DNA of 64,000 bases from an archaeon (GTDB taxonomy: Archaea > Nanobdellota > Nanobdellia > Pacearchaeales > GW2011-AR1): contig JABHWZ010000009.1 of the NCBI GenBank assembly GCA_018657525.1, positions 2,855 to 66,854 of the forward strand, given 5' to 3'. Both the position numbers and the translations under genes were made by a program. Each line of letters starts with the position of its first letter. Positions within the stretch are counted from its first letter, which is position 1. The notes beneath the pieces were generated by a model. The model made no database searches and had not been told where the DNA came from. It was given only the letters and a program-made list of their open reading frames with translations. Shown one piece after another: positions 1 to 64,000 of this stretch.

Positions 1-35
1 TGCGTATGATAATTTTCTTTTAGTCTTTTAATCCC

Positions 36-64
36 AATCTTTCAATAAATTTCTCTTTATCAAA
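36..64. repeat. downstream duplicate of the ftsY 3' end; on the minus strand it reads FDKEKFIERLGLKD-stop
   Basis: aatctttcaataaatttctctttatcaaa is identical at 36-64 and 180-208; weaker similarity continues about 9 nt further. Confidence 0.85.
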
Positions 65-169
65 TGAAATAAACCTAAGCGGTTTCCTTTCACAATCCTT
101 CCCTTCCTTTGCGGTTAGGTGGTTTCTTTTAATTGCGTTTACAGATACCACGTTTGATAAAGAATTATT

Positions 170-1411
170 TTATAGTCCTAATCTTTCAATAAATTTCTCT
201 TTATCAAAGGGTTCAATTTTGTCATATTCTTGTCCGGTTCCTAAATATAGAATTGGTCTTTTTGTTACGTGCCCTACACTTAATGCTGTTCCGCCTTTGT
301 CGTCGATATCTGCTTTGCTTAGAATTATTCCATCGATTCCAATTGAGAAATTAAATGAACGAATTTGTTCAATAGCGTCGTTTCCGGTTGTTGATTCTCC
401 GACATAGATTTTTAAATCTGGATTGCAAACTCGTGCTATTTTTTCTATTTGTGCCATTAGATTTTTTGAAGTGTGCATTCGCCCGGCAGTATCAATTAAT
501 ACACAATCTAATTTATTTTTTTCAGCGTATTTTATTGCATCAAAGCCAACTGATGCAGGATCAGATTCATATCCATGAGCAATTACTGGCACTCCTATTT
601 TCTCTCCGTGTTTTTTTATTTGTTCAATTGAGGCCGCTCTAAAAGTATCTGCTGCAGCTAAAACACATGAAATGTTTTGCTTTTTCATAGCGTCGGCAAT
701 TTTTGCTATTGAAGTTGTTTTTCCGGTTCCATTTATTCCGCAAAATAAAATGACAAAAGGTTTGGATTTATCTTCCCTTGATTTTATCTTCCCATAAATA
801 TCAAATGGTTCAATTAGGATTTCATAAATTATATCTTTAAAGGATTCCATTATCTGTCCCTCAATTTCTTTTTTTAGTAATTCTTTACCGACGACTTTTT
901 CTTTTAGTTCTGCAATTATTTTTTCTGCAACTTCAAAAGCTACATTGTTTTCTAAAAGCAACATTTCTAGTTCTTCTGCATAAATGTCAAATTGTTCTTC
1001 TGAAATTTTTACTTTTGTTATTTTTGATTTTACTTTTGAAAAAAATGATTCTTTTGTTTCTTTTTCGGTTGTTTGAGGATTTTCTTTAATTATTGTTTTG
1101 GGTTTTTCTTGAATTTTTTTTGCTGGCTTTTCTTGGATTATTTCTTTTTCAAGTTCTTTAAGTTTTTCTAAATCTGGTCTGAAGCTTTTATCAAAAACTT
1201 GAAATTTCATTGGCATTGAAATTTCTTTTTTGGATTTTTTATCTTTATTGATTTCTTTTTTTGAAGTTTTTGATATTTTTTTTGTCTCTTTTTTAATATC
1301 TTTAACAATTTTGGCTTCAGCTTTGTCTATAACTTTCTTTGTTTTTTCTTCTACGTCGCTGGTGAACTTTTTTGTCCAAGCTTTTAATTTATCTTTTAGT
1401 TTTCCAAACAT
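170..1411 (-). CDS. ftsY: signal recognition particle receptor FtsY
   Basis: SRP-GTPase NG domain motifs GINGTGKTT, DTAGR, LSKADID; Lys/Glu-rich N-terminus; no M domain. Confidence 0.9.
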   Translation of the reverse strand: MFGKLKDKLKAWTKKFTSDVEEKTKKVIDKAEAKIVKDIKKETKKISKTSKKEINKDKKSKKEISMPMKFQVFDKSFRPDLEKLKELEKEIIQEKPAKKIQEKPKTIIKENPQTTEKETKESFFSKVKSKITKVKISEEQFDIYAEELEMLLLENNVAFEVAEKIIAELKEKVVGKELLKKEIEGQIMESFKDIIYEILIEPFDIYGKIKSREDKSKPFVILFCGINGTGKTTSIAKIADAMKKQNISCVLAAADTFRAASIEQIKKHGEKIGVPVIAHGYESDPASVGFDAIKYAEKNKLDCVLIDTAGRMHTSKNLMAQIEKIARVCNPDLKIYVGESTTGNDAIEQIRSFNFSIGIDGIILSKADIDDKGGTALSVGHVTKRPILYLGTGQEYDKIEPFDKEKFIERLGL

Positions 1412-1484
1412 GTTTTTATTAGAGGTTGTTCATATAAAAAGGTTTTTAAAGAAGTTTTGTTTTAATAATTTAAAGAGAGGGGTT

Positions 1485-2927
1485 ATGGAAAAAAAGAGTG
1501 CGTTTATTTTGGGTATATTGTTTTCTATATCATTAGTTATTGCTGCGCAAGTTATTACAACTTCTGGGGGTGCAACATCTTATTCAGTTCTTGAAGATTT
1601 GACTTTTAATTTTAATATGACTGTGAATAATACTGATGTAGATGTTAACATTACTCAGGTTAATATGACTATCCCAAGTTCATTTAGTTTTTTAGTAAAT
1701 TCAAATGGCACAAATGCAGCGACTCATACTTTTTCCAATACTACTACTATTTTGACTTGGACGCATGATGGGTTGGTTCAAAATGTAACTTCTAATTATC
1801 TTTGGTTTAATGCAACTCCTGCAACTCCTGGACTTTATAATATCACTGTAACCAGTTTAAATACTACTGGAACTTCAGCAACAAATATTGCAGTTACAGT
1901 GAATGATACAAATAGTCCTTCTGAAATTAATTTTACTTCTCCAATAACTTATGGAAATTATTCTGGAACATTGATTTTGAATATTACTCTTATTGATGAT
2001 GGAACAATGGATTTGGTGTTTTTTAATGTAACAAATAGTACAGGGGGACAGAATGCAACTTATACTGCTTCAAATCCTTCTGGGAATTATTGGAATGCTT
2101 CATTACTTACTACTGATTTTGTCGACGGAACTTATAATATAACTGTTTGGTCAAATGATTCAGCCGGGAATGCTAATAACACAGTGGTTGCATCTAATTT
2201 GACTTTTGATAATACCAATCCTACTGTTACTTTTAGCTGTAGTCCTACAAGTGTGAGAAGAGGAACAGCAACTACTTGTACTTGTACTCCTGCAGATGGA
2301 GGTTCAGGAGTTAATGCAGCTTTAACTTCTCTTACTGCGAGCCCTTCAACTACAAGTGTTGGGGCGTTTACTACTACATGTACTTATGCTGATTTGGCAG
2401 GGAATACTGGGAGCACAACTGCATCATATACTGTTACAAGCGAGGGAGGTATTTCATCTGGTAGCGGAACCCCTTCTTTTTACCAAAATACTTATGTTCA
2501 TAATGAACAAGAGTTGGATGAATTTCAAAAGCAATTGAAAGTAAAAGAAAGAGTTAAATTAAAAATTAATTCGCAAACGCATTATGTGGGTATTAAAGAA
2601 TTGACTGATGAGAGTGTTACTTTGGAAATTCAAAGTGATCCAATTGAAGTTACTTTAAAAATTGGGGAAGAGAAAAGAGTGGATGTTGATGCTGATGATA
2701 TTTTAGATTTGATTGTAAAGTTAAATGGTATTACAAATAATCAGGCAGATTTAATTGTTATAGCCATAGAAGAAGGGGTGGGGGGGGAACCTGTAGGTGA
2801 GATTGTTGATGGAGTTGAAGTAACTGAAAGTGAGGAAAAAGGATCTTCAGCGGGGGTTATTATCTTAGTTATTTTAGTTGTTGTTTTGATTTTAATTGGC
2901 TTAAAATTAAAATCAGGTAAAAAATAA
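1485..2927 (+). CDS. cell-surface glycoprotein-like protein with signal peptide, very many N-x-S/T sequons and a C-terminal TM anchor
   Basis: Start moved to ATG 1485 (MEKKSAFILGILFSISLVIAAQ, preceded by gagagggg). Thr/Asn-rich body; C-terminus AGVIILVILVVVLILIGLKLKSGKK. The track's upstream extension overlaps ftsY. Confidence 0.7.
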   Translation: MEKKSAFILGILFSISLVIAAQVITTSGGATSYSVLEDLTFNFNMTVNNTDVDVNITQVNMTIPSSFSFLVNSNGTNAATHTFSNTTTILTWTHDGLVQNVTSNYLWFNATPATPGLYNITVTSLNTTGTSATNIAVTVNDTNSPSEINFTSPITYGNYSGTLILNITLIDDGTMDLVFFNVTNSTGGQNATYTASNPSGNYWNASLLTTDFVDGTYNITVWSNDSAGNANNTVVASNLTFDNTNPTVTFSCSPTSVRRGTATTCTCTPADGGSGVNAALTSLTASPSTTSVGAFTTTCTYADLAGNTGSTTASYTVTSEGGISSGSGTPSFYQNTYVHNEQELDEFQKQLKVKERVKLKINSQTHYVGIKELTDESVTLEIQSDPIEVTLKIGEEKRVDVDADDILDLIVKLNGITNNQADLIVIAIEEGVGGEPVGEIVDGVEVTESEEKGSSAGVIILVILVVVLILIGLKLKSGKK

Positions 2928-3102
2928 TTTTAAGTTATTTAAATTAACATAAATTTTTATAAAGATGAATTTCGTATTATTTGTATGTTGAAAGTAAAAT
3001 TAAAAATTTTTTATTCATTCGCTAACTCTTCGAAGGGGGTTATCAAATGAAAGCAAATAAGAAATTTTCATTCATCCAAAAAGTTAGCGGAGGTTATTTT
3101 AA

Positions 3103-4347
3103 ATGAAAGGAATATTAGTTATTTTGGATGGATTGGGAGATTTGCCTAATAATCAGTTGGGGGGTAAGACTCCGTTAGAGGCGGCTAAGACTCCCAATAT
3201 GGATTTTTTGGCTACTCGTGGAGAGTTGGGGTTTATGTATCCTGTTAAACCTGGATTTGTGCCGGAATCAGATGAAGCAATTGTTTCTATATTTAATAAT
3301 AATTTAATTTCAAGTACTCGGGGACAGTTGGAAGCGAAAGGGACTGGACTAAATCTTACTCGAGGGGATTTGGCTTTGAGAGTTAATTTCGCTACGATTG
3401 ATTCTTTGGAAAAAGGAAATATTTTGGATAGAAGAGCTGGGAGAAATTTAACAACTGAAGAAGCAGAGATTCTTTGTAAAGCATTGAATAAGATTTCTTT
3501 ACCAGTAAAGTTTGAAATTGTGCCTAGTGTGCAGCATAGAGCAGTGTTAGTTTTTCGAGGAGGATTTTCAGATAATCTTGTGGGTAACGATTTAACTTAT
3601 GTTAATGGTAAAACAAAGGGGTTTAATAAAATTCATTCTTGTGAGGTTTTAGACGAGGAGGACAATTCTCAGTATACTGTAAATATATTAAATGAATTTT
3701 TAGATAAAGCGTACGATATTTTGAAAGACCATCCAGTTAATTTGGAGAGGAAGAAGAAAGGGTTTTTGCCCTCCAACTATCTTTTAGTAAGGGGCGCAGG
3801 AATTGAAATCCCTAAATTAAAACAATACAAAAAGTGGGCATCTGTTGCTTATATGCCTCTAGAAATTGGATTTTCCAAATTATCTGGAATGAATGCTTAC
3901 GAGTTTGATTATCCCAAACTAAAAAGTTTTGATGCTTACGAAAATTTATATAACGCTTTAAAAAAAGCTTGTAAATTTTCTGTTAAGATAATTAAGAAAA
4001 TTATGAAAACTTCAGAGTATCTTTATATTCATATAAAAGAAACAGATTTGCCTGGACATGATAATAAGCCTTTAGAGAAAAAGGAGATGTTGGAATATAT
4101 TGATAAAACCTTGTTTAAGTATATACGGAAAGTGGCGCCTCCAAATGAGATTAAGGTTGTTGTGACAGGGGATCATTCAACTCCGTGTAAGCTTAAGGAT
4201 CATTCTTCTGATCCTGTTCCGGTTTTATTTTATAATAATAAAGAGGTGCCAGAAGAAAAACACTTTAATGAAAAAGAGTGTAGAAAAGGGAGAGTGGGAA
4301 GAATTCTTGGTAAGGATTTGTTGAAAAGAGTTGGTTTTTCCAAATGA
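3103..4347 (+). CDS. apgM: cofactor-independent phosphoglycerate mutase, archaeal type
   Basis: N-terminus MKGILVILDGLGD, TGDHSTP motif, length typical of ApgM; ggaggt RBS upstream. Confidence 0.85.
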   Translation: MKGILVILDGLGDLPNNQLGGKTPLEAAKTPNMDFLATRGELGFMYPVKPGFVPESDEAIVSIFNNNLISSTRGQLEAKGTGLNLTRGDLALRVNFATIDSLEKGNILDRRAGRNLTTEEAEILCKALNKISLPVKFEIVPSVQHRAVLVFRGGFSDNLVGNDLTYVNGKTKGFNKIHSCEVLDEEDNSQYTVNILNEFLDKAYDILKDHPVNLERKKKGFLPSNYLLVRGAGIEIPKLKQYKKWASVAYMPLEIGFSKLSGMNAYEFDYPKLKSFDAYENLYNALKKACKFSVKIIKKIMKTSEYLYIHIKETDLPGHDNKPLEKKEMLEYIDKTLFKYIRKVAPPNEIKVVVTGDHSTPCKLKDHSSDPVPVLFYNNKEVPEEKHFNEKECRKGRVGRILGKDLLKRVGFSK

Positions 4348-4661
4348 GCAAGATGGGGGAAGTAGATTATGCTACAAAGTGTGGAGAATGTGAGGATGTT
4401 ATTTATTTGGCTAATAATGAAAATTTTGGGTTGTGTGATAAATTAGGGGATTGTTGTGGTCCTGTTTATCGAGTTAAACTTGCCTACCAAAAATGTATTT
4501 ATGCTGCTCCTGGCATAAGGATTAATGAGAGAGAAATTTCCAATAGAATTCAAGAGGCAAAAGATAAACAAGTTGAATTTGAAAAATCTCTTCAGAGGGC
4601 TAGAGAGATAATTGCAGGATGGCCTGAGTGGAAAAGAAATTTTTTTTTAGGTACGGTTTGA
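4344..4661 (+). CDS. hypothetical Cys-rich protein
   Basis: ATGA start/stop overlap with apgM; several CxxC-like pairs; no recognised family. Confidence 0.5.
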   Translation: MSKMGEVDYATKCGECEDVIYLANNENFGLCDKLGDCCGPVYRVKLAYQKCIYAAPGIRINEREISNRIQEAKDKQVEFEKSLQRAREIIAGWPEWKRNFFLGTV

Positions 4662-4774
4662 AGATTTTCGGATCCAGAGTATGTAAGAGCAAAAGCTCGT
4701 CTCCAAATTAAGTAAGTAAATTCTCTATTTTATATCATCGCAATCAATATAAACTGGAAGTGCCTTTTGTTTAT

Positions 4775-5332
4775 ATGATAACTTACAATGATATTTACGA
4801 GGCTGCGCGAAATGAAAGATATTCAGAAAGTCTCCAACCGATTTTAAAAAGTTTTATTAGCGATGTTGCTGTTTATTTGAAGGATAAAAAAGAAGTTGCT
4901 TCAAAGGAAGATGATATTTTTGTTGATGTGATTGTTAAGAATAAAAAGCAACTTGAAAATGCAATAACTTTATTTAAGGAGTTAATGTTAAGAAGAAAAA
5001 AGAAACTTCTTGAGTTGGTTTTGGTTGCGTCTGAAACAGGGATTTCTAAACAGGATTTTCAAAATATGTTACATTTTGAAAAAGAATTATTTGAATCTTT
5101 AATGAAAAAGGTTGACGATTCAGATAAAAAATTGAATCAACTTTTAAATGGAGCAGAAGAAGGAAATGAAAAGAAAAATGGCTTAGTTTCATTTTTAGAG
5201 GATGTGGAAGAGTTTGTTGATTTAACTGGAACTTCAATTGGGCCTTTTGAAAAAGGACAGATGGCAAATCTGCCTTCAGAGATTTCTAGCATCTTAGTTG
5301 CTGATGGAAGATGCGAATTAATTGAGGGATAA
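4775..5332 (+). CDS. GINS-like DNA replication complex subunit (Gins51/Gins15-like)
   Basis: N-terminus MITYNDIYEAARNERYSESLQPILKSFISDV followed by helical repeats resembles archaeal GINS proteins. Recognised from memory only. Confidence 0.5.
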   Translation: MITYNDIYEAARNERYSESLQPILKSFISDVAVYLKDKKEVASKEDDIFVDVIVKNKKQLENAITLFKELMLRRKKKLLELVLVASETGISKQDFQNMLHFEKELFESLMKKVDDSDKKLNQLLNGAEEGNEKKNGLVSFLEDVEEFVDLTGTSIGPFEKGQMANLPSEISSILVADGRCELIEG

Positions 5333-5370
5333 TTTTAAAGGTTTATACAAAACGAAACATTTAAATAGTA

Positions 5371-5390
5371 TTATGAATAGGTATTCATAA
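5371..5390. promoter_or_regulatory. palindromic operator candidate TTATGAATA-GG-TATTCATAA just downstream of a TTTAAATA box
   Basis: Perfect 9-bp inverted arms at 5371-5390, immediately upstream of the DUF5320/DUF134 gene cluster. Confidence 0.45.
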
Positions 5391-5412
5391 GTAAATATGG
5401 AGAAAATTAAAA

Positions 5413-5532
5413 ATGCCAAATAAAGATAGAACAGGTCCGGAAGGTAAAGGTCCTAGAACTGGAAGAGGGTTAGGAACTTGCAAACCTGAGGATGAAACAG
5501 AGAAAGAGAAAGAAGAGAAGGACGAAGAATAA
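5413..5532 (+). CDS. small DUF5320-like protein (39 aa)
   Basis: MPNKDRTGPEGKGPRTGRGLGTC shares the MPxxDxTGPxGxGPxTGR motif with the next two genes. It is below the ORF-track length cutoff. Confidence 0.55.
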   Translation: MPNKDRTGPEGKGPRTGRGLGTCKPEDETEKEKEEKDEE

Positions 5533-5533
5533 G

Positions 5534-5911
5534 ATGCCTAACAGAGATGGAACTGGCCCTTTGGGAAAAGGGCCCCTGTCTGGGAGGAGAGGAATGCGTT
5601 TTTGTGGAGCAGTAGTTGGACGTCCAAGAATATGTAGAAGAATTCGAGGAAGGCCAGATGTTACTTATTTTAAGCCCGCAGGGATTCGAATGATTGATTT
5701 AAAGGAAGTTGTTTTAGCAATGGATGAATTTGAAGCTATTAGACTTGTCGATTTTGAAGGAATTGAACAATCTGTGGCTGGAGAAAAAATGAAAATTAGT
5801 CAGCCAACTCTTTCAAGATTATTGAAATCTGCTAGAAATAAACTTGCTGGAGCCATCACTAATGGAAACGCAATTAAAATTGAAGGTGGAAATTTTAAAT
5901 TCAGTAATTAA
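5534..5911 (+). CDS. DUF134 (UPF0251) putative DNA-binding protein with an N-terminal DUF5320-like motif
   Basis: VTYFKPAGIRM, LAMDEFEAIRLVDFEGIEQSVAGEKMKISQPTLSRLLKSARNKLAGAITNGNAIKIEGG; start moved to ATG 5534 (MPNRDGTGPLGKGPLSGRR). Confidence 0.8.
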   Translation: MPNRDGTGPLGKGPLSGRRGMRFCGAVVGRPRICRRIRGRPDVTYFKPAGIRMIDLKEVVLAMDEFEAIRLVDFEGIEQSVAGEKMKISQPTLSRLLKSARNKLAGAITNGNAIKIEGGNFKFSN

Positions 5912-5932
5912 ATCAAAAATGGAGGTATAAAA

Positions 5933-6160
5933 ATGCCAAGATATGATAGAACTGGACCTCGAGGAGAGGGACCAATGACTGGAAGAAAGTATGGTCCTTG
6001 TAATTCTCAAGAAGATGCTCGAGAACAAACAACTTCTGAAGATGTTCCTGTAAATGATCAAGAAAAGGGTCTAGGACGCGGTTATGGCCCTTGTGGGAGA
6101 GGGTTAGCAAATAGATTCGGTCAAGGACGTGGAAGAGGATTTGGTCGAGGACGTAGATAG
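5933..6160 (+). CDS. DUF5320-like protein with Arg/Gly-rich tail
   Basis: MPRYDRTGPRGEGPMTGRKYGPC motif; C-terminus GQGRGRGFGRGRR. Confidence 0.65.
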   Translation: MPRYDRTGPRGEGPMTGRKYGPCNSQEDAREQTTSEDVPVNDQEKGLGRGYGPCGRGLANRFGQGRGRGFGRGRR

Positions 6161-6194
6161 TTAAATTTATTAACTTATTTTTTTTATTATTTTT

Positions 6195-6374
6195 ATGAAT
6201 TTGATAAGTAGAACAATAACTGGGATATTAATTTTAATATTTAGTATTTATTTGCTTTGGCTTGCTTTCAAAGTTGTTTGGGTTTTAATTTATGCAATTC
6301 CACTTTTTATTATTGCTTGGTTTGTACTTTTTAATCAGAATGAAGATAAAATTGAAAGGAGGAAAGATAGATAA
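6195..6374 (+). CDS. small membrane protein (59 aa)
   Basis: Two hydrophobic helices (ITGILILIFSIYLLWLAF, VLIYAIPLFIIAWFVLF); TAATG overlap with the next gene; not in the ORF track. Confidence 0.4.
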   Translation: MNLISRTITGILILIFSIYLLWLAFKVVWVLIYAIPLFIIAWFVLFNQNEDKIERRKDR

Positions 6375-6697
6375 TGAGCGAGATAATAATTACAACAGGT
6401 GAAGCAGTTCCGGGTAAGAGTGTGGCAGAAATTTTAGGAGTAGTCAAGGGAAATACTGTTCGGGCTAGAAATTTGGGGCGAGATATTGGAGCAGGTTTAA
6501 AGAATCTTATTGGGGGGGAAATTAAGACTTATTCTGAAATGACTTCTCAATCAAGAGAGGAAGCATTTAATCGTATGGTGAATGAAGCAGTTAAACTTAA
6601 AGCAGATGCAATAATTGGAATGAAATTTATGACTTCAATGGTGATGGCAGGGGCTTCTGAAATGTTGGCATACGGAACAGCTGTGAAGTTGAAATAA
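6374..6697 (+). CDS. YbjQ/UPF0145 family protein
   Basis: GEAVPGKSV..ILGVVKGNTVRARNLGRDIGAGLKNLIGGEI..Y..M...REEA..RM...A..L.ADAIIGM is the typical YbjQ pattern. Confidence 0.8.
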   Translation: MSEIIITTGEAVPGKSVAEILGVVKGNTVRARNLGRDIGAGLKNLIGGEIKTYSEMTSQSREEAFNRMVNEAVKLKADAIIGMKFMTSMVMAGASEMLAYGTAVKLK

Positions 6698-6750
6698 GAT
6701 TTGATTTGGAGAAGGTAATTGAGAGTGGGAAATTTGTAATAAGGGATTCA

Positions 6751-6840
6751 GTCGCTTCGCTCTCTACTCCGTAGAACATCAATTTCTGTAGAAATTGACA
6801 TAAACCCCCTACAACTTCTGTAGAAGTAAAAGTTGCTTGG
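6751..6840. repeat. family D-long mini-element (three short palindromes)
   Basis: gtcgcttcgctctctactccgtagaacatcaatttctgtagaaattgacataaacc... matches 25271-25360; its left end abuts a 9-nt copy of the tRNA-Thr T-loop (agggattca, 6742-6750). Confidence 0.8.
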
Positions 6841-6876
6841 CCAATAGGCATACCCCAAATTGCGGAATATTGGGGC
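6839..6876. repeat. family F element, copy 1, in inverted orientation to 7276-7311
   Basis: ggccaataggcataccccaaattgcggaatattggggc is about 85 percent identical to the reverse complement of 7276-7311. Confidence 0.8.
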
Positions 6877-6936
6877 AAATTTACGTGACTTAGAATCCTG
6901 AAGAATTAATATATATTATCTTGCTTCGATAATTGA

Positions 6937-6976
6937 CACTGCTCAGTGTACCTCTTTTTGCGGAGTGCTTGGGCAA
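6937..6976. repeat. family E 40-nt mini-element, copy 1
   Basis: cactgctcagtgtacctctttttgcggagtgcttgggcaa; related copies at 35599-35638 and 58082-58118. Confidence 0.8.
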
Positions 6977-6993
6977 AGCCTGCAGAGGGATTC
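6977..6993 (-). pseudogene. partial copy of the tRNA-Thr 3' end (positions 57-73)
   Basis: agcctgcagagggattc versus agcctgcggagggattc at 7150-7166 (16/17). Confidence 0.8.
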
Positions 6994-7149
6994 CTTTATC
7001 TCCTAATCACGATTTGCACTTTTAAAAATACCTTCGGTAATTTATTAAATCGTAATTACTCGACCCCCAATTGAAAGTTGCTTTGAGTTTACGTGACTTG
7101 GAATCCTGCCAGGATTAATAATATTTAACAAAGTTAAATATTATAGATA

Positions 7150-7221
7150 AGCCTGCGGAGGGATTCAAACCCCCGACCTATTCCTTACAAGGGAATTGCT
7201 CTATCACTGAGCTACGCAGGC
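7150..7221 (-). tRNA. tRNA-Thr (anticodon TGT)
   Basis: The reverse complement folds as a cloverleaf: GCCTGCG acceptor, anticodon loop CTTGTAA, T-arm GGGGG-TTTGAAT-CCCTC, discriminator T. Confidence 0.9.
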
Positions 7222-7275
7222 ATATATAATTATTTTAGAAACAGGTATTTAAAGATTTATTCTTTGGTGTCTTAC

Positions 7276-7311
7276 GCCCAGTATTTCGCAATTTGGGTGA
7301 TGCCTATTGGC
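7276..7311. repeat. family F element, copy 2; overlaps the stop codon of rps3ae
   Basis: gcccagtatttcgcaatttgggtgatgcctattggc; see 6839-6876. Confidence 0.8.
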
Positions 7312-7966
7312 GACCTGCTTCTTCCTTAATTTCTTGAGCAGGTTTTTCTTTTTGAGTTTTTGTTACTTCTTTTTTAACAGGTTTTTTTTCCTTAACCTTT
7401 GTAGGTTCTATTTCTTTTGTCGGTGCATTTTCCAATTCTTTTTCTACTTTTATCCTTCTAATTTCACAAGACGAAAGAGGATATATTTTTTTAAGAACCA
7501 AACTTAATTTTTTTTGCAAGTTGTTTTTTAATATTTCTTCAAATACTTCATTTGCTGTTTTTGTTTTAATTTCATTAATTAATTCTTCTTTAGCTTTATT
7601 TCTCAATGCTTTTCTTACTGCTCTTGATACTTTTCTTCTTGTTACTAAAAATGGTTTTATTTTAATCTGAAAGTCTTTCGATTCTGTTGAAAATGAATCT
7701 TCAACATAATTTGTTCCTTTTCTTACTAATCTTTTCATGAAGTAAGGAAGGATTGTTAGTTTTTTTGGAACTGCAGTTGCAGTGTTATCTTGTACTTCTA
7801 TTTTCGCTTGGAGGATTATACTTTTTCCCCTTTGAAGTCTTGTTAAATCATACTTGATATGCTTACCTTTAAGTTCCTCTATTTCGAATGCCTGTAAATC
7901 AGTTTCTTTACTGATGATTGGTATTTCTACCTTAAAAAATTTCTTTTTACGTTTTGCTTGTGCCAT
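7304..7966 (-). CDS. rps3ae: 30S ribosomal protein S3Ae (eS1) with Lys/Glu-rich C-terminal extension
   Basis: KKKFFKVEIPIIS...LVTRRKVSRAVRKALRNKAKEEL...IYPLSSCEIRRIKV is the typical eS1 pattern. Confidence 0.85.
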   Translation of the reverse strand: MAQAKRKKKFFKVEIPIISKETDLQAFEIEELKGKHIKYDLTRLQRGKSIILQAKIEVQDNTATAVPKKLTILPYFMKRLVRKGTNYVEDSFSTESKDFQIKIKPFLVTRRKVSRAVRKALRNKAKEELINEIKTKTANEVFEEILKNNLQKKLSLVLKKIYPLSSCEIRRIKVEKELENAPTKEIEPTKVKEKKPVKKEVTKTQKEKPAQEIKEEAGRQ

Positions 7967-7967
7967 T

Positions 7968-8261
7968 TTAAAGTGTTTCTCCAGTTAATTTAGTTCCCAA
8001 TAATTCTTCTAAAATTGATTCTCCTTCTTTAAAATGTTCTGGTGAACCATAAGCAATAACTGGAAAAGTGTCATTTCGTATTATTGCCATTAATCCCGGG
8101 GCAATATAGTGGGGTTGAGGGGAGTATTCTCCTATATGAAGATAAGGATGTTTAATTTTTCCTTCTTTTTCCATTCTTTCTCTTCTTTGATAAAATTCTT
8201 TATCCCAAATAGATTGTTTATCAAACTCTTCTGGTGCCGAGTATCTTCTTGTTTCTATCAT
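7968..8261 (-). CDS. hypothetical protein
   Basis: ATG-initiated ORF packed between rps3ae and rpl44e; no recognised motif. Confidence 0.5.
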   Translation of the reverse strand: MIETRRYSAPEEFDKQSIWDKEFYQRRERMEKEGKIKHPYLHIGEYSPQPHYIAPGLMAIIRNDTFPVIAYGSPEHFKEGESILEELLGTKLTGETL

Positions 8262-8262
8262 T

Positions 8263-8577
8263 TTATTCTTGTTGTTGTTTCCCGGCTCTTTGGCCTTTCT
8301 TTTGATATTTAGATTTTTTACATGCTGAACAAGTATACATTATGTTTGTTTTTTTAGTTGTTTTAGTTTTACGTTTGTGTTTTGCTTGGGCTGGTTTTGA
8401 ACCCCACTTCCCTAAGTTTCCGATTCCTCTAGCCAATCCTCTTAATCTTGCTCTAATTCTTCCTCCGCCCCGCGTCATTGTTCCTCTTGCGAAACCTGTT
8501 CCAACTAGTTTGATTTTTTGGTCTGTTCTTTTTCTACAATAAGGACAAAACCTTTTTGTTGTTTTTGGAATTTTCAT
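8263..8577 (-). CDS. rpl44e: 50S ribosomal protein L44e (eL42)
   Basis: Zinc ribbon CPYCRK...CSACKK, basic composition, KHKRKTKTTKK segment. Confidence 0.8.
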   Translation of the reverse strand: MKIPKTTKRFCPYCRKRTDQKIKLVGTGFARGTMTRGGGRIRARLRGLARGIGNLGKWGSKPAQAKHKRKTKTTKKTNIMYTCSACKKSKYQKKGQRAGKQQQE

Positions 8578-8637
8578 ATTAATTTATCTTAATCTGAGTT
8601 TAAAAAGGTTTTTATATTGGTGGTCCCGTAGTTATTT

Positions 8638-8760
8638 GGGTTTCTTTTTTCAAAAAAAGAAAAGCTACAGTGTAAAAGAAAACTAAAATTGAAATCTTGA
8701 ATAAGATTTGTGAGTTAGAATCGTTTTCTCTTGCAATCCGAAGAACGATTCCTGTAGGGG
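8638..8760. repeat. family C structured intergenic element, copy 1
   Basis: Shares the hairpin series with 45339-45558 and 61571-61874; the central hairpin loop is inverted (gaat versus attc) and the last stem differs by compensatory changes. Confidence 0.8.
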
Positions 8761-8771
8761 ATTTTAATAAA

Positions 8772-9047
8772 ATGGCAAGGATAAAATTTAGAAAAGGACA
8801 GCAGAGAAAGTTTTTACAAAAAGTTTTGAATAATGTTAATTCTCCTTCTTTAAGAGAGCTGGCTAACCGGATGGAAATTAATTATTCTAGTTTGAAAAAT
8901 TATTATTCTGAGTTAAGACTTTTACCAGATGATATATTCAAAAATTTATGTTTTTTAGGAAAGATTAGTTTTCAGGAATTAAATTTTGAAAGGGTTGAAG
9001 AAAGTTGGGGGCAGATTATGGGTGGAAAGAAATCAAAAAAGGGTTGA
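8772..9047 (+). CDS. small putative helix-turn-helix protein
   Basis: Start moved to ATG 8772 because the track's 5' part lies in repeat C1; SLRELANRMEINYSSLKNYYS looks like an HTH. Confidence 0.5.
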   Translation: MARIKFRKGQQRKFLQKVLNNVNSPSLRELANRMEINYSSLKNYYSELRLLPDDIFKNLCFLGKISFQELNFERVEESWGQIMGGKKSKKG

Positions 9048-9060
9048 TTGTTTTATTGTT

Positions 9061-9094
9061 AGTAAGTTAGTTAGATAGTAAGTAAGTTAGTAAG
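9061..9094. promoter_or_regulatory. direct repeats agtaagttagt(t/a)ag spaced 20 bp apart, upstream of an A/T box
   Basis: agtaagttag at 9061-9070 and 9081-9090, followed by catttaaaaac; lies between the HTH gene and the large-protein operon. Confidence 0.35.
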
Positions 9095-9141
9095 AAACAT
9101 TTAAAAACAAACTTTTCTTAATGATTTTTAGGAAAAAGAGA

Positions 9142-9288
9142 ATGAAAAAATATTTGCTTTTGGTTGAAAACGAAAAACTTTGGGAAAAGTTTAAATTAAG
9201 TATAAAAAAAGATATCAATAGTGAAATTTTAGATTTGATAAGAAAAAAAGTTGGAGATAATATTTCTCGGGGGCAAAAGAATGAATAA
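9142..9288 (+). CDS. small protein (48 aa), first gene of the large-protein operon
   Basis: MKKYLLLVENEKLWEKFKLSIKK...; its stop overlaps ATG 9281; below the track cutoff. Confidence 0.35.
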   Translation: MKKYLLLVENEKLWEKFKLSIKKDINSEILDLIRKKVGDNISRGQKNE

Positions 9289-11146
9289 AAGGGCAATGAA
9301 TTCACGAGGACAAATTGCTATCTTTGTAATAATTGGAATTTTGATTGTGGGGGGAGCAATTGCTTATTTTGTTTTAAGAGATTCTGTAGCGGGAGTGCAA
9401 GTGCCTGCAAATTTAGAACCAGTTTATTCTAATTTTTTAAATTGTTTGGAAGAAGATGTACTTGTTGGAATTGATATTCTGGAATCTCAGGGAGGCTATA
9501 TTACAATTCCAGACTTTGAACCAGGTTCGAATTATATGCCCTTTTCATCTCAATTGAATTTTTTAGGGAATGCAATTCCTTACTGGTATTATCTTTCTGG
9601 AAACAATATCCAACGGGAACAAGTGCCTAAAAAATCAGAAATGGAGTCTGCTCTCGAAGATTATCTGGAAAATAAAATACAAAATTGTGTTTATGATAAT
9701 CATTATCAAGATGGGTTTGAAATTATTCAAGGCAGTCCTAATGCTGAAATTAAAATTGAAAGAGAAAAGGTTTTTGTTAGTTTAGATATGGATTTAAGTA
9801 TTTCTAGATCGGAAGATAGCATTGTTGTTTCAAAGCATGATATTGAAGTGAAGTCTCAGATGGGAAAACTTTATGAGTCTGCATTGAAAATTTATAAACA
9901 AGAACAAGAAACTTTGTTTTTAGAAAATTACGCAGTGGATACTTTGAGATTGTATGCCCCTGTCGACGGTGTTGAGTTAACTTGTGCCCCGAAAATTTGG
10001 AATGCTGAAGAAGTCTTTGATGATTTGAAAGATGCAATAGAAGTTAATACTTTATCTTTGAGAAATAAAAATAATGATTTTATTTTGAGTGATAGTGCCA
10101 ATAAATATTTTGTTTTGGATTTGGGAGTTGATGAAAGTGTAAGATTTATTACTTCAAAAAATTGGCCAAGTGCTTTTGAGGTGGCACCTTCAGAGGGACC
10201 TGTTTTGAGGGCAAATCCAGTGGGGAATCAACCTGGCATGGGGATTATTGGATTTTGTTATGTTAAACATCACTTTGTTTATGGAGTTAAATATCCTGTT
10301 TTGATTCAGGTCTATTCGGAAGATGCTACTGAAATTTTTCAGTTTCCGATGGCAGTTGTAATTCAGGGGAATATCCCAAGGGAACCACTTAATATTAATC
10401 TTGCTGATGAAATTCCAAAAGAGTTTTGTAAAGATAAAAATAGCTTGATGCAAGTAAGTCTTTATGATTCTAATTTGAATTCTGTCGAGGGGAAGGTTGC
10501 TTATTCTTGCCTTGGAGAGGTGTGTGATATTGGGGCGACTTCTAATGGAGTCTTGGAGGATTATTTCCCACAGTGTGTGAATGGTTTTTTAATTGTGGAA
10601 GCAGAAGGTTTTGCAGATTCACATACAATGGTTTCTAGCGTGGATAGTTCTAGTGTTGATGTGATCCTTGATCGATTGTATGAAAGAGAAGTTGAGTTAA
10701 AACTTGATTCAAAAGTTTATGCCGAGCAAGCAATTGTTAGTTTTGTTTCAGATAAAGTTTCTGCTACAATTATTTATCCAGAACAGAAAAGCGTAGAACT
10801 TGTCGAGGGGCAGTATAATATTAGTGTTTCTGTATATCGAGAATCAGAGTTGAAAATTTCGGCAACAACTTCTCAACAGTGTTATGAGGTGCCTCGTTCG
10901 GGGTTGGGTGGATTGGTTGGTTTGACAGAGGAAGAATGTGTTGATTTGGAAATCCCGGAACAGATTTTATCAAATGCTTTGGCTGGAGGAGGTGTGCAGG
11001 CACATTATATTTTAGAAGGAGATTTACAAGCAAATGAAATAATTGAAATTAATGCAAAAAGTTTACCAACACCGAAGAGTCTGGAGGAATTGCAAGATAA
11101 TTATATTTTGTATGAAGAACAAAACTTGAGGATAAATTTTAAATGA
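9281..11146 (+). CDS. large exported hypothetical protein with N-terminal RGQ-hydrophobic anchor (class III signal-peptide-like)
   Basis: MNKRAMNSRGQIAIFVIIGILIVGGAIAYFVL; no recognised domain in the remaining ~590 aa; paired cysteines. Confidence 0.75.
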   Translation: MNKRAMNSRGQIAIFVIIGILIVGGAIAYFVLRDSVAGVQVPANLEPVYSNFLNCLEEDVLVGIDILESQGGYITIPDFEPGSNYMPFSSQLNFLGNAIPYWYYLSGNNIQREQVPKKSEMESALEDYLENKIQNCVYDNHYQDGFEIIQGSPNAEIKIEREKVFVSLDMDLSISRSEDSIVVSKHDIEVKSQMGKLYESALKIYKQEQETLFLENYAVDTLRLYAPVDGVELTCAPKIWNAEEVFDDLKDAIEVNTLSLRNKNNDFILSDSANKYFVLDLGVDESVRFITSKNWPSAFEVAPSEGPVLRANPVGNQPGMGIIGFCYVKHHFVYGVKYPVLIQVYSEDATEIFQFPMAVVIQGNIPREPLNINLADEIPKEFCKDKNSLMQVSLYDSNLNSVEGKVAYSCLGEVCDIGATSNGVLEDYFPQCVNGFLIVEAEGFADSHTMVSSVDSSSVDVILDRLYEREVELKLDSKVYAEQAIVSFVSDKVSATIIYPEQKSVELVEGQYNISVSVYRESELKISATTSQQCYEVPRSGLGGLVGLTEEECVDLEIPEQILSNALAGGGVQAHYILEGDLQANEIIEINAKSLPTPKSLEELQDNYILYEEQNLRINFK

Positions 11147-11180
11147 TAAATAAAATTCAATTAAATAAAAGGAGTAAAAA

Positions 11181-11282
11181 ATGAAAAAACAAACAAAAAA
11201 AGTGTTGGATTCTGTGTTGTGGATATTGGGAATTCTTGCAATACTAATGCTGTTGTATGGAATCTTTAAGACATTTATATAA
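11181..11282 (+). CDS. small membrane protein (33 aa)
   Basis: ggag RBS 9 nt upstream; single TM VLWILGILAILMLLYGIF. Confidence 0.35.
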   Translation: MKKQTKKVLDSVLWILGILAILMLLYGIFKTFI

Positions 11283-11283
11283 A

Positions 11284-11454
11284 ATGGATAATGAAGTATT
11301 GAACTGGATTGGAAATGCGCTAAATTTTTTAATTTTAGTTTATCTTATCCGTACGAATATTATTTTGGGTAGTTTTAATTTCGAGCAAAGCTTAATTGCT
11401 ACTTTTGGATTGTTTGTTGCAGTTTTGATTCAACTTTATAATATAAAAAAATGA
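11284..11454 (+). CDS. small membrane protein (56 aa)
   Basis: Two hydrophobic segments; ATGA overlap with the 1998-aa gene. Confidence 0.4.
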   Translation: MDNEVLNWIGNALNFLILVYLIRTNIILGSFNFEQSLIATFGLFVAVLIQLYNIKK

Positions 11455-14400
11455 TAAATAAAAGAATTTTGTTGGTTGGAATGTTTTTGATATTTGGGAT
11501 ATTTTTATTTGGCGGGGTTAATGCAGCTTATTCAAGTGCGACTCCACAAATTAGTTCTTTTGGGGGAGGGTCTTCTTCATATTTGGCAAAACAAGGAATT
11601 AATTTATTCCCGACAGGGATTGGTGAAAATGGTCAGTGTGGTGCGGGGCAGGATTTTGTTTTACAGATTCATCCGTTAGGATGTAGCCCGAGTTTGGTGA
11701 CTTCTGATTTATTGGAGGAACAGAATGTTCCTGTTTTTTGTCCGATTGTTGCAACGCAAATAAATCCTTTAATTAAAATTAATGCAATTGATTCTATGAT
11801 TTTTTCTGGAACTTATCCTCCAGAGATTTCTGGAATTGGTTTTCATCCGGCTAATGCGGCTGTGTCTGGGCCGGGCAATGATTTGTTGAATTATCCTGTT
11901 TTAGAAAATGTCGGTTATGCAGTAATTGTTTTGAATAGAAATGAGAATGAATCTTCGATGCCGGATTATGTAGAAGGGAATTTGACTGCTAAGATTAGAT
12001 ATGATATTGAAAACGCATTTGGCTTTGGGGATTTTAGAACTTCTATTCCGATAATGAGTGATGTTGAATGGGATGCAAGATATAATGAATTTAATTTTTG
12101 GCAAGGGAAAGGGTTTGTGCGAGTTATGGATATTGATGGGGAAAAGGCAAGTGTTGCGGTGTATGAAGATAAAGATAGAAGGATAGCTAATTTTGATTTA
12201 AAGGTCGGAGAGAGTTCTAGGAAGATTTATCTTGGAGGAAGCTACTGCCTCGCTGGTCTGCAGGTAAAGTTGGAAAATTTGGAGAATCCAGATACAAAGG
12301 TTCGGTTAAAGGTGGATGAAGATTATTTTGAGGTGGGAGTGGGTGAGAAGTTTTTAGAGAATCGATGTACTGTTAATAATATTCAGAAAACAGGTTTATC
12401 AAAGTCAACACAAATTACTTGTAAAGATGACGATAGTTCAAGAAAAGTTTTAAATTTTGAGATTAATCCACAGATAAGTTTGAAGGTTGGAGATAAAGAG
12501 AAGAATTATGTTTTAGGAGATAATTTTAAAATTGGAGAACAAACTTATTATATAACTTATTTGGATTTGGCTGGAAAGTCTACAAATGAAAATTTAATTG
12601 TTTGGATTGCTAGTTTAGATGAGGCTGATACTAAAAAATATGTTAATAATGGAAAATTGAATTCAAGAGGAATTGATGTTTTTTATGAGAATGTTATTTC
12701 AAAACAGGAGGAAGATTTTACTAAGGGGAAAGTGTCAAATAAGAATGTTTGGAAATTAGTTTATGGAAGTAATAATTATGCTAATGTTAATGTCGATGTT
12801 AAAGGATTTGCTAAGTTAGGGGGAACAGGAGAGGAAGGAGTAAATAATGCATGTTCTGATGCTCAAGATTGGTGTCCTCATTTTTTGAATGCTGTTAATC
12901 TTTATAGTGAGGAGTCTGTAAATATTATTAAAGAGGGAAAGGAAGTTAAATATTCTGAACCCGGACTTTTATTTTATAAAAATATTGGGCAGGTTGATAA
13001 ATATAGCTCTCAAATTTCTGGGTTAGAAACTTATACTGAGAAAGGAATTAAAGAGGGGATTGAGTTAGCGATGAAAGTGGAGGATTATGCGAGGAGAGAT
13101 AATTTGATTAGAATTCTTTTAGATAATTTTAATACTAAGGCTAATCAGTTGTATGTTGAAAATAAAATTAATAATTATTATTTGAGTAATTCTGCTGGGC
13201 TTCGAGTAAGCGAGAGTATTTATATTTCGGGCCAGCATAGGGATATAGAATTTGTAGATATTTATCAACCGGGTTTTGAAGATTATGGTGTGGAATTGCA
13301 AATTAGTGGAACCGGAGATAAGATTCGTTTGAGTAAGAATTCTCCGAGTTATTTGTTTAAAGGAAAGATTATTGAATTAGTCGAGTTAAAGGAAAATGAA
13401 GTTAAGCTTAGCACCAATATTGAATCTACTGAACAGAATTCAAGAAATATAATTATTTTGAAACAAGGTGAGGTGAAATCTTTTGTTTTAGAAGAAGGTG
13501 AGATAGAAAATAAATATTCCCTTAAAATAAATAAAATTAATTTAAACAAAGTTGCGAAGGTTAGTGTTTTAGCGAATATTGATAGGACTGGAACTGATGC
13601 AAATATAAGTTTTAAAATTGGAATTGAAAAGCGGGCGATTGATTTGAGTCCGGAGAGAATTGAAAAAATGATTGATAGTTTAAATGAGAGTTTAGTTAAA
13701 TGGGAAGAGAGGTCAGAAAAATTAGGAAACGTCGTCGATGGTTTACAAAAAGCGTGTATTGTAACTGCAGGAGTTTTGACGGTTAAGAATTTATTTTTGC
13801 AGGCAGGAGGGCAGGTAAAAGCAAGAAAGCAAACTATGGAAGATATTAGAGTCTTTTGTAAAAAGACTGATAAATATAAGGGAGATATTCAAGATTGTAT
13901 AAATCAGAAAGGAGAATTGATTGATCAATTACAGAAGACAAACGAAAAGATTGTAAAAGAGCAGGATGCTCGAAGTAAAGAGATAAAGGAAAATTTAGAG
14001 AAAAAGAAATTAGAAGAAGGGCAGAATTATGACACTGAATTTAAGAAAGAATATATTGAAGTAAAAGGATATCAAAAGGAATTGGATGGGCAGTTTGTTT
14101 CAATTGATGAAATGATGGAATATGATTCTTGTAAACAGAGGTTGGTGAAAGATTCTTATTCTACGGGGGTTCTGAAAGAAAAATGTGAGGATGTTGTGAA
14201 GAAGTATGAAACGCAGGTGAGCGAAGCCAAGGCCGTAGAGAATGCAAGATTAGAACGAGAGGGAGAGATTGGGCTAGTAGTTAGCGGAGTTCCAAGTGTT
14301 TTGGCCTTTGCTCCTAAAAATGCTCATTCAGGGATTTGGTCTGGTCAAACTACTGAGGGGAGCAAGATTTCTAATGAATTTTCAGGGGAAAAAAATGTTC

Positions 14401-17400
14401 AGTTTGTTACTCTTTCTGGGGAAGATTATGTTTTAGTTTTAGCAGATAATCCGGATGCAAAAGGAAGGTATTCAGTTACTGATGCTTATAAGTATCAGGG
14501 ACTTAGTGGAGGTTCATTTAAGGGATGGGAAAAAAGTGACACTTTGAAATCTAAATTTATTTTTACAAAAGCAGGTCAGTATAAAACTCCAATTAATAAT
14601 CCTCAAGTGAGATATTTTGGTGCGGCGCCTGATAAAGATTTTCCTGCGATTGTTCCTTTTCCTTATCCTTCTCGGGAGAATAATGGTTATTATGTTGGGG
14701 TAAGGCATAAAACTGTGACTGGGCAATATGCTAAGTCTGGAGAGGCAAAGAGTTATTATGTTTGTAATGCAATGGATGGGGAAATTGATTTTAATCCAGA
14801 GAATCAACAGTTTATGGGGGGAGATAAGTGTATTGGAGTGAATCTTGTTGGAACTAATTTAGTGACTTCGCAAAAGGCGTTTGGTTTATCTGAAGCACAG
14901 ACGAAAGATGTAGTTAGTGCGGCATCGAGGGCAATTAATGAGGCGCAGAGAAAAGTTGGTTCTTCAGCTAAAGGGAGTATTTTGGGGATGGATGTGAATT
15001 TTGGCGACGCTGTATTTAGTACTCCACAAATGCAATGTCAGGATTTTATGTCTCCAACTGATTGTGCTTGGTTATTTAATTTATGTGACCCAGTAATTTG
15101 TCCTGCTTCAAGATGTGATTTTGGAGGTGCAATGCCTGTGGCTGACCCTATTCAGTCTGGGATAATTGGAAGTTTGATTTTATGCTTGCCAAATTTTAAA
15201 ATTGATCCAATGAAAGGTGTTTTGATGCCTGTTTGTTTGACTGGTTTGAAAGCAGGGATGGATGGTTATATTTCAGTTGTTAAGAGTCACAGAGATTGTT
15301 TGATTGAGAAAAAAGAGACTGGGAAAACTGTTGGAATTTGTGATGAGGTTTATAGTTATAATTTGTGTCAGTTATTTTGGCAACAGGTTGCTCCGTTAAA
15401 GGATTTGTTAATTCCTAAGCTTTTGCAATTGTTAACTGGAGGAGGTTTGGGAAGAGGGGGAGGAGAGTATACTAATGCTGCTGCTGCTTGGCAGAATGCG
15501 AGAGATTCTTTGAGTTTTTTTACTCAAAATTATGCTACTACTGCTTATCAAACTTTTAAAGTTCAAGCGGTTGATGAATTACAAAATGAAGTTTGTAAAA
15601 ATTCTATTTCGTCAGTTATCCCTGAGATAGGAGTTTTGAATTCTATGGTTGAGCCGAGTTCGCCGCCTCAATTCCACGCTAAATTTGATGAGGTTTTGTT
15701 TACAGATGCTACTGTGCCACCAATTTCAAAATATAAGGTGTTCTACCATGTATTTGCTGGAAAGAGCTCTGGAGTAAGTTATCAGGTCTATTTGAAGGCA
15801 TCTAGCGAGGGGATTTCACTTTACAAGATTAATCCAACTTATGTTGTGAATAGTGGGTTTATTCCTTTGGGAGAGAGTGCGACTGAGACAAAAGATTTTA
15901 CTGCGCCGACAGGATATGTTGAATTGTGTGTTCGGGTTAATAACCAAGAAGAGTGCGGATTTAAACAGGTGACGACTTCGTTGGCTTTGGATTATCTTAA
16001 TGATCAATTTGTGCAAAATGAAGTAGAGAATACTGAGATTAAAACAGAGGTAGAGTGTATTTCAGGAGGGAATAATATTTACAGCTTTGTGAGTCCGAAT
16101 TTGCAAGGGGGGGCAACTGAATTTGCTAATCCAGATATTTCTCAGCGAGGGATAACCCGTGTTTGTTCAAGTGGAGTTCCGGATGGATTGGTGGAAGAAA
16201 TGAGCAAGTGGGTGAGAGTGGGATATTGTGATGATACAAATTTGGGATGTTGGATTGATAAAGACAGCGTCGAGAATGCAATTACTTTTGCTGGGGCAGA
16301 AGAAGAAACACTTTCAAAATTAAGTTCTGAAACCTTAAATAGATTAGCGGGAGGAAGTATGAATATTGAGGCATATAATAATAATGTGGAGAAAGTTAAA
16401 TTAAATATTGCAGAGATTGAGAAAAGTGGTGATAGAACAAAGGAAACACAAACTGTTAGATTAATTGAACAAACAGCTTTGGTTTCAACTTATTTTACTC
16501 AAGTTCCATTTGATTGGCAGAAGGCAGAGCTGACTTATTTGAAGGCGAGGATTTATGATGTTTTGACAAGGTTAGTTTATAATAAAGAGAGTGGGGAGAG
16601 TCAGGGGGTTGCTCCTTTAACTGATAAAGAGAAAGAATTGATTAATGCTGCAAAAGAGGACAATATTGATAAGGTTCGTTCATTAATTGAGGATGGAGCA
16701 AATGTTAATGCTAAAGATAATGAGGGATTTACTGCATTATTCTATGCTTTAGAACTGAATTATTTTGATATTGTTAATTCATTAATTGATAATGGAGCAG
16801 ATGTTAATACTAATGGGAAAGGGGGAGTGACCCCATTAATCTACGCCTCTTTTTATGGCTATGAAGATTTTGTTAATTCATTAATTGAAAAAGGAGTAGA
16901 TAATTTCAATGCTCAGACTGATGTAGGGATGACTGCCCTAATTCATGCATCACGACAGGGTTATGAGAATATTGCGCAATTATTGATTGAAAAAGGGGCA
17001 GATGTTAATGTTAAAGATGATAAGGGAAATACTGCTTTAATGTATGCTAAGGATGGAGGTTATGAGAATATTGTGCAATTATTGATTGATAATGGGGCAG
17101 AGAGCTCTACTGAAGGTGAAGGGGATCTAGTTGAAGTGACTAGTCCAAAATTGGATAAGGAGAAGACAGGGTTTTATGATGGAGATATTAAAATTCGTTC
17201 AGTAGATTATGGAAAAACAGTAATTTTTAAAATCGTTACTTCTGGGTCTAATTGTGATAAAATTTCATATGACTTTTACAAAAGAGGAATTTTATCAAAT
17301 AATAAATTAAAGCCTTTGAATGAACAATCCTTTTCTTTTAAGAATCTTGTTGTTGGAAATTATTATGTTGATAATATTGTTTGTAAGGTTGGGGGCAAAA

Positions 17401-17447
17401 TCAGGGAAGATTTTGATCCTAAGATATTTGATTTAACTGTGAAATGA
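11451..17447 (+). CDS. giant secreted protein (1998 aa): Sec signal peptide, coiled-coil segment, Cys-rich hydrophobic core, about five ankyrin repeats, C-terminal beta-rich domain
   Basis: MINKRILLVGMFLIFGIFLFGGVNA-AYSS; ankyrin consensus (G.TALxxAxxxGxxxIVxxLIxxGADVN) at aa ~1730-1883; uninterrupted 6-kb ORF. Confidence 0.85.
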   Translation: MINKRILLVGMFLIFGIFLFGGVNAAYSSATPQISSFGGGSSSYLAKQGINLFPTGIGENGQCGAGQDFVLQIHPLGCSPSLVTSDLLEEQNVPVFCPIVATQINPLIKINAIDSMIFSGTYPPEISGIGFHPANAAVSGPGNDLLNYPVLENVGYAVIVLNRNENESSMPDYVEGNLTAKIRYDIENAFGFGDFRTSIPIMSDVEWDARYNEFNFWQGKGFVRVMDIDGEKASVAVYEDKDRRIANFDLKVGESSRKIYLGGSYCLAGLQVKLENLENPDTKVRLKVDEDYFEVGVGEKFLENRCTVNNIQKTGLSKSTQITCKDDDSSRKVLNFEINPQISLKVGDKEKNYVLGDNFKIGEQTYYITYLDLAGKSTNENLIVWIASLDEADTKKYVNNGKLNSRGIDVFYENVISKQEEDFTKGKVSNKNVWKLVYGSNNYANVNVDVKGFAKLGGTGEEGVNNACSDAQDWCPHFLNAVNLYSEESVNIIKEGKEVKYSEPGLLFYKNIGQVDKYSSQISGLETYTEKGIKEGIELAMKVEDYARRDNLIRILLDNFNTKANQLYVENKINNYYLSNSAGLRVSESIYISGQHRDIEFVDIYQPGFEDYGVELQISGTGDKIRLSKNSPSYLFKGKIIELVELKENEVKLSTNIESTEQNSRNIIILKQGEVKSFVLEEGEIENKYSLKINKINLNKVAKVSVLANIDRTGTDANISFKIGIEKRAIDLSPERIEKMIDSLNESLVKWEERSEKLGNVVDGLQKACIVTAGVLTVKNLFLQAGGQVKARKQTMEDIRVFCKKTDKYKGDIQDCINQKGELIDQLQKTNEKIVKEQDARSKEIKENLEKKKLEEGQNYDTEFKKEYIEVKGYQKELDGQFVSIDEMMEYDSCKQRLVKDSYSTGVLKEKCEDVVKKYETQVSEAKAVENARLEREGEIGLVVSGVPSVLAFAPKNAHSGIWSGQTTEGSKISNEFSGEKNVQFVTLSGEDYVLVLADNPDAKGRYSVTDAYKYQGLSGGSFKGWEKSDTLKSKFIFTKAGQYKTPINNPQVRYFGAAPDKDFPAIVPFPYPSRENNGYYVGVRHKTVTGQYAKSGEAKSYYVCNAMDGEIDFNPENQQFMGGDKCIGVNLVGTNLVTSQKAFGLSEAQTKDVVSAASRAINEAQRKVGSSAKGSILGMDVNFGDAVFSTPQMQCQDFMSPTDCAWLFNLCDPVICPASRCDFGGAMPVADPIQSGIIGSLILCLPNFKIDPMKGVLMPVCLTGLKAGMDGYISVVKSHRDCLIEKKETGKTVGICDEVYSYNLCQLFWQQVAPLKDLLIPKLLQLLTGGGLGRGGGEYTNAAAAWQNARDSLSFFTQNYATTAYQTFKVQAVDELQNEVCKNSISSVIPEIGVLNSMVEPSSPPQFHAKFDEVLFTDATVPPISKYKVFYHVFAGKSSGVSYQVYLKASSEGISLYKINPTYVVNSGFIPLGESATETKDFTAPTGYVELCVRVNNQEECGFKQVTTSLALDYLNDQFVQNEVENTEIKTEVECISGGNNIYSFVSPNLQGGATEFANPDISQRGITRVCSSGVPDGLVEEMSKWVRVGYCDDTNLGCWIDKDSVENAITFAGAEEETLSKLSSETLNRLAGGSMNIEAYNNNVEKVKLNIAEIEKSGDRTKETQTVRLIEQTALVSTYFTQVPFDWQKAELTYLKARIYDVLTRLVYNKESGESQGVAPLTDKEKELINAAKEDNIDKVRSLIEDGANVNAKDNEGFTALFYALELNYFDIVNSLIDNGADVNTNGKGGVTPLIYASFYGYEDFVNSLIEKGVDNFNAQTDVGMTALIHASRQGYENIAQLLIEKGADVNVKDDKGNTALMYAKDGGYENIVQLLIDNGAESSTEGEGDLVEVTSPKLDKEKTGFYDGDIKIRSVDYGKTVIFKIVTSGSNCDKISYDFYKRGILSNNKLKPLNEQSFSFKNLVVGNYYVDNIVCKVGGKIREDFDPKIFDLTVK

Positions 17448-17707
17448 TTTATTTTGTTTTGTTAATGTTCAGAGTTTTTTGAGGAAATATTTCGTTTTTT
17501 TATTTGTGGCTCTAAAAAAAATAAGATAAATATAAAAAGGTCTTTTTCTTGAAATAATTTATGGCTATAGCTAATAGAATTTTGCTGAATAGAATTCTTT
17601 TAGTCGTGGCCTTAATTAAATAGTCTAAAAGCTGTTCGATTTCTGCTTTTGGATGATTTTTTATTCTAAACAGATTTCTATGCTTAAGACTGCAACAGGA
17701 GGTTAAA

Positions 17708-17971
17708 ATGGATTATAAAACAGAAGAATGGTCTGACTATGAGGCAGATTGGTGGGGATTTGAAAAAGAATCATCTTTGTCAGTTGGAAAACAATCCTCT
17801 CAAGAACCTTTTGCTAACCCAAAAGATTCTGCTGACAAATATTTGGTTATTTTAGAAACAGCACTAGGTATTTCTCTAGAGAATAGACAAATTATACAAA
17901 TGATAATGGACAATCCCAAGATGAGTTTTGATATGAAAAATGTTAAGATTCATAGAAGGATTTTTGGGTAA
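17708..17971 (+). CDS. hypothetical protein
   Basis: aggagg RBS, ATG start, followed by a hairpin terminator. Confidence 0.45.
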   Translation: MDYKTEEWSDYEADWWGFEKESSLSVGKQSSQEPFANPKDSADKYLVILETALGISLENRQIIQMIMDNPKMSFDMKNVKIHRRIFG

Positions 17972-17991
17972 GGTTTATAATTTTAAATTAT

Positions 17992-18019
17992 GGGGCGAAA
18001 GCCCCTTTTTCTTTTTTTT
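17992..18019 (+). terminator. hairpin GGGGC-GAAA-GCCCC followed by a T-run
   Basis: Read directly at 17992-18005, with a T-rich tract to 18019. Confidence 0.6.
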
Positions 18020-18067
18020 AAAAGTTTTTTAAGCTGAGTTATACTACTTTTTTCATGCGGGTATGCC
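18020..18067 (+). repeat. copy 1 of the tRNA-Leu promoter plus tRNA positions 1-11
   Basis: aaaagttttttaagctgagttatactacttttttcatgcgggtatgcc is identical at 18020, 18244 and 18395. Confidence 0.9.
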
Positions 18068-18243
18068 TCCGAGCTTGCAATCTCAATTTGTAATATTTAG
18101 ATACTTTTTTGGTTGTTCTATTTTAGAATTCAAAATCCTCCTTCCATCCCCCTCCCTCCCGCCCGGAGGAAAAGTAATTATTGAATTCTAAAATTATTAA
18201 TTGGTTTAAATAAAGTCAAACTTGTTCTCCCACCCCTCAATTC

Positions 18244-18291
18244 AAAAGTTTTTTAAGCTGAGTTATACTACTTTTTTCATGCGGGTATGCC
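18244..18291 (+). repeat. copy 2 of the tRNA-Leu promoter plus tRNA positions 1-11
   Basis: Same 48-mer as 18020-18067 and 18395-18442. Confidence 0.9.
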
Positions 18292-18365
18292 TCCGAGCTC
18301 CCAACCCTGATTTTTTCCCATTACCCCTTTTTTATTTGAATAAACCCAAAATCAAAGTTGCTCGG
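18292..18365 (+). repeat. family B module, tRNA-Leu locus
   Basis: tccgagctcccaaccctgattttttcccattaccccttttttatttgaataaacccaaaatcaaagttgctcgg is about 88 percent identical to 22626-22697. Confidence 0.85.
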
Positions 18366-18394
18366 GTCAAACTTGTTCTCCCACCCCTCAATTC

Positions 18395-18431
18395 AAAAGT
18401 TTTTTAAGCTGAGTTATACTACTTTTTTCAT
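18395..18431 (+). promoter_or_regulatory. tRNA-Leu promoter (BRE/TATA-like aaaagttttttaagc about 27-37 nt upstream of the tRNA 5' end)
   Basis: A/T box at the canonical archaeal distance; a similar aaaagtt box lies upstream of tRNA-Cys. Confidence 0.5.
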
Positions 18432-18514
18432 GCGGGTATGCCGGAGTGGTCAAACGGGTCAGGTTTAGGACCTGATAGCTTATGCTTACTTAGGTTCGAA
18501 TCCTAATACCCGCA
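18432..18514 (+). tRNA. tRNA-Leu (anticodon TAG), long variable arm
   Basis: GCGGGTA acceptor, anticodon loop TTTAGGA, 15-nt variable arm, T-arm TTAGG-TTCGAAT-CCTAA. Confidence 0.9.
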
Positions 18515-18595
18515 TTTATTGAGATTCGAAGCCTCGGGTTTCGTTGAAGAATTGTGAAGCAATTGCTTTGGCGAGCGAGGATTTACATCCGACGC
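18515..18595 (+). repeat. family A module, tRNA-Leu locus (variant central segment)
   Basis: gattcgaagcctcgggtttcgtt...gagcgaggatttacatccgacgc shared with 21403-21604 (reverse strand) and 22832-22904. Confidence 0.85.
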
Positions 18596-18613
18596 CGAAT
18601 CCTAATATCCGCA
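18596..18613 (+). pseudogene. copy of tRNA-Leu positions 56-73
   Basis: cgaatcctaatatccgca versus cgaatcctaatacccgca at 18497-18514 (17/18); both are followed by tttatt. Confidence 0.9.
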
Positions 18614-18625
18614 TTTATTTTTTAT

Positions 18626-19573
18626 TTAATTATTTGTAGAATTATTTAGCTTTTTTTCTTTGGCTTCTTTTTCTTTTTGTTTGATTTTGTCTTCAAGTTC
18701 TAATCTTTCAATTAATTCCTTGTATCTATTTCTAATTGTTACTTCAGTTATTCCTGCTACATCTGCAACTTCTCTTTGAGTTTTCTTTTCATCATTTATT
18801 AAAGCAGCGACGTAAAGCGCAGCGGCAGCTATTCCGGCCGGGCCTCTTCCTGAAGTTAATTCAACTCTTTCAGCGTCTCTTAAAATTTTTAATGCTTCGT
18901 TTTGAGTTTTTGGTGAGAGCTTTAGTACTGAAGAGAATCTGGAAACATAATCCTTTGGAGATGATTGTTTTACTTTTATTCCAAGTTTTCTTATTACAAA
19001 TCTGTATGTTCTTCCGATTTCTTTTCTTTCTACATCTGAGGCAGTTGCCATTTCGTCGAGGGTTCTTGGAATATTATAGGAACGACAGGCGGCGTATAAG
19101 CAAGCAGCAATTACAGATTCCATACTTCTTCCTCTTACTAGTCCTCTTTGAAGAACATAGTTATAGATTCTTGATGCTTCGTCTCGGATTACATTTGGTA
19201 AATTTAGGTATGATGCTATAACTCTTAATTCGGCCATGGCTAATCTTAAGTTTCTTTCAATCGAAGTTGAAACTCTTTCTTGCCATTTTTTTAATCTTAA
19301 GAATTTTCTTGTTTGTCCTGGATCAAGTTTATAGATGTCAGAAATCTCCCCAATATTTGTCGTTAATCCCTTGTCAAATTTTTGCATAGAGATTGGCGCT
19401 CCTCCACGACCTTTTTTACCTGATTTATCAAATTGGCCTTGGGGGTCTATTCCAGTATCAACCATTTTATCTTCAACAACTAGCCCACAATCATTACAAA
19501 TGACTTCTCCTAAATGAGGATCATAATTTAAATGAATACTCCCACATTCAGGACATTTTTTTATATTTGGCAT
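18626..19573 (-). CDS. tfb: transcription initiation factor IIB (TFB)
   Basis: N-terminal zinc ribbon CPECGS...CNDCG followed by two cyclin-like repeats. Confidence 0.9.
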   Translation of the reverse strand: MPNIKKCPECGSIHLNYDPHLGEVICNDCGLVVEDKMVDTGIDPQGQFDKSGKKGRGGAPISMQKFDKGLTTNIGEISDIYKLDPGQTRKFLRLKKWQERVSTSIERNLRLAMAELRVIASYLNLPNVIRDEASRIYNYVLQRGLVRGRSMESVIAACLYAACRSYNIPRTLDEMATASDVERKEIGRTYRFVIRKLGIKVKQSSPKDYVSRFSSVLKLSPKTQNEALKILRDAERVELTSGRGPAGIAAAALYVAALINDEKKTQREVADVAGITEVTIRNRYKELIERLELEDKIKQKEKEAKEKKLNNSTNN

Positions 19574-19674
19574 TTTAGAAATTACTTTTGTTACTCTAGA
19601 GGTTTATAGTAAGATTTATAAAGCTTTTCTATTTATAAACTTTTCTATTTAAAAATTTATTTCAAAATGAGAAT

Positions 19675-20034
19675 TTATTCAATTAGAATTCCGTTAATAA
19701 CACCTTCTTGACTTGGCCTATTTGTGATTTTTGCTTTTCCAAGTGTGGTTTCTACAATTGTGCCTTTTGTTAAAATATTTTGTCTTGCTAGAAAACGATT
19801 TGAAGGAGTCTCGAGAACATTTTTAATTTCTGTCTTTTGAATTTTTTTATCTTTTAAAATATTTATTTTATTGTTCTTTAATGAGTATGTTTTTTTATTT
19901 CCGCCCATTGTTCTCAAGGTTCTTCTTTTTTCTTCTCCTAGTTTTACAATTCTTTTTTGCCCTGCTGTCTCGAAGGATTTTTTCTTTCTATTCTTGATAT
20001 ATTTTCCGCCAGTGATTTTTTTTCCTTTGTTCAT
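19675..20034 (-). CDS. rps8e: 30S ribosomal protein S8e
   Basis: KITGGKY...RKKKSFE.G...T.LGEEKRRTLRTMGGNKK...; start at ATG 20034 is preferred, the track start 20079 is possible. Confidence 0.8.
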   Translation of the reverse strand: MNKGKKITGGKYIKNRKKKSFETAGQKRIVKLGEEKRRTLRTMGGNKKTYSLKNNKINILKDKKIQKTEIKNVLETPSNRFLARQNILTKGTIVETTLGKAKITNRPSQEGVINGILIE

Positions 20035-20137
20035 GATATAATGGGCTATTTTTGATTTAAAAATGTTTTGACGCGTCATTTTGTGTAATAGTTGTTGCTA
20101 AATAGTAATGCGATAGGTTTAAAAGTCAATTCAGCCG

Positions 20138-20392
20138 TTGATAATTATGGTTAACGGAATCGAACGTCCTTTGGATTTGTTGAATAATTCAAAGAGCCAA
20201 GAAGTTATGGTGCAGTTGAAAAGCGGAAATAAGTTTGTTGGAACTCTTCTAGCTTTTGATATACACATTAATTTGGTTCTAGAGAATACAAAGGAAATGG
20301 ATGGAAGTGACATAAAACGAAACCTTGGTTTGACCTTTTTAAGGGGAGATACAATTATATTTATTTCTCCAGCGTCGACATCTTTGAAATAA
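20138..20392 (+). CDS. Sm-like (LSm) archaeal protein
   Basis: RPLDLLNNSKSQEVMVQLKSGNKFVGTLLAFDIHINLVLENT...LFLRGDTIIFISP (Sm1 and Sm2 motifs); the start could be 20147. Confidence 0.8.
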   Translation: MIIMVNGIERPLDLLNNSKSQEVMVQLKSGNKFVGTLLAFDIHINLVLENTKEMDGSDIKRNLGLTFLRGDTIIFISPASTSLK

Positions 20393-20475
20393 GTAAGCGT
20401 TTTTGTTTTAGTTTCGCAAGTTGTAAAATTTTGAATAGTGGTAACTCTTAAAAACTTAGGTTTATTCTGATAGTT

Positions 20476-21381
20476 ATGGCTACTAAAATTAAAATTACTT
20501 TTTTGGGAACTGCGGATGCAATTCCTAGCGTGAGAAGAAATCATTCAGCTGTATTTTTGAGTTATGATGCAGAGAATATTCTTTTTGATTGTGGGGAGGG
20601 GACACAGAGACAGTTTAGAAAGGCTAGATTAAACCCTGGGAAAGTAACACGTATTTTAATTACTCATTTACATGGGGATCATGTTTTGGGTTTACCTGGT
20701 TTAATGCAAACTTTGAGTTTGTCCAATTATAATAAAACACTTTATATTTATGGGCCAAAAGGTACAAAACAATTTGTTAGAGAAATGTTAAATACTTTTA
20801 AATTTCAAGAAAATTATCCAATTAAAGTGGAAGAAGTTTCTGGGAACTTTTTTGAAAACAAGCATTTTTATTTGGAAGCGGAAAAGATGATTCATGGAAT
20901 TCCTTGTAATGCATATAATTTTGTAAAAAAAGGAAAACTTAGAATTGATAAAAAAAAGTTGAAAAAATCTGGTTTGCCCGAAGGACCTTTGCTGTCTAAG
21001 ATTATTCAGGGGAAAGATGTTGTTTATCAAGGGAAGAAATTTAAATCAAAAGCTTTGACTTATCAAGATAAGGATTTGAAAGTGAGTTTTGTGATGGATA
21101 CTTTAGATAATAAAAGAATTGTGCCTTTTGTTAAAGGGGCAGATGTTTTTGTTTCAGAATCTACATTTAGCTTGGAGGAAAAAGATAAAGCCGAAAAGCA
21201 TAAACATTTGACGTCGGAACAAGCAGCTAAAATTGCAAAAAAAGCAAAAGTAGGGAAATTAATATTAACTCACATTAGTGCTCGTTATGATAAAAATCCT
21301 AAGAAAATTTTACTAGAAGCAAAAAAGATTTTTAGAAAGTCTGAAGTAGTTAAGGATTTAGATGTTTTGGAAGTGGAATAA
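20476..21381 (+). CDS. rnz: ribonuclease Z
   Basis: ITFLGT...FDCGEGTQRQ...ITHLHGDHVLGLPGL, metallo-beta-lactamase tRNA 3' endonuclease pattern. Confidence 0.85.
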   Translation: MATKIKITFLGTADAIPSVRRNHSAVFLSYDAENILFDCGEGTQRQFRKARLNPGKVTRILITHLHGDHVLGLPGLMQTLSLSNYNKTLYIYGPKGTKQFVREMLNTFKFQENYPIKVEEVSGNFFENKHFYLEAEKMIHGIPCNAYNFVKKGKLRIDKKKLKKSGLPEGPLLSKIIQGKDVVYQGKKFKSKALTYQDKDLKVSFVMDTLDNKRIVPFVKGADVFVSESTFSLEEKDKAEKHKHLTSEQAAKIAKKAKVGKLILTHISARYDKNPKKILLEAKKIFRKSEVVKDLDVLEVE

Positions 21382-21384
21382 ATA

Positions 21385-21495
21385 TGGCCCGGACAGGATT
21401 CGGCGTCGGATGTAAATCCTCGTTCGTCCGCTATTGAATTTCTGAAGCGAACGAAACCCAAGGCTTCGAATTCAAAAATAATTTCTTAAAAATTA
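21385..21495 (-). repeat. tandem unit 1: tRNA-Arg positions 56-73, family A module, and a copy of the tRNA trailer
   Basis: tggcccggacaggattcg (18/18 with 21605-21622) followed by gcgtcggatgtaaatcctcg...; starts 3 nt after the rnz stop. Confidence 0.9.
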
Positions 21496-21604
21496 TGGCC
21501 CGGACAGGATTCGGCGTCGGATGTAAATCCTCGCTCGTCCGCTATTGAAATTCTGAAGCGAACGAAACCCAAGGCTTCGAATCCAAATAATTTCTTAAAA
21601 ATTA
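21496..21604 (-). repeat. tandem unit 2: tRNA-Arg positions 56-73, family A module, and a copy of the tRNA trailer
   Basis: About 95 percent identical to unit 1; periods of 111 and 109 nt. Confidence 0.9.
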
Positions 21605-21679
21605 TGGCCCGGACAGGATTCGAACCTGCGACTTTCAGCTTAGAAGGCTGACACTCTATCCAGGCTGAGTTACCGAGCC
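21605..21679 (-). tRNA. tRNA-Arg (anticodon TCT)
   Basis: Reverse complement GGCTCGG acceptor, anticodon loop CTTCTAA, T-arm GCAGG-TTCGAAT-CCTGT. Confidence 0.9.
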
Positions 21680-21733
21680 ATAATAATATTTAAGATAAAA
21701 ACATATTTAAAAGTGTTTGTTTTTAAAGTTAAA

Positions 21734-22576
21734 ATGAAAAAGAGTGTGAAAACACTGAGTTTTCCGGTTAGAGGAAAATACGTTGTAATGCTAGCACCAA
21801 GTTTTGTGGTGGATTTTTCTTACCCTGAAATTATTTTAAAATTAAGACGTCTTGGTTTTGATAAAGTTGTCGAATTAACTTTTGGAGCAAAATTAGTTAA
21901 TAGAGAATATCATAAATTGCTAAAAAAATGTCCCTCAGGATGTTTGATGATTTCTTCTGTTTGTCCTGGAGTGGTGAGTTTAATTAATAATAAATTTTCA
22001 AAGTTAAAAAAGAATTTAATTTTGATAGATAGTCCAATGGTGGCTATGGCGAAAGTGTGCAAGAAAATTTATCCTAAACATAATGTTGTTTTTATTTCTC
22101 CTTGTGAATTTAAAAAACAAGAGGCTGAGGGTTGTAAGGAAATTGATTTTGTGATTAATTTTAATGAATTAAAAGAAATTTTTGCAAAGAAACTTTTTAA
22201 GAGAGAAGATAAAAATTTGTCTACAAGTTTTGATAGGTTTTATAATGATTATACAAAAATATATCCTCTTGCTGGGGGGTTGAGTAAGACAGCTCATTTG
22301 AAAAATATTTTAACAAATAAAGAAAGTATTTCAATAGATGGAATTAAGAGAGTGGAAACTTTTTTAAAAAAAGGAAATTTTGGGAAGTTGAAATTTTTGG
22401 ATGTGAATTTTTGTGTAGGGGGTTGTGTTGGAGGGCCTTACATTAATTCAAGTGTGCCTTTGGTTGTTAAAAAATTAAAAGTAAGAGGTTATTTGAGAAA
22501 ATCTAAACAAGAAGATATACCTGAAATTAAAAAAGGTTTAGTAAAAAAAGCAAAAGGAATTAGTTTGAAGAAGTAA
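21734..22576 (+). CDS. [FeFe]-hydrogenase large-subunit C-terminal-domain-like protein
   Basis: SSVCPGVV, SPMVAMAK, ISPCEFKKQEA and CVGGCVGGP echo the H-cluster-domain motifs TSCCPGW, SPQQM, MPCTAKK and CPGGC. Function unknown. Confidence 0.55.
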   Translation: MKKSVKTLSFPVRGKYVVMLAPSFVVDFSYPEIILKLRRLGFDKVVELTFGAKLVNREYHKLLKKCPSGCLMISSVCPGVVSLINNKFSKLKKNLILIDSPMVAMAKVCKKIYPKHNVVFISPCEFKKQEAEGCKEIDFVINFNELKEIFAKKLFKREDKNLSTSFDRFYNDYTKIYPLAGGLSKTAHLKNILTNKESISIDGIKRVETFLKKGNFGKLKFLDVNFCVGGCVGGPYINSSVPLVVKKLKVRGYLRKSKQEDIPEIKKGLVKKAKGISLKK

Positions 22577-22615
22577 AGAAATAGTTTTAAATAGTGTTTT
22601 CTTAAGTAATTATGT

Positions 22616-22697
22616 GCGCGGATGGTCTGGCTCCCAACTTTGATTTTTTCTCATTACCCCTTTTTTATTTAAATAAACCTAAAATCAAATTTGCTCG
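22616..22697 (+). repeat. copy of tRNA-Cys positions 1-10 (22616-22625) followed by a family B module (22626-22697)
   Basis: gcgcggatgg equals 22759-22768; tctggctcccaactttgattttttctcattaccccttttttatttaaataaacctaaaatcaaatttgctcg matches 18292-18365. Confidence 0.85.
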
Positions 22698-22758
22698 ACG
22701 GCTACATTGTAGCCTTGTACCATCAACTTTAAAAGTTCTGAATTTCTATTTATTTCAT

Positions 22759-22831
22759 GCGCGGATGGCACAGCGGCTACTGCGTCTCCCTGCAGAGGAG
22801 ATTTTCACGGGTTCGAGTCCCGTTCCGCGCT
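22759..22831 (+). tRNA. tRNA-Cys (anticodon GCA)
   Basis: GCGCGGA acceptor, anticodon loop CTGCAGA, T-arm ACGGG-TTCGAGT-CCCGT. Confidence 0.85.
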
Positions 22832-22904
22832 TTAGACGAGAATCCTTGGGTTTCGTTCGCTTCAAAAATTCAATAGCGGACGAGCGAGGATTTACATCCG
22901 ATGC
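22832..22904 (+). repeat. family A module, tRNA-Cys locus
   Basis: ccttgggtttcgttcgcttcaaaaattcaatagcggacgagcgaggatttacatccgatgc is nearly identical to the tRNA-Arg(TCT) units. Confidence 0.9.
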
Positions 22905-22922
22905 CGAGTCCCGTTCCGCGCT
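22905..22922 (+). pseudogene. copy of tRNA-Cys positions 56-73
   Basis: cgagtcccgttccgcgct is identical (18/18) to 22814-22831. Confidence 0.9.
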
Positions 22923-22962
22923 TTTCCCTAAAATTTAAAAACGTGTAGTGTATAATATTTTT

Positions 22963-24747
22963 ATGTATATTGTTAAACAACCTGTGAAGGGGAAGGATTA
23001 TTTTTATCTTCGGAAAAGCGTTAGAGAAAATGGAAAAGTTGTTAGTAAGTCTGTTGCGTATCTTGGAAAAACAAAAACTGATGCAGAGAAAAGATTTAAA
23101 GAGCTAAAAAATCATGGAAAATTGGAGGATTTTGAAAATAAAATTTTAGGGAAAAATGATATGAAAAAATTGGAAACTGAAAAGAATATGGATCAAGAAA
23201 AAATGAAAAAAACTGAAAGTGAATCTATAAAAAATAAAGAAATTAAAGTTTCTACAGATGAGAAAGAATTTTTGAGTTTTCTCAATGAGTCTGGTTTGGT
23301 TTGGGGTCCGAGTCCTGAGATTTATGGTGGGCTTGCAGGATTTTATACTTATGGTCCGTTGGGAAAGTTGTTAAAAAATAAAGTGGAAGATTCAATAAGA
23401 AAAATTTTTAATTCAAATGGTTTAAGGGAATTAGAGTCTCCAACTATTTTGCCAGATTCAGTATGGAAAGCTTCAGGGCATTTAGAAACTTTTAAAGATA
23501 GAACAATAAATTGTTCAAAGTGTAAGGCAGTTTTTAGAGCAGATAAATTAATTGAAGAAAAATATGATGTTCCGGCAGATTCTTTTTCAAATGAGAAGAT
23601 TCTAAATTTTATTGACGAGAAAGGAATTAAATGTCCGAGTTGTAAGGGATTGATGGAAAAATCAATTGATACTCAAAGTTTGATGATGAAGACAAAAGTG
23701 GCTGGGAAGGATGCTTCTTTAAGGCCTGAGACTGCTACAGGAACTTATTTACCATTCACTAGATTTTATAATTATTTTAGGAAAAAACTTCCGTTGGGGG
23801 TTTTTCAAATTGGTAAAGCATATAGAAATGAAATTTCTCCTCGGCAACATGTTTTAAGGGGGAGGGAGTTTACGCAAGCTGAAGGACAAATGTTTGTTGA
23901 TCCTGAAACAAAAAATAATTGGGAGAAATATGAATTAATAAAAGGGGAAAAGTTGCCGTTTTGGAATTCTGAAAGTCAAGAGTCAGATAAATCTGTGGTA
24001 AAGATTACCGTGGCAGAGGCTTTGAAAAAAGGAGATATAAAAAGTCAAGCATATGGTTGGTGTATTTGGTTAGCTTATACTCAGTTTATTAATTTAGGTA
24101 TTCCTTCAGATAGAATTCGTCTGCGACAACATCATCCGGATGAAAAAGCATTTTATGCCGACGACGCTTGGGATATAGAAGTTAAATTAAATAATTATGG
24201 TTGGTTTGAAATGTGCGGAGTTCATGACAGAACAGATTATGATTTAACTCAGCATTCCAAATTTTCGGGGGTTAAATTGGAAGCGGCAAGAGAGAATGGG
24301 GAGAAGTTTGTACCGCATGTTTTAGAAATTGCCTTTGGTACTGATCGTCCGACTTATGCGTTGATTGATATTTTTTACGATAAGAAGGAAGAAGGAGAAG
24401 GGAAGTCAATGTTTAAAATTCCTTATTGGATTGCTCCAATTGATTGTGCTATTTTTCCTTTGGTTAAGAAACCTGAATTATTTAAAATTGCAGAAGACAT
24501 TAAGGAAAGTTTAGAAAGAGAATTTGTCGTCGAGTATGACCTTGCAGGGAGTATTGGTAAAAGGTATTTAAGAAGTGCAGTGGCAGGTATCCCTTATGCA
24601 ATTACTGTTGATTTTGATTCTATTGAAAATGGTGATGTAACTTTGAGAGATCGTGATACTGAAAAGCAAGTTCGTGTTAAGATTTCTGAATTGAAAAATA
24701 TTTTGAGAAAATTAATAAATCAAGAACTCAGCTTCGACAAATTATAA
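22963..24747 (+). CDS. glyS: glycyl-tRNA synthetase (archaeal/eukaryotic type) with ~115-aa N-terminal extension
   Basis: SPEIYGGLAGFYTYGPLG, class II motifs, RPETATG, FRNEISPR. ATG 22963 lies about 27 nt after the aaatttaaaa box, suggesting a leaderless mRNA. Confidence 0.85.
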   Translation: MYIVKQPVKGKDYFYLRKSVRENGKVVSKSVAYLGKTKTDAEKRFKELKNHGKLEDFENKILGKNDMKKLETEKNMDQEKMKKTESESIKNKEIKVSTDEKEFLSFLNESGLVWGPSPEIYGGLAGFYTYGPLGKLLKNKVEDSIRKIFNSNGLRELESPTILPDSVWKASGHLETFKDRTINCSKCKAVFRADKLIEEKYDVPADSFSNEKILNFIDEKGIKCPSCKGLMEKSIDTQSLMMKTKVAGKDASLRPETATGTYLPFTRFYNYFRKKLPLGVFQIGKAYRNEISPRQHVLRGREFTQAEGQMFVDPETKNNWEKYELIKGEKLPFWNSESQESDKSVVKITVAEALKKGDIKSQAYGWCIWLAYTQFINLGIPSDRIRLRQHHPDEKAFYADDAWDIEVKLNNYGWFEMCGVHDRTDYDLTQHSKFSGVKLEAARENGEKFVPHVLEIAFGTDRPTYALIDIFYDKKEEGEGKSMFKIPYWIAPIDCAIFPLVKKPELFKIAEDIKESLEREFVVEYDLAGSIGKRYLRSAVAGIPYAITVDFDSIENGDVTLRDRDTEKQVRVKISELKNILRKLINQELSFDKL

Positions 24748-24852
24748 AATTAATAATTAGTTTTTTAATTGAAAATTTATTTTTTATTGTTACTAAGAAA
24801 AGTTTTTAAAGTTCTTTTACTTGATTTGAGTAATTAAATTGAGGTGATATAA

Positions 24853-25050
24853 ATGCCAAAAGCTATCAAAACTGTTAAAGCAGCAAACAATGAAATCAAA
24901 AGGTTGAAGAAAGCTATGAAGAAAGTGGAAGTGCGTAAGAAGAAGTTAAGTGTTAAACCTAAGAAAGTAGTTAAGAAAAAGGCTGTGAAGAGGAAATCCA
25001 AGAAACCAGCCAAGAAGAAAAAAGCAGCTAAGAAAAAGAAAAGACGTTAA
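24853..25050 (+). CDS. small lysine-rich basic protein (possible chromatin or nucleic-acid binder)
   Basis: gaggtga RBS; roughly half of the 65 residues are Lys/Arg. Confidence 0.55.
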   Translation: MPKAIKTVKAANNEIKRLKKAMKKVEVRKKKLSVKPKKVVKKKAVKRKSKKPAKKKKAAKKKKRR

Positions 25051-25194
25051 GTCTATTTTTTTATTTTTTTTTATTGATTAGTTAAAACCCGAGGACAAAA
25101 AGTTCAATGAAGGGAAGTGATGTAAATATTTTTAAATTGTAATTGATTGTGTTTTTTATTGAAAGTGATTGTATTTTTTGTAGGGGAGAAATTA

Positions 25195-25212
25195 TGGCTC
25201 TGGTGAGAGTTT
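25195..25212 (-). pseudogene. copy of tRNA-Met positions 56-73
   Basis: tggctctggtgagagttt is identical (18/18) to 25413-25430. Confidence 0.9.
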
Positions 25213-25412
25213 GTCGCTTCGCTCTCTACTCCGTAGAATGAGAGTTTCTATTTAAATTTGGAAATCTCATGATCACTTCGTTCTCTACTTCGTAGAACAT
25301 CAATTTCTGTAGAAATTGACATAAACCACCGACGTTCTGTGGAACAAAAAGTTATCTGAATTTTGGGAGCCTAAATTCTCAAAAATTTAAATGGCATTGA
25401 AAATGCCATAAA
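25213..25412. repeat. 200-nt mosaic insert: D-short (25213-25238), atgaga...tctcat hairpin module (25239-25270), D-long (25271-25360), hairpin atggcattgaaaatgccat
   Basis: Matches 6751-6840 (family D) and the atgaga...ttggaaaatctcat module at 46483-46576. Confidence 0.8.
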
Positions 25413-25485
25413 TGGCTCTGGTGAGAGTTTAACTCACGACCTCTGCCTCATGAGAGCAGCGCTCTAAACACTGAGCTACAGAGCC
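25413..25485 (-). tRNA. tRNA with CAT anticodon (elongator Met or Ile2) with atypical D and T loops
   Basis: Reverse complement GGCTCTG acceptor, anticodon loop CTCATGA, D-loop AGTGTTTA, T-loop TTAAACT. Confidence 0.75.
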
Positions 25486-25544
25486 AAACTTAAAAGAATA
25501 ATTTCATTTAAAAGGTTTTTTAAAGTTTAATTCTATCCAGGAAT

Positions 25545-25808
25545 ATGGTTTTAGGTGATGTAGCAAGCAATTTAACTCAAATTAATCAATCTACGGATTT
25601 TTTTACGGATCTAATTGTGGAAGTGGGTAAAATTGGTCTTTGGTTGCAAACTTTGGGAATTTTTGTTATTCTCTGGTTAGTCTTCCAAATTATTAATTTT
25701 TTATTGAATAGAAAAAGAACTAATTTAACTGATAGTTTTAAAGTAGAGATAAAACAAATAAATACTAAACTTAATCGGATTGAAAAATTGATAAAAAAGA
25801 AAATTTAA
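25545..25808 (+). CDS. small membrane protein
   Basis: One clear TM (IGLWLQTLGIFVILWLVFQIINFLL) and a coiled C-terminus. Confidence 0.5.
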   Translation: MVLGDVASNLTQINQSTDFFTDLIVEVGKIGLWLQTLGIFVILWLVFQIINFLLNRKRTNLTDSFKVEIKQINTKLNRIEKLIKKKI

Positions 25809-26018
25809 TTATTTTTTGTCTTGAATTTTTAGTGCTTGTTGTCTTTCTTGTTGTTTGACTTTTACTGCTAATCCAGCTATTTGATTTCTAATTTTTTTAC
25901 TGGGCATGGTATTTCCAAGAGTTTTTTTATTTTTTTCAAAATCTTCTGTGAATTCTATTCCATTTTCTATTAAACCTTTCAAGGTTCTTCTTACTAATTT
26001 AGATTTTATTTTTCCCAT
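25809..26018 (-). CDS. rps17e: 30S ribosomal protein S17e
   Basis: MGKIKSKLVRRTLKGLIE...F..DFE.NKK is the typical eS17 N-terminus. Confidence 0.8.
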   Translation of the reverse strand: MGKIKSKLVRRTLKGLIENGIEFTEDFEKNKKTLGNTMPSKKIRNQIAGLAVKVKQQERQQALKIQDKK

Positions 26019-26052
26019 ATTAAATTGTGTTCGGTTCTGTTTTTAAAGGTTA

Positions 26053-27096
26053 CTATTCAAAAATTTCTATCTTTTGAAGGCTTTTTGCCGCGTTAATGAA
26101 TTCTGTTAATTTTTTTGTTTGATGTCCTTTTGTGAGAATTGCATATGGTAAGCTGAGTTCTGCACTTTTTTTATGTGCGTCGATTATGTCTATTTCATTA
26201 ACTCTTTTTTTGTTATATGCAACTAAGATTTTTTCATTTTCATTTGTTTTGACATGTAAAATTATTTGTTGGTGATTAAAAGAGATTATATCAAGAAGTT
26301 CTGTATTGTTTTCAGAAAGGAAGTGTTTTATTTTTTCAAAAAACTTTTGGTTTTGTTTTGTTGAAGTTTTTTTCTTTTTTACAGTTGTTTTTTTTATATA
26401 TTTTTTTTTGTCGAAAATATTTAAATTTTTTGCTGATGCAGATTTTTCTGTAAGAGATTCTTGCGTAGTTATTTCTTGAGAAATTTTGATTTCTTTGGGT
26501 ATTTTATGTGATTCAATATTTTCTTCTTGGGATGAACTTTGATTTGCTGGTTTTTCAGGAGGAATTTCTGAGATTTTTTTTGTTTGTATTTGGTTATCAG
26601 GTTTTTCTTTTTCTTGAGGGAGATTTTGCGGTTTTTCTTTTTGTGTTGGGTGACTGATGTTTTCTTTTTTTTCTTGGATAGATTCTGCTTCAGTGTTTGT
26701 AAAATATCTCCACATTACTCTTCCTTCTTTTTGAAATGCAACTGCAAAATCTTTTATAGCTCGTAATGCTACGCGAATTGCTGGTTCTTGTTTTTGATCT
26801 TCTAAAATTTGTTTTTCTTTTAACAGTAGGAATGCATCTTTCTCTCTTGATTTTAAATGCTGTGAATATTTTTCTAATTGGGGTTCTTGTCCAGCTAAAA
26901 GGTATATTGGCGAATTACCAACTTTCATGTGGCTCATCTTTATCTGTTTATTTGAGAGGAGTTCTCCGAGAAATGCTGAGGCAAAAAGGGTATTGACTCC
27001 AATTTCTTTTGAGATATGGATTGGCAAACTAGGACCATTTGTTTTTAATGTTTGAATTATTTTCTCTTTTGGTTGATTTGTATTTTGAATAGGCAT
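26053..27096 (-). CDS. hypothetical protein with N-terminal winged-helix-like domain and low-complexity Gln/Lys/Glu linker
   Basis: IIQTLKTNGPSLPIHISKEIGVNTLFASAFLGELLSNKQIKMSHMKVGNSPIYLL looks like a wHTH; the C-terminal ~90 aa are compact and globular; family not recognised. Confidence 0.55.
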   Translation of the reverse strand: MPIQNTNQPKEKIIQTLKTNGPSLPIHISKEIGVNTLFASAFLGELLSNKQIKMSHMKVGNSPIYLLAGQEPQLEKYSQHLKSREKDAFLLLKEKQILEDQKQEPAIRVALRAIKDFAVAFQKEGRVMWRYFTNTEAESIQEKKENISHPTQKEKPQNLPQEKEKPDNQIQTKKISEIPPEKPANQSSSQEENIESHKIPKEIKISQEITTQESLTEKSASAKNLNIFDKKKYIKKTTVKKKKTSTKQNQKFFEKIKHFLSENNTELLDIISFNHQQIILHVKTNENEKILVAYNKKRVNEIDIIDAHKKSAELSLPYAILTKGHQTKKLTEFINAAKSLQKIEIFE

Positions 27097-27130
27097 GATT
27101 AAGAAAAAGATAAAGGAGTTATAAATATTG

Positions 27131-27868
27131 TTATGTTTTGGCTATGTTCCATAAAACTTGATGATATGCTTTAAATGAATCTGCTATTTTTTTATTTTTT
27201 ATCATAAATACAAAAGGTTTTTCTTCCCACAAGAAAATATAAACGTAATCTTCAAAAATATCCATCGCAGCTGGACTTATGTATCCTCTTGGCATGTAAC
27301 GGACTTCTGTAAATTTTTCCTTTTCTCTATCTTTCCCGAGTGTTTGTTTAGTTGATTTTTCAAGTAATACTTTTAATTTTTGTTTTTTAGTGGAGGATTT
27401 TAAATTTGTATTAATTAAAAAAGTTCTTAGCGATTCTATTGCATAAATTCCTTCAGGGAATCCAGTAATTTTTATTTCCCCCTTTTCTGGACAATCCTCA
27501 ATTATTTTACTGAATGCTGTTTTAAATCCTTCAAAACCTTCATAGACTGCCATCGTTGTTTCAGAATCTTGTTTTTTTAATTCTGATAAATCCCCAATTA
27601 TTTTTTCTATTTGTCTTTTTCTTTCTTCTTCTTTATTAAGTAAGATTTCGGGATTAGATGAGGAAAAATGTTTGCCATCTTTTTGGATGTTATATGAAAC
27701 AAATCCTTTTGAGATTAATGAATTTAAATCTTCATAAACTCTTGAATTTGCTATTTTAGTTCCTTTAATGATGGGTCCGGTTGTAGATTCTGGATGTTTT
27801 AATAAAAATAAATATATTTTGATTTGATTTTCTGTGAGTCCTAATTCTTTTAGTATTTTAGTCTCCAT
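27131..27868 (-). CDS. TrmB-family transcriptional regulator
   Basis: LGLTENQIKIYLFLLKHPESTTGPIIKGTKIANSRVYEDLNSLISKGFVSY. Confidence 0.75.
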   Translation of the reverse strand: METKILKELGLTENQIKIYLFLLKHPESTTGPIIKGTKIANSRVYEDLNSLISKGFVSYNIQKDGKHFSSSNPEILLNKEEERKRQIEKIIGDLSELKKQDSETTMAVYEGFEGFKTAFSKIIEDCPEKGEIKITGFPEGIYAIESLRTFLINTNLKSSTKKQKLKVLLEKSTKQTLGKDREKEKFTEVRYMPRGYISPAAMDIFEDYVYIFLWEEKPFVFMIKNKKIADSFKAYHQVLWNIAKT

Positions 27869-27953
27869 GTTGTAATAATGTACTTTTGTATTATAAATCT
27901 TTCTCCTTTATGGGAGAAAGATAGTTTAAAAGGAAAATTAAGAGAAACATCTT

Positions 27954-28301
27954 ATGGGAAATATTTTAGAAAAATTGTTTGGAAAGAGACTTTTTTTTAG
28001 TAGTCGGAACAGGCAATTGAAAGAGCAAGGATTTCGTTTTTATAAGGAGGGAAAATTAATTTTAACTTCAGGAAACTTTGTTGAGGGGGAATGGAATCAA
28101 GATGCGGTATCAAAGATTGGAACAGATCTCCCTGTCTTATTAAATGTTCCTTGGCAAGGAAGTTGCTCGAATGCGAATATAGAAGATGTTGTCATATGTT
28201 TTGGAAAATTGAAACGAATTCAAGATGAGGTATCAGACGAACATCCTGAGATTAAGAAATATGAAAGGGAGTATGTGGTCTATTGGAGGGATGGAAGTTA
28301 A
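27954..28301 (+). CDS. hypothetical protein
   Basis: ATG ORF with no recognised motif. Confidence 0.45.
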   Translation: MGNILEKLFGKRLFFSSRNRQLKEQGFRFYKEGKLILTSGNFVEGEWNQDAVSKIGTDLPVLLNVPWQGSCSNANIEDVVICFGKLKRIQDEVSDEHPEIKKYEREYVVYWRDGS

Positions 28302-28302
28302 A

Positions 28303-28755
28303 ATGGCATTGATTATAAGTTTAGAAGATAGCGAAGAAGGATTAATAGGAATAGCTCGGGATGGAAAAAGAGTTCATTTGGGGGTCCCATTCTCTTATTC
28401 CACTACTCGTAATTTAAAAACTTTAGATTATTCCGTTTCCTTGAGAAGAGGAAGAGAAGAAGCAATTAAATTTGAAGAACATTTAGATTCAGTTTCTGGA
28501 GGATATATTTATTTTAATAAAGATGATGTTAAATGTGTTTGTTATCACCAGGAGGATATTCCTTTAAGACGTTGGTTTTTAGATAAAAAATTTCTTAGAA
28601 ATATTAGTGTTCATTTCACATATCTTCAATTTGAAGGTAAAAAAGAAGAAGCATTTCAAGATTCTTCTCGAGATGTTTATTACGAAAAGATTAACTTTAA
28701 TGAAAGGAGAATTAAGATCCATAGAGTTGAGAGGAAAGATGATGAAACAATCTAA
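28303..28755 (+). CDS. hypothetical protein
   Basis: Start moved to ATG 28303, directly after the preceding stop. Confidence 0.45.
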   Translation: MALIISLEDSEEGLIGIARDGKRVHLGVPFSYSTTRNLKTLDYSVSLRRGREEAIKFEEHLDSVSGGYIYFNKDDVKCVCYHQEDIPLRRWFLDKKFLRNISVHFTYLQFEGKKEEAFQDSSRDVYYEKINFNERRIKIHRVERKDDETI

Positions 28756-28990
28756 TCTTTCGCAAATATTATTTCACGGAGTTTTTTTAGCCGCTTGGTT
28801 TAGGGTTATTATTTATGGGGGAGATAAATGAGTTTGAAATGTTTTCTTGTCCGGAGAGGTATCTTGTAGGTTATTCTTTATTTGATTTAAATTGCGATGG
28901 TTTTATAGACTCTAAAGAAATTAAGAAAATGCCCTTTGAAACTTTTATCCCCTCCGCTCTTAGTTTTAATAGAAATCATAGAAATTATTG

Positions 28991-29512
28991 TTATGTCTTA
29001 ATCCAATCGACTTCATAGTAACTTACTTTTCCTTCGTGATCTACTATTGCAATGAGAAGTTTCTTTTTTGTGGAATGTGCAACTCTATTTTTTGCAGTGA
29101 ATTCGTGCCAAGTTAATTTTCCTGTTTCTGAATCCACAAAGACAATCCATTTGGCGTGAGATTGTCCTGGTTTTTTTCCTTTACCATAAACTCTAAAATC
29201 TGCTCCAAATTTTAATGCGGTTTTTACAATGTGCCCTTTTTCTCGTAGATCTTCAAAGACTTCGTATTTTAGATTAAATCTTTTATCTATTTTTTGCAAT
29301 TTTTTTTGCAATTCTTGTTCACTTAGTTGTTTGTTTTGTTGTAAAACTTCCAGTTTATTTTGATTGACTAAGAAGAGAGTTTCAACTAGGGAATATTGGA
29401 TTTTGTCTCTTACTCTTTCTCCAAATCTCGATTTGTCGTGCAATTGATATGCCAATGAATCGTTGGTTGATATAATGTGCCCTACAATGTGTGCTTGAAT
29501 TTTGTTTGTCAT
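28991..29512 (-). CDS. endA: tRNA-splicing endonuclease
   Basis: KGHIVKTALKFGADFRVYGKG....SHAKWIVFV matches the catalytic C-terminal domain pattern. Confidence 0.8.
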   Translation of the reverse strand: MTNKIQAHIVGHIISTNDSLAYQLHDKSRFGERVRDKIQYSLVETLFLVNQNKLEVLQQNKQLSEQELQKKLQKIDKRFNLKYEVFEDLREKGHIVKTALKFGADFRVYGKGKKPGQSHAKWIVFVDSETGKLTWHEFTAKNRVAHSTKKKLLIAIVDHEGKVSYYEVDWIKT

Positions 29513-29646
29513 GGTTATTTTAGTTTATAGTAATATTTAAAAATATGCTTTTTCTTTTATTTTTATGATAGTTAATAATAAATTACTTAATGTAGAATTA
29601 TTATTAGCTGGACTTCTCTTACTCTTATAAAAGAGTCATTTTGAAA

Positions 29647-29847
29647 ATGGCGAATACATCAATATCTTATACTGAAATAGGAATGCGTTGTGAATTTAAG
29701 GGCAGTGCAACTATACATACTAATGATCCTAAAAGACTTTTAGATTTATTGGATTTAATTCCAGAAAAAAAAACTTTAAAGATAGAATTTTTAGATTATA
29801 AGCGTGGAGAGAATTTTGTTTCTGTTTGGAGAAATTATCAAAAATAA
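29647..29847 (+). CDS. hypothetical protein
   Basis: Short ORF with an ATG at 29647. Confidence 0.35.
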   Translation: MANTSISYTEIGMRCEFKGSATIHTNDPKRLLDLLDLIPEKKTLKIEFLDYKRGENFVSVWRNYQK

Positions 29848-29874
29848 TATAAACTTGATTTTGTATAAAATAAA

Positions 29875-32544
29875 ATGGTAGAAATTAATTTTGCAAAGAT
29901 AGAAAAGAAATGGCAGAAAAAGTGGGAACAGAGAAAGATTTTTGAGGTAAATAGGGAAGAGGGGAAAAAGAAATTTTTTATGATTTTTGCATATCCCGGT
30001 ATTTCTGGATATCAGCACGTTGGGCATATGCGAGGATATTCCTATACAGACATTGTTTGTAGATATAAACGGATGAGTGGGTTCAATATAATGTTTCCTG
30101 CTGGAACACATGCATCTGGAAATCAAGCAATTGCTTTTGCCAATAAAGTTAAACATGGAGATAAAACTTGGATTGAATATTTGAGAATGAATGGATGTTC
30201 AGACAAAATTATTAAAACTTTAATTACGCCGGAAAAAATTGTTAAATATTTTAATAAAGTTTATGGGGATTTTTGGAAAAGATTCGGATTTTCATATGAT
30301 GAAAGAAGATTCACTTCAACTATTTATCCAGATTATCAAAAGTTTATTCAATGGCAATTTAAAAAGTTGAAGGATAATAATTTACTTGTGCAAAAACCGT
30401 ATTTTGCAACTGCTTGTCCAAATTGTGGTCCGGTTGCGGTAGATGCTTCTGAGACAGATATTTCTCAAGGAGGAAATGCAGAAAAGCAAGATTTTATCTG
30501 GATAAAATTCAAAGTTAAAGATTCAGATTTGATTTTGATGGCTGGAACAACAAGACCTGATGCTCTTTATGGGCAGACTCATCTTTGGATTGATCCTAAA
30601 GGAAAATATGTTGTAGTGCAAGTCGGTGGTGAAAAATGGGTGGTTGGGAAGGAGGTGGTCGAGAAAATTAAATATCAGTATAAGGATTATAAAATAATTA
30701 GGGATATTAATCCTAAAGAATTAATGGGGCAATGGGCTCGAGGTCCGTTGGTGGATTATGATACTTATATTGTGCCTGCCTGGTTCATTGATTCTGGTGT
30801 TGGTTCTGGGATTGTTTATTCTGCATTGGAAGATCCGGTTGATTTATTTGAATTAAAAAAAATACATTCAAATATGAAAATGTTAGATAGGTTTGCTTTA
30901 GATAAAAAAGTTATCGCTAAATTAAAACCAATTCCTATAATTTCTGTTTCTGGAATGGGGGATAATCTGGGGGAAGATATTGGAAAAGAATTTGGTATTA
31001 AATCTCCTGATGAAAAAGAGAAAGTTGAATTAGCAAAAGGAGAATTGAATAAACGAGTTTTTAGGAAAGGAGTCATGAAGCAAAACTGTGGGGCATGTGC
31101 TGGAATGAGTGTTCCTGATTGCCAAGAATATTTGAAAGAACATTTAGTTAAGGATAGGGAGGCAGTTATGTTTTATGAATTAAGTGAAGAAGTTATTTGT
31201 AGATGTAAAGAGAAAGTTGTTATTAAGAGAATTGATGATCAGTGGTTTATTAAATATTCAGATAAAAAATTAACTGAAGAAAGCAAAAAGCATACAGATA
31301 CTATGTCAATTTTTCCTAAACAATATAAGAAGAATATTTCTGGAGTTTTAGATTGGTTCCAAGATAGGGCTTGTGCAAGATTAGGAAATTGGATTGGAAC
31401 AAAATTAGAATTTGATAAAAAATGGACTGTCGAACCAATTTCAGATTCAACTCTTTACCCAATATATTATCTTGTTTCATTATATTATAATCAAGGTAAG
31501 ATTAAGTTGGAGGAAATGGATGAGTCTTTTTTTGATTATGTTTATCTTGGGAAGGGAAAGGCTAAAAATAAAACTTGGGATGAGATAAAAAAGGAGGTTG
31601 AATATTGGTATCCATTGGATGTTAATCTTGGAGGGAAAGAACATCAGACTGTTCATTTTCCGGTGTTTGTTATGAATCATGTGGGGATTTTACCGAAGAG
31701 AATGTGGCCGAAAGGAATTTTTGTGAATTATTGGGTTCTTGGAAAAGGTTCTAAAATTTCTAAATCAAAAGGGGGAGCTCAACCTATTCCTGAAGCAATT
31801 AAGAATTTTGGGGTAGATGCGATGCGTCTTTATTATTCTCATATTGCGAGTCCAGAGGTGGATGTTATTTGGGATGAAAAAATTGTAGCAGATTATAAAA
31901 AAAATTTAGAAAAAATTTATAATTTAATTATGAAAGCTTCTGAAAAAAAAGGAAAGGGAAAGAGTAAGAAGGAAGATCTACTTCTTTTTGAATTAAATAA
32001 GGAATTGAAAGTTATTGGAGAATCAATTTCTAGTTTTGATTTAAGAACTGCTGCTAATTCTGCATTTTTTTTATTGTTTGGAAAGTTGAAAAAATATTTG
32101 CAAAGCGGAGGAGAAAATCATGAAATAATCAAAGAATTTTTATCTTCTTGGCTTCGGGTTATGGCGCCTTTTTGTCCGCATATAATTGAAGAATTATGGG
32201 AGAAAATTGGTAATAAAGATTTTGTTTCAATTTCAGAGTGGCCCAAATTTGATGATAAAAAAATTAATAAAAATTTCGGTAAGAAAGAAAATTTATCTGA
32301 TAAATTAGTTGAAGATGTTCTGATGGTAGTTAATTTGGTTAAAGAAAAAGGGCAAAAAGTTAGTAAAATATATGTTTATGTAATGCCTCAAGAAAAAAAT
32401 AATTTTATTAAAAGTTTAGAAGTAATTAAAAAAAGAGTGGGAATTGATCTTGATATTTTTGCAGTTAATGATCAGAAAAAATATGATCCAGAAAATAAAT
32501 CTAAAAATGCGAAGCCAGGTAAGCCAGGCATTTATTTAGAGTAA
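29875..32544 (+). CDS. leuS: leucyl-tRNA synthetase (archaeal type)
   Basis: HVGHMRGY (HIGH) and KISKSKG (KMSKS) motifs, 889 aa. Confidence 0.9.
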   Translation: MVEINFAKIEKKWQKKWEQRKIFEVNREEGKKKFFMIFAYPGISGYQHVGHMRGYSYTDIVCRYKRMSGFNIMFPAGTHASGNQAIAFANKVKHGDKTWIEYLRMNGCSDKIIKTLITPEKIVKYFNKVYGDFWKRFGFSYDERRFTSTIYPDYQKFIQWQFKKLKDNNLLVQKPYFATACPNCGPVAVDASETDISQGGNAEKQDFIWIKFKVKDSDLILMAGTTRPDALYGQTHLWIDPKGKYVVVQVGGEKWVVGKEVVEKIKYQYKDYKIIRDINPKELMGQWARGPLVDYDTYIVPAWFIDSGVGSGIVYSALEDPVDLFELKKIHSNMKMLDRFALDKKVIAKLKPIPIISVSGMGDNLGEDIGKEFGIKSPDEKEKVELAKGELNKRVFRKGVMKQNCGACAGMSVPDCQEYLKEHLVKDREAVMFYELSEEVICRCKEKVVIKRIDDQWFIKYSDKKLTEESKKHTDTMSIFPKQYKKNISGVLDWFQDRACARLGNWIGTKLEFDKKWTVEPISDSTLYPIYYLVSLYYNQGKIKLEEMDESFFDYVYLGKGKAKNKTWDEIKKEVEYWYPLDVNLGGKEHQTVHFPVFVMNHVGILPKRMWPKGIFVNYWVLGKGSKISKSKGGAQPIPEAIKNFGVDAMRLYYSHIASPEVDVIWDEKIVADYKKNLEKIYNLIMKASEKKGKGKSKKEDLLLFELNKELKVIGESISSFDLRTAANSAFFLLFGKLKKYLQSGGENHEIIKEFLSSWLRVMAPFCPHIIEELWEKIGNKDFVSISEWPKFDDKKINKNFGKKENLSDKLVEDVLMVVNLVKEKGQKVSKIYVYVMPQEKNNFIKSLEVIKKRVGIDLDIFAVNDQKKYDPENKSKNAKPGKPGIYLE

Positions 32545-32654
32545 GATTTAAATAGTTTTAAGATTTTATTTTAAAGTGACCTAAAACGAAAGATAAATTA
32601 TTTTCAAATTACGATTTTACACATTATAAATTTCCAACTTCTGTGTATAATGTG

Positions 32655-32957
32655 ATGCAAATATTAGAGATTGGAGAACATCGTTGGTTTTTTGGAGAGA
32701 GGGTGCATCATCAAGTTTCTTTAGAGGAAGCTGCTATTGATTGGGTGATTCATCAGGATGTGGATGGTTTAACTGAAGCTGAAAAGGTTCATAAAAGATT
32801 TATGGGTAATTTTTATGAAATTGAAGGGTATTGTCAAGTTCATTGTGGGGGGTTTGAACGTTGCAAGGGTTGTAAAAATTGTCCTTTAGATCTTGAGACG
32901 GTTCATAGGTTGTTGCATGATGATCCAAAAGAAATAGAAAATAAAAAAATTAATTAA
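32655..32957 (+). CDS. hypothetical Cys/His-rich protein
   Basis: CQVHCGGFERCKGCKNC cluster; family not recognised. Confidence 0.45.
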   Translation: MQILEIGEHRWFFGERVHHQVSLEEAAIDWVIHQDVDGLTEAEKVHKRFMGNFYEIEGYCQVHCGGFERCKGCKNCPLDLETVHRLLHDDPKEIENKKIN

Positions 32958-32958
32958 C

Positions 32959-33096
32959 TTATTCTCTTTTCATTATTGTGTGCCCGCATTCAGAGCATTT
33001 CCATTTTTCGAAAACATCTTCTTTGTACGAAAAAGGTAATAAGTACCCTTTATCACATTTAGGACATTTTGGAAAAATACAGTTATCTTCGGTCAT
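32959..33096 (-). CDS. small zinc-ribbon protein (45 aa)
   Basis: MTEDNCIFPKCPKCDKG...CSECGH; ggagga RBS 8 nt upstream; below the track cutoff. Confidence 0.5.
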   Translation of the reverse strand: MTEDNCIFPKCPKCDKGYLLPFSYKEDVFEKWKCSECGHTIMKRE

Positions 33097-33117
33097 TTTA
33101 TTTTCCTCCATTGTTAT

Positions 33118-34860
33118 TTATTTTAAAATTGCTTTGATTCTTCTAACGCCCGCACTTGAAGATTCTTCTTTTTTGATTTTGAAAGTTTCTAATTCCGATG
33201 TGTTTTTTGCGTGAGGTCCGGCACATATTTCTTTTGAGAAATTTCCTATTGAATATACTTTAACTTTTTCTTTGTATTTGTCGTCGAAGATTCCTTGAGC
33301 TCCAGATTTTTGAGCTTTATCTAATGGCATCTCTTCCATTTCTATTGGGATTTTTTCTTGGATTTTTTTGTTTACTAAATCTTCTATTTTTTGTTTTTCT
33401 TCATCTGTTAGTTTTCTATCAAAATTAAAATCAAATCGTAGCCTTTCGGGGGTTATATTCGAGCCCTTTTGGTGGATGTCTGGGTTTTTGAGGATTACTC
33501 GTAGGGCTTCATTCAACATATGACAGGCGGTATGGAGCTTTTTTGTCTGTTCTGAATTGTCTGCTAAACCAGATTTAAATTTTCCTGCTGAAGCTGTCCT
33601 TGAAAGTTCTTCATGGCTTTTACATTCTTTTTTGAATCCTGTTTCGTCAACTTTTATTTTTTGTTCTTTTGCTAATTCAATAGTCATTTCAATGGGGAAC
33701 CCGTAGGATTGATAGAGTAAAAAAGCATCTTTACAACTTATCTCTTTTTTATTTTTAGTTATTTTTTCAAAAATTTTAAGTCCTTTTTCTAAAGTTTTTT
33801 CGAATTTGTCTTCTTCTTGTTTGAGTTCTTTTAATATTTGTTTTTTATTTTTTTCTAAGTGTTTATAATCGTTGTAAATTTTAAAAATTGGTTTTGCTAT
33901 TTTTGAGATTGATTCTTTTATTTCTAATTCTTTTTTGAATTTGATTGCTCTTCGAATTAATCTTCTAACAACATATCCTTGTTCTGAATTTCCTGGAATT
34001 ATTCCATCTGCGATAATGAATGTTGCTGCTTTGATATGGTCTGCGATAATTCGCATCTCTTTTTTGTAATCTTCGTATTTTTTATTGGATAGTTGTTCTA
34101 TTTTTTGGATTATTTGTTTGAAAGCTTCAGTCATATAATTATCATTATGGCCCTCTAAGATTGCCAACATTCTTTCAAAACCTCCTCCATAATCCACATT
34201 TTTTTGTTTTAGTGGAAGAAGATTTCCTTTTGAATCCTTGTTGTATTCCATAAATACATTATTTCCTAACTCCATCCAATTTTCGTTTTTATAATCAAAA
34301 GTTTTTGGAACGGGTTTTTCTGAAATCCAATAAAATATTTCTGAATCTGGACCACAAGGACCTGTTTTTCCTGCGGGGCCCCACCAGTTTTCATTTTTAT
34401 CTAAAATTGCTATTCTTTCTTCAGGTAGTCCTAATTCGAGTAGAATACTATATGATTCTTTATCTTTCGGAGAGGTGGAATTTCCTTCAAATATACTTGC
34501 CGCCAATTTATTCAAGGGAATTTTTAGAGATGCTGTTAAAAATTCAAAAGTGTATTTTATTGCATCTGTTTTCCCATAATCTCCTATGCTCCAGTTTCCC
34601 ATTTGTTCAAAAAATGTGTGATGTTTTATATCTCCAACTTCTCCAATATCTACTGTTCTGATGCATCTTTGAATATTTACTAGTCTTTTTCCTTGAGGGT
34701 GTTTTTCTCCGAGGAGGAATGGAACTAATGGATGCATTCCAGCGGTTGTAAAAAGAACTGTTGGGTCGTTTTCTGGAATTAGACTTGCATTTTGAATTTC
34801 TTTGTGGTCTTTTGATTTGAAGAATTCAATGTATTTTTTGATTAATTGTTTTCGGTTCAT
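33118..34860 (-). CDS. alaS: alanyl-tRNA synthetase, compact bacterial-like form lacking the C-Ala domain
   Basis: FTTAGMHPLVPF, HHTFFEQMGNWSIGDY, editing-domain HTACHML and CAGPH; ends right after the editing domain at 580 aa. Confidence 0.85.
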   Translation of the reverse strand: MNRKQLIKKYIEFFKSKDHKEIQNASLIPENDPTVLFTTAGMHPLVPFLLGEKHPQGKRLVNIQRCIRTVDIGEVGDIKHHTFFEQMGNWSIGDYGKTDAIKYTFEFLTASLKIPLNKLAASIFEGNSTSPKDKESYSILLELGLPEERIAILDKNENWWGPAGKTGPCGPDSEIFYWISEKPVPKTFDYKNENWMELGNNVFMEYNKDSKGNLLPLKQKNVDYGGGFERMLAILEGHNDNYMTEAFKQIIQKIEQLSNKKYEDYKKEMRIIADHIKAATFIIADGIIPGNSEQGYVVRRLIRRAIKFKKELEIKESISKIAKPIFKIYNDYKHLEKNKKQILKELKQEEDKFEKTLEKGLKIFEKITKNKKEISCKDAFLLYQSYGFPIEMTIELAKEQKIKVDETGFKKECKSHEELSRTASAGKFKSGLADNSEQTKKLHTACHMLNEALRVILKNPDIHQKGSNITPERLRFDFNFDRKLTDEEKQKIEDLVNKKIQEKIPIEMEEMPLDKAQKSGAQGIFDDKYKEKVKVYSIGNFSKEICAGPHAKNTSELETFKIKKEESSSAGVRRIKAILK

Positions 34861-34942
34861 GAAATTATAGACGAAAGTGGAGTTTTAAAATTATTTGGTT
34901 TATGAGTTTTTTCTAAAACAAAATGTTTATAAGAGATCATTT

Positions 34943-35200
34943 ATGTCTGTTTTTATGGCATGGAAAATATCCTTACAAGAATTGGCTAAGAAACGAGTTA
35001 AAATAAATAATCTTGATAGAATGCCCGATCTTGAATCTAATGTTCTGGAATTACGTATTGCTGCGATCAGTGATGATTTTCGTTTAGCGAGTTATTATAT
35101 TTGGAATAAACAAAAGGAAGAAGTCGTTGGAAGATTGGTGCCCAACATTAACTGGAAGTTGGATGAATACCTAGGACATGATTATACGATTTCTGAATAA
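34943..35200 (+). CDS. hypothetical protein
   Basis: ORF only; start uncertain. Confidence 0.35.
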   Translation: MSVFMAWKISLQELAKKRVKINNLDRMPDLESNVLELRIAAISDDFRLASYYIWNKQKEEVVGRLVPNINWKLDEYLGHDYTISE

Positions 35201-35202
35201 TT

Positions 35203-35586
35203 TTATTCTGCGAGTTCTCTTAATTTTCCTTGAATTTCTTCGAGTTGTGATTCTAATGTGGAATCATATTTTTGTGTTTTTACTTTACTTATTTTTTCCT
35301 CAATTTTTTCTAACTCTTCGACGGATTCTAAATGATGTTCTTTGAGAATTTGAGGTATTTTTATTTTAGGAAGAGTTCGTTCTAGTTGTTTTAAATTTTT
35401 TACTATTTCCTTAATTCGAGTATAGACTTTTGATTTAGATTTTAGTTCTTCAATTCTTAATGGATGATATCTTTTTATTGTTTGGAGAATTGTTAATAGA
35501 TTTGCTTCTAGAGAAAGAATATCTTTTTTAGATTGAACTGCTTCTTCGTATTCAAGCTTTACATGAATTAATTTTTCTTCTGCCAT
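35203..35586 (-). CDS. coiled-coil hypothetical protein
   Basis: Start moved to ATG 35586 (MAEEKLIHV); the track's GTG start lies inside repeat E3. Confidence 0.5.
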   Translation of the reverse strand: MAEEKLIHVKLEYEEAVQSKKDILSLEANLLTILQTIKRYHPLRIEELKSKSKVYTRIKEIVKNLKQLERTLPKIKIPQILKEHHLESVEELEKIEEKISKVKTQKYDSTLESQLEEIQGKLRELAE

Positions 35587-35598
35587 TTTTGTTTTTAA

Positions 35599-35638
35599 CA
35601 CTGCTTAGTGTGCCCTTCTTTGTGGTTTGCTTGGGCAA
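35599..35638. repeat. family E 40-nt mini-element, copy 3, flanked by TTTTAA direct repeats
   Basis: cactgcttagtgtgcccttctttgtggtttgcttgggcaa; ttttaa at 35593-35598 and 35639-35644. Confidence 0.8.
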
Positions 35639-35684
35639 TTTTAATTCTTTTTGGGACTTGTTATATTTTATAAGAATTAAAAAT

Positions 35685-36248
35685 TTATTCTATTTTTGAA
35701 AATATATCTTCATCAATTTTTTCAATTTGATTTTTAAGATTTTGAATTTCCTCTTCCCAGAGAGTTAATTCATTTTCTTCTTCTTCTTTTATTTTTCTTA
35801 TATCTTGTAACATTTTTGCAACTTCAGAAATTCTCTCTTTTGTTTTTTCAAAAATCTTTAAACTTTCTTCAAATTTATCAATCCGGATAAATATTGGTTC
35901 GTTTCTAACTCTTTTAATTGCTTCAGTAAATTCCGAAGGGATATTTCTTTTAGGTATTATTTCCTCGTGAGTTTTTATTTCTCTAGTAAGAGGGCGTGTT
36001 GGAAGTGTCGGCATCATTTGGGGTTCCTCCTCATCAACTTCTTCTTCCACCTCTTTTTCTCCAGATACGGCTTCTTTAATCATGTTTTGAGAAAATCTTT
36101 CTCCAAGGGCATTTGATGGAAGGCTTGGGAGTGGGGGTAATTTTTCATTGTTTATTTCTCTAGAAGGAATTTTGGGCAATTCAGTTATTTTTGGGAGCTC
36201 TGGCAGTCTTGGAACACCCTCATCATCGTCTTTTGTAAACCATCCCAT
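35685..36248 (-). CDS. hypothetical protein with Pro-rich N-terminal half and coiled-coil C-terminal half
   Basis: LPELPKITELPKIP repeats, then EPIFIRIDKFEESLKIFEK...; family not recognised. Confidence 0.5.
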   Translation of the reverse strand: MGWFTKDDDEGVPRLPELPKITELPKIPSREINNEKLPPLPSLPSNALGERFSQNMIKEAVSGEKEVEEEVDEEEPQMMPTLPTRPLTREIKTHEEIIPKRNIPSEFTEAIKRVRNEPIFIRIDKFEESLKIFEKTKERISEVAKMLQDIRKIKEEEENELTLWEEEIQNLKNQIEKIDEDIFSKIE

Positions 36249-36357
36249 TTTTTTATTGTATCTTTCGATGTATATAACAAATCATATAGGTTTAAAAACT
36301 TTTATTTTTTAAATATAGTACCGAAAAGTATTTATTTGGTGATTATGGAATATTAAA

Positions 36358-37191
36358 ATGTCAAAAGAATTAATTAGAGAAATTGTTGTGAATGTCGTCG
36401 GGAAACAAGCAGAGCCAATTGCAGATTTATTAAATAGTAAAAAACATGTTAATGAATTTAATTTGGCTAAAAAATTGGAGATTACAATTAATCAAACTAG
36501 AAATCTTTTATATAAACTTTCAGATCAAGGCTTAGTTTCTTCTATAAGAAAAAAAGATAAGAAAAAAGGATGGTATACTTACTTTTGGAAAATTGAGAAT
36601 CTTAAGGCTTTTGAATTTTTGAAAGGGTTACTTGATCAACGGACTAATCAGATTAATGCGCAAATTGCAAGTCGTGAGAAGAATCAGTTTTATGTTTGTG
36701 AACGGTGTAACTTGGAGTATAAGGAGGAGAATGCTTTGTTTATGGATTTTACATGCGATGAATGTGGGGAAATTTTTAAGGTGAAGGATAATTCTAAATT
36801 GGTTCGTGCGTTGCAGAGAAATCTTAAGTCTATCGACGGGGAAATGAAATTAGTGGAAATAGAAATTCAAAAAGAAAGAGATAAAATTGAAAAACAGAGA
36901 ATAAGAAAGGATAAAAAAGAAAAAGCAGAGAAGACTAGAATTAGGAAGGAGAAAGCTGCAATACGGAAGGCAATTAGAGATAAAGAAAAGAAGAAAGCAG
37001 GGTTTAAGAAAACAGTAAAGAAAAAAGTAGCTAAGAAAAAAGGCAAGAAAAAAGCTGTGAAAAGAAAAGTTAAAAAATTAGCAAAGAAGAAAAAAGTAGT
37101 TAAGAAAGTAATTAAAAAGAAATCTAAGCGTCAAAAGGCATCATCCAATACCCTAAAGGGCACGAGAGTACGGAGTTCTGGACGTAAATAA
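36358..37191 (+). CDS. tfe: transcription factor E (TFE alpha) with Lys-rich C-terminal tail
   Basis: wHTH (NEFNLAKKLEITINQTRNLLYKLSDQGLVSS...KKGWYTYFWKI) followed by zinc ribbon CERC...CDEC. Confidence 0.8.
   Translation: MSKELIREIVVNVVGKQAEPIADLLNSKKHVNEFNLAKKLEITINQTRNLLYKLSDQGLVSSIRKKDKKKGWYTYFWKIENLKAFEFLKGLLDQRTNQINAQIASREKNQFYVCERCNLEYKEENALFMDFTCDECGEIFKVKDNSKLVRALQRNLKSIDGEMKLVEIEIQKERDKIEKQRIRKDKKEKAEKTRIRKEKAAIRKAIRDKEKKKAGFKKTVKKKVAKKKGKKKAVKRKVKKLAKKKKVVKKVIKKKSKRQKASSNTLKGTRVRSSGRK
37148..37173. repeat. family G GC-rich motif forming the last codons of tfe
   Basis: ataccctaaagggcacgagagtacgg versus ataccctgaagggcacgagagggcgg at 48366-48391 (23/26). Confidence 0.7.
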
Positions 37192-37192
37192 A

Positions 37193-37867
37193 ATGGGAAT
37201 TGAGATAAGTAGAATTCCTCGAAAGAGGAGATTTTTTTTTGGGAATGGATTGAGCATCACTACTAATATTATTCTTTTGAATATTGTTTTGTTTTTTGTT
37301 TTTTCTATGCTTATTTTATTTGATGTTGTGTCGGTGGGTTTTATTGCAATCAAACCATCTAATATTTTGGCAGGCAGATATGTTTGGACTTTTTTGACTT
37401 CAATGTTTATGCATGTTGGATTTTTTCATTTATTTGCAAATATGCTTTCATTATTTTTCATTGGAGGATTGGTTGAAAAATTATTAGGTAAAAAAAGATA
37501 TCTTTGGTTTTATTTAATTGCAGGTTTGTTTGCTGGCTTATTTTTTGTGGGAATAAGTTATTTTTTGAAAACAGATTTAAACACTTTTGCCGTCGGTGCT
37601 TCTGGGGCGCTGTTTGGTTTAGTGGGTTTACTAATGTTATTAACTCCTAACCTTCCGGTTTATATTATGTTTATTCCAATTCCAATTAAAATGAAATATG
37701 CTGCTCCAGGAATTTTGGTGGTGTTATGGTTGATTTCAATTACAGGTAATGTTCCTATTGGTAATACTGCTCATCTTGGAGGTTTAATTTCTGGATTAGT
37801 TTATGGGATTTATTTAAGAAAAAAGTTTCCTCAAAAAACTAATTGGATTAATAATCATTTTCAATGA
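37193..37867 (+). CDS. rhomboid-family intramembrane serine protease
   Basis: Multiple TMs, GASGALFGL (GxSG) and a downstream AHLGG histidine. Confidence 0.8.
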   Translation: MGIEISRIPRKRRFFFGNGLSITTNIILLNIVLFFVFSMLILFDVVSVGFIAIKPSNILAGRYVWTFLTSMFMHVGFFHLFANMLSLFFIGGLVEKLLGKKRYLWFYLIAGLFAGLFFVGISYFLKTDLNTFAVGASGALFGLVGLLMLLTPNLPVYIMFIPIPIKMKYAAPGILVVLWLISITGNVPIGNTAHLGGLISGLVYGIYLRKKFPQKTNWINNHFQ

Positions 37868-37900
37868 GCTAGTTTGGGAGGATATTTCAAGTCAGATAAT

Positions 37901-38494
37901 ATGGAAAATAAAAAGAGGTTTTGTTTGAAAGAGAAATATTTAGAAAGTTGGAATTATATTAAGGAGTGTAAAAATTTTATTTTGGTAGTGGTTGGTTTAT
38001 TTTTTGTATTTAGTTTAATTGGTTTTTTTATCCCCGCCTCTGCTGAAGTAGAGAATCAAATTTTGGAATTTCTTAAAGAGCTTTTAGAAAAAACTCAAGG
38101 GATGTCAGCATTTGGTTTAATGAAGTTTATCTTTTTTAATAATTTTCAAGCAAGTTTAACTGGGATTCTTTTTGGGGTTTTGTTGGGAATTTTTCCAGTG
38201 ATAGTTGCTTCTTTGAATGGGTACATTTTGGGCTTTGTTGCATCTAAGACCGTAAGTATAAATGGTATCTTTAGTCTTTGGAGGATATTGCCGCATGGTA
38301 TCTTTGAATTGCCGGCAGTTTTTATTTCTTTAGCGATGGGTATTAAATTGGGAACTTTTATTTTTGCTAAGAAAAAGTTGGAAGCTTGCAGAGATTTTTT
38401 TTGGAAGAGTATTAAAGTTTTTTTATTGATAGTAGTTCCGCTTTTATTTATTGCGGGGGTTATTGAGGGATTATTAATTGCTTTTGCTAGTTAG
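37901..38494 (+). CDS. SpoIIM/DUF95-like membrane protein
   Basis: ILPHGIFELPAVFISLAMG motif and several TMs. Confidence 0.6.
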   Translation: MENKKRFCLKEKYLESWNYIKECKNFILVVVGLFFVFSLIGFFIPASAEVENQILEFLKELLEKTQGMSAFGLMKFIFFNNFQASLTGILFGVLLGIFPVIVASLNGYILGFVASKTVSINGIFSLWRILPHGIFELPAVFISLAMGIKLGTFIFAKKKLEACRDFFWKSIKVFLLIVVPLLFIAGVIEGLLIAFAS

Positions 38495-38556
38495 TTAGCT
38501 TTAAATATACTTATTTCTTAGATAATTTATACTAATAAAAGGAGGTTTTATAAAAA

Positions 38557-38742
38557 ATGTGGTGGAAAAAAACTGCTTTGGTTTTAGCAAATATTGGTGC
38601 TATTAACTGGGGACTTGTACAACTTAACTGGAATATTGTTGACAAGTTAATTGGTAGTTGGAGTGCGGGAACAGCAACAGTTGTTTACTGGCTTGTAGCT
38701 CTTTGTGGTATTTACGGGCTTGCTAAAGTGTTTCAAGAGTAA
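38557..38742 (+). CDS. DUF378 small membrane protein
   Basis: ANIGAINWGLV...NIV pattern; ggaggt RBS. Confidence 0.7.
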   Translation: MWWKKTALVLANIGAINWGLVQLNWNIVDKLIGSWSAGTATVVYWLVALCGIYGLAKVFQE

Positions 38743-38852
38743 AACTAACTTGTTAAGAAATTTTCCCAATTGTATATTGGGATTTTTTATTTTTTTTAAA
38801 TTTTTGAAAATTGTATTTTGAAAGAATATACTAAATTAAAAGTTAAATACGT

Positions 38853-39062
38853 TTATTCTTTAAGGTCGCTGATTCCTAACATTATGAAGAGTAATCCGAT
38901 CATTATTACAAACCAGATTATTCCACCCTTTAGGAATTCCCATGCTGCTGTTCCGAAATTCAACGATACTCCTAATAAATTCCAGTTAGCTGAGTATCCC
39001 CAAACTGCAATAGCTGCAATTACTAGGACCAATCCTGCGAAAAGTTCTATCCATTTATTCAT
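38853..39062 (-). CDS. small membrane protein
   Basis: Two clean TMs; preferred over the overlapping plus-strand ORF 38818-39072. Confidence 0.5.
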   Translation of the reverse strand: MNKWIELFAGLVLVIAAIAVWGYSANWNLLGVSLNFGTAAWEFLKGGIIWFVIMIGLLFIMLGISDLKE

Positions 39063-39226
39063 TGTAATATAACTGATTTTTTTTTGTTTAAAAACATTGT
39101 GTTGGTGAAATAGGTAGTTTTAAAAATAGGAGAATTGTTAAAAAAACATGAATAATCAATTATCTTGGTTGCAGAAAGCAGTGGCTATCCCTAATTGTTA
39201 ATTTATTCGGAATTCTTTTATTTAAA

Positions 39227-40156
39227 ATGAAAAAAGTTAAAGATTTTTTTTGGAAACAAAATATGACTGTGAAAGAGCTTATAATGGGGTTTGATAGTTT
39301 AGGTTATCAGGCTTCAGAATTGGCAGAGGCTGAAAAAGTTATTTTAAAAATGAAGCGTGGTGGTGCAAAAGTTTTTTTGACTTTTACTTCAAATATGGTG
39401 ACTTCTGGATTGAGGGGTTTTTTTGCTCAGCTTTGTAAATTTAAGATACCGGATATTTTAGTGACAACTTCAGGTTCAATTGAAGAAGATATTATGAAGG
39501 CTTTGGGAGAGGGATTTGAATTGGGGAGCTTTAATGCTGACGATACTGCATTGCATGAGCGCGGTGAGAATCGAGTTGGCAATTTAATTATTCGTAATGA
39601 AAGTTATATGAAATTTGAGGATAAAATTTCCCAAATTCTTGAGAAGATTTATGTTAAGAAAAAAAGAATTATGTCTTCTGAATTGTTAAAAGAAATTGGT
39701 TTGCAGTTAGGTGATGAAGATTCTATTTTATTTCAGGCAGCTAAAAATAATATTCCTATTTATTGTCCAGGAATTGCTGATTCTAGTTTTGGATTTCAGT
39801 TATTTATGTTTCAGCAAAAGCATTCGGATTTCATTGTTGATACGATTCAGGATATGCAGAGAGTTGTTAGTGATTTGAGTTTTGATGAGAAAAAAGGTTT
39901 GATTAGTTTGGGAGGAAGTATCTCAAAACATTATGCTGTTTTTGCAGCTTTGCTTTCTGGGGGATTTGATTATGCAGTTTATATGACAACTTCTAGCTCT
40001 CAATCTGGTTCAATGTCTGGAGCTACAACTCAAGAAGCAAAGTCTTGGGGAAAGCTTAAAGATGATGGAGAAGCAGCTACAGTTAAGGGAGATGTTACAA
40101 TTACTTTTCCGTTGGTGATGTGTAGTGTTTTGGATGAATTGGAGGGGATGGAATGA
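39227..40156 (+). CDS. dys: deoxyhypusine synthase
   Basis: FLTFTSNMVTSGLRG, GGSISKHY, length ~310 aa. Confidence 0.85.
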   Translation: MKKVKDFFWKQNMTVKELIMGFDSLGYQASELAEAEKVILKMKRGGAKVFLTFTSNMVTSGLRGFFAQLCKFKIPDILVTTSGSIEEDIMKALGEGFELGSFNADDTALHERGENRVGNLIIRNESYMKFEDKISQILEKIYVKKKRIMSSELLKEIGLQLGDEDSILFQAAKNNIPIYCPGIADSSFGFQLFMFQQKHSDFIVDTIQDMQRVVSDLSFDEKKGLISLGGSISKHYAVFAALLSGGFDYAVYMTTSSSQSGSMSGATTQEAKSWGKLKDDGEAATVKGDVTITFPLVMCSVLDELEGME

Positions 40157-41199
40157 CTGCTCCTAAATTTATTCTATCTAAGTCAAAACTTTTAGAACAA
40201 TATAATAAATTAAAAGAACTTGGTTTGAAAGTTTCGTATTCTTATAAGACAAATCACGAAGTTGGAAAAGTTTTGCAAGAGTTGGAGGGGGCAGAGGATT
40301 GTGAATTTTCAATTCATGCTTTTGAGGAGATTGAAGATATTAAAGATAAATCTAAAATTAGTTTTTTTACTCAGGCAGAGAATAAAGAAGAGTTGAAATT
40401 GTTATTGGAGAAAGGAATTAGAAATTTTGTTGTGGATAATGAAATTGATTTAAGAAGGTTATTGAAAGTGGTTGAAAGTTTTGGAGAGAAAATTAATTTA
40501 AGTTTGCGGATGAAATTTCAAGAACATCGAATTGGAACTGGAAAGTATTTTGTTTATGGAATGTCTGCTGGAAAAGTTAATGAATTATTGAATAAAATTA
40601 AGGCTAATCCTTTGATTGAAAAACTGGGAGTTCATATTCATAGAAAAAGTCAGAATGTTAGTGAGTGGTTAATTCTAGATGAATTGAAAGATTCTTTGGG
40701 TGAGGAAATTTTAAGAAGAATTGATTTTGTTAATTTGGGAGGAGGATTGCCAGTTAAATATAGAAGTTATACAGGAAAGGCAGATGATTATATTTTTGAA
40801 AAAATTAGAGAAGTTGTGGATTGGTCGAATAAAAAAAATATTCAAACTATTATTGAGCCGGGAAGATTTTTGGCAGCTCCTGCAATTCAATTAGAAACTG
40901 AGATTATTCAGATTCAAGAAAAAAATTTAATTATAAATACTACAATTTATAATTGTGCGGTGGATAATGTTTTAACTGGGACAAAAATGTTAGTTGAGGG
41001 TGAATTAGATGAAGTTGAGGAGGGAAATTATTATTTGATTAAAGGAAATTCTCCCACAAGAGATGATATTTTCCGATATAGGGTTAAATTGAAAAATCCA
41101 AAGGTTGGAGATAAAATTATTTTCTTAAATGCGGGAGCCTACAATTATACTACTGATTTTTTTGGTTATAAAAAATTAAAAACAGAGATTAAAGAATAG
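40153..41199 (+). CDS. PLP-dependent decarboxylase of the Orn/DAP/Arg decarboxylase family (likely polyamine synthesis)
   Basis: YSYKTNHEV (PLP lysine), GGGLPVKY, EPGRFLAAPA; ATGA overlap with dys. Confidence 0.7.
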   Translation: MTAPKFILSKSKLLEQYNKLKELGLKVSYSYKTNHEVGKVLQELEGAEDCEFSIHAFEEIEDIKDKSKISFFTQAENKEELKLLLEKGIRNFVVDNEIDLRRLLKVVESFGEKINLSLRMKFQEHRIGTGKYFVYGMSAGKVNELLNKIKANPLIEKLGVHIHRKSQNVSEWLILDELKDSLGEEILRRIDFVNLGGGLPVKYRSYTGKADDYIFEKIREVVDWSNKKNIQTIIEPGRFLAAPAIQLETEIIQIQEKNLIINTTIYNCAVDNVLTGTKMLVEGELDEVEEGNYYLIKGNSPTRDDIFRYRVKLKNPKVGDKIIFLNAGAYNYTTDFFGYKKLKTEIKE

Positions 41200-41233
41200 A
41201 AATAATTAAAAAGTTTATGGAGTTAATAAAATA

Positions 41234-41572
41234 ATGAAGAAAGATGAAAATTTTAGGACGGGATGTTATGCGATTCCTACTAAGCAGGGCTATGATATTG
41301 GATTTATTGAGGGGGATAAAGATCGTTTCGGGGAGTATTTAGTTAGATTTGGTGATGATCATAAACCAGTTTGTAATTGTCGTTTAAAGAGGTCTATTTT
41401 TTTGGGAGATAGAGGGGGGATAGTAATTCCTGATAATAGGTTTCTTTTAGAATTTACTTTGAGGAATGGAGGATTTGAAAGTTTTTGTCCTGAAAGTGGA
41501 GGAGTAATTATCCCTAGTTGGGGCGTTGAGGATTTAGGTGAAATATCGGAAGACTTTCGTGAGATGATTTAA
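41234..41572 (+). CDS. hypothetical protein
   Basis: ORF only. Confidence 0.45.
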   Translation: MKKDENFRTGCYAIPTKQGYDIGFIEGDKDRFGEYLVRFGDDHKPVCNCRLKRSIFLGDRGGIVIPDNRFLLEFTLRNGGFESFCPESGGVIIPSWGVEDLGEISEDFREMI

Positions 41573-41611
41573 ATTAGGAATACTTAAATATGCTTTATTC
41601 TAGGTGAATTG

Positions 41612-42655
41612 ATGTTAACTGAAGAACAATTCAATGAGATTAGAGAACATTTGCAGGAAGCCCAGAATCCTGTTTTTTTTTATGATAGCGATGCTGATGG
41701 GCTTTCAAGTTTTGTTTTGTTAGCTAAATGGTTGGGGAAGGGATATGGGGTGGTCATTAAAGATTTTCGTGATATGTGGGAACATTATTTGAACAAAGCA
41801 GAACAATTGGGTGCAGATTGTATTTTTTGTTTAGACTTGCCCTATTTAAATAAAGAATTTGTGGATGCTGTTAATGAAAAGAATTTAAAATTAGTTTCAA
41901 TAGATCATCATGATACTGAAAAATTGAAGGGGTTAGAGTTTGAGTATAATACTTTTCACGAAAGCGGGAAAAATGAATCTGTTGCAGAATTGTGTTATGA
42001 AGTTACGCAGCAGAAAAAAGATATGTGGATTGCAGTTGTGGGTTGTGTTGCTGATGTGAAGATGCCTAGTTTTTTTGAAGAATTTGCAAAAGAAAATCCC
42101 GAGTGGATTGATTGTGAATATGAAACTGCTTTTGATGTTAGATATAAATGTCGGTTGGGGAAATTGATAGATGTTTTTAATTTTGGTTTGAAGGATACTA
42201 CTACTAATGTGGTGAGGTTACAGAAATTTTTAATTAAGGCACAGTTTCCTTCAGAGGTTTTAGAAGAGAATCCTAAGACTAAAACTTTTTTAGATAAGTA
42301 TGATTTTTTGAATAAAATTATTAAAAAGCTTGTTGTTAAGGCAGAGAAGAAAATTGATATTGAAAAAAAATTATTGTTTTTTACTTATGGTGGCACAACA
42401 GGTGTTAGCCAGCATTTGTCTGATCGTTTAATGTATAGGAATCCTGGGATTACAATTGTTTTGGGTTATAATAGCGGAGGCGAGAAAATAAAATTTTCTT
42501 TGAGGGGCAATCCTGTTAATGTAAGGGAAGTTGTTCTGAAAGCTATTGAAGGATTAGAGGGAGCAGGAGGAGGAGGACATAAGTTTTCTTCGGGGGCCCA
42601 AATTTGTATGAGTGATTTAGATTTATTCAGAGAAAGAGTTGAGAATTTAGTTTAA
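41612..42655 (+). CDS. DHH-family phosphoesterase (RecJ/GAN-like)
   Basis: FYDSDADGLSS, SIDHHD, GGGGHKFSSGA (DHHA1). Confidence 0.75.
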   Translation: MLTEEQFNEIREHLQEAQNPVFFYDSDADGLSSFVLLAKWLGKGYGVVIKDFRDMWEHYLNKAEQLGADCIFCLDLPYLNKEFVDAVNEKNLKLVSIDHHDTEKLKGLEFEYNTFHESGKNESVAELCYEVTQQKKDMWIAVVGCVADVKMPSFFEEFAKENPEWIDCEYETAFDVRYKCRLGKLIDVFNFGLKDTTTNVVRLQKFLIKAQFPSEVLEENPKTKTFLDKYDFLNKIIKKLVVKAEKKIDIEKKLLFFTYGGTTGVSQHLSDRLMYRNPGITIVLGYNSGGEKIKFSLRGNPVNVREVVLKAIEGLEGAGGGGHKFSSGAQICMSDLDLFRERVENLV

Positions 42656-43085
42656 TTTTTACTTCTTTAAAGTACTCTGGTTTTTACGAAAGATATTTAA
42701 ATAATAAAATCTTGAATTGAATATGAGTAATAGATTAACGTTGATGGCATGGAATAGTTTTTTTGACTTAGTCTATACTAACTGTATTAAACATTAAATT
42801 CAATTCATTGTTTCTGGGGTCTGAATTGAAGGAGATGTTTTATTTCTACTTGATTTAGATTTTAAGAAGATTTGTTTTGAATTTGCAAAAAATAATGGAA
42901 CAAAAAATGCAAATGATGGAGCTAGGACTTGAGAGAGAACTTAACCAGCTTATGGAAGTTACTCTTAAGTTAGAATGTGAGCTTGAATTAGCTGTTGCTC
43001 TACGAGAATAATTGAAATAGAAAAGAAGTCAGCTAATCTTTAGGATTTAGTATGCTTTATAAACTATATTCTTAAATATTATTTT

Positions 43086-43514
43086 ATGAAAGATAAAGAT
43101 TATTTCATAATGGACCAAGCGAATATACCTTATGGCGCAATAACTTGTTCTTTGTCGACTAGAGTCGACATCCTTGAGATGGCCTATTCAACAAAAAATT
43201 GGGAAAAAATTACTTCTTCTTTTCCCTTACTCACAGAACGTTTTAATAGGTTAGTCAAATTATATGAAAAGGTTGGAGATCTTTCCAAGTATGATTCGAT
43301 TCATGGAGGCGATATAATGAGGGAAATTGCAGTAAGGGCAATTCCAGATTTGGGAGCAGCTATTTGGGGATTTGAAATTGCTTTAAATGAGAAAGAATGT
43401 TCAGAGGAGTTGGAAATTTTATCTAAAACAATTTCTAGATTAAATTCTTTGGCAGCTTGTTTTAGGGAGCTTCCAATGTATAAAAATTATAGAGCTGAAT
43501 TAGCTAAAAAATAG
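43086..43514 (+). CDS. hypothetical protein
   Basis: ORF only. Confidence 0.45.
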   Translation: MKDKDYFIMDQANIPYGAITCSLSTRVDILEMAYSTKNWEKITSSFPLLTERFNRLVKLYEKVGDLSKYDSIHGGDIMREIAVRAIPDLGAAIWGFEIALNEKECSEELEILSKTISRLNSLAACFRELPMYKNYRAELAKK

Positions 43515-43515
43515 A

Positions 43516-44958
43516 TTAATATGTTTTACCACAATAAACCCAGTAGTCTGCTTGTTTGTTGCAAATTATGCATTTTTTATTTTTTACTGGATTGTTTTCA
43601 GGATCAATGAATAATGTTTTTCCTCCGCTTGTTTCTGCTTTTAGGTGGTCTTCACATGTTGGATTTTTACACATGGGCACCATTACGATTTTTTGTTTTT
43701 GTATTAATTTGATTAATTCTTTTTTATTTTCTGTTTTTGTTTTTGCATTTTCTAAACTTTTTTTGGCAGTTTCATAAAGCTCTGTTTGCATTTTTTCTAA
43801 TAATTTTGGAATTTCTTTTTTTAAGTCTTTTATTTTAATTGCCACTTTTTCTCCGGTGTTTCTCTTGGCAATTATTACTTCTTGCTTTTCTAAATCTCTT
43901 GGCCCTAATTCAATTCTTAGGGGAATTCCTTTTAATTCCCATTCATTGAATTTATATCCTGGAGTTACTTCTAATCTTTTGTCTAGTATTGGATTGAATT
44001 TATTTAGTGCTTTTGATATTTCTTTAGCTTTCTTTAATACTTTTTTTTCTTGTTCAAATCTTACTGGAATTATGACTATCTTGTTTGGTGCAATTTGCGG
44101 GGGCAAGACAATTCCTTTGTTGTCTGAATGTAATGCTAACATTCCTCCAAGTTCTCTTGTTGAAATTGCGTGTGTGTTTTGCCAGACGAATTGTTCTTTC
44201 CCTTCTTTATTTTTGAATTTTACATCATATGCTTTAGCGAATTTTTGTCCGTCGTGGTGGAAGCAAGTATTTTCTAGAACTTTCCCATTTTGTAAATAGG
44301 TGTGGTTTTTTTCTGAGAAAATTGCTCCTGCAAATTTTTCTTTATCTGTTTTTTTTCCGTAGATTGCTGGAACTGCCATTAAATTTTTGGTTACTTTTGA
44401 ATAAGCTTGCATTACTTTTTTTCCGTGTTCTAGTGCTTTCTTTTCTGTTTCAAAACAAGTGTGGGTTTCGTTCCATAAGAATTCTCTTCCCCTAAAAAAT
44501 GGTACTGGGTTGTTTGTGTCCCATCTTATTACGTTGTTCCATTGATTTAATAAAAGGGGTAAATCTCTCCAACTTCTAATCCATTTTGAATAAGAATCAT
44601 ACATTATTGCTTCTGATGTTGGTCGAAACGCTAATCTTTCTGGAAGTTTTGTGTTTCCTGCCTCTGTTACCCAAGCCACTTCTGGAGAAAATCCCTTCAC
44701 AAAATCTTTTTCTTTTTGAAATAATGATTCAGGAATTAGGACCGGGAAGTAACAATTTTGAATTCCTATTTTTTTGAATTCTTTATCTATTTCTTCTTTT
44801 ATTTTTTCCCAAAGAGTATAAGCAGCAGGTCGATAAATTATGAATCCTGAAACTTTTGAGTATTCAGCTAATTCTGCTTTTTGCATTAATTGAATAAACC
44901 ATTCTGTAAAGTTTTCTTCTTTTTTTATTGTAATTCCTTCTTGGTTTTTCTTCCCCAT
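43516..44958 (-). CDS. proS: prolyl-tRNA synthetase (archaeal type)
   Basis: FTEWF..LMQKAEL..YS.VSGFIIYRP, class II motifs, C-terminal zinc-binding CxxC...YWVYCGKTY. Confidence 0.9.
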   Translation of the reverse strand: MGKKNQEGITIKKEENFTEWFIQLMQKAELAEYSKVSGFIIYRPAAYTLWEKIKEEIDKEFKKIGIQNCYFPVLIPESLFQKEKDFVKGFSPEVAWVTEAGNTKLPERLAFRPTSEAIMYDSYSKWIRSWRDLPLLLNQWNNVIRWDTNNPVPFFRGREFLWNETHTCFETEKKALEHGKKVMQAYSKVTKNLMAVPAIYGKKTDKEKFAGAIFSEKNHTYLQNGKVLENTCFHHDGQKFAKAYDVKFKNKEGKEQFVWQNTHAISTRELGGMLALHSDNKGIVLPPQIAPNKIVIIPVRFEQEKKVLKKAKEISKALNKFNPILDKRLEVTPGYKFNEWELKGIPLRIELGPRDLEKQEVIIAKRNTGEKVAIKIKDLKKEIPKLLEKMQTELYETAKKSLENAKTKTENKKELIKLIQKQKIVMVPMCKNPTCEDHLKAETSGGKTLFIDPENNPVKNKKCIICNKQADYWVYCGKTY

Positions 44959-44959
44959 A

Positions 44960-45286
44960 TTATTGTTTGTCTTTTTGTTTATTTAAATTCTTTGGATTGT
45001 AGAATGCTTGCCATAAAATATCTATTTTTTTAAAGAAGTATCTATGTTGGTTGATAAGACCTTCTTGGATTAGGTGCTGGGTGAATATTTTTTCTCCTGT
45101 TCTTGAATGGGCTTTTGATATTTTTTGAAGTTGATTTTTTAATTCTGTGGAGTATTGGTGTAAATTAGATTCCCAATGAGTTGTATAATCATAAACACAA
45201 ATTGAGAATTTATTTTCTAGAAAGGTTTGTTCTAGTTTAGAGGCACAGCTATATTGATTTAGGAAAACATTCACGTGTTGTAACAC
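44960..45286 (-). CDS. hypothetical protein (needs a GTG start; no internal Met)
   Basis: ORF ends 1 nt before proS; Gln/His/Asn-rich; weak support. Confidence 0.3.
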   Translation of the reverse strand: MLQHVNVFLNQYSCASKLEQTFLENKFSICVYDYTTHWESNLHQYSTELKNQLQKISKAHSRTGEKIFTQHLIQEGLINQHRYFFKKIDILWQAFYNPKNLNKQKDKQ

Positions 45287-45338
45287 CAGTGTTTCTGCTC
45301 TTCATGTTTTTAGAATTAAATTTATGTTTATAAAGTTT

Positions 45339-45558
45339 GGGGTTCTTTTTTCAAAAAAAGTAGCGAACGAGTCGCTTCGAGTTCTCCTCCTTCGTCGGAA
45401 AAAAGAACCTACAGTGGTAGAAAATGGGTTTTTCTTTTAGAAAAAGAATAACCACAGTGTAAAAGAAGACTAAAATTGAAATCTTATTCAAGATTTGTGA
45501 GTTAGAATTTTCTTCTTTTTGCCTCCTACAGAAAATTCCCATGAGGGTTTTTCTTTTC
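45339..45558. repeat. family C structured element, copy 2, with duplicated head hairpin and a 39-nt GC-rich nested insertion (45360-45398)
   Basis: ggggttcttttttcaaaaaaa[gtagcgaacgagtcgcttcgagttctcctccttcgtcgg]aaaaaagaacctacagtggtag...aaatcttattcaagattt...gaattttc...gaaaattc. Confidence 0.8.
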
Positions 45559-45580
45559 AAATTATAAAATGCAATTTATT

Positions 45581-46228
45581 TTATTTGGAAAATAATGTGG
45601 GGTTTTCTTTTTGTATGTCTTTAATTATTCCATTGAAAATTAGTGTCTTTTTTGTTTTGAGGTAGATGTATGCAATTGAGGAGGAGATTACTGCCCCAAT
45701 TGTGTCAATTATTAGGTCGCCCATCGTGTCTATCAATCCTGATTTTTGCATATTGAATCCGAAAACTTGATCCATTGTAAATTCGAATATTTCCCAGATT
45801 GCTCCAATTGCTATTGCAAATGAGAATGAAAAGATTGCTAGTGTCCATGACCTTGCTTTTATTCCTTGTCTGCTAGCTAGATAGTAGATTACTATGAATC
45901 CTATAAATCCAAATATTATTGCTGAGCCTGCATGAAGAAGTAAGTCCCACCACCAAAATATGTTATAGAAATCATGGATCTCCCCTAGGAAGAGAGTTGC
46001 ATAAATAAAGAGAGTAATTAATAATTCTATTTCTGTGGGAGTTTTTATTTTGTATGTTTTTTTTGCTATCCACGGAAGAAGGGTTAATAGAAATGTTAGT
46101 CCTGCTACAAAAAGTATTGTCCATTGTGATCTTATAGTAGCGAAGATGATAGCGTAGAATAATGTGGTTAAAAGTATAAGGGATATTAACTTGTATAATT
46201 TTTTTATGGAGAGGTGATATTTATTCAT
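45581..46228 (-). CDS. polytopic membrane protein
   Basis: Six or so TMs; WEIFEF...DTMGDLIIDTIGA motif; family not confidently recognised. Confidence 0.6.
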   Translation of the reverse strand: MNKYHLSIKKLYKLISLILLTTLFYAIIFATIRSQWTILFVAGLTFLLTLLPWIAKKTYKIKTPTEIELLITLFIYATLFLGEIHDFYNIFWWWDLLLHAGSAIIFGFIGFIVIYYLASRQGIKARSWTLAIFSFSFAIAIGAIWEIFEFTMDQVFGFNMQKSGLIDTMGDLIIDTIGAVISSSIAYIYLKTKKTLIFNGIIKDIQKENPTLFSK

Positions 46229-46377
46229 GGTATACTTAAGGTTTTAGGGTTAAAAAGATTTTTGATTGTTTAGATAGCCATTTAAAATTATTGAATGTAT
46301 GGTTTTTGTCTTGCAAATATAAGTTTGTAGCAAAGGAAAGATATTTTAAAGGGTAAATTAGATGTTTATAATATGTT

Positions 46378-46449
46378 GGGCCTATATTTCAATGGATAGA
46401 ATAACAGGTTTCGGCCCTGTTGATCGAGGTTCGAATCCTCGTAGGCTCA
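46378..46449 (+). tRNA. tRNA-Arg (anticodon TCG)
   Basis: GGGCCTA acceptor, anticodon loop TTTCGGC, T-arm CGAGG-TTCGAAT-CCTCG. Confidence 0.8.
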
Positions 46450-46451
46450 TT

Positions 46452-46600
46452 GAGGATCTGAACCTCGTCCTCACTTTGTTGCGGATGAGACTCTTCCGCT
46501 GAATTGGAAAATCTCATAGTCACTTTGTTCTCAACAAGTTGGATGAGACTCTTCCGCTGAATTGGAAAATCTCATAGAGGATCGAAGCTTTGTAGGCTCA
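46452..46600 (+). repeat. downstream mosaic: degenerate T-arm/3'-end copy (46452-46473), 36-nt perfect tandem repeat (46483-46518, 46541-46576), second 3'-end copy (46577-46600, 20/24)
   Basis: gaggatctgaacctcgtcctca and gaggatcgaagctttgtaggctca versus the real gaggttcgaatcctcgtaggctca; ggatgagactcttccgctgaattggaaaatctcata occurs twice. Confidence 0.8.
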
Positions 46601-46630
46601 TTTGGGATCCAAAGGAAAAATAGTATTAAA

Positions 46631-46792
46631 ATGAAAAAATGTCCGGCGTGTAATAGTTCTAGAATAACTTCTTCAGAAGATGGAATGAGTTGTAAAAGGT
46701 GTGGTTATACAAATAAAAAGAATGATAATTTGAATGAGGATTTGGGGAAGGGAAATGGGGGGAAGTTTTTGGGCTCTCTGAAAATTTGTTGA
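46631..46792 (+). CDS. small zinc-ribbon protein (53 aa)
   Basis: MKKCPACNS...CKRCG; start moved out of the repeat region. Confidence 0.45.
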   Translation: MKKCPACNSSRITSSEDGMSCKRCGYTNKKNDNLNEDLGKGNGGKFLGSLKIC

Positions 46793-46864
46793 AAAGAGGA
46801 TTATTAATTTTAAAGTAGTAAATTAATCGAAAGCTTTATAAAGTATTTATTTATCTGCTTTTGT

Positions 46865-47176
46865 ATGAGAAATAAAAATTTTCCTTTGGCAAAAATATTG
46901 AATGTTACTGCAACAGAATATTTGGCTTCTGTCGGTAAGGAATTAAGTGACTATGAACTTAGGGGGGTACATCTGGAAACAGGCGAGTTATATAAAAAAG
47001 ATGATCCAGATTCTTTTGTAGAAGCATTTGCCGAAGTAGTTCCTAGAAACACAGAAGTTGTTGTAAATTATCAGATGAACGTAGGAACATCGCAATCTAG
47101 CTCTTTTTGGTTTGGTAGGCATCAGTTTGTATCATACAATGGAATAGGAATCGCTTTAGTTCCCAAGGAAATTTAA
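46865..47176 (+). CDS. hypothetical protein
   Basis: ORF only. Confidence 0.45.
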   Translation: MRNKNFPLAKILNVTATEYLASVGKELSDYELRGVHLETGELYKKDDPDSFVEAFAEVVPRNTEVVVNYQMNVGTSQSSSFWFGRHQFVSYNGIGIALVPKEI

Positions 47177-47181
47177 ATTTT

Positions 47182-48657
47182 TCATTTCAACAACTCAACT
47201 AAAATTTCTCTCGCTGTTTTATAATCTGCTCGTTTATTTGTTAAACGCATGACTTGTCCGATGAGGAAATTAATTGATTTTTCCTCTCCAGCCTTATAGT
47301 CTTTAACTGCTTTTGAATTTTCCCTAATTACTTCTTTTGCTATTTTTTCTATTTCTTCAGTATTTGAAATTGTTGCTGATTTTTTTGCTATGTTTTTTGG
47401 AGATTGTGATTTTTCTTTCCAGCTTCTTAAAATATCTTTGGCTTTAAGTTCTGTAAGTTTTTTCTTTTCTATTAATTCTAAAAGTTCTAGGAAATGTTCG
47501 TATTTTATTTCGGTATCTTCGAGGGTTATTTTGTTATAATTTAATACACTTAGTAATTCTTCTGTTGTCCATCTTATTGCTAAATTTTTGTTTTTTGTTT
47601 TTTCTACTACTTTTTCAAAGAATTCAACTAAGTCAATATTTTTTGTTAATATTCCTGCTGATTTTTCTGGGACTTTATATTTTTTAATTAATTTTTCTAG
47701 TTTTGTTTTTGGAGTTTCTGGAATTGATTTTTTTAATTTTTCAATTCTAGCTTTTGTAATTTTTATTGTAGGTAAATCTGGGTCTGAAATAAATCTGTAA
47801 TCTTGAGCCTCTTCCTTTGAACGCATTTTTGTTGTTGCTTGTTTTTGTGCATCATATCTTCGAGTTTCTTGATGAACTGGTAATTCTTTTTCTTGTCTGG
47901 CAATTTCTATATCAATTGAATTTTTTATATTAGTGATAGAGTTTACATTCTTTATTTCTATTCTGGTGTGATTTGTTTCTTTGATTGAAACATTAACGTC
48001 AGATTTTATTCCTGCTTTTTTATCAATGGCCTTTATGTAATCTAAATTTGTTATTAGTTGTTTTAACCATTCTTCAACTTCTTCAGAATTTTTGAAATCA
48101 GGTTCAGTAACTATTTCAATTAATGGACTTCCACTTCTATTGTAATCGATTTCTCCTGTTTGTGGATTCCATGCTGCTGGGTCTTCTTCAAGGTGGCACT
48201 CAGTTATTTTTATGCCTAAAAATTTTCCATTTTCTCCAATTGGAATTGCATGAGGTCCAGATAATGTGTTTTGGTAACCTTTTGGAAGGTCTGGCCAAGA
48301 ATAATGTTTTCTTTGCCAAGCGAGAGGACCCCTTGTTCCTCTCGCGCTCTCTCCTCGAAGCTCTGATACCCTGAAGGGCACGAGAGGGCGGCATCTTTTC
48401 TTTGCCTCCGATGGATACCGCATGTTTTTTATTCCATTTATTTTACATCCGAGAATTAATGCTATTTGAATTGCCTTGTCTATTGCAGAAGAATTTGGGG
48501 GCATTGGTTTACAACCAGGTTGCCCGGTACAAATTGGACAAATATTTGTGTTTGGTTTGGCGTGCTTTGCTCCGTGTTCAGCTTTACAAGTGCAAAATAG
48601 TTTCTCTTTGGTTTCAAGGTATCCGTGAATTTCTAAACCGATAATTGCTTTTGTCAT
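47182..48657 (-). CDS. gatB: Asp/Glu-tRNA amidotransferase subunit B carrying an in-frame ~33-aa insertion
   Basis: GLEIHGYLETKEKLFCTC, RKHYSWPDLPKGYQ, C-terminal INFLIGQVMRLTNKRAD. Confidence 0.85.
   Translation of the reverse strand: MTKAIIGLEIHGYLETKEKLFCTCKAEHGAKHAKPNTNICPICTGQPGCKPMPPNSSAIDKAIQIALILGCKINGIKNMRYPSEAKKRCRPLVPFRVSELRGESARGTRGPLAWQRKHYSWPDLPKGYQNTLSGPHAIPIGENGKFLGIKITECHLEEDPAAWNPQTGEIDYNRSGSPLIEIVTEPDFKNSEEVEEWLKQLITNLDYIKAIDKKAGIKSDVNVSIKETNHTRIEIKNVNSITNIKNSIDIEIARQEKELPVHQETRRYDAQKQATTKMRSKEEAQDYRFISDPDLPTIKITKARIEKLKKSIPETPKTKLEKLIKKYKVPEKSAGILTKNIDLVEFFEKVVEKTKNKNLAIRWTTEELLSVLNYNKITLEDTEIKYEHFLELLELIEKKKLTELKAKDILRSWKEKSQSPKNIAKKSATISNTEEIEKIAKEVIRENSKAVKDYKAGEEKSINFLIGQVMRLTNKRADYKTAREILVELLK
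48322..48420. repeat. GC-rich palindrome-bearing insertion inside gatB (99 nt, in frame)
   Basis: 58 of 99 bases are G/C by my count, in an AT-rich gene; hairpin gcgagagga/tcctctcgc; contains family G motif 48366-48391. Confidence 0.75.
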
Positions 48658-48707
48658 ATTAGAATATGGAAAGATAGTTTTTTATATCTTTATCTTTTTG
48701 TTTTTTT

Positions 48708-49025
48708 ATGAGAGAATTTTCAAGGCATTCAAAATTTCTTTTTAATAGTTTGCATAATTTGGGTGCTGTTTTTGATGAGCAAGAATTAAGAACTGGATTA
48801 TTTACTTATGCTTGTGAATTTGCGACATTGGATGGATTTGATCCCGCCAAATCTACTAATTATTTGGAGTGGTTAATGTATGAAAAATTAATTCAAACCT
48901 TTAAATTTTGTAGAGAGGCTTACGAATTAGGGGGATTGGGATTGGAGATTAATATTCCCACTGATAAGATTTTGGATGGAGTATTAAAAGAGAAAGAGTC
49001 TTGTGTTTTTTCTTATATTAGATAA
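48708..49025 (+). CDS. hypothetical protein
   Basis: ORF only. Confidence 0.45.
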   Translation: MREFSRHSKFLFNSLHNLGAVFDEQELRTGLFTYACEFATLDGFDPAKSTNYLEWLMYEKLIQTFKFCREAYELGGLGLEINIPTDKILDGVLKEKESCVFSYIR

Positions 49026-49054
49026 CTTTTTAACTAAACGCTTTCTTTAGGATT

Positions 49055-50338
49055 ATGGAAAAAACTAATGCAAAATCAGGGGATTACGTTGAAGTTCATT
49101 TGACTCAGAAAATTTATGAGGGAGTGCTTTTAGAGAGTTCTGAGGATGAGAAAAATATTATTTTGTTAAAGTTAGATAATGGGTATAATATTGGGTTTCT
49201 TAAAAAAGATATTCAGAAAATTATTGTTAATGAGAAGGCAAAGGAGAGTAAAGAAGAATTGAATATTAAGAAAGATAATTCAAAGCCGAATGTTGGAATG
49301 ATTATTACTGGAGGGACAATTGCTGCGCGTTTGAATCCAAAAAAGGGGGGAGTGGATTGGGTTGATACTCCTGAAAGTTTGTTTAAATATTATCCTGGGA
49401 TTTTTGATAAAGTAAATATTTCAAAAATTGATGTGCCATTTATGAAAGCATCAGAAGATATGGATTTTAAGGATTGGCAAAAAATTGCTCGGTCTGCTGA
49501 TAAGATGTTGAATGATTCAAATATACAAGGAATTATTGTTACGCATGGTACTGACTTTTTGCATTATACTTCTGCGGCTTTGAGTTTTTTTCTTAGAGAT
49601 TTAAATAAGCCGGTTGTTTTAACATATTCTCAGAGATCTATTGATCGAGCTTCATCAGATGCTAATTTAAATTTGCAATGTAGTGCTCTTGTTGCTATTT
49701 CAGATATTGCTGAAGTTATGTTAGTGGGGCATTCTTCATCTGATGATGATTATTGTGATGCAATGATTGGGACAAAGGTGAGAAAGTTACATTCGACTAA
49801 ACGAGCGGCGTTTAAATCGGTGAATGTGAAACCACTTGCGAAAGTTTATCCTGGGGAAATTGATATCCTCGGAAAATATCAGGTTAGAAATAAGGGCAAA
49901 GTTAAATTAGATATTAAGTTTGAGGAAAAAGTCGCTTTGGTTAAATTTTATCCTGGCATGTCTCCAGAGATTTTAGATTATTATTTGAAAAAAAAGTATA
50001 ATGGAATTGTTTTGGAGATGGGGGCTTTAGGTCACGTGGCAACTAAAAGGGCTAGATTAGGTTGGACTAAAAAGTTAAAAGAAGTGCAAGAGAAAGGGAT
50101 GATTGTTTGTGGGGTTACTCAATGTATTTTTGGCCGGACTGATCCGTTAGTTTATTCTAATGGGCGAGAGCTTTTAGCAACGGGAATTATTTATCTAGAA
50201 GATATGTTAGCAGAAACAGCTTTTGTAAAATTGGGGTGGGTTTTAGGTCATGAAGATTGGGCGAAAGATAAAGAATTAGTTAAAGAGAAAATGTTGGAAA
50301 ATATTGCTGGAGAATTAAACGATAGATTAGAAGAATGA
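49055..50338 (+). CDS. gatD: Glu-tRNA(Gln) amidotransferase subunit D
   Basis: N-terminal GDYVEV...GVLLES barrel followed by an asparaginase-like domain (IITGGTIA..., HGTD). Confidence 0.85.
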   Translation: MEKTNAKSGDYVEVHLTQKIYEGVLLESSEDEKNIILLKLDNGYNIGFLKKDIQKIIVNEKAKESKEELNIKKDNSKPNVGMIITGGTIAARLNPKKGGVDWVDTPESLFKYYPGIFDKVNISKIDVPFMKASEDMDFKDWQKIARSADKMLNDSNIQGIIVTHGTDFLHYTSAALSFFLRDLNKPVVLTYSQRSIDRASSDANLNLQCSALVAISDIAEVMLVGHSSSDDDYCDAMIGTKVRKLHSTKRAAFKSVNVKPLAKVYPGEIDILGKYQVRNKGKVKLDIKFEEKVALVKFYPGMSPEILDYYLKKKYNGIVLEMGALGHVATKRARLGWTKKLKEVQEKGMIVCGVTQCIFGRTDPLVYSNGRELLATGIIYLEDMLAETAFVKLGWVLGHEDWAKDKELVKEKMLENIAGELNDRLEE

Positions 50339-51063
50339 AAATTGATTTACATGCACATTTAGAGATGTGTGAAAATTCTGAAAAGGTTATTTCAAATGCG
50401 AAAAGTGTTTTAATTGTGGCTGCGGGAGTTGATTTGAATTCTAATAAAAAAGTTTTGGAGTTTTCTGAAAATTTTGAAAATGTAAAATGTTCTTTTGGAC
50501 TTTATCCAATTGAGGCTTTGGAATTATCTGGGAAAGAACTACAGAAAGAATTGGATTTTATTGAAAAAAATAAAAATAAAATAATTGCAATTGGGGAAGT
50601 TGGAATTGATTTGAAAGAATCAGATAATTTGGAAAAGCAGAGAAATAATTTTTTGAAAATAATTGAGTTAGCTAAGAAAATAGATAAACCTTTGATTGTG
50701 CATTCGCGGAAATCTGAAAAAGAGATTCTTGAAATTTTAGAACAGGAAAAGGTTAAGAGGGTGGTGATGCATTGTTTTTCTGGAAATTTTAAATTAGTAA
50801 AACGTATTGTTGAAAATGGCTGGTCTTTTAGTATCCCAACTTGTGTTAAGAGAAGTGAGCATTTTCAGAAGATTATTTTAGAAGTTCCAATTGAAAATTT
50901 ATTTTGTGAAACTGATTCTCCGTTTTTACATCCAGATGGAGAAAAAAATAATGAACCTAAAAATGTTATTGAGAGTTATAAAATGATTTCAAAAATAAAA
51001 AAATTAAGTTTAAAAGAAGTTGAGAAAAAGATTGAAGAAAATTTTGAGAGATTATTTTTTTAA
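50335..51063 (+). CDS. TatD-family metal-dependent hydrolase
   Basis: IDLHAHL, GEVGIDL, VHSR, MHCFSG, ETDSPF. Confidence 0.8.
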   Translation: MKIDLHAHLEMCENSEKVISNAKSVLIVAAGVDLNSNKKVLEFSENFENVKCSFGLYPIEALELSGKELQKELDFIEKNKNKIIAIGEVGIDLKESDNLEKQRNNFLKIIELAKKIDKPLIVHSRKSEKEILEILEQEKVKRVVMHCFSGNFKLVKRIVENGWSFSIPTCVKRSEHFQKIILEVPIENLFCETDSPFLHPDGEKNNEPKNVIESYKMISKIKKLSLKEVEKKIEENFERLFF

Positions 51064-51492
51064 AAGTCTTTTTTCAATTCTGTTTAGTTGTGTTTGAATT
51101 TCCCCGATTTCTTTTTTTGCTTTTCTGTTTACTGCATAATCATATTGCGCTCTAATTCTGTCTTTTTGTGATTCTCTATTTTGACTCATTAAAATTATTG
51201 GAGCTTGAAGTGCCGCTAAACAAGATAAAACTAAATTAAGTAGGATAAATGGATAAGGATCAAAAGGGTCACCTTTTAGATATTTTTGTAAGAAAAGAGC
51301 GTTGGCGACGATCCATAAAATTAGGAAGAATAAAAAACTTAATATAAATGTCCAGGATCCGGCCCATTTTGTTATTGAGTCTGCTGCTTTTTGTCCAAAA
51401 GTTTTGGGAATTTTAAATGTTGGATGCTGGAGAGTCAGAAAATCTATTCCTTTTTTTAATGGGTTTGTTATTTTTTTCACTTCTTTTTTCAT
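51052..51492 (-). CDS. DUF1003 membrane protein
   Basis: ILLNLVLSCLAALQAPIILMSQNRESQKDRIRAQYDYAVNRKAKKEI. Confidence 0.7.
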   Translation of the reverse strand: MKKEVKKITNPLKKGIDFLTLQHPTFKIPKTFGQKAADSITKWAGSWTFILSFLFFLILWIVANALFLQKYLKGDPFDPYPFILLNLVLSCLAALQAPIILMSQNRESQKDRIRAQYDYAVNRKAKKEIGEIQTQLNRIEKRLLKK

Positions 51493-51606
51493 GTTTAACT
51501 TACGGAGAGGGTTTTTATAAATCTTTTCTGGTTTGTTATTCAGTGTTGTAACTCTTAGGGAGTAAAGAATAGAAAGATTTATAAGTAAAAGAGGGCTAAT
51601 GATAGT

Positions 51607-51897
51607 ATGGCAAGAAAAAATAAAAAAACAAAGAAGAAGGGTGGAATTGTTGGAGAGATTGAATTAGGAAGATTGCCTCCGGCTTTGGGTAACTTAGCTT
51701 GCTCTGTTTTTAAGGATTCTAAACATGCAGGAAATTCTAGAAAAATTTATCATAATCAACAAGGGCACTTCTTTGGCGAAGGTCCCTTTGTAGAGTTTGT
51801 TGGGAAAGGGAATAAGGGAAGACTTGTTTTAGATTTTGGTTCTGGAGAAGTTTACGCTACTTTGGATCATCATAATAGTTATAGATTGGTTGTTTAA
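51607..51897 (+). CDS. hypothetical protein
   Basis: ORF only. Confidence 0.45.
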   Translation: MARKNKKTKKKGGIVGEIELGRLPPALGNLACSVFKDSKHAGNSRKIYHNQQGHFFGEGPFVEFVGKGNKGRLVLDFGSGEVYATLDHHNSYRLVV

Positions 51898-51970
51898 TTC
51901 CCACTAAATTAATAAACTCTTTTTTCTATTTAATTTTATGGCAATAGCACCTAAGGGCGTACTCCGAAAT

Positions 51971-53431
51971 ATGTCTAAGGAAATATTTACTAAAGGCAAT
52001 TATGAAAAATTAAAGTTTAAATCTGGTTTAGAGATTCATCAGCAGTTGGATACTGGAAAGCTTTTTTGTAATTGTCCGTCTGTTTTGAGAAAAGGTGAAC
52101 CGGATTTTGAAGTCAAGAGAAATCTTCATGCGGTTGCTGGCGAGAGTGGAGAAGTGGATGTTGCGGCACTTTATCAGACTTTTTTGAAAAAAGATTTTGT
52201 TTATCAAGGTTACGATGAGAATACTTGTCTTGTTGAATTAGATGAAGAGCCTCCACATGAAATTAATAAGGATGCTTTAAAAATCGCGGTTCAGATTGCT
52301 CTTTTAATGAATATGAAAATTTTTCCAATTACTCAGATTATGCGGAAGACGGTTATTGATGGTTCTAATACTTCTGGGTTTCAGAGAACAGCTATGATTG
52401 CTCGTGATGGTTTTGTTGAAACTTCTTTTGGGAAAGTTAAAATTGAGGCATTGTTTTTGGAAGAGGATTCTGCAAGGAATCTTAAGCGGGAAAAAACTGT
52501 TGAAATATATAAATTAGATAGATTGGGGATTCCATTAGTGGAAGTTGTGACTGCGCCAGAGATTAAAAATGCGGAGCATGCCAAAGAAGTTGCTTTGAAG
52601 ATTGGAGAAATTCTTCGTAGTTGTAAAGTTAGAAGGGGAATCGGAACTATTCGTCAGGATGTTAATGTTTCTATTCGAGGAGAGAATCGTGTTGAGATTA
52701 AAGGGATGCAGAATATGGATACTTTTGTGAAAGGAATTGAAAATGAGATTTTGAGACAAGAAGAACTTTCTGATGCTGGTAAGCCAGTTGAAAATGAAGT
52801 TAGGAATATTTTGCCAGACGCGAAGACAGAATTTTTGAGACCGCTGCCGGGTTCGTCTAGAATGTATCCTGAAACAGATTTGCCTTTGTTGAAAATTTCT
52901 AGAGATTTTATTAATGATGCAAAAAAGACTTTACCTAAACTCCGTGGAGAATTGGAGGGAGAGCTGAAGAGTAGAGGATTGAATGAGGAGATGATTAAAT
53001 TATTGTTTAAACGGAGAAAAGTTAATGAATTTAAGGATTTGCTTTCGGTTTATAATCAGACAGATTTTTTAGCTAAGTTGATTTTAATGTTTCCGAAGGA
53101 GATTGCCAAAAAAGAGAAATTAGCTTTAGAAAAAGTTGAGGAAATTTTTGAAGACAATTATGTTTCTATTTTGAATGCTTTAGAAAAAAATAAAATTTCT
53201 GAAGGAGATGTTAAAGATGTTTTAGTTAGTTTAGTAAAGGGAGAGGATTTTGAAAAAGCGATTAAGATTGAGAGAGTAGATGTTGGAGATGTTGAAGAGA
53301 GAATTATAAAATTAATTAATGAGAATCCTGGGCTTCGACCGAATGCGTACATGGGGTTGGTGATGAAAGAATTTGGGGGAAAGATTAATGGGGGAGAGGT
53401 TATGGAAATTATTGGAAAGTATTTGAAGTGA
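51971..53431 (+). CDS. gatE: Glu-tRNA(Gln) amidotransferase subunit E (short form)
   Basis: LKFKSGLEIHQQLDTGKLFCNCPS; start moved to ATG 51971. Confidence 0.8.
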   Translation: MSKEIFTKGNYEKLKFKSGLEIHQQLDTGKLFCNCPSVLRKGEPDFEVKRNLHAVAGESGEVDVAALYQTFLKKDFVYQGYDENTCLVELDEEPPHEINKDALKIAVQIALLMNMKIFPITQIMRKTVIDGSNTSGFQRTAMIARDGFVETSFGKVKIEALFLEEDSARNLKREKTVEIYKLDRLGIPLVEVVTAPEIKNAEHAKEVALKIGEILRSCKVRRGIGTIRQDVNVSIRGENRVEIKGMQNMDTFVKGIENEILRQEELSDAGKPVENEVRNILPDAKTEFLRPLPGSSRMYPETDLPLLKISRDFINDAKKTLPKLRGELEGELKSRGLNEEMIKLLFKRRKVNEFKDLLSVYNQTDFLAKLILMFPKEIAKKEKLALEKVEEIFEDNYVSILNALEKNKISEGDVKDVLVSLVKGEDFEKAIKIERVDVGDVEERIIKLINENPGLRPNAYMGLVMKEFGGKINGGEVMEIIGKYLK

Positions 53432-53612
53432 AAAAATTTATTTTTAATTTAATCAACTCTCAATCACGCTCGCAGTTTTTTATGGATTATTCTGCTACCA
53501 CGTAATTGTTCGCCCACCCTTTTTGTGGTTTTCCGCGAACCCAAATTGCAAAATCTCTTAGGAGATTTTGTTATGATTAAATTAAAATTATTTCTAATAG
53601 ATATATGAATTT

Positions 53613-54755
<1,143 letters not shown>

Positions 54756-54848
54756 TTAGTGAGTTAGCCTTAAAATTTATCTGTTTTTCTTATTTTATAC
54801 AATTTTTAATAAAAGAATATTTATAAATGCTAATCATTGAGTATATTT

Positions 54849-56255
54849 ATGTTAAGAGATTATGATTTGGGAGAAGTGGACGAATCTTTAATTGGGAAGA
54901 AAGTTCGACTTGTTGGTTGGGCTGACACTATTCGTGAACATGGAAATGTTACTTTTATTGATTTGAGGGATAGGTACGGTAAAGTTCAGTGTGTGATAAT
55001 TAAGAAAAATTCTGATTTTGAGGAAGCTAAAAAATTGACGACTGAGTCTTGCGTTCAGATTGAAGGGCAGGTTAATGAAAGGCCGAAGGGGACAGAAAAT
55101 AAAGAGTTGGGTTCTGGGAAAGTGGAAATTTTTATTGATAAGCTGGAGATTTTGAGTTTAGCTGAGCCGCTTCCTTTTGAATTGGGGAAGGATGATGTTA
55201 ATGAGGATTTGAGATTAAGATACAGGTATTTGGATTTGCGAAGACCTGCAATGGTTAAAAATTTGGAGCTGAGACATAAGATGATTAATTTTATTAGAAA
55301 TTATCTTGATGAGAAAAAGTTTTTGGAAGTAACAACTCCAATGTTGACTAAGTCTACACCAGAGGGGGCTAGAGATTTTATTGTTCCTTCAAGACTTCAT
55401 CCTGGAAAGTTTTATGCTTTGCCTCAAAGTCCGCAACAATATAAACAATTATTAATGGTGGCTGGAATTGATAAATATTTTCAAATTGCTCCGTGTTTTA
55501 GGGATGAAGATGCTAGGGCAGATAGAAGTCCCGGAGAATTTTATCAGTTGGATATGGAAATGAGTTTTGTTGATCAAAAAGATATTTTAGATTTGGTGGA
55601 AGAAATGATGTTGAAGCTTGTTAAAGAATTATTGCCAGATAAAAAGTTGACCTTTGATAAGTTTCCTAGATTAAGTTATGATGAAGTTATGAAAAAGTAT
55701 GGAACTGATAAACCTGATTTGAGAAAAAATAAAGAAGATCCGAATGAATTAGCTTTTGCGTGGATTGTTGATTTTCCGCTTTTTGAAGAAGAGAAAACTG
55801 AGGGAAATTATGCTCCGATGCATCATATGTTTACTCAGCCTAAAGCAGATGATTTAAGATTCTTAAATAAAAAAAATGCACATAAAGTTAAATCTTATCA
55901 GCATGATTTGGTGTTGAATGGGTTTGAGGTTGGGGGGGGTTCAGTGAGGATACATGATGCAGAAATTCAAAAGAAAATTTTTGATTTAATTGGTTTTTCC
56001 GACGAGCAGAAAAAATATTTTGAGCATATGTTGACTGCGTTTAAATATGGGGTTCCGCCACACGGAGGAATTGCTCCTGGCATTGATAGGTTGATTATGG
56101 TTTTATTAGGACAGCCTAGCTTGAGAGAGGTTATTGCATTTCCAAAGAATAAAGAAGCAAAGGATGTTTTGATGGACGCGCCTTCTTTTGTGGATAAGAA
56201 ACAGTTGAAAGATGTTTCTATAAAATCAGATTTGCCTAAAAAAGAGAAGAGGTAG
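54849..56255 (+). CDS. aspS: aspartyl-tRNA synthetase, bacterial-like motifs but without a GAD insertion
   Basis: OB-fold N-terminus, FRDEDARADRSPGEFYQLDMEMSF, GGGSVRIH, PPHGGIAPGIDRL. Confidence 0.85.
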   Translation: MLRDYDLGEVDESLIGKKVRLVGWADTIREHGNVTFIDLRDRYGKVQCVIIKKNSDFEEAKKLTTESCVQIEGQVNERPKGTENKELGSGKVEIFIDKLEILSLAEPLPFELGKDDVNEDLRLRYRYLDLRRPAMVKNLELRHKMINFIRNYLDEKKFLEVTTPMLTKSTPEGARDFIVPSRLHPGKFYALPQSPQQYKQLLMVAGIDKYFQIAPCFRDEDARADRSPGEFYQLDMEMSFVDQKDILDLVEEMMLKLVKELLPDKKLTFDKFPRLSYDEVMKKYGTDKPDLRKNKEDPNELAFAWIVDFPLFEEEKTEGNYAPMHHMFTQPKADDLRFLNKKNAHKVKSYQHDLVLNGFEVGGGSVRIHDAEIQKKIFDLIGFSDEQKKYFEHMLTAFKYGVPPHGGIAPGIDRLIMVLLGQPSLREVIAFPKNKEAKDVLMDAPSFVDKKQLKDVSIKSDLPKKEKR

Positions 56256-56257
56256 AA

Positions 56258-56995
56258 TTAGTTTATGTGAAGTATTGTTTTTGGGAGGTATAATTTAGCT
56301 TCACGAGCAGGATCAGAATAATCCTCACCTAATTCTTGTAACTGAGCTGAATTACAAACAATCGAATAAGGATTATTGAAACATCCTTTTTGTAAACAGT
56401 AAGCTAGGTCGATTAATTCATCTTTAGTGTTTTCGGGAGAACAACTAAAACAAATAAATGGATGGAACCTGAGTTTTGCAGTTTCCATTAATCCCTGAAG
56501 AACTCCTCCAATATTTAATGAAGGTGTTCCGATTGAAGTTTCTTTGTAGTTTAGGTGTTTTCCATTATGGCCGAATCTTTCTTTAAAATATGCATCCCCT
56601 TCTTTCTGAGTCATGTATATTTTTCTTGGATCCTCTTGATGAGCTTGAATCATTTTTTGTAATTTTGAATTATTTGCAATTTGAGTGTTTTTACTTAGAG
56701 TTTCCAAAACATGTGCAATTGTTTCTTTAGCGTTAGCTTCATAATCTGAAGTGCAGTTAACCCCAATGTAAGGAAAGGGGGAATCGAATGTAATTTCCTC
56801 TAATTTTTCTAAAGTTTTTCCTATTTCTGTCCATTTTTTTGGATTATCACAAACTAATAAAAATCCTCTTGTTTCTGTTAAAAGTGATCTCCCTGATTCA
56901 GAAAAACTTATTAAGGTTTTTGCTGCTTGAGTGTAATCTCGAATAGAAAAATTTTGCTGTTTGTAAGTTTGTGTTCCGATTGTTAATTCTTTCAT
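56258..56995 (-). CDS. hypothetical protein
   Basis: 245-aa ORF, no recognised motif. Confidence 0.5.
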   Translation of the reverse strand: MKELTIGTQTYKQQNFSIRDYTQAAKTLISFSESGRSLLTETRGFLLVCDNPKKWTEIGKTLEKLEEITFDSPFPYIGVNCTSDYEANAKETIAHVLETLSKNTQIANNSKLQKMIQAHQEDPRKIYMTQKEGDAYFKERFGHNGKHLNYKETSIGTPSLNIGGVLQGLMETAKLRFHPFICFSCSPENTKDELIDLAYCLQKGCFNNPYSIVCNSAQLQELGEDYSDPAREAKLYLPKTILHIN

Positions 56996-57130
56996 AAAAT
57001 TAGTCGAGTAATTTTGTTTTTAAATCTTCCCTCTATCTTTTTCTGTTAGATAAAAATTTTTAAAAGAGAAGAAGAAATAATTTATTTAGTTTTTGAAAGA
57101 TTTTATAAATAAGTTTAGATTTGTGTTTTT

Positions 57131-57913
57131 ATGAGAATTGCAGTTATGGGGGATCCGCATGGAGTAAAAGTTCCTAAATCAAAAATTGGAAAAGTTGATG
57201 CGGTTTTGATTACGGGAGATATTGGGAAAGCCGATTTAGCTAGAGCGAATTTTTTTAAAAAAATAAAAAATTCTGATTATGAACCTTCTAAAAAAGAAGA
57301 GAGAGATGCCTTTATGGAAGTTCATAATTCTTCAATGGATGTTTTGAAACATTATTCAGATATTGCTCCTGTTTATTTTGTATTTGGAAATGTTGAACAG
57401 CATGATTTTGAGGTTCGAAAATTAGCTCAAAGGATTGGATACAAACTTCCATTGTTTGTTGAAAAAGTTAAAAAGATGAACAGTGTGGGGATAATCAATA
57501 ACAGATTTGTAAATCTTGGAGGATTTAGAGTTGGAGGATTAGAATATTTTGTTGATACTTCTTGGGTAAGGGAATTTAAACCAGATGATTATTCTAAAAA
57601 GTTGAAGAAAGCGCGAAGGGAATCAGAGAAGGTCAAGAAAGTTTTGAATTGGTTTGGCAATAGAATTGATGTTTTGTTATGTCATCAACCTCCTTATGGG
57701 GTTTTGGATAAAGTTAATTTTCCGGGAGTTCCAGATAATTGGAAAGGAAAACATGCGGGAAGTAAAGTTATTTTAGATTATCTTAAAAAATATCAACTGA
57801 AATATGTTTGTTGTGGGCATATCCATGAGGGAGAAGGTAAAGCAAGAGTTGGTAAAACTGAGGTTTATAATTTAGGTTCTAGTGGTAATTTTAGAATTTT
57901 AGATATCAAATAA
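57131..57913 (+). CDS. calcineurin-like metallophosphoesterase
   Basis: VMGDPHG, TGDIG, GNVEQHD, CGHIHEG. Confidence 0.8.
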   Translation: MRIAVMGDPHGVKVPKSKIGKVDAVLITGDIGKADLARANFFKKIKNSDYEPSKKEERDAFMEVHNSSMDVLKHYSDIAPVYFVFGNVEQHDFEVRKLAQRIGYKLPLFVEKVKKMNSVGIINNRFVNLGGFRVGGLEYFVDTSWVREFKPDDYSKKLKKARRESEKVKKVLNWFGNRIDVLLCHQPPYGVLDKVNFPGVPDNWKGKHAGSKVILDYLKKYQLKYVCCGHIHEGEGKARVGKTEVYNLGSSGNFRILDIK

Positions 57914-57942
57914 CTTATAAATCCTGTTTCTTTAATTTTTTT

Positions 57943-58239
57943 ATGAGTGAATTTTTATGGCATAAGGTTTCTGAAAAAGAGAAAGAAGAAATTTCTAAAA
58001 AAGCAAAGTTAATAATGGATAATTTTTCTAAAAAGTTAGATTTTGTAAAAGAGAGTATGTCTGAGAATTTTATTGAGGGGGCACTGCTCAGTGTACCTTT
58101 AGTTGCGGAATGCCATGGTAAAATTTTTGAGAGGGAGGAAGGTAATTGTGAAGGGTTGGATATAAATAGAAAAGTTATGTTTGAGAATGCTCCTCAAAAA
58201 AATGATTCTTTTATAATTGCGGAGAAAAAGAAATGGTAG
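57943..58239 (+). CDS. gatC: GatC-like amidotransferase subunit C carrying an 18-aa in-frame insertion
   Basis: C-terminus REEG....R..MFENAPQKNDSFII resembles GatC (REDE...NAP...G.F.VP); gatA lies two genes downstream. Confidence 0.5.
   Translation: MSEFLWHKVSEKEKEEISKKAKLIMDNFSKKLDFVKESMSENFIEGALLSVPLVAECHGKIFEREEGNCEGLDINRKVMFENAPQKNDSFIIAEKKKW
58082..58118. repeat. family E mini-element, copy 2, inside the gatC-like CDS
   Basis: cactgctcagtgtacctttagttgcggaatgccatgg; the first 17 nt are identical to 6937-6953. Confidence 0.8.
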
Positions 58240-58248
58240 GCAGATTAA

Positions 58249-58590
58249 ATGTTTGAAACAATTGAAGCAATGAGGATTGCAATTACACAATTTTTGAGTG
58301 TAACTTTAGTTAATAATTCCTTTCTTTTTTTGAATCTTTGGTCGTTTGTTCATTTTATTAGTGGAGGAATTATTATGGTTTTATTATTGAAATATCCATT
58401 TTTTAGAAAACGTAATTCTCTTTTTGTTTTATTAATTTTACTTGGATTGTGGGAAATTGTGGAGTACCCTCTTTATACTTTTAAGTTGGGTTTTGCTATA
58501 GAAAATAGAATTGATATTGCGTGGGATTTAGTTCTTGGGATGTTTGGGGGAATTATAACTCATAATTATTTTAATGGGGGAAAGAAATGA
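58249..58590 (+). CDS. small membrane protein
   Basis: Three or four TMs; WEIVEY...DL..GMFGG echoes the motif in 45581-46228. Confidence 0.5.
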   Translation: MFETIEAMRIAITQFLSVTLVNNSFLFLNLWSFVHFISGGIIMVLLLKYPFFRKRNSLFVLLILLGLWEIVEYPLYTFKLGFAIENRIDIAWDLVLGMFGGIITHNYFNGGKK

Positions 58591-59876
58591 AAAAAACAAT
58601 TGAACAAATAAAAAAAGAAAATAAAAAGATTAATGCGATTTTGGAATTTAATTCAGATTTTAAAAAAAATAAATTGGGGCGTAAAGGAAAACTTGTTGGG
58701 AAGGTGATTGGAGTTAAGGCTAATATTTGTGTGGAGGGATTGCATGCGTCGTGTGCTTCGAAAGTTTTAGAAAATTATAGGGCACCTTATGATGCAGATG
58801 TTATTTCAAAAGTGAAAAAAGAAGGGGGGGTTATTTTAGGAATGTGTAATATGGATGAATTTGCCTCTGGAAATTCAGGAGAGACTTCTGCTTTTGGTCC
58901 AACTCAAAATCCCACTATTGCGGGATATATCCCGGGAGGTTCTAGTTCTGGTCCAGCTGCCTGTGTTGCTGCTGAGTTTTGCGATTTAGCGGTGGGTTCG
59001 GATACTGGGGGTTCAATTAGAAATCCAGCTTCATTTTGCGGGATGGTTGGTTTAAAACCTAGTTATGGTGCGGTTTCAAGATACGGATTAATTGATTTAG
59101 CTATGAGCGCAGATACAATTGGCCCAATAGCAAAAACTGTGGAAGATTGTGCTTTACTATATTCTGTTATTTATGGACGAGATGAAAAAGATGCAATTTC
59201 TCAAAAAACTCAGTTTAATTTAGACAAGATTAAAAAAGTTCCTAAAAAAATAGTTGTGGGAATTTTAGATTTGTCTGAATTAAAAGTGGATAAAAAAATT
59301 GTTGAATTAGTTGAGAATAAAATTAAGAAAAGTTGCGAGGAGTATAGATGGGAAATTAAGAAAATGAAAATTCCTCATTTGGACTTGGCAGTTGAAACTT
59401 ATTATCCAATTGTTTATGTTGAAGCATTTTCTGGGACTTGTAAATTAGATGGTAGAAGATTTGGAAAAAAAGTGGAGGATGCTGCTGGTCCTGAATTTTT
59501 GAGAAGAGTGCTGGGAGGGAAAGAGATAACAAAAGCAGAGCATTCCGGAAGATATTATAACAAAGCGATGCAAGTAAAGAACTTTATTGAAAAAGAATTT
59601 GAGAAAGTTTTCGAAAAGTTTGATTGTGTGGTTTGTCCAACTGTGCCTCGTTTGCCTTGGAAAATTGGCGAGAATATTTCTATTGAAGAAAATTATGCGG
59701 CAGATGCTTTGACCATTCCTTCAAGTTTGGCTGGAAACTGTGCTATTTCAATTCCTTCAGGGGAAATTAATAAAATTCCAGTAGGGATGCAAATTATTTG
59801 TGATAAATTTCAAGAAGAAAAATTGTTACAGATTGCTAATGCGGTTGAGAAAACAAAATGCAAAAATTTAAAGTAG
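58587..59876 (+). CDS. gatA: Asp/Glu-tRNA amidotransferase subunit A (amidase signature)
   Basis: GGSSSGPAACVAA...GSDTGGSIRNPASFCG..GLKPSYG. Confidence 0.85.
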   Translation: MKKTIEQIKKENKKINAILEFNSDFKKNKLGRKGKLVGKVIGVKANICVEGLHASCASKVLENYRAPYDADVISKVKKEGGVILGMCNMDEFASGNSGETSAFGPTQNPTIAGYIPGGSSSGPAACVAAEFCDLAVGSDTGGSIRNPASFCGMVGLKPSYGAVSRYGLIDLAMSADTIGPIAKTVEDCALLYSVIYGRDEKDAISQKTQFNLDKIKKVPKKIVVGILDLSELKVDKKIVELVENKIKKSCEEYRWEIKKMKIPHLDLAVETYYPIVYVEAFSGTCKLDGRRFGKKVEDAAGPEFLRRVLGGKEITKAEHSGRYYNKAMQVKNFIEKEFEKVFEKFDCVVCPTVPRLPWKIGENISIEENYAADALTIPSSLAGNCAISIPSGEINKIPVGMQIICDKFQEEKLLQIANAVEKTKCKNLK

Positions 59877-59924
59877 AGTAATAATCACAATAGTTTTTAT
59901 AAAATACTTTGATTTTATTTTTCC

Positions 59925-60413
59925 ATGAAATATGATAAAAATCAAGTTCATTATGTGACAGCTACGGCAATTTTGGTTAAAGATGGAAAGTTTTTAATTG
60001 TTAAGAGGGCAGATTGGGAAAAGGCGTTTCCTGGGAAGTGGACTGTGCCTGGAGGAAAGTTGGAGGTTTTAGATTATGCCTTAAGAAATAAAGACACTTC
60101 TGCTCATTGGTATAATGTTGTTGAAGACTTGGTTAAAAAAGAGGTCGAAGAAGAAGTGGGATTGGGAATAAAAAATTTGGGTTATGTAACAAGTTTAGTT
60201 TATGTGCGGAGTGATAATATTCCTTCTTTAATTGTTAGTTTATGGGGAGAGCCAGTAGGAGATGAAATTAAACTCTGTTCTGCTTTGACAGAATTTAAAT
60301 GGGTTAGCTTAGAAGATGCAAAAGAATGTGATTTAATCGAAGGTATTTATGAAGAATTGGAAATTTTAGAGAAGAAATTGAAGACTGGTAATATGGGCAG
60401 ATGGGGTAATTGA
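59925..60413 (+). CDS. NUDIX hydrolase
   Basis: GKWTVPGGKLEV...EVEEEVGL Nudix box. Confidence 0.8.
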   Translation: MKYDKNQVHYVTATAILVKDGKFLIVKRADWEKAFPGKWTVPGGKLEVLDYALRNKDTSAHWYNVVEDLVKKEVEEEVGLGIKNLGYVTSLVYVRSDNIPSLIVSLWGEPVGDEIKLCSALTEFKWVSLEDAKECDLIEGIYEELEILEKKLKTGNMGRWGN

Positions 60414-60451
60414 GACAATAGTTTTAAAAATAAATTCTTTATTGAGTTATT

Positions 60452-61126
60452 ATGGAAGTTAATGGAATTGATATTAAGTGGTTGGGAAATGCGGGAATTT
60501 TAATTAAAAATTTAAATGGAGGGAAGGTAATTTATATTGATCCCTATAATCTTAGAGAGGATTTAGAGAAAGCAGATTTGATTTTTTTGACACATAGCCA
60601 CTATGATCATTGTAGTGTTGCAGATATTTCTAAAATTATTAAATCTGGAACTAAAATTATTATGCCTGCAGATTGCCAGAGTAAAATTTTGAGATTTGAG
60701 ATTCCGATTAAATATCAGATTGTGAGTCCGGGTTTTGAATTAAGTTTGGGAGAGATTAAAGTTAGTTGTTTTCCTGCTTATAATCTTGATAAAAATTTTC
60801 ATCCTAAGAATGAGGAGTGGGTGGGATATCTAATTAAAATTGGAGATGTTTTGATTTATCATTCAGGGGATACTGATAAAATTCCTGAGATGCAACGATT
60901 GACAGGACATAAGCAATCTGGGAGAAAGTTGGTGGCAATACTATCAGTAGGAGGGAGATTTACGATGAATGCTGAAGAAGCAGCTGAAGCAGCTAAATTG
61001 ATTAAACCAGATATTGCAATCCCAATTCATTATGGAAGTGTTTCTGGAACTTTGGAAGACGCTGAAGAATTTAAAGAACTTTGTGAATTAGAAAATGTTA
61101 AAGTTAAAATTTTAGAGAAAGAGTAA
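60452..61126 (+). CDS. metallo-beta-lactamase-fold hydrolase (UPF0173-like)
   Basis: IKWLGNAGILIK, LTHSHYDH, YHSGDT, IPIHYG. Confidence 0.75.
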   Translation: MEVNGIDIKWLGNAGILIKNLNGGKVIYIDPYNLREDLEKADLIFLTHSHYDHCSVADISKIIKSGTKIIMPADCQSKILRFEIPIKYQIVSPGFELSLGEIKVSCFPAYNLDKNFHPKNEEWVGYLIKIGDVLIYHSGDTDKIPEMQRLTGHKQSGRKLVAILSVGGRFTMNAEEAAEAAKLIKPDIAIPIHYGSVSGTLEDAEEFKELCELENVKVKILEKE

Positions 61127-61324
61127 TTTTGTTTCTTTTTATATTTAGGTCACGTTAAATCTATTCTCATGTAGTCTGACTACACTTCGAATAAATTTGC
61201 CTAACCTAAATATAAAAATAATTCAAAATTAAAATTAAAAAGAAAATTGAAGATGAAAAATGAGAATATTATTTTAGGAGATATTTTTGTAGGAGGAGAT
61301 TTTAAAATTTTAAAGAAAGAGTAA
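61127..61324. repeat. ~180-nt insert with 11-bp terminal inverted repeat (tatatttaggt / acctaaatata), followed by a 21-nt copy of the hydrolase gene's 3' end (61304-61324)
   Basis: aaaattttagagaaagagtaa at 61106-61126 versus aaaattttaaagaaagagtaa at 61304-61324 (20/21). Confidence 0.75.
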
Positions 61325-61354
61325 ATTTATAAAGTTGAATTTTTTTAATAGATT

Positions 61355-61567
61355 ATGGTAAAGAAAAAAAAGAGTAGTGAACAAGTTTGTAAGAAGATGG
61401 ATAATTGTTCTGGACCTGGCGCAATTTACGGGCTTGGTCTTATTGGTTCAATTGTTTATTACATATCGACTGCAACTGGATTTTGGGTAGGAGTTTTAGG
61501 AGTTTTGAAATCTCTAGTGTGGCCTGCATTTGTTGTTTATGAATTAATGCAATCTTTAGGAATGTAA
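61355..61567 (+). CDS. small membrane protein
   Basis: Two TMs (GAIYGLGLIGSIVYYIS, VGVLGVLKSLVWPAFVVY). Confidence 0.5.
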   Translation: MVKKKKSSEQVCKKMDNCSGPGAIYGLGLIGSIVYYISTATGFWVGVLGVLKSLVWPAFVVYELMQSLGM

Positions 61568-61570
61568 AAT

Positions 61571-61685
61571 GGGGTTCTTTTTTCAAAAAAAGAACCTACA
61601 GTGGTAGAAAAAAATATGTTGACAAATCTTATTCAAGATTTGTGAGTGAGAATTTTCTTCTTTTTGCCTCCTAAGGAAAATTCCC
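61571..61685. repeat. family C structured element, copy 3
   Basis: ggggttcttttttcaaaaaaagaacctacagtggtag...aaatcttattcaagattt...gaattttc...gaaaattccc. Confidence 0.85.
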
Positions 61686-61874
61686 GGCCCTCCCCCTCTT
61701 TTTTCAAAAAGAAAATCTACAGGGGTAGAAAAAAATATGTTGACAAATCTTATTCAAGATTTGTGAGTGAGAATTTTCTTCTCTGCTCAAGCTCACACTC
61801 GCTTTTTGTGACGTTCGCTTTGCTCACAAATTTTTGCGAGGGTAAACTTTCGGCCTCCCATGGAAAATTCCCCC
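61686..61874. repeat. family C structured element, copy 4, tandem to copy 3, with a 71-nt nested insertion (61783-61853)
   Basis: Same hairpin series; the last stem is interrupted by ctgctcaagctcacactcgc...gggtaaactttcgg. Confidence 0.8.
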
Positions 61875-61909
61875 GATAGATTTATATTTGTTAGTTTTTA
61901 ATTAATTTT

Positions 61910-62551
61910 ATGAAAGATAATTTTAATCAGCGTAAGCAGGATATTTTGAATAAGAAAGATAAATCTTCTATTGGAGAATGGGATGAGCATATTGAAGGGC
62001 TTTGTGATAAAATAAATTCTTTGGAAAATTATTACACGACTTCGTCGTGTTCAGGGAGAATTATTGTTCTGAAAGATGTTGCAAAAAAAGGTCCTGGACT
62101 TTTTGAATTTGTGAGTCATGATTCGGTTGATGAGAAAAGATTTTTTGAGTTTTTGAAAGAATTTTCTTCATGCCCTCCTGCAGACCATCCAGGGACTCGC
62201 TCACAAGTTCGCTCGCAAAATTTAATTGATTCAGAAAATTTTATACAAAATTCAAATTTGAAGTTTAAATCAGAACCACTCATTCTCCATATTGCGTGTA
62301 GGGATTTGGATTCTGCGAAAATTTTGTTAGATAAAATAAGGGATGCTGGTTTTAAGAGAGCTGGGATTATTTCGTTAGGAAAAAATATTATTATTGAAAT
62401 TATTGGAACTGAAAAAATGGAGTTTCCTTTAGTTAAGGATGGAAAATTATTAGTTAATTGGGATTTTTTGAAAATTGTTTTGGAAAGGGCGAATAGTAAT
62501 TTGGAGCGAGGTTGGGAAAAGATTAAGAAGTTGAGAAAATTATTTGATTAA
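61910..62551 (+). CDS. taw3: tRNA wybutosine-synthesizing protein 3 homolog (Taw3/TYW3)
   Basis: YYTTSSCSGRIIVL motif and FKSEPLILHIACRDLDSAKILL. Confidence 0.7.
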   Translation: MKDNFNQRKQDILNKKDKSSIGEWDEHIEGLCDKINSLENYYTTSSCSGRIIVLKDVAKKGPGLFEFVSHDSVDEKRFFEFLKEFSSCPPADHPGTRSQVRSQNLIDSENFIQNSNLKFKSEPLILHIACRDLDSAKILLDKIRDAGFKRAGIISLGKNIIIEIIGTEKMEFPLVKDGKLLVNWDFLKIVLERANSNLERGWEKIKKLRKLFD

Positions 62552-62581
62552 ATTTATAAAGAGGGTTTGATTAAAAAAGAT

Positions 62582-62758
62582 ATGTCAAGTTTAGCTGAAA
62601 GGTCGTTGAGAATATTGAAAGATAGAATAGCAAGAGATCCAGTTGAATATAAGAAATCGCGGAAATTTTTATTGGAACGTCAAAATGAAGAATATCCTAT
62701 GAATCCTGCTCCTGAGGAGTATGAGTTAGCTAGAGAAATAAGACAAAAGAGAAAGTGA
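62582..62758 (+). CDS. hypothetical small protein
   Basis: ORF only. Confidence 0.35.
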   Translation: MSSLAERSLRILKDRIARDPVEYKKSRKFLLERQNEEYPMNPAPEEYELAREIRQKRK

Positions 62759-62895
62759 GTATTTATTCTGTTGTTTCAATCTATTCTTTTTAGTTACATA
62801 ATCTATATAAATAAAATTAGCGTCGATTTTTTCATAGGGTCTCTGACTTAGTCAGAAGTTTATAGAATTTAAAAGGAGGTCAATTTAAAAAAGAA

Positions 62896-63972
62896 ATGGT
62901 ATTAGATTTTGCAAAAGAAGCTATTGATAACGCTGATAGTCATAGCATTAATTTTGATGAGTTAAGAGCTGGGAAAGCAAACATTAAAGTTATTGGTTGT
63001 GGTGGAATGGGCGGAAATGCTGTTACATGGTTATTTAACAAAGGTATTAACGGTGCGACAATTTATTCTGCTAATACAGATGCTTTGCATCTTAGTGTTA
63101 CAAAAGCTGATGAGAAAATTCTTGCTGGAAAAGAATTAACAAGAGGTCTTGGTTGTGGTGCAGTTCCTGCAAAAGGTAGGGAAGCCGCTAAAGAATCTAT
63201 TGTTGAATTTAAGAAAGCAGTTTCAGGCGCAGATATGGTTTTTATCATTGCTGGAATGGGCGGAGGCTCAGGAACAGGAATGGCACCAGTTGTTGCTCAA
63301 TTAGCTAAGGAAGTTGGAGCGATTGTTATTGGTGTGGTTACGATGCCTTTTGAATCTGAGAAAGCAAGAATAGACAAAGCTGAATTTGGTTTACAAGAAC
63401 TTCGAGAAGTTACTGATACTTGTATAGTGTTGGACAATAATCGACTTGTAGATATAGCTGGACAATTACCTATCGAACAAGCTTTTGCCGTCGCTAATGA
63501 ACTAATTTCTACTATGATTAAAGGTATTGTTGAGACAATTACTCTTCCAAGTTTAATTAATTTGGATTACGCAGATGTTTCAGCTATTATGAAAAATGGT
63601 GGAGTTGCGGTTATTGGTATTGGTGAAGCAGATACTCAGGATAAAGTTACTGAAGCAGTGAAACAAGCCCTAATAAATCCTCTACTTGATGTGGATTACC
63701 AAGGTGCTACTGGTGCATTGATTCATGTGACGTGCGGTCCTGATTTGAAATTAGAAGAGTTTGATGTAATTGGTAGAACTGTATCTGAAAGTTTAAGTCC
63801 TGATGCGCAAGTTATTATCGGAGCTAGAATTAGTAAAGAATTTACTGGTAAAGTTCGAGTGATAACTATTATGACTGGTGTTCAATCGCCATATGTATTA
63901 GGAAGAGCTGACGATCTAAATTCAACCCCACAAAGAGAAATGTCTGACTTAGGCATTGAGATGTGGAAATAA
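62896..63972 (+). CDS. ftsZ: cell division GTPase FtsZ
   Basis: GCGGMGGNAV, GMGGGSGTGMAPVVA (tubulin signature), ggaggt RBS. Confidence 0.9.
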   Translation: MVLDFAKEAIDNADSHSINFDELRAGKANIKVIGCGGMGGNAVTWLFNKGINGATIYSANTDALHLSVTKADEKILAGKELTRGLGCGAVPAKGREAAKESIVEFKKAVSGADMVFIIAGMGGGSGTGMAPVVAQLAKEVGAIVIGVVTMPFESEKARIDKAEFGLQELREVTDTCIVLDNNRLVDIAGQLPIEQAFAVANELISTMIKGIVETITLPSLINLDYADVSAIMKNGGVAVIGIGEADTQDKVTEAVKQALINPLLDVDYQGATGALIHVTCGPDLKLEEFDVIGRTVSESLSPDAQVIIGARISKEFTGKVRVITIMTGVQSPYVLGRADDLNSTPQREMSDLGIEMWK

Positions 63973-64000
63973 GTTTTTAATTTTGAGGACTCCTTGGTTT

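Follow-up and report, generated by a model that had tools for sequence, protein, structure and literature searches.

The 3′ end of the ftsY gene of this archaeon is present twice, and the DNA inserted between the two copies belongs to a conserved, structured, multi-copy family. The repeat is probably the footprint of a miniature insertion element that carries no gene and that would have left either a lengthy duplication of its target or an additional, spare end of the gene. The locus lies at the start of the window, by which we mean the whole stretch of 64,000 nucleotides that was analysed (contig C2:2855-66854 of an assembly of 828 kb in 14 contigs, with 32% G+C and 84% complete); the host and its relatives are tiny, apparently DPANN-type archaea. 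In the sense of ftsY, the locus can be read as copy A, stop, 17-nt spacer, 88-nt element, copy B, 49 nt and a partial copy C, with the following features.

170..1411, minus strand: ftsY coding sequence from the ORF list, 413 aa, SRP receptor
170..208, minus strand: copy A, the working gene end, FDKEKFIERLGL codons and TAA stop
153..169, minus strand: 17-nt spacer after the ftsY stop, with the repeat's first 12 nt copied in inverted orientation at 153-164
65..152, minus strand: 88-nt element, member of the two-hairpin family (model R1), from BLAST, alignment and covariance model
119..151, minus strand: hairpin P1, GTGGTATC ... GAAACCAC, arms 144-151 and 119-126
71..85, minus strand: hairpin P2, AAACC-GCTTA-GGTTT, where conservation within the family is highest
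20..64, minus strand: copy B, displaced repetition of the final 12 codons and stop, FDKEKFIERLGLKD-stop; the repeat proper is 26-64
1..19, minus strand: start of the 49-nt stretch that separates copy B from copy C, which lies outside the window
C2:2795-2824, 30-59 nt before the window start: copy C, third partial copy, AGATTGGGTTTAAAAGATTAA, RLGLKD-stop

The repeated end of ftsY

Homologues of ftsY are present in 39 of 41 related genomes, and the Pfam domains SRP54_N and SRP54 were matched on a product identical to this FtsY. The gene (170..1411, minus strand) terminates ...FDKEKFIERLGL-stop, and the stop codon at 170-172 is its real stop. The 29-mer AATCTTTCAATAAATTTCTCTTTATCAAA occurs exactly at 180-208 and again, 144 nt away, at 36-64, with no further occurrence in the window when up to three mismatches are allowed; it was matched in 0 of 100 dinucleotide shuffles and has two occurrences in the whole 828-kb genome, confirming the duplication described in the original prediction. 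The full repeat extends over 39 nt with 92% identity (26-64 versus 170-208, at the same spacing of 144 nt). Both gene ends read as had been proposed: an ORF of 43 aa at 20..151 on the minus strand, which is almost certainly not a gene, runs into copy B and terminates ...FDKEKFIERLGLKD-stop. Three positions distinguish copy A from copy B: TTA/TTG and CTA/TTA, which are synonymous leucine codons, and TAA/AAA. The two extra codons (KD) that had been noticed on the distal copy are indeed the tail of B, and KD-stop is found in copy C as well.

The suspicion that more might lie beyond position 1 also proved right. Copy C sits 49 nt past copy B and repeats its KD-stop tail, being identical to it at 23 of 30 positions (0 of 5000 shuffles were as good), with coding differences limited to GGA/GGT and GAC/GAT. 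The presence of this third copy indicates that the end of ftsY has been displaced twice. Neither a repeat family nor a fold was identified in the 49 nt between B and C. A frame there, ...ENYHTHTTGSDGKLNPEDWV-stop, resembled the N-terminus of a PHP phosphoesterase and was considered as a PHP-domain pseudogene; by tblastn the genome is without a paralogue, and the resemblance is treated as chance. Past copy C lies a GC-rich structured repeat of another family (~200 nt), followed by a cytidine-deaminase-like gene.

The downstream region is 100% identical over 476 nt in five independent public assemblies that encode an identical FtsY; this shows that the locus exists as assembled, is no assembly artefact, and is fixed in the species. 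All five have the identical insert, and an empty-site allele was found in none of them, which is why mobility of the element is deduced here from its copy number and distribution.

The spacer between the ftsY stop and the element is related to the repeat itself. Its end, TTCTTTATCAAA, is the reverse complement of the repeat start, TTTGATAAAGAG, with 11 nt exact (0 of 300 shuffles), and in the predicted RNA fold the spacer pairs with copy A. By inspection and folding, spacer and repeat start form an uninterrupted helix of 11-12 bp (12 pairs between spacer and copy B here), and no canonical bulge-helix-bulge was seen at the insert boundaries. A spacer complementary to the repeat start, but written in other letters, is also found in genomes G001 and G247 and at a locus on contig C6 of this genome; the inverted pair around the element is target sequence, specific to each locus, and not the element's own.

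A dispersed family of two-hairpin elements

The DNA between the copies is neither unrelated sequence, as the original prediction had it, nor unique to the locus, a case for which it had allowed: it consists of the spacer with its inverted copy of the repeat and of an 88-nt element from a dispersed family. BLAST searches with the 88-nt element returned matches 55-75 nt long (76-95% identity), several to a genome, from many members of the same archaeal family. We aligned 29 copies over about 90 nt (members are 85-95 nt long), obtained the consensus TGCGATTTYC..GGAGGCAATTAAAGAAATCGC-TTCACCGCAAAGGAAGGGAAA..-AAAAACC-GCTTA-GGTTGTTTTCA, and built a covariance model from the alignment, which gives the ftsY copy a score of 77.7-77.8 bits (window 60-157, E 1e-17 to 6e-16). 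A search with this model detected the family in 40 of 121 genomes of the archaeal family (39 of 120 genera); a genome has up to 22 copies, and this one has four. The Rfam 15 curated covariance models gave no match at E≤1 over the ftsY locus, and a description of the element family was not found in the literature searched.

Both helices of the family are supported by covariation. Helix 1 (P1) is paired in 89% of cells, with compensatory changes in six of its eight pairs; helix 2 (P2) is paired in 91%, with compensatory changes in three pairs and an invariant loop and CC/GG. For the two together, 90.4% of cells are paired and 9 of 16 pairs show compensatory changes, values reached by 0 of 500 column shuffles, while slid partners pair in 38-58%. 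Since both hairpins covary, the structure is under selection. The pairing of aacctaa with ttaggtg, to which the original prediction had drawn attention, is present in the ftsY copy but is specific to it and corresponds to neither conserved helix. The element is read in differing frames at different loci, and therefore encodes no conserved peptide. Terminal inverted repeats were not seen in the aligned family, whose ends (TGCGATTT... and ...GGTTGTTTTCA) are not inverted copies of each other. A different insert of ~150 nt after ftsY in G002, a genome of the same genus, is bracketed by TTATTTGTCAA and TAGACAAATA; by eye it resembled a member of the family into which something else had been inserted, but it is not counted here, the model giving no match.

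G168, G247 and G107, which represent three other genera, show the arrangement found here, with the ftsY end followed by spacer, element and a second ftsY end, and the spacer in layouts of the ftsY type is 15-17 nt long. In G001, from the same genus as this genome, the layout has decayed: what is left of the element is its 3′ half (39 bits), and copy B is degenerate. At ftsY in this genome and in these four, the junction between element and copy B falls before the same Phe codon. FtsY of G168 and of G247 is 74% and 64% identical, respectively, to that of this genome, and genera with FtsY 66-76% identical are nevertheless without the insert. This patchy distribution therefore requires repeated clean loss, repeated gain at the same site, or transfer by homologous recombination.

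Other sites with this arrangement are an SMC-like ATPase gene end (G115 and G199), a helicase start (G002), and gene starts in G060, G135 and G045 and on contig C6 of this genome. All cases of the layout have the same polarity, namely copy 1, spacer, element and copy 2 in the orientation of the element, with copy 2 fused to the 3′ end of the element, as copy B is, directly, at ftsY. The 3′ junction is exact and the 5′ side has a variable spacer; the duplication is ~24-42 nt long across loci, and the working copy at each locus is whichever keeps the gene continuous. For 9 of 49 sampled copies, the sequence abutting the 3′ end of the element is significantly repeated upstream; from the start of this repeat to the end of the element there are 134-144 nt in seven of the nine, with 170 and 214 nt for the remaining two.

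More commonly, the element precedes a gene. A long ORF has its ATG 0-3 nt past the 3′ end of 24 of the 49 copies; judging by their N-terminal sequences, we take such ORFs to be mostly housekeeping genes (L11, S3Ae, EF-2, pheT, TBP, a proteasome subunit, RNase J). One copy of this genome, C9:75348-75443, abuts the pheT start codon, and two copies of the family are followed directly by position +1 of a tRNA. The same genes (L11, S3Ae, pheT, ftsY) carry the element in different genera, a pattern expected of old elements that were retained and possibly have a function no less than of mobile ones. The tRNA genes predicted by ARAGORN overlap none of the 29 best loci of the family.

Gene ends are repeated at tRNA genes of this genome too. 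The 3′ ends of 9 of its 26 tRNAs are repeated 54-202 nt downstream (exact seeds of at least 14 nt), from the T-loop to the end, and five tRNA 5′ ends are repeated 66-200 nt upstream, in each case around small conserved modules. Elsewhere in the window, at tRNA-Arg, the unit of repeat and module is tandemly amplified. The idea that an attachment-site-like pattern extends from tRNA genes to ftsY stands as far as the layout is concerned, which resembles that of the tRNA repeats, but not in the integrase sense, as the 105-nt insert carries no gene.

Origin of the second gene end

In relatives, nearly all differences between copies A and B are synonymous. They are distinguished by 7 nt in 5 codons in G168 and, at the SMC-like gene, by 10 nt in 8 codons in G199, all of them synonymous and, in G199, including a TCG/AGT serine switch; an all-synonymous outcome was obtained in 0 of 50,000 sets of simulated random changes. 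There are eight synonymous changes and one non-synonymous change in G107, and three and one, respectively, in G247. Among true ftsY orthologue pairs with 6-8 nt differences, only 1 of 23 had no amino-acid difference. Distances from B to B between genera (mean ~9/36 nt) are not larger than those from A to A, and the A and B copies of four genomes show no clear clustering by distance. With differences so nearly all synonymous in the relatives, a simple duplication of the target with later neutral decay does not suffice as an explanation. One copy may have served as the functional gene end of another lineage before it came here; alternatively, copy B may remain under selection. In this genome, where only three positions differ, the data agree with both. 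Read-through or an in-frame extension was rejected as an explanation for copy B: the distance from A to B is a multiple of three with an open frame only in this genome, while the copies are out of frame in G168 and separated by stops in G199 and G115.

The comparison of GLKD with GL termini that had been suggested for finding the ancestral copy was made, and gave no single answer. FtsY ends in GL-stop, like copy A, in 12 of 13 relatives, and in GLED-stop, resembling the distal GLKD-stop, in G008. In G168 the distal copy is contiguous with a conserved motif of the ftsY-srp54 spacer, which is predicted both by duplication in situ and by an imported end.

We propose that the element was inserted by a one-sided but precise joining event, which would either have duplicated ~40 nt of the target or have brought in a spare functional end from a relative. 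In either version ftsY would never have been interrupted, and the earlier view of an insertion between two gene-end copies that left ftsY intact agrees with the locus as found. The proximal copy A would terminate the protein, with B and C as displaced relics of two successive events at the same gene end. The perfect 29-nt identity of A and B, set against the decayed B of G001, suggests a recent homogenisation of the two or a newer event; as the insertion is shared with G001, the identity needs one of these as an extra assumption, which counts against the proposal.

The covariation of both helices also suits another reading, possible though rather unlikely in our view, in which the element would be a conserved RNA module with a function, such as a signal for processing or 'punctuation', a structured leader, or an intron-like sequence. 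Its 3′ edge would then set where the downstream RNA begins, at a start codon or at tRNA +1, and copy B would be retained for its use, both gene-end copies being under selection at the protein level. Copy B could be used after removal of the element at the RNA level, or recombination between A and B could regularly make B the real end, and the duplication would then be a failsafe that keeps FtsY correct with or without removal of the element. Consistent with this are the position of 24 of 49 copies just before the ATG of long ORFs, presumably housekeeping for the most part, and of others at tRNA +1, the recurrence of the element at the same genes in different genera, the nearly all-synonymous A/B differences in relatives, B-to-B distances that do not exceed those from A to A, and spacer complementarity that is kept through different letters in G000, G001 and G247. 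However, the canonical bulge-helix-bulge was not seen and the helix of spacer and B has 12 uninterrupted pairs here, 0 of the 29 best family loci overlap an ARAGORN tRNA gene, the path from A to B is open and in frame only here, so that read-through cannot explain B, and in G001 copy B has decayed and ftsY has not been lost.

The preferred reading, a gene-less insertion element, must also be weighed against two further histories. It is very unlikely that the copies are attL and attR of an integrase-driven virus or plasmid element that arrived with its own ftsY 3′ end and was later deleted almost entirely. Such an element would account for direct repeats around foreign DNA at a gene 3′ end, with the 29-nt perfect core that is found at both ends of the insert and overlaps the 3′ end of the target; for the synonymous recoding of the spare end in relatives, which is like that of phage-borne replacement ends; and for tRNA 3′ ends repeated from the T-loop to the end, a segment that Williams reportedly described in 2002 as a classic integrase sublocation. 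Yet the 105 nt between A and B hold no ORF remnant of an integrase or of any other gene, the sole ORF being the 43-aa frame, and for this reason we do not consider the repeat an integrase attachment site. Moreover, the same 88-nt element, rather than random remnants, occupies the ftsY site of four genera as well as unrelated sites, and each site would need an integrase specificity of its own in a genome with one tyrosine recombinase gene. Membership of the insert in the family largely refutes this explanation. A purely local event, such as replication slippage or tandem duplication in which no mobile or transferable element took part, is hardly credible. The copies are close (144 nt) and identical over 29 nt, and tandem amplification of a repeat-plus-module unit is seen at tRNA-Arg; but the DNA after B is unlike that after A (their best local alignment was matched by 99 of 1000 shuffles), and such an event is refuted by the intervening DNA, which belongs to a family present in 39 genera.

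Enzymes that could have moved the element were sought in the genome, and searches for Cas1, a Y1 transposase, tyrosine recombinases and reverse transcriptases identified none that could be assigned this role, which counts against the preferred reading. The single tyrosine recombinase (Phage_integrase domain) is encoded on contig C6, away from the ftsY contig, and the single reverse transcriptase on contig C8, beside imperfect repeats of 81-151 nt in an arrangement like that of a diversity-generating retroelement; neither gene is linked to the ftsY locus. An IS200-type Y1 transposase was not found in the 84%-complete genome. A diversity-generating retroelement acting at ftsY was considered and rejected: the reverse transcriptase lies on C8, ftsY is a housekeeping gene, and two of the A/B differences are A versus G or T, while one is C versus T and involves no adenine.

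Small archaeal genomes of this kind are usually called streamlined and poor in mobile DNA. In about one third of the genomes of one archaeal family we find a gene-less, structured element of 85-95 nt, which adjoins essential genes (ftsY, an SMC-like ATPase gene, ribosomal protein genes, EF-2, pheT, tRNAs) and is repeatedly accompanied by a second, silently recoded end of the neighbouring gene. If these copies are spare ends that moved between lineages, they would be an integrase-free analogue of phage-borne replacement ends. If instead both copies are under selection, removal at the RNA level or frequent excision would be implied, which would bear on how archaeal introns reach new sites. A functional RNA module would mean that compact archaeal genomes tolerate and exploit inserts at essential genes, and would offer a possible route for the spread of archaeal introns.

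Comparison with known systems

Casposons and CRISPR spacer integration depend on Cas1-type integrases (PMC5137440). They resemble the ftsY case in that they insert at the 3′ terminus of a tRNA gene or a conserved protein gene and duplicate the target directly; in spacer integration the duplicate is a repeat of ~30 nt. Unlike the gene-less ftsY insert, casposons are multi-kb elements with duplications of 14-15 bp, and Cas1 (PF01867) was not found in this genome, a search of the 84%-complete assembly giving no match while control genomes were detected.

Bulge-helix-bulge introns, together with the 'transposed' tRNA intron families of Thermoproteales, have been reviewed (PMC4090602), and a 2026 preprint (10.64898/2026.10.13.758758) states that the way in which Asgard tRNA introns arrive is still open. 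These introns, like the element, are small structured inserts at archaeal tRNA or essential genes, and flanking target sequence pairs across the insert. In contrast to them, the ftsY copy follows the stop codon and is not within the reading frame or the gene, a canonical bulge-helix-bulge was not seen, and none of 29 loci of the element family is inside a tRNA gene.

MITEs and other small non-autonomous prokaryotic repeats, among them REP/BIME, palindrome-associated elements and Rickettsia palindromic elements, are similar to the element in being short, gene-less, structured and multi-copy, and in their location at gene borders throughout small AT-rich genomes. Such repeats are the subject of reviews (PMC10969869, PMC11602168). 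The ftsY element differs from them in that it has no recognised terminal inverted repeats, that its duplication is ~40 nt long where 2-10 nt would be usual, that one junction is exact and the other variable, and that searches for Y1 and Cas1 found no related transposase.

Finally, prophage e14 and phage 21, which integrate into icd of E. coli, and integrases that target tRNA genes bring a replacement 3′ end of the target with them. Unlike such integrative elements, the ftsY insert has no integrase or any other gene, consists of 88 nt and a 17-nt spacer, is found at many unrelated sites and has an inverted target copy on its 5′ side. What the two have in common is a target kept intact by a second end, a displaced relic downstream and, in relatives, copies that differ mainly by synonymous changes.

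Copies of the ftsY element and inserts at ftsY and srp54

The 88-nt two-hairpin element that separates the two copies of the ftsY end has further copies in this genome, one of them adjoined at its 5′ end by an 8-nt inverted copy of the end of the gene-start repeat (MKNKRGWIRIVE) that brackets it:

Contig C9:75348-75443, ftsY-type element copy, 3′ end exactly at the pheT start codon
Contig C6:2163-2255, ftsY-type element copy between two identical 39-nt gene-start copies, adjoined by the inverted copy

In G002, a genome of the same genus, the place of our ftsY element is taken by a different GC-rich insert of ~150 nt (1909-2060 of locus L004, downstream of ftsY), flanked by the inverted pair TTATTTGTCAA / TAGACAAATA; the family model, a covariance model built from aligned element copies, did not match this insert. 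In relatives srp54 directly follows ftsY; here it is found on a separate contig, C14 (start C14:7933, minus strand). There, the srp54 ATG is separated from a conserved promoter-like motif, CCCAAAACTTATTAAC, by a GC-rich structured insert of ~150 nt, upstream of which lies what may be a decayed gene-start copy.

Repeats before and within the window

Contig C2:1-2854, just before the window, carries GC-rich structured intergenic repeats (numbered from the contig start), further copies of which are present on contigs C4, C10, C12 and C14:

397-800, GC-rich repeat
1856-2050, GC-rich repeat
2590-2800, GC-rich repeat

Two of these repeats flank an LD-carboxypeptidase-like gene and contain segments that are inverted relative to each other (GTCAGGCACACA / TGTGTGCCTGAC).

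The Rfam CRISPR-DR25 repeat model gave a single 25-nt match (32 bits, below the gathering score), which is probably due to chance because no array surrounds it:

Window 2517-2541 (contig 5371-5395), minus strand, inside a large surface-protein-like ORF

Repeats at tRNA gene ends

As found by BLAST with mismatches allowed, the last 17-19 nt are repeated 74-218 nt downstream in five of the six window tRNA genes:

Window 7150-7221 and flanks
Window 18431-18515 and flanks
Window 21604-21680 and flanks
Window 22759-22831 and flanks
Window 25412-25486 and flanks

The repeats surround conserved modules (for example, GATTCGAAGCCTTGGGTTTCG...GGATTTACATCCGACGCC), which are not the same as the ftsY element; tRNA-Arg(TCT) has two tandem repeat units. 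Genome-wide, exact seeds of at least 14 nt detected a 3′-end repeat in 9 of 26 tRNAs and a 5′-end repeat upstream of 5 of 26.

A reverse-transcriptase locus

Outside the window, C8:205786-208700 contains a reverse-transcriptase gene (RVT_1, 69.8 bits) preceded by two ORFs, and three repeats with 77-89% identity:

C8:206475-206625, imperfect repeat, ORF 3′ end
C8:207234-207384, imperfect repeat, ORF 3′ end
C8:207591-207671, 81-nt intergenic repeat

The arrangement is similar to that of a diversity-generating retroelement that has a pair of target genes.

What the first reader, a model, noticed from the sequence alone, without database searches (positions are those of the whole stretch)
9142..17447. 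Operon encoding a 631-aa and a 1998-aa secreted protein of unknown fold plus three tiny proteins
Five ORFs are linked by overlapping or near-abutting stops and starts: 9142-9288, 9281-11146, 11181-11282, 11284-11454 and 11451-17447. The 631-aa protein starts with RGQ followed by a hydrophobic helix, which is prepilin-like. The 1998-aa protein has a standard signal peptide (VNA-AY) and a coiled-coil stretch near aa 740-900. It also has a dense Cys-rich hydrophobic core near aa 1180-1330 (for example CDPVICPASRCDFGG, LILCLPNF, VCLTGLKAG), ankyrin repeats and a beta-rich end. It has no C-terminal anchor.

Together these take about 13 percent of the window in an otherwise minimal, housekeeping-dominated genome. 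An HTH gene and 20-bp-spaced direct repeats (9061-9094) sit just upstream.

Inference: this is a candidate host-attachment or host-manipulation apparatus of an episymbiotic archaeon.
Basis: inference. Interest (0 to 1): 0.6.

Follow-up and report, generated by a model that had tools for sequence, protein, structure and literature searches.

The report
Pilin-anchored giant surface protein operon
A tiny DPANN archaeon carries a widely conserved operon that pairs a pilin-type membrane protein with a 2,000-residue secreted protein of unknown fold. The giant's exchangeable end is an ankyrin domain here and often a bacterial-wall-cutting enzyme in relatives, so the operon probably builds a surface device for engaging other cells; this is not proven.

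Summary
The five ORFs are real and the genome is archaeal (828 kb, Pacearchaeota type). The conserved core has three genes: a 48-aa cytoplasmic protein, a 621-aa protein with a class III (prepilin-type) signal, and a 1998-aa Sec-secreted giant. In 83 of 83 related loci the last two are adjacent, usually with a 4-nt overlap. The 621-aa family occurs in 371 of 401 sampled genomes of the class.

The two tiny membrane proteins between them are a lineage-specific insert, seen in about 9 loci.

The giant has a conserved body (aa 1-1650, at least 25 invariant Cys) and a tail unrelated even to that of its closest homologues. The tail is ankyrin here; about a third of relatives carry a peptidoglycan hydrolase instead. 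This family was already noted in the literature (Castelle 2021, fam00969) without its partner gene, regulator or tail exchange.

Neither protein matches a known fold beyond generic beta-sandwiches. Both avoid N-glycosylation sites, whereas other giant proteins of this genome are enriched in them. That argues against a classical S-layer glycoprotein.

The direct repeats upstream belong to a locus-specific heptamer array conserved in 30 of 31 relatives.

Best reading: a pilin-anchored host-contact scaffold (confidence 0.5). Expression data could not be obtained.

The parts
8772..9047 (+).
   Evidence: No Pfam or NCBIfam hit. tblastn finds a homologue in only 15 of 83 related loci, sometimes on the other strand.
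9050..9094 (+). Array of TTAGTAA/TTACTAA-type heptamers (two 20-nt direct repeats); candidate operator
   Evidence: Repeats found. The 13-mer TTAGTAAGTTAGT occurs only here in the 828-kb genome. The same heptamers sit just upstream of the promoter in 30 of 31 related loci, at 2.2 per 100 nt against 0.041 background.
9092..9107 (+). BRE/TATA-like promoter element AAGAAACATTTAAAAA
   Evidence: GAAACATTTATATA-type element lies mostly 35-69 nt before the small ORF's ATG in 30 of 31 related loci. The same consensus recurs at other genes of this genome, so it is the general promoter type.
9142..9288 (+). 48-aa soluble, highly conserved protein (MKKYLLLVENEKLWEKFK...); possible ribbon-helix-helix regulator
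   Evidence: Family A6 has 29 sequences with 73% mean column identity and was detected in 43 of 83 loci. It overlaps the start of the next gene. There is no TM segment. RHH is inferred from the strand-helix-helix pattern only; no profile supports it.
9281..11146 (+). 621-aa class III (prepilin-type) signal protein. Leader aa 1-10 ends in Gly, Gln is at +1, hydrophobic helix aa 11-36. An alpha/beta N-domain (aa ~43-225) is shared with paralogues. Beta-sandwich domains span aa ~385-621. Ten conserved Cys.
   Evidence: Alignments. AlphaFold2 pLDDT 92.9. Foldseek gives only weak beta-sandwich matches at TM 0.10-0.15. phmmer finds 2,429 representative homologues. Present in 371 of 401 genomes of the class.
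11181..11282 (+). 33-aa single-TM peptide; lineage-specific insert
   Evidence: One hydrophobic helix. tblastn homologues at the same position in 6 loci. The PF18895 hit (E 0.002, 18.5 bits) is below the 26.6-bit cut-off.
11284..11454 (+). 56-aa two-TM peptide; lineage-specific insert
   Evidence: HMM hits at E 2e-30 to 3e-9 at the same position in 9 loci, the window included. Absent from most loci, where the two big genes overlap by 4 nt.
11451..11525 (+). Sec-type signal peptide of the giant (aa 1-25, ...VNA/AY)
   Evidence: Hydropathy. All 67 homologous N-termini extracted from related loci show the same kind of signal.
11598..12500 (+). Conserved N-terminal domain of the giant (aa 50-350, six invariant Cys); not modelled
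   Evidence: Conservation profile. Alignment A5. No PDB sequence relative.
13650..14270 (+). Long helical (coiled-coil-like) stretch, aa ~734-940
   Evidence: AlphaFold2 model of aa 691-1700 shows helices at model residues 44-250. The aa 800-1050 part is poorly conserved.
14598..16400 (+). Most conserved core of the giant (aa 1050-1650). It includes the Cys-rich hydrophobic helical segment at aa ~1195-1370 (NxCDPxxCPxSRC motif) and two beta domains.
   Evidence: 50-70% identity across 119 homologues. Invariant Cys listed. Model pLDDT 71. No Foldseek match at E<0.001 in PDB or BFVD. No stand-alone version exists outside the family.
16638..17120 (+). Ankyrin-repeat module of the variable tail (aa ~1730-1890)
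   Evidence: Pfam Ank_2 E 1.7e-41 and related models. Only this copy among the 57 tails scanned has ankyrin.
17121..17447 (+). Unique last 108 residues and stop codon
   Evidence: jackhmmer finds no counterpart in 119 homologues. The whole tail (aa 1700-1998) gives 0 of 119 blastp hits, against 119 of 119 for the body.
17448..17510 (+). T-rich stretch; likely end of the transcript
   Evidence: Several runs of 4-7 T directly after the stop codon. That archaeal termination occurs at oligo-T tracts is established knowledge; it was not tested here.

Best explanation
The locus is a vertically inherited operon of the class that contains Pacearchaeota and Woesearchaeota. It most likely builds a cell-surface complex.

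**Shown**
- The 621-aa protein has a class III (type IV pilin-like) signal.
- The genome encodes the matching prepilin peptidase, a type IV filament ATPase and a platform protein.
- The giant has a Sec signal, no anchor, a disulfide-type pattern of invariant Cys, a conserved 1650-aa body and a tail that differs between genomes.
- The two genes are adjacent everywhere and usually translationally coupled.

**Inferred**
- After cleavage, the 621-aa protein stays in the membrane or enters a short pilus-like fibre through its N-terminal helix.
- Its family-specific C-terminal part holds the otherwise anchorless giant.
- The giant's helical stretch and Cys-rich core act as a spacer or scaffold that presents the C-terminal tail to a neighbouring cell.
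- In this organism the tail is an ankyrin protein-binding module. In about a third of relatives it is a murein hydrolase that would cut a bacterial wall locally.
- The small 48-aa protein is inferred to bind the conserved heptamer array in front of the promoter and so control the operon.
- The two tiny membrane peptides are lineage-specific accessories of unknown role.
For: **Gene pairing.** The pair is adjacent in 83 of 83 related loci. Most of the complete loci show a 4-nt overlap. The pairing holds in 28%-identical marine homologues whose flanking genes differ.

**Distribution.** The 621-aa family is in 371 of 401 genomes and 262 of 281 genera of the class. It sits at a fixed core-genome site between S3Ae/L44e and TFIIB/S8e.

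**Pilin-type signal.** The leader ends in Gly and is followed by a conserved +1 Gln. Methanococcus pilins show the same pattern (PMC3875500).

**Assembly machinery in this genome.** Peptidase_A24, two T2SSE ATPases and T2SSF are all present.

**Paralogues.** Three paralogues of the N-terminal module each lie next to other Sec-secreted proteins. Two of them sit in a pilin-rich cluster.

**Body and tail of the giant.**
- Body versus tail conservation is shown.
- 39 of 119 homologues carry SLT, amidase, VanY or glucosaminidase domains.
- These domains lie in the tails.

**N-glycosylation sites.**
- The giant has 4 sequons against 16.8 +/- 3.8 expected.
- The 621-aa protein has 1 against 4.0.
- The depletion is family-wide: 35 against 90 and 90 against 250.
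- AglB is present.
- Other giant proteins of this genome are 2.2- to 3.8-fold enriched.

**Regulatory elements.** The operator-like array is locus-specific and conserved. The small protein has 73% column identity.
Against: - There is no direct evidence of expression, localisation, signal cleavage, binding between the two proteins, or any host.
- Neither protein resembles a solved pilin or adhesin beyond generic beta-sandwiches at TM 0.10-0.15.
- The giant's core matches nothing, so the 'scaffold' role is an architectural guess.
- No type IV filament genes lie next to the operon.
- This copy has no wall hydrolase.
- About two thirds of homologous tails have no recognised domain.
- Near-universal single-copy presence would also fit a housekeeping envelope role.
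- The RHH assignment has no profile support.
Confidence: 0.5

Rival explanations
1. The pair is the main structural envelope of these archaea. It would be a two-component S-layer with a membrane-bound stalk (621 aa) and an outer canopy (the giant), analogous to SlaB and SlaA of Sulfolobales. The variable tail would be surface decoration.
For: - The pair is near-universal and single-copy at a fixed core-genome site.
- The two genes are co-transcribed, one product anchored and one not.
- The promoter is close to the genome's consensus.
- Foldseek lists SlaB (8qox_B) among the matches of the 621-aa model, at E 8e-4.
Against: - The SlaB match is weak (TM 0.14/0.18) and sits among many generic beta-sandwich hits.
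- Both proteins are about 4-fold depleted in N-glycosylation sequons although AglB is present. Other giant secreted proteins of the genome are 2-4-fold enriched and are better S-layer or glycocalyx candidates.
- A high, invariant Cys content, a helical hydrophobic core, a dedicated operator and enzyme tails are unusual for S-layer proteins (established knowledge, not tested here).
Confidence: 0.15
2. The giant is a released polymorphic exo-effector, a bacteriolysin or binding toxin in the manner of colicins and other polymorphic toxins. It would serve competition or nutrient scavenging. The pilin-like partner would act only in its export or release.
For: - The giant combines a conserved body with an unrelated C-terminal module.
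- The tails cover all main murein bond types: SLT, glucosaminidase, Amidase_2/3, M23 and M15/VanY.
- The giant has no anchor of its own.
- An archaeon without murein needs no immunity gene.
Against: - A 1650-aa conserved body is very large for a carrier.
- Strict coupling to a membrane-helix protein suggests tethering.
- Ankyrin or LRR tails, and the many tails without an enzyme, do not fit a lysin.
- No known pre-toxin or translocation domain was found.
Confidence: 0.15
3. The Cys-rich hydrophobic helical core is a membrane-active element. The complex would then be a penetration or fusion device that opens a channel or cytoplasmic bridge into the partner cell after the tail has breached or bound its envelope.
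For: - The best-conserved part of the giant (aa ~1195-1370) is hydrophobic, Gly-rich, helical in the model and stapled by invariant Cys.
- It is preceded by a long helical stretch.
- Avoidance of glycosylation would suit a surface that must refold or insert.
Against: - No segment reaches a transmembrane hydropathy threshold.
- The model is of low confidence in this region.
- No structural similarity to any viral or cellular fusogen was found in PDB or BFVD.
- The hydrophobicity may simply be a buried core.
Confidence: 0.08
4. The block is a type IV secretion or conjugation-like system, with tiny VirB2-like pilins and a VirB6/hydrolase-like giant.
For: - The 33-aa peptide gives a weak hit to PF18895 T4SS_pilin (E 0.002).
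- Murein hydrolases are T4SS components in bacteria (established knowledge).
Against: - The hit is below the Pfam cut-off and covers only a TM helix.
- The tiny genes are missing from most loci.
- The genome has no VirB4-family ATPase.
- The giant has no membrane-spanning segments.
- The locus is a fixed core-genome site, not a mobile element.
Confidence: 0.02

Closest known systems
[quoted passage not shown] 2021, PMC8204110)
   Same: The giant's body is homologous along its length to SLT-bearing members of about 1,800-3,300 aa from the same lineages. These proteins are extracellular and lineage-restricted. They have been proposed to mediate attachment to bacterial walls.
   Different: - This copy has no SLT domain. 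It has ankyrin repeats plus a unique 108-aa end.
- The paper defines the family by the SLT domain. In the passages I read, it does not describe the conserved body, the obligatory pilin-signal partner, the small upstream protein and operator, or the exchange of tails.
Archaeal class III signal (type IV pilin-like) proteins: EppA-dependent pilins of Methanococcus maripaludis, and non-pilus substrates such as the Sulfolobus sugar-binding proteins
   Same: The 621-aa protein has a short basic leader ending in Gly, a +1 Gln and a hydrophobic helix of about 25 residues. The genome encodes an A24 peptidase, an ATPase and a platform protein.
   Different: - At 621 aa it is far larger than structural pilins.
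- It has no +5 Glu.
- Its head has a new alpha/beta domain plus beta-sandwiches, with no pilin match in PDB.
- Assembly into a filament is unproven.
Minor-pilin/PilY1-type tip adhesin complexes of bacterial type IV pili, and the PilY-like adhesin of archaeal T4F subsystem 4A (PMC13705601)
   Same: A large Sec-exported non-pilin protein is encoded next to pilin-like proteins and is thought to be held by them at the surface (for the archaeal case).
   Different: There is no sequence or fold similarity to PilY1. The operon lies apart from the filament genes. The resemblance is functional analogy only.
SlaA/SlaB two-component S-layer of Sulfolobales (PDB 8qox)
   Same: Two adjacent genes encode one membrane-anchored stalk with beta-sandwich domains and one large anchorless partner. 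There is a weak Foldseek hit to SlaB.
   Different: - The anchor is an N-terminal pilin-type helix, not a C-terminal TM.
- Both proteins avoid N-glycosylation sites.
- They are Cys-rich, the giant has a variable enzyme or binding tail, and no homology is detectable.
Polymorphic toxin and effector proteins (colicins, CdiA, Rhs)
   Same: A conserved N-terminal body is joined to an unrelated, exchangeable C-terminal functional module.
   Different: - No shared domains and no immunity gene.
- Most recognised tails are murein hydrolases or binding repeats, not cytotoxic enzymes.
- The locus is core-genomic and single-copy.

Membership tests
fam00969 giant extracellular proteins of Pace-/Woesearchaeota | Full-length homology to the large (about 2,000-3,000 aa) proteins of these lineages | tested here: met
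   598 homologues at E<=0.001. The best 119 have bit scores of 948-1956, and many cover 95-100% of aa 1-1700. All 119 hit the body by blastp.
fam00969 giant extracellular proteins of Pace-/Woesearchaeota | Murein-like lytic transglycosylase (SLT) domain | tested here: not met
   Pfam finds only ankyrin families in this copy. SLT is present in 35 of 119 homologues and in 9 of 57 tails. The SLT domain is therefore a variable module, not a constant of the homologous family.
fam00969 giant extracellular proteins of Pace-/Woesearchaeota | Exported (signal peptide) and from a Pace-/Woesearchaeota-type genome | tested here: met
   Signal peptide. Named homologues and loci are labelled Pacearchaeota, Woesearchaeota or Nanoarchaeota.
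Archaeal class III signal peptide (type IV pilin-like) proteins | Short charged leader ending in Gly/Ala, followed by a hydrophobic helix of about 20 residues | tested here: met
   MNKRAMNSRG/QIAIFVIIGILIVGGAIAYFVL. The pattern is conserved in 131 homologues, with Gln11 nearly invariant. The model has a helix at aa 9-36.
Archaeal class III signal peptide (type IV pilin-like) proteins | +5 Glu, as in bacterial and Methanococcus pilins | tested here: not met
   Position +5 is Phe, conserved as F15. The feature is also absent from Sulfolobus and Haloferax pilins (PMC3875500), so it is not universal.
Archaeal class III signal peptide (type IV pilin-like) proteins | Cognate prepilin peptidase, ATPase and platform protein in the genome | tested here: met
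   Peptidase_A24 at C7:11061-11384. T2SSE at C10:4563-5231 and C7:26506-27090. T2SSF at C10:2053-3140.
Archaeal class III signal peptide (type IV pilin-like) proteins | Cleavage by the peptidase and assembly into a filament or surface structure | not testable with these tools
   Needs biochemistry or imaging.
SlaA/SlaB-type archaeal S-layer | Sequence or fold homology to known S-layer proteins | tested here: inconclusive
   Only a weak SlaB hit (E 8e-4, TM 0.14/0.18) among generic beta-sandwich matches. Profile searches of PDB sequences found nothing.
SlaA/SlaB-type archaeal S-layer | Heavily N-glycosylated surface glycoprotein | tested here: not met
   Sequons number 4 against 16.8 expected in the giant and 1 against 4.0 in the 621-aa protein. 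The depletion is family-wide. AglB is present. Other giants of the genome are enriched 2.2- to 3.8-fold. This is indirect evidence because glycans were not measured.
Ankyrin repeat proteins | Tandem 33-residue ANK repeats above the Pfam threshold | tested here: met
   Ank_2 at 141 bits (cut-off 27.3), Ank at 94.7 bits and Ank_4 at 86 bits.
Ribbon-helix-helix (CopG/Arc/MetJ) regulators (48-aa protein) | Match to an RHH profile or solved RHH protein | tested here: not met
   No Pfam hit at E<=0.1. NCBIfam and the PDB profile search gave only chance-level matches. The strand-helix-helix pattern is seen by eye only.
Type IV secretion / conjugation systems | VirB4-family ATPase and VirB2-type pilin | tested here: not met
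   The genome has no PF03135 match. The PF18895 hit of the 33-aa peptide is below the cut-off.
Polymorphic toxin systems | Conserved body with unrelated exchangeable C-terminal modules | tested here: met
   Identity falls from 40-70% in the core to about 5-10% after aa 1700. The tail gives 0 of 119 hits. The tails carry at least 9 different kinds of Pfam domain.
Polymorphic toxin systems | Known pre-toxin/delivery domains and a downstream immunity gene | tested here: not met
   Pfam finds no Rhs, VENN, PT-TG or similar domain. The transcript appears to end directly after the giant.

The most novel reading that the evidence does not exclude
The pilin-signal partner and the giant form a lineage-defining 'contact organelle' of Pacearchaeota and Woesearchaeota. 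It would be a new kind of envelope-bridging device with three features:
- an unknown-fold, disulfide-stapled, partly hydrophobic core that acts on the partner cell's envelope;
- a tip that is swapped to match the partner (murein hydrolases for bacteria; ankyrin here, implying a protein receptor and perhaps a different kind of host);
- control by a dedicated small DNA-binding protein through a conserved operator.
Probability: 0.3. Interest if true: 0.8.

Novelty: new variant of a known kind. Interest (0 to 1): 0.55.

Why it matters
Pacearchaeota and Woesearchaeota are among the most widespread uncultured archaea. Whether they live on bacteria, on archaea or alone is unresolved.

This operon is present in more than 90% of sampled genomes of the class and takes about 1% of a minimal genome. 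Its exchangeable end is often an enzyme that acts only on bacterial walls. That makes it the most concrete molecular handle on the question.

- The tail type could predict the partner.
- The pair offers antigens for localisation.
- The conserved operator and small protein offer a testable regulatory switch.

The two large proteins are also well-populated families with no recognisable fold relatives. The depletion of glycosylation sites separates them from the other giant surface proteins of the same cell.

Tried and rejected
**Profile and fold searches**
- Pfam, PHROGs and NCBIfam gave nothing for the 621-aa protein, the giant's body or the tiny proteins beyond ankyrin.
- PDB sequence-profile searches with four alignments gave nothing. 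The few low-scoring hits of the 48-aa profile are chance matches to helical segments.
- Foldseek of the core model against PDB and BFVD gave no hit at E<0.001.
- Foldseek of the 621-aa model gave only generic beta-sandwich hits.

**Hypotheses tested**
- The T4SS idea was rejected: there is no VirB4 and the pilin hit is below the cut-off.
- The mobile element or prophage idea was rejected: synteny with ribosomal-protein and TFIIB genes is fixed.
- A search for a stand-alone version of the Cys-rich core outside the family found only fragments of the same family.
- A search for a conserved C-terminal sorting domain found none.
- Homology between the giant and the 1240-aa partner of a paralogous module was not detected.

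**Uninformative or unavailable**
- Codon-usage PCA as an expression proxy was uninformative, because the first axis tracks the coding strand.
- The sigma-70 promoter scan is not applicable to archaea.
The giant's aa 1-690, its tail and the 48-aa protein were not modelled.

**Coordinate error**
- Minus-strand coordinates printed were in reverse-complement numbering. The loci first fetched from them were wrong and were refetched.

Full report
**1. What is there**

The window is archaeal. The flanks encode Gins51, ribosomal proteins S3Ae and S8e, TFIIB and RNase Z. The assembly is 828 kb in 14 contigs and is estimated 84% complete. GC content is about 32%.

- **9142-9288:** 48 aa.
- **9281-11146:** 621 aa. 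The '631 aa' refers to an upstream TTG at 9251. The N-termini of homologues support the ATG at 9281.
- **11181-11282:** 33 aa.
- **11284-11454:** 56 aa.
- **11451-17447:** 1998 aa.

The gene ends overlap by 8 nt (9281/9288) and by 4 nt (11451/11454). Runs of T follow the last stop codon directly.

**2. The conserved unit has three genes, not five**

Homologues of the 621-aa protein were fetched from 80 species genomes, out of 387 positive stretches, and from other assemblies.
- In all 83 loci the 621-aa gene is directly followed by a homologue of the giant.
- In most loci where both genes are complete, they overlap by 4 nt.
- The neighbourhood is also conserved: S3Ae, a small protein that scores as L44e, then the operon, then TFIIB and S8e. 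This is a fixed core-genome site, not an island.
- In 28%-identical marine homologues the flanks differ, but a 616-aa gene is still followed by an ORF of more than 2,379 aa.

A profile of the 621-aa family finds a match in 371 of 401 genomes and 262 of 281 genera sampled from the phylum. All of these genomes lie in the same class. An exhaustive phmmer search finds 2,429 cluster representatives.

The two tiny TM peptides are real genes. They are conserved at the same position: the 56-aa type in 9 loci (the window included) at HMM E-values from 2e-30 to 3e-9, and the 33-aa type in 6 loci. They are nonetheless a lineage-specific insert.

A different two-TM protein of about 70 aa lies upstream of the small ORF in about 68 of 85 loci but is missing from this window. 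No profile supports that call, and a homologue is found in only 15 loci.

**3. The 621-aa protein**

Its N-terminus is MNKRAMNSRG/QIAIFVIIGILIVGG... The [KR]-[GAS]-Q motif and the hydrophobic helix are conserved across 131 homologues of 26-68% identity. All ten Cys are invariant or nearly so.

This is the pattern of archaeal class III signals. Methanococcus maripaludis pilins have a leader of 5-13 residues ending in Gly and a +1 Gln (PMC3875500). The +5 Glu is absent here, as it is in Sulfolobus and Haloferax pilins.

The genome encodes a Peptidase_A24, two T2SSE ATPases and an adjacent T2SSF platform. Several small pilin-sized proteins carry the same K[KR]GQ signal.

AlphaFold2 with a 131-sequence alignment gives a confident model (pLDDT 92.9).
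- A membrane helix spans aa 9-36, followed by a second helix at aa 43-69.
- An alpha/beta region extends to about aa 380.
- Beta-sandwich domains fill the rest, to aa 621.

Foldseek against PDB returns only weak matches at TM 0.10-0.15 to proteins built of repeated beta-sandwich domains. These include the B. anthracis TIE protein, Gram-positive pilins, usher proteins and SlaB. The N-terminal half therefore has no recognised relative.

Three paralogues of the first ~220 residues exist in the same genome (hmmsearch E 5.5e-33 to 1.2e-24; hhalign probability 99.1%). Each lies next to other Sec-secreted proteins. Two lie in a cluster with three tandem pilin-like genes. This suggests the N-terminal module has a common function, such as membrane or filament insertion, and that the family-specific remainder recognises the partner. 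This is inference.

**4. The giant**

It has a Sec-type signal peptide, as do all 67 homologous N-termini extracted from related loci. No other segment is hydrophobic enough to span a membrane.

Conservation across 119 homologues shows the following pattern.
- Conserved blocks lie at aa 50-350, 700-800 and 1050-1650, peaking at 70% identity at aa 1201-1250.
- Variable stretches lie between them.
- Past aa 1700 there is essentially no similarity.

At least 25 of the 34 Cys are invariant. They include the motif N-x-C-D-P-x-x-C-P-x-S-R-C.

The AlphaFold2 model of aa 691-1700 is of moderate quality (pLDDT 71.2).
- Long helices span aa ~734-940.
- A beta region follows.
- The Cys-rich hydrophobic part (aa ~1200-1370) is a helical bundle of lower confidence.
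- A beta-sandwich and a helical end complete the piece.

Foldseek finds nothing at E<0.001 in PDB or among viral models. The best hit is a fibronectin/ApaG-like sandwich of about 120 residues. Profile searches of PDB sequences are empty. A core-only profile finds only fragments of the same family.

**5. The tail**

In this copy the tail (aa 1700-1998) has about five ankyrin repeats (Ank_2 E 1.7e-41) and a unique 108-residue end. It hits none of 119 homologues, while the body hits all of them.
- Among those homologues, 35 carry SLT, 2 Amidase_3, 1 VanY and 1 glucosaminidase. Some also carry M23 or M10, and others DUF1615 or TPM.
- A Pfam scan of 57 excised tails confirms that these domains lie in the tail. 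It adds Amidase_2, M15_4 and LRR.
- About a third of the family thus ends in enzymes whose only known substrate is bacterial murein, which archaea do not make.

The giant's family is the one Castelle et al. 2021 called fam00969. They proposed it as an extracellular enzyme for attachment to bacterial walls (PMC8204110; see also PMC11537232). In the passages I read, they do not describe the partner gene, the conserved body or the tail exchange.

**6. Glycosylation-site avoidance**

- The giant has 4 N-x-S/T sequons where shuffling predicts 16.8 +/- 3.8 (0 of 2000 shuffles as low).
- The 621-aa protein has 1 against 4.0.
- Sampled homologues show 90 against 250 and 35 against 90.
- The genome-wide observed-to-expected ratio is 1.21.
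- Other giant ORFs are strongly enriched: 192 against 87, 101 against 45, 51 against 19 and 69 against 18. A secreted subtilase has 44 against 18.
- An AglB/STT3 gene is present.

The pair is therefore kept free of N-glycosylation sites, unlike the likely glycocalyx or S-layer proteins of the same cell. Together with the Cys content and the dedicated control region, this argues against a classical S-layer. It hints that bare protein surfaces matter for assembly or for contact.

**7. Control region**

In 30 of 31 related loci the start of the small ORF is preceded, mostly by 35-69 nt, by a GAAACATTTATATA-type BRE/TATA element. Directly upstream of it lie 2-5 TTACTAA/TTAGTAA-type heptamers. Their density is 2.2 per 100 nt against 0.041 elsewhere in the loci.

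The BRE/TATA element is the general promoter type of this genome. The 13-mer TTAGTAAGTTAGT, however, occurs only at this locus.

The 48-aa protein is more conserved than its large neighbours (73% mean column identity). It is soluble and shows a strand-helix-helix pattern. That it is a ribbon-helix-helix autoregulator binding this array is an attractive inference, but no profile supports it.

**8. Interpretation**

The best-supported reading is a pilin-anchored surface complex that presents an exchangeable tip to other cells (confidence 0.5). The rivals are:
- an S-layer-like envelope pair (0.15);
- a released polymorphic bacteriolysin or effector (0.15);
- a membrane-active penetration device (0.08);
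- a T4SS (0.02; no VirB4).

The remainder is unassigned.

Earlier notes of this scan on orthologous operons in other genomes reach the same general reading. They are not independent evidence. The points they raise that I tested are listed in the field for earlier findings.

This window adds five things:
- the ankyrin-tailed variant;
- the tiny-TM insert;
- the sequon contrast with other giants of the genome;
- the paralogous anchor modules;
- the quantified operator conservation.

Noticed in passing
own genome outside the window: C7:52431-63617 (3728 aa), an end-truncated 2263-aa ORF on C11, C11:48001-52125 (1374 aa), C11:60463-64335 (1290 aa), C10:191481-194165 (894-aa subtilase): Other giant or secreted proteins are 2.2- to 3.8-fold enriched in N-glycosylation sequons. 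They are better candidates for the glycosylated envelope than the pair studied here. The 1374-aa protein has a MopE-like metal-binding motif.
   Followed up: partly
own genome: C8:148457-161355 and C12:4023-7838: Three paralogues of the first ~220 residues of the 621-aa protein (261, 264 and 287 aa) each sit beside other Sec-secreted proteins (1240 aa, 392 aa). The C8 region also holds three tandem small pilin-like genes and a 685-aa class-III-like protein. The anchor-plus-cargo arrangement therefore appears to be modular.
   Followed up: partly
related loci, about 300-500 nt upstream of the 621-aa gene (e.g. L009:9517-9738): A conserved two-TM protein of about 65-72 aa precedes the small regulator-like gene in about 68 of 85 loci. 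It is absent from this window, where the 91-aa 'HTH' ORF takes its place.
   Followed up: partly
window 7968-8261 (minus strand): A 97-aa ORF lies between the S3Ae gene and the L44e-like gene. It has no tblastn counterpart in any of the 83 related loci and no family hit. In the two loci with gene calls those two genes are adjacent.
   Followed up: no
L083 (DATKUW010000047.1, labelled 'Bacillota bacterium'): This contig carries the whole archaeal block (S3Ae, the operon, TFIIB, S8e). It is most likely a mis-binned archaeal contig in a bacterial MAG.
   Followed up: no
Genome-search hits G291:C16:16716-18557, G329:C1:614494-616365, G390:C1:8293-10137: Three same-family genomes show a single in-frame TGA inside their otherwise full-length orthologue of the 621-aa gene. 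This could be a sequencing error, a pseudogene or recoding.
   Followed up: no
window 18020-18613, 21385-21679 and other tRNA loci: Earlier notes on this genome describe duplicated tRNA ends and hairpin cassettes next to all six tRNA genes. The tRNA-Leu array lies just downstream of this operon and is not part of it.
   Followed up: no
window 17708-17971: An 87-aa ORF after the operon's T-runs has no family hit and no counterpart in related loci. It is followed by a GC-rich hairpin and a T-run at 17992-18015.
   Followed up: no

Follow-up and report, generated by a model that had tools for sequence, protein, structure and literature searches.

Direct copies of its own end, on the same strand and on the cognate side, accompany each of the seven tRNA genes in 84 kb of the genome of a DPANN archaeon (Candidatus Pacearchaeota), where they alternate with small hairpin cassettes that are shared and shuffled between loci. 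We assign a probability of roughly one half to the reading that these duplications are of att type and arose when miniature modules, which are non-coding and bear promoters, recombined with tRNA genes in their D-loop and T-loop regions. The 84 kb comprise the window, that is, the whole stretch of 64,000 nucleotides that was analysed, with Pfam scans of selected ORFs, and a 10-kb extension on each side, for which precomputed annotation was used. Fragments of a non-cognate tRNA end were seen in 0 of 42 control pairs, and no copy of a tRNA end lay on the opposite strand at any of the seven genes in the 84 kb. The arrays are located 5' of the tRNA genes for Gln, Leu and Cys and 3' of those for Thr, Leu, Arg(TCT), Cys, Met and Arg(TCG), and an intact tRNA gene is kept at each array locus, as determined with ARAGORN and Rfam. 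An earlier sequence-only reading, which had described the 5' side of tRNA-Leu, had not noticed that the same architecture is present around every tRNA gene of the window.

At tRNA-Leu(TAG), where all features lie on the plus strand, the 48-mer AAAAGTTTTTTAAGCTGAGTTATACTACTTTTTTCATGCGGGTATGCC occurs, as had been claimed, in three exact copies without a mismatch (R1, 18020-18067; R2, 18244-18291; R3, 18395-18442), while 100 shuffles gave 0 matches. It consists of a 37-nt promoter with the BRE/TATA-like element AAAAGTTTTTTAAG and nt 1-11 of tRNA-Leu (18057-18067 in R1). Only R3 continues into the tRNA body (R3 and the tRNA together spanning 18395-18514; tRNA at 18432-18514 by Rfam and 18431-18515 by ARAGORN), so the part of the gene common to all copies is nt 1-11. 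R1 is situated directly 3' of the terminator hairpin of an upstream 87-aa ORF; this ORF is an orphan of this population. Both R1 and R2 are immediately followed by the 8-mer TCCGAGCT, which in a search of the window was restricted to these two places and in which tRNA nt 12-15 are probably preserved in degenerate form. Behind R1, this junction (18068-18075) leads into cargo 1, the two together occupying 18068-18214, with a T6 run at 18105-18110, a C-rich loop and a perfect hairpin. The inverted repeat and C-rich core had been recognised before, but the arms measure 14 nt and not 13 (18120-18133 and 18181-18194, 100% complementary; folding z = -3.85). The complement of the loop at 18148-18164 is the only tight G-quadruplex motif in the 84 kb.

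Behind R2 lies the family B hairpin cassette (18292-18365), which is 91% identical to 22630-22697 upstream of tRNA-Cys, a recurrence missing from the earlier description. Its TGATTTT/AAAATCA stem was correctly identified and is supplemented by a closing helix, CCGAGC/GCTCGG (folding z = -3.3); where one internal T-run had been reported, there are two T6 tracts, at 18311-18316 and 18328-18333. The two copies of family B differ at 6 positions, with no convincing compensatory change between them, and a 4-nt flanking repeat, GGCT, is found at the Cys copy only. A likeness of family B to integron attC sites (CCCAAC...GTTG) was rejected, with GTT kept in one of the two copies, no intI and no ORF cassettes. 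Both units at tRNA-Leu close with the same 29-mer, GTCAAACTTGTTCTCCCACCCCTCAATTC (18215-18243 and 18366-18394), as previously stated, so that copies 2 and 3 are really an exact repeat of 77 nt. In each of these O+E blocks the heptamer GTCAAAC (nt 1-7 of the 29-mer) is followed by a 22-nt arm, E, reading TTGTTCTCCCACCCCTCAATTC; the identity of this heptamer with D-loop nt 18-24 of tRNA-Leu had escaped the earlier reading.

The 3' side of tRNA-Leu starts with the trailer TTTATT and a family A cassette (18515-18596), made up of a T-arm-like segment, GATTCGAAGCC, the hairpin module M (18541-18574) and a conserved right arm, GAGCGAGGATTTACATCCGACGCC. A partial copy of tRNA nt 57-73 (GAATCCTAATATCCGCA, 1 mismatch; 18597-18613), likewise overlooked before, follows together with a repeated TTTATT (18597-18619). 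On the minus strand at 21383-21604, tRNA-Arg(TCT) has two family A cassettes, each followed by an exact 17-nt copy of its nt 57-73 (complementary to plus-strand 21385-21401 and 21496-21512). At tRNA-Cys, on the plus strand, the 5' array (22616-22758) is composed of nt 1-10, family B and the D-loop heptamer CGGCTAC (22699-22705), after which a spacer leads to a second promoter that differs from the first. The 3' array (22832-22922) is made up of family A and an exact copy of nt 57-73 (22906-22922). The minus-strand array of tRNA-Met (25195-25411) holds approximately 200 nt of hairpin modules, common to the tRNA-Thr array and family C, and then an exact copy of the tRNA-Met 3' end (~25195-25212). 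That of tRNA-Thr, also on the minus strand (6751-7149), contains modules and a 16/17 copy of nt 57-73 (6977-6993), with a second, decayed end copy adjoining the module at 6752-6812. Finally, two degenerate T-arm-plus-acceptor copies 3' of tRNA-Arg(TCG) (46451-46600, plus strand) bracket two identical 37-nt hairpins (46483-46519 and 46541-46577). Spurious ORF calls are created by the arrays, among them a 61-aa ORF at 18222-18407 and a 108-aa 'gene' across tRNA-Cys.

In all these arrays the duplications end at fixed structural positions across unrelated tRNA sequences. Upstream copies span nt 1 to ~23 with a hairpin module interrupting the D-loop, and end at nt 22-24 after 7-10 nt of D-loop identity (GTCAAAC in Leu, CGGCTAC in Cys, GTGGTCAAG in Gln), while downstream copies begin at nt 56/57 and comprise nt 57-73. 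Because a crossover centred on a loop, with identity extending to the gene end, is the organisation of tRNA att sites, these boundaries count for integration. They count against an explanation without any integration, which we consider unlikely: local tandem duplication of tRNA ends by slippage or unequal crossing-over, possibly provoked by hairpins or G-quadruplexes, followed by entry of MITE-like palindromes into the dispensable copies, with gene conversion preserving identity. That seven unrelated tRNAs share the same D-loop and T-loop boundaries is not a prediction of slippage. It is consistent with such a course of events that the G-quadruplex-type motifs nearby are confined to cargo 1 and family B, and that small palindromic repeat families are abundant in the genome, including intergenic regions free of tRNA genes. 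An origin of the 3' fragments by reverse transcription was rejected by reasoning only: they have no CCA, and a stop at m1A58 would not account for their beginning at nt 57. The hexamer GAGCGA, considered as a shared recombination motif, was not enriched (12 observed vs 9.1 expected).

The distribution of the cassettes bears on the same question. Family A is common to Leu, Arg (twice) and Cys with 95% identity, its right end conserved and its left ends variable, and it adjoins nt 57 of the cognate fragment at 3/3 tRNAs, which argues against purely local duplication. The finding also weighs against integration in its classical attP form, since one family at three tRNAs, each time with the cognate 17-mer, requires three target-adapted sublineages. 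A 34-nt module of the Leu family A is found inverted inside the tRNA-Gln 5' fragment and array (97% identity). The sharing of cassettes between loci, this module included, counts for integration, and the occurrence of modules in both orientations also favours the entry of palindromes into duplicated DNA.

The promoters divide the loci. At Cys and Gln, the promoter of the intact gene differs from the stranded one upstream, with equal TATA spacing at the motif level, and this exchange counts for integration because it matches the use of an element promoter in pTN3-like integration. Moreover, neither arm E nor the second promoters of Cys and Gln come from the neighbouring upstream DNA, which sets the repeats apart from simple tandem duplications. 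At Leu, unlike Cys and Gln, all three promoters agree exactly across 37 nt, as do copies 2 and 3 across 77 nt; this fits plain tandem duplication or gene conversion as well and is thus a point against integration. A further one is that the hairpin always lies within the D-loop of the stranded 5' fragment, for which simple integration gives no reason.

The sequence-only reading had also proposed that each truncated copy keeps an apparently intact promoter, and at the motif level this holds, with a BRE/TATA-like box (AAAAG TTTTTTAAG) retained at -37 to -24. A TTTAAA-type box stands at the same distance in 7/7 intact tRNA genes and in the truncated Cys and Gln copies; given this equal spacing before intact and truncated copies, initiation at the latter is plausible from the sequence. 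For archaeal RNA polymerase, runs of the T6 type normally mean termination, and the first T6 after the predicted start is met after 54 nt in copy 1 and 36 nt in copy 2. The transcripts of the truncated copies are thus predicted to be abortive RNAs of approximately 36-54 nt.

An extension of the sequence-only idea of expressed short RNAs would make the truncated copies functional units or leaders. Their RNAs would start with the tRNA 5' fragment, have a hairpin where the D-loop would be and terminate in O+E, and would play a role in tRNA-Leu expression, processing or regulation; this appears to us decidedly improbable. Intact and correctly spaced promoters speak for it, as does, on inspection of a single case, the complementarity of CCAC(N)CC in E to D-loop G12-G18, with the sole substitution at an unpaired position. 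However, these T6 runs of the window species precede O+E, so that transcription would seldom reach E, and the predicted short products show no unusual structure on folding (z ~0). In Rfam searches, which covered C/D box sRNA and attC-like models as well, the gathering score was reached by tRNAs only, and nothing credible at E <= 5 overlapped the cassettes in 17900-25600. A reading of the hairpins as C/D box sRNAs was dismissed, as they have no proper C/D boxes. Cargo 1, family B and the insert of a homologous locus in another species (L022) are unrelated cassettes between conserved junctions, as expected of cargo and not of a functional core; the 3' arrays share the same grammar and have no promoter; and close relatives are without any arrays. 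Cumulatively, the involvement of every tRNA on its cognate side, the promoterless 3' arrays, the shared and inverted modules and the variation in copy number between strains point to the arrays being products of DNA recombination rather than dedicated small-RNA genes.

The homologous locus of L022, whose TFB DNA is 78% identical to that of the window species, has the same 5' skeleton and a degenerate 3' copy. Its CTCGG+O+E block (2014-2044, upstream of tRNA-Leu) is 90% identical to that of the window over 31 nt, compared with 88% for the tRNA and 78% for the TFB DNA; the promoter, the cassette and other intergenic DNA cannot be aligned. In either species the truncated 5' fragment is the same as the functional copy, even though the two species differ from each other at nt 5-7. 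This agreement, and a conservation of the block as high as that of the tRNA, are what a functional RNA would show; the common skeleton with its conserved block counts for integration as well. In L022 the only recognisable promoter sits on the homologous truncated copy, and 99 nt separate this copy from the intact tRNA that follows. A transcript starting with a tRNA 5' fragment is therefore probably produced in that species as a 99-nt leader of pre-tRNA-Leu, which is a further point for functional leaders.

Closer genomes document both unit-number variation and empty sites. The L004 assembly contains R1, an N-gap and then R2, family B, E, R3 and the tRNA, and the L005 assembly stops at the 29-mer; apart from this, each matches the window with 100% identity. 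In a co-occurring strain, L014, the contig starts with a junction of the family B end, E, R and family B that is not found in the window. This unit-number variant shows the array to be dynamic, which counts for integration; it is also the expected product of unequal crossing-over and in that respect favours local duplication. The tRNA-Leu genes of L015, L009 and L011 have no arrays, empty sites that count for integration, and that of L006 has one on the 3' side only. Could the array be false, with strain variants that share a 48-77-nt repeat threaded into one tandem order during assembly? The repeats are long in relation to short reads, L005 breaks at a repeat, the N-gap of L004 covers cargo 1, and L014 has a different junction. 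Against this, cargo 1 and family B each terminate in the 29-mer plus repeat, so repeats must flank both whatever their arrangement; the scaffold of an independent assembly shows the same order; and the same grammar recurs at six further tRNAs, whose repeats are not identical, and in other species. The order of the units is thus partly supported by independent assemblies, and we regard an artefact as extremely improbable.

Under the integration reading, the three promoter-plus-11-nt copies would be the duplicated recombination sites of two small modules stacked 5' of tRNA-Leu. Each module would consist of a hairpin cassette, either cargo 1 or family B, GTCAAAC with the conserved arm E, a correctly spaced archaeal promoter of its own and tRNA nt 1-11, and would insert by recombination between its tRNA-like segment and the resident gene. 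After insertion, the tRNA body would be transcribed from the module-borne promoter, and the old promoter with a hairpin-interrupted 5' fragment (nt 1 to ~24) would be left stranded upstream; repeated insertion, or unequal crossing-over between the 77-nt repeats, would generate the tandem array. The stranded promoters probably fire, with the T6 runs cutting their transcripts short, in which case these RNAs would be by-products. The same process may operate genome-wide at two positions, with the D-loop site duplicating the 5' end and the T-loop site nt 57-73.

The catalyst would be a site-specific, tyrosine-type recombinase acting in trans, which we infer by analogy with pTN3-like integration into 5' halves and with T-loop att sites, as no recombinase gene was seen in the 84 kb. 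Pfam scans of selected window ORFs and the annotation of the flanks revealed no integrase (Phage_integrase), transposase, Cas1, RT or cas domain in this region, a result that speaks for local duplication and against integration, and a 347-aa ORF near tRNA-Met gave no integrase signal even at E <= 1. The inserts carry no ORFs, the modules measure approximately 90-220 bp, and no full-length parent element was seen; the units of 126-224 bp have no coding remnants and hence no int(N)/int(C) halves. Patterns built on families A and B, the 29-mer, the Thr/Met module and a degenerate O+E matched no viral contig, and in GTDB representative genomes and JGI metagenomes the core of family A gave chance matches only, in bacterial coding DNA.

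Non-canonical archaeal tRNA introns are known at D-loop and T-loop positions, which are those of the cassettes. It is nevertheless very improbable that the arrays reflect disrupted-tRNA biology, either as halves of split tRNAs or as BHB introns cut by the splicing endonuclease encoded at 28991-29512. This enzyme is of the alpha4 EndA type, and a published model ties intron gain to attP x attB recombination (Sugahara et al., PMC3293823). Yet each locus has an intact, intron-free tRNA with terminator T-runs 3' of it, and the TCCGAGCT junction has no complementary partner in the window. Manual threading, applied to the T-loop junctions of Leu and Arg and to the D-loop junctions of Gln and L022, did not give a 3-nt bulge, 4-bp helix and 3-nt bulge with flanking helices.

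Partial tRNA genes are classic footprints of integrating viruses and plasmids. Here, such tRNA-end footprints accompany every tRNA gene examined, on both sides, with tiny non-coding cargo shuffled between loci, in a genome-reduced episymbiont. If the modules are mobilised in trans, they would be the smallest tRNA-targeting integrative units known, and such elements could swap tRNA promoters wholesale, which is of note in a lineage whose tRNA promoters keep a fixed distance from the mature 5' end. A wider proposal, which we put forward tentatively and hold to be rather doubtful, is that of an undescribed class of ~90-220 bp hairpin cassettes, integron- or MITE-like and mobilised in trans. These would have colonised both ends of essentially every tRNA gene through D-loop and T-loop recombination, bringing replacement promoters or terminators and the cross-species arm O+E, and would remodel tRNA transcription by stacked promoters or, as in L022, by a tRNA-fragment leader. 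In practice, the arrays cause broken assemblies and spurious ORF calls; they also offer natural material on the possible origins of tRNA gene disruption, intron gain and split genes.

Among known systems, CRISPR and casposon arrays likewise alternate identical 'repeats' with different 'spacers' and appear to grow at a fixed anchor, and casposons also target tRNA 3' ends. In the present arrays, by contrast, the spacers belong to cassette families that recur, gene ends of variable length serve as the repeats, and no cas or casposase gene was seen in the 84 kb. With CIMEs, MITEs and palindrome-associated elements the modules share small size, repeated occurrence, hairpins or terminal inverted repeats, intergenic location, a non-coding nature and presumed mobilisation in trans; family B has a terminal helix (CCGAGC/GCTCGG) and two copies. 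CIMEs are kilobase-sized, and MITEs make short target duplications of fixed length and carry neither gene ends nor promoters, whereas the duplications here are 10-48 nt of the cognate tRNA end.

Closer parallels come from integration into tRNA genes. For Caldiarchaeum, Sugahara et al. 2012 (PMC3293823) describe a model with an intron-carrying attP, in which the 1.8 kb insert codes for a recombinase and an intron is acquired by the functional gene. Our loci resemble it in having a 5' tRNA fragment upstream of the functional copy and a tRNA-like att segment with an insertion, but the inserts are tiny and the functional copies intron-free. Tyrosine integrases also use att sites of the T-loop sublocation in tRNA genes (Williams 2002, as presented in PMC8371274). 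Like these, the 3' arrays have direct repeats that stretch from the T-loop as far as the gene's 3' end (nt 57-73), in some cases reaching into the trailer, and that lie 3' of an intact tRNA; unlike them, they enclose a non-coding cassette of 37-220 nt, have no symmetric T-stem partner on the attR side, and let one family serve three tRNAs. In pTN3-like (suicidal, SSV-type) integration, according to the account in PMC8371274 of Cossu et al. 2017, attB is the 5' part of an archaeal tRNA gene and the recombinant tRNA is expressed from the element promoter; archaeal attB identity may extend over the D-loop and beyond the gene (PMC8371274). The 5' arrays share with it the 5'-part site, an intact tRNA rebuilt behind an element-type promoter, and the old promoter and 5' fragment upstream. 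They differ in that inserts of 126-224 bp hold neither an integrase gene nor int(N)/int(C) halves, a hairpin cassette invariably splits the stranded fragment, the units are stacked in tandem, and all tRNAs examined in the DPANN host are affected.

The 48-mer reported by the sequence-only reading in three identical copies is exact at 18020, 18244 and 18395 (0 matches in 100 shuffles) and joins 37 upstream nt to nt 1–11 of tRNA-Leu(TAG), the gene of which occupies 18432-18514. The continuation TCCGAGCT, said to be shared by copies 1 and 2, follows both and occurs nowhere else in the window. Because the same 29-mer closes both units, the repeat shared by copies 2 and 3 is in fact 77 nt long and exact. 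The first 7 nt of this 29-mer, GTCAAAC, are D-loop nt 18–24 of tRNA-Leu; each truncated copy is therefore composed of nt 1–11(15), a cassette, nt 18–24 and a 22-nt block, E. The cassette of copy 1 (cargo 1) does contain the inverted repeat described previously, with a perfect stem of 14 bp instead of 13 (z = -3.85), and that of copy 2 (family B) forms a hairpin with z = -3.3. On the minus strand, the C-rich core of cargo 1 (18148-18164) reads GGGCGGGAGGGAGGGGG, a tight G-quadruplex motif (loops ≤ 7) with no second example in 84 kb, that is, the window and 10 kb on each side. With loops of ≤ 12 there are five such motifs vs. 0.2 expected from shuffles, two of them in the tRNA-Leu 5' array (18148-18164 and 18300-18327, both minus strand). 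GGGTGGG-type tracts are also found beside tRNAs of relatives (L011 at ~7085-7100 and ~7385-7397; L021 downstream of tRNA-Arg).

Where they overlap the window, two further assemblies of this population match it at 100%, one with an N-gap across cargo 1 and the other stopping at the 29-mer, so the order of the array is reproducible, although assembling the repeat is difficult; that the array is an assembly artefact is barely plausible. A 61-aa ORF (18222-18407, +) crosses the Leu array, and a 108-aa ORF (22612-22938, +), which a public assembly annotates as a gene (L005 636-962), crosses tRNA-Cys and its arrays; both are almost certainly spurious. Just upstream of the tRNA-Leu locus lies a 1998-aa ankyrin-repeat ORF (11451-17447, +) with 99-nt DNA-level tandem repeats at 16645-17101.

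Comparable structures accompany the other tRNA genes. Downstream of tRNA-Leu, a copy of its nt 57–73 (18597-18613, one mismatch) stands behind a 76-nt hairpin cassette, family A. Two more family A cassettes follow tRNA-Arg(TCT) and another follows tRNA-Cys, all of them abutting an exact copy of nt 57–73 of the local tRNA. Family B is also present upstream of tRNA-Cys (91% identity), between nt 1–10 of that tRNA and its D-loop heptamer CGGCTAC, beyond which come a spacer and a second promoter of different sequence. The 3' arrays of tRNA-Met, tRNA-Thr and tRNA-Arg(TCG) are analogous and built from other hairpin modules, some common to the three. At tRNA-Gln, the single additional tRNA in the 10-kb extensions, the 5' array runs from a promoter and nt 1–14 through a 56-nt insert, nt 15–23 and 46 nt carrying a new promoter to the intact gene; 34 nt of the insert match the central part of the Leu family A cassette in reverse complement (97%). 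Cassette families are common to several loci and also inverted between them. Within the 84 kb, each of the seven tRNA genes is flanked, on the cognate side, by direct copies of its own end or ends, with none in 42 non-cognate control pairs and none on the opposite strand; in related species, the same holds for 2 of 11 tRNA loci. Readings that invoke split tRNAs or BHB introns are very improbable.

This DNA (GC content 32%) belongs to an archaeon: it encodes TFB, S8e, LSM and EndA, and its TFB has its closest homologues among sequences labelled Candidatus Pacearchaeota. EndA, the tRNA splicing endonuclease (173 aa; 28991-29512, -), has both domains, and no intron was seen in any tRNA. An inverted repeat of ~35 nt (89% identity; 6842-6877 and 7277-7311) encloses tRNA-Thr together with a portion of the 3' array of this gene and could be an inversion substrate or the trace of an inversion. 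A separate ~90-130-nt repeat family, combining a GGGGTTCTTTTTTCAAAAAAAGAACC hairpin with a AAATCTTATTCAAGATTT palindrome, occupies intergenic regions without tRNAs (8635-8765, 45336-45552 and 61568-61782, in tandem at 61576 and 61697).

A TTTAAA-type box lies ~34-25 nt ahead of the mature 5' end in all intact tRNAs and all truncated copies (upstream regions of tRNAs: 7222-7260, 18395-18431, 21680-21720, 22725-22758, 25486-25530 and 46335-46377). The stranded copies thus retain credible archaeal promoters, and the nearly fixed position of the boxes (about -34 to -25) suggests leaderless or near-leaderless tRNA transcripts, such as have been described for Nanoarchaeum; an Rfam scan of the window detected no RNase P RNA. 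The proposal that the locus expresses short RNAs beginning with a tRNA leader receives partial support: the promoters of the truncated copies are probably real at the motif level, but dedicated small-RNA genes are unlikely, given T6 runs past the predicted starts (+54 in copy 1; +36 and +53 in copy 2) and predicted short RNAs with no special structure. For Cys and Gln, the stranded and active promoters differ in sequence, and the promoter before the intact gene evidently arrived with inserted DNA; for Leu, all three are identical. The identical Leu promoters, the many palindromic repeats and the G-quadruplex motifs would fit local duplication with MITE-like insertion and gene conversion, which we nevertheless regard as unlikely, as foreign DNA between the copies and fixed structural boundaries do not fit it.

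In L022, a marine relative with 78% identical TFB DNA, the same 5' skeleton is present: a promoter, nt 1–15, an unrelated 53-nt insert, GGTCAAAC and an E-like block that leads directly into the intact tRNA. A second promoter is lacking there, and a degenerate 3' copy lies downstream. Because no recognisable promoter of its own was found for this gene, and a 99-nt segment opening with the tRNA's own nt 1–15 (1949-2047) precedes it, the L022 tRNA-Leu probably starts out with a long leader that includes a tRNA fragment. The CTCGG+GTCAAAC+E block is 90% identical to that of the window over 31 nt (the tRNA itself, 88%), whereas other intergenic DNA is unalignable. This arrangement and the conservation of the 29-mer speak for truncated copies acting as a functional leader or small RNA, an explanation that we consider improbable in view of the terminator runs upstream of the 29-mer in the window species and the interchangeable cassettes. 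Relative to neighbouring TFB, the tRNA-Leu block is inverted between the window (18430-18505) and L022 (2046-2122), with L015 sharing the window orientation and L006, L009 and L011 that of L022. In L015, L009 and L011 the tRNA-Leu genes are clean; in L006 a 16/17 copy of nt 57–73 stands behind a 37-nt insert.

Contig L014, from a co-occurring strain, is identical to the window (100% across the tRNA-Leu region and the greater part of TFB), save for 77 mismatch positions at 83-353 (window ~19230-19500), concentrated in the first ~270 nt of TFB, as if a diverged lineage had donated this tract by recombination. Its sequence starts with the end of B, E, the promoter-plus-tRNA repeat and B again, a junction that implies either B units in tandem (two of them) or a circle of 151 nt, not cargo 1 followed by B.

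Taken jointly, the cognate and side-specific duplications, their ending within the D-loop or starting within the T-loop, the retention of an intact gene and the new promoter on the 5' side are the signature left when a tRNA gene recombines with DNA bearing a copy of that gene's end. According to a review of archaeal tyrosine recombinases (PMC8371274), integrases of the pTN3 type target tRNA genes in their 5' half, after which an element promoter drives the recombinant tRNA, and archaeal att sites can extend across the D-loop and beyond the gene itself; an attP carrying an insertion has been proposed to donate it to a tRNA (Sugahara et al., PMC3293823; cited in PMC8371274). If Leu unit 2 existed as a circle (family B, GTCAAAC, E, promoter and nt 1–11; 151 nt), its recombination within nt 1–11 or the promoter would yield exactly the observed structure. 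Had the crossover taken place on B's opposite side, the tRNA would have been disrupted, which would account for the cassette invariably lying in the stranded copy. We therefore favour, with a probability of only about 0.5 because we infer both the recombinase and the mobile intermediate, a Leu array in which two miniature modules are stacked at a 5' att site and belong to a genome-wide system acting at the T-loop as well. Unusual are the tiny, non-coding modules, the shared and inverted cassettes and the involvement of all tRNAs examined, and also that no recombinase gene was found in the 84 kb (Pfam scans of selected window ORFs and precomputed flank annotation) and no source element in the public collections scanned (viral contigs; GTDB representative genomes and JGI metagenomes for the family A core). 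Compared with known att-site duplications at tRNA genes, those described here are miniaturised, non-coding, arrayed and pervasive.
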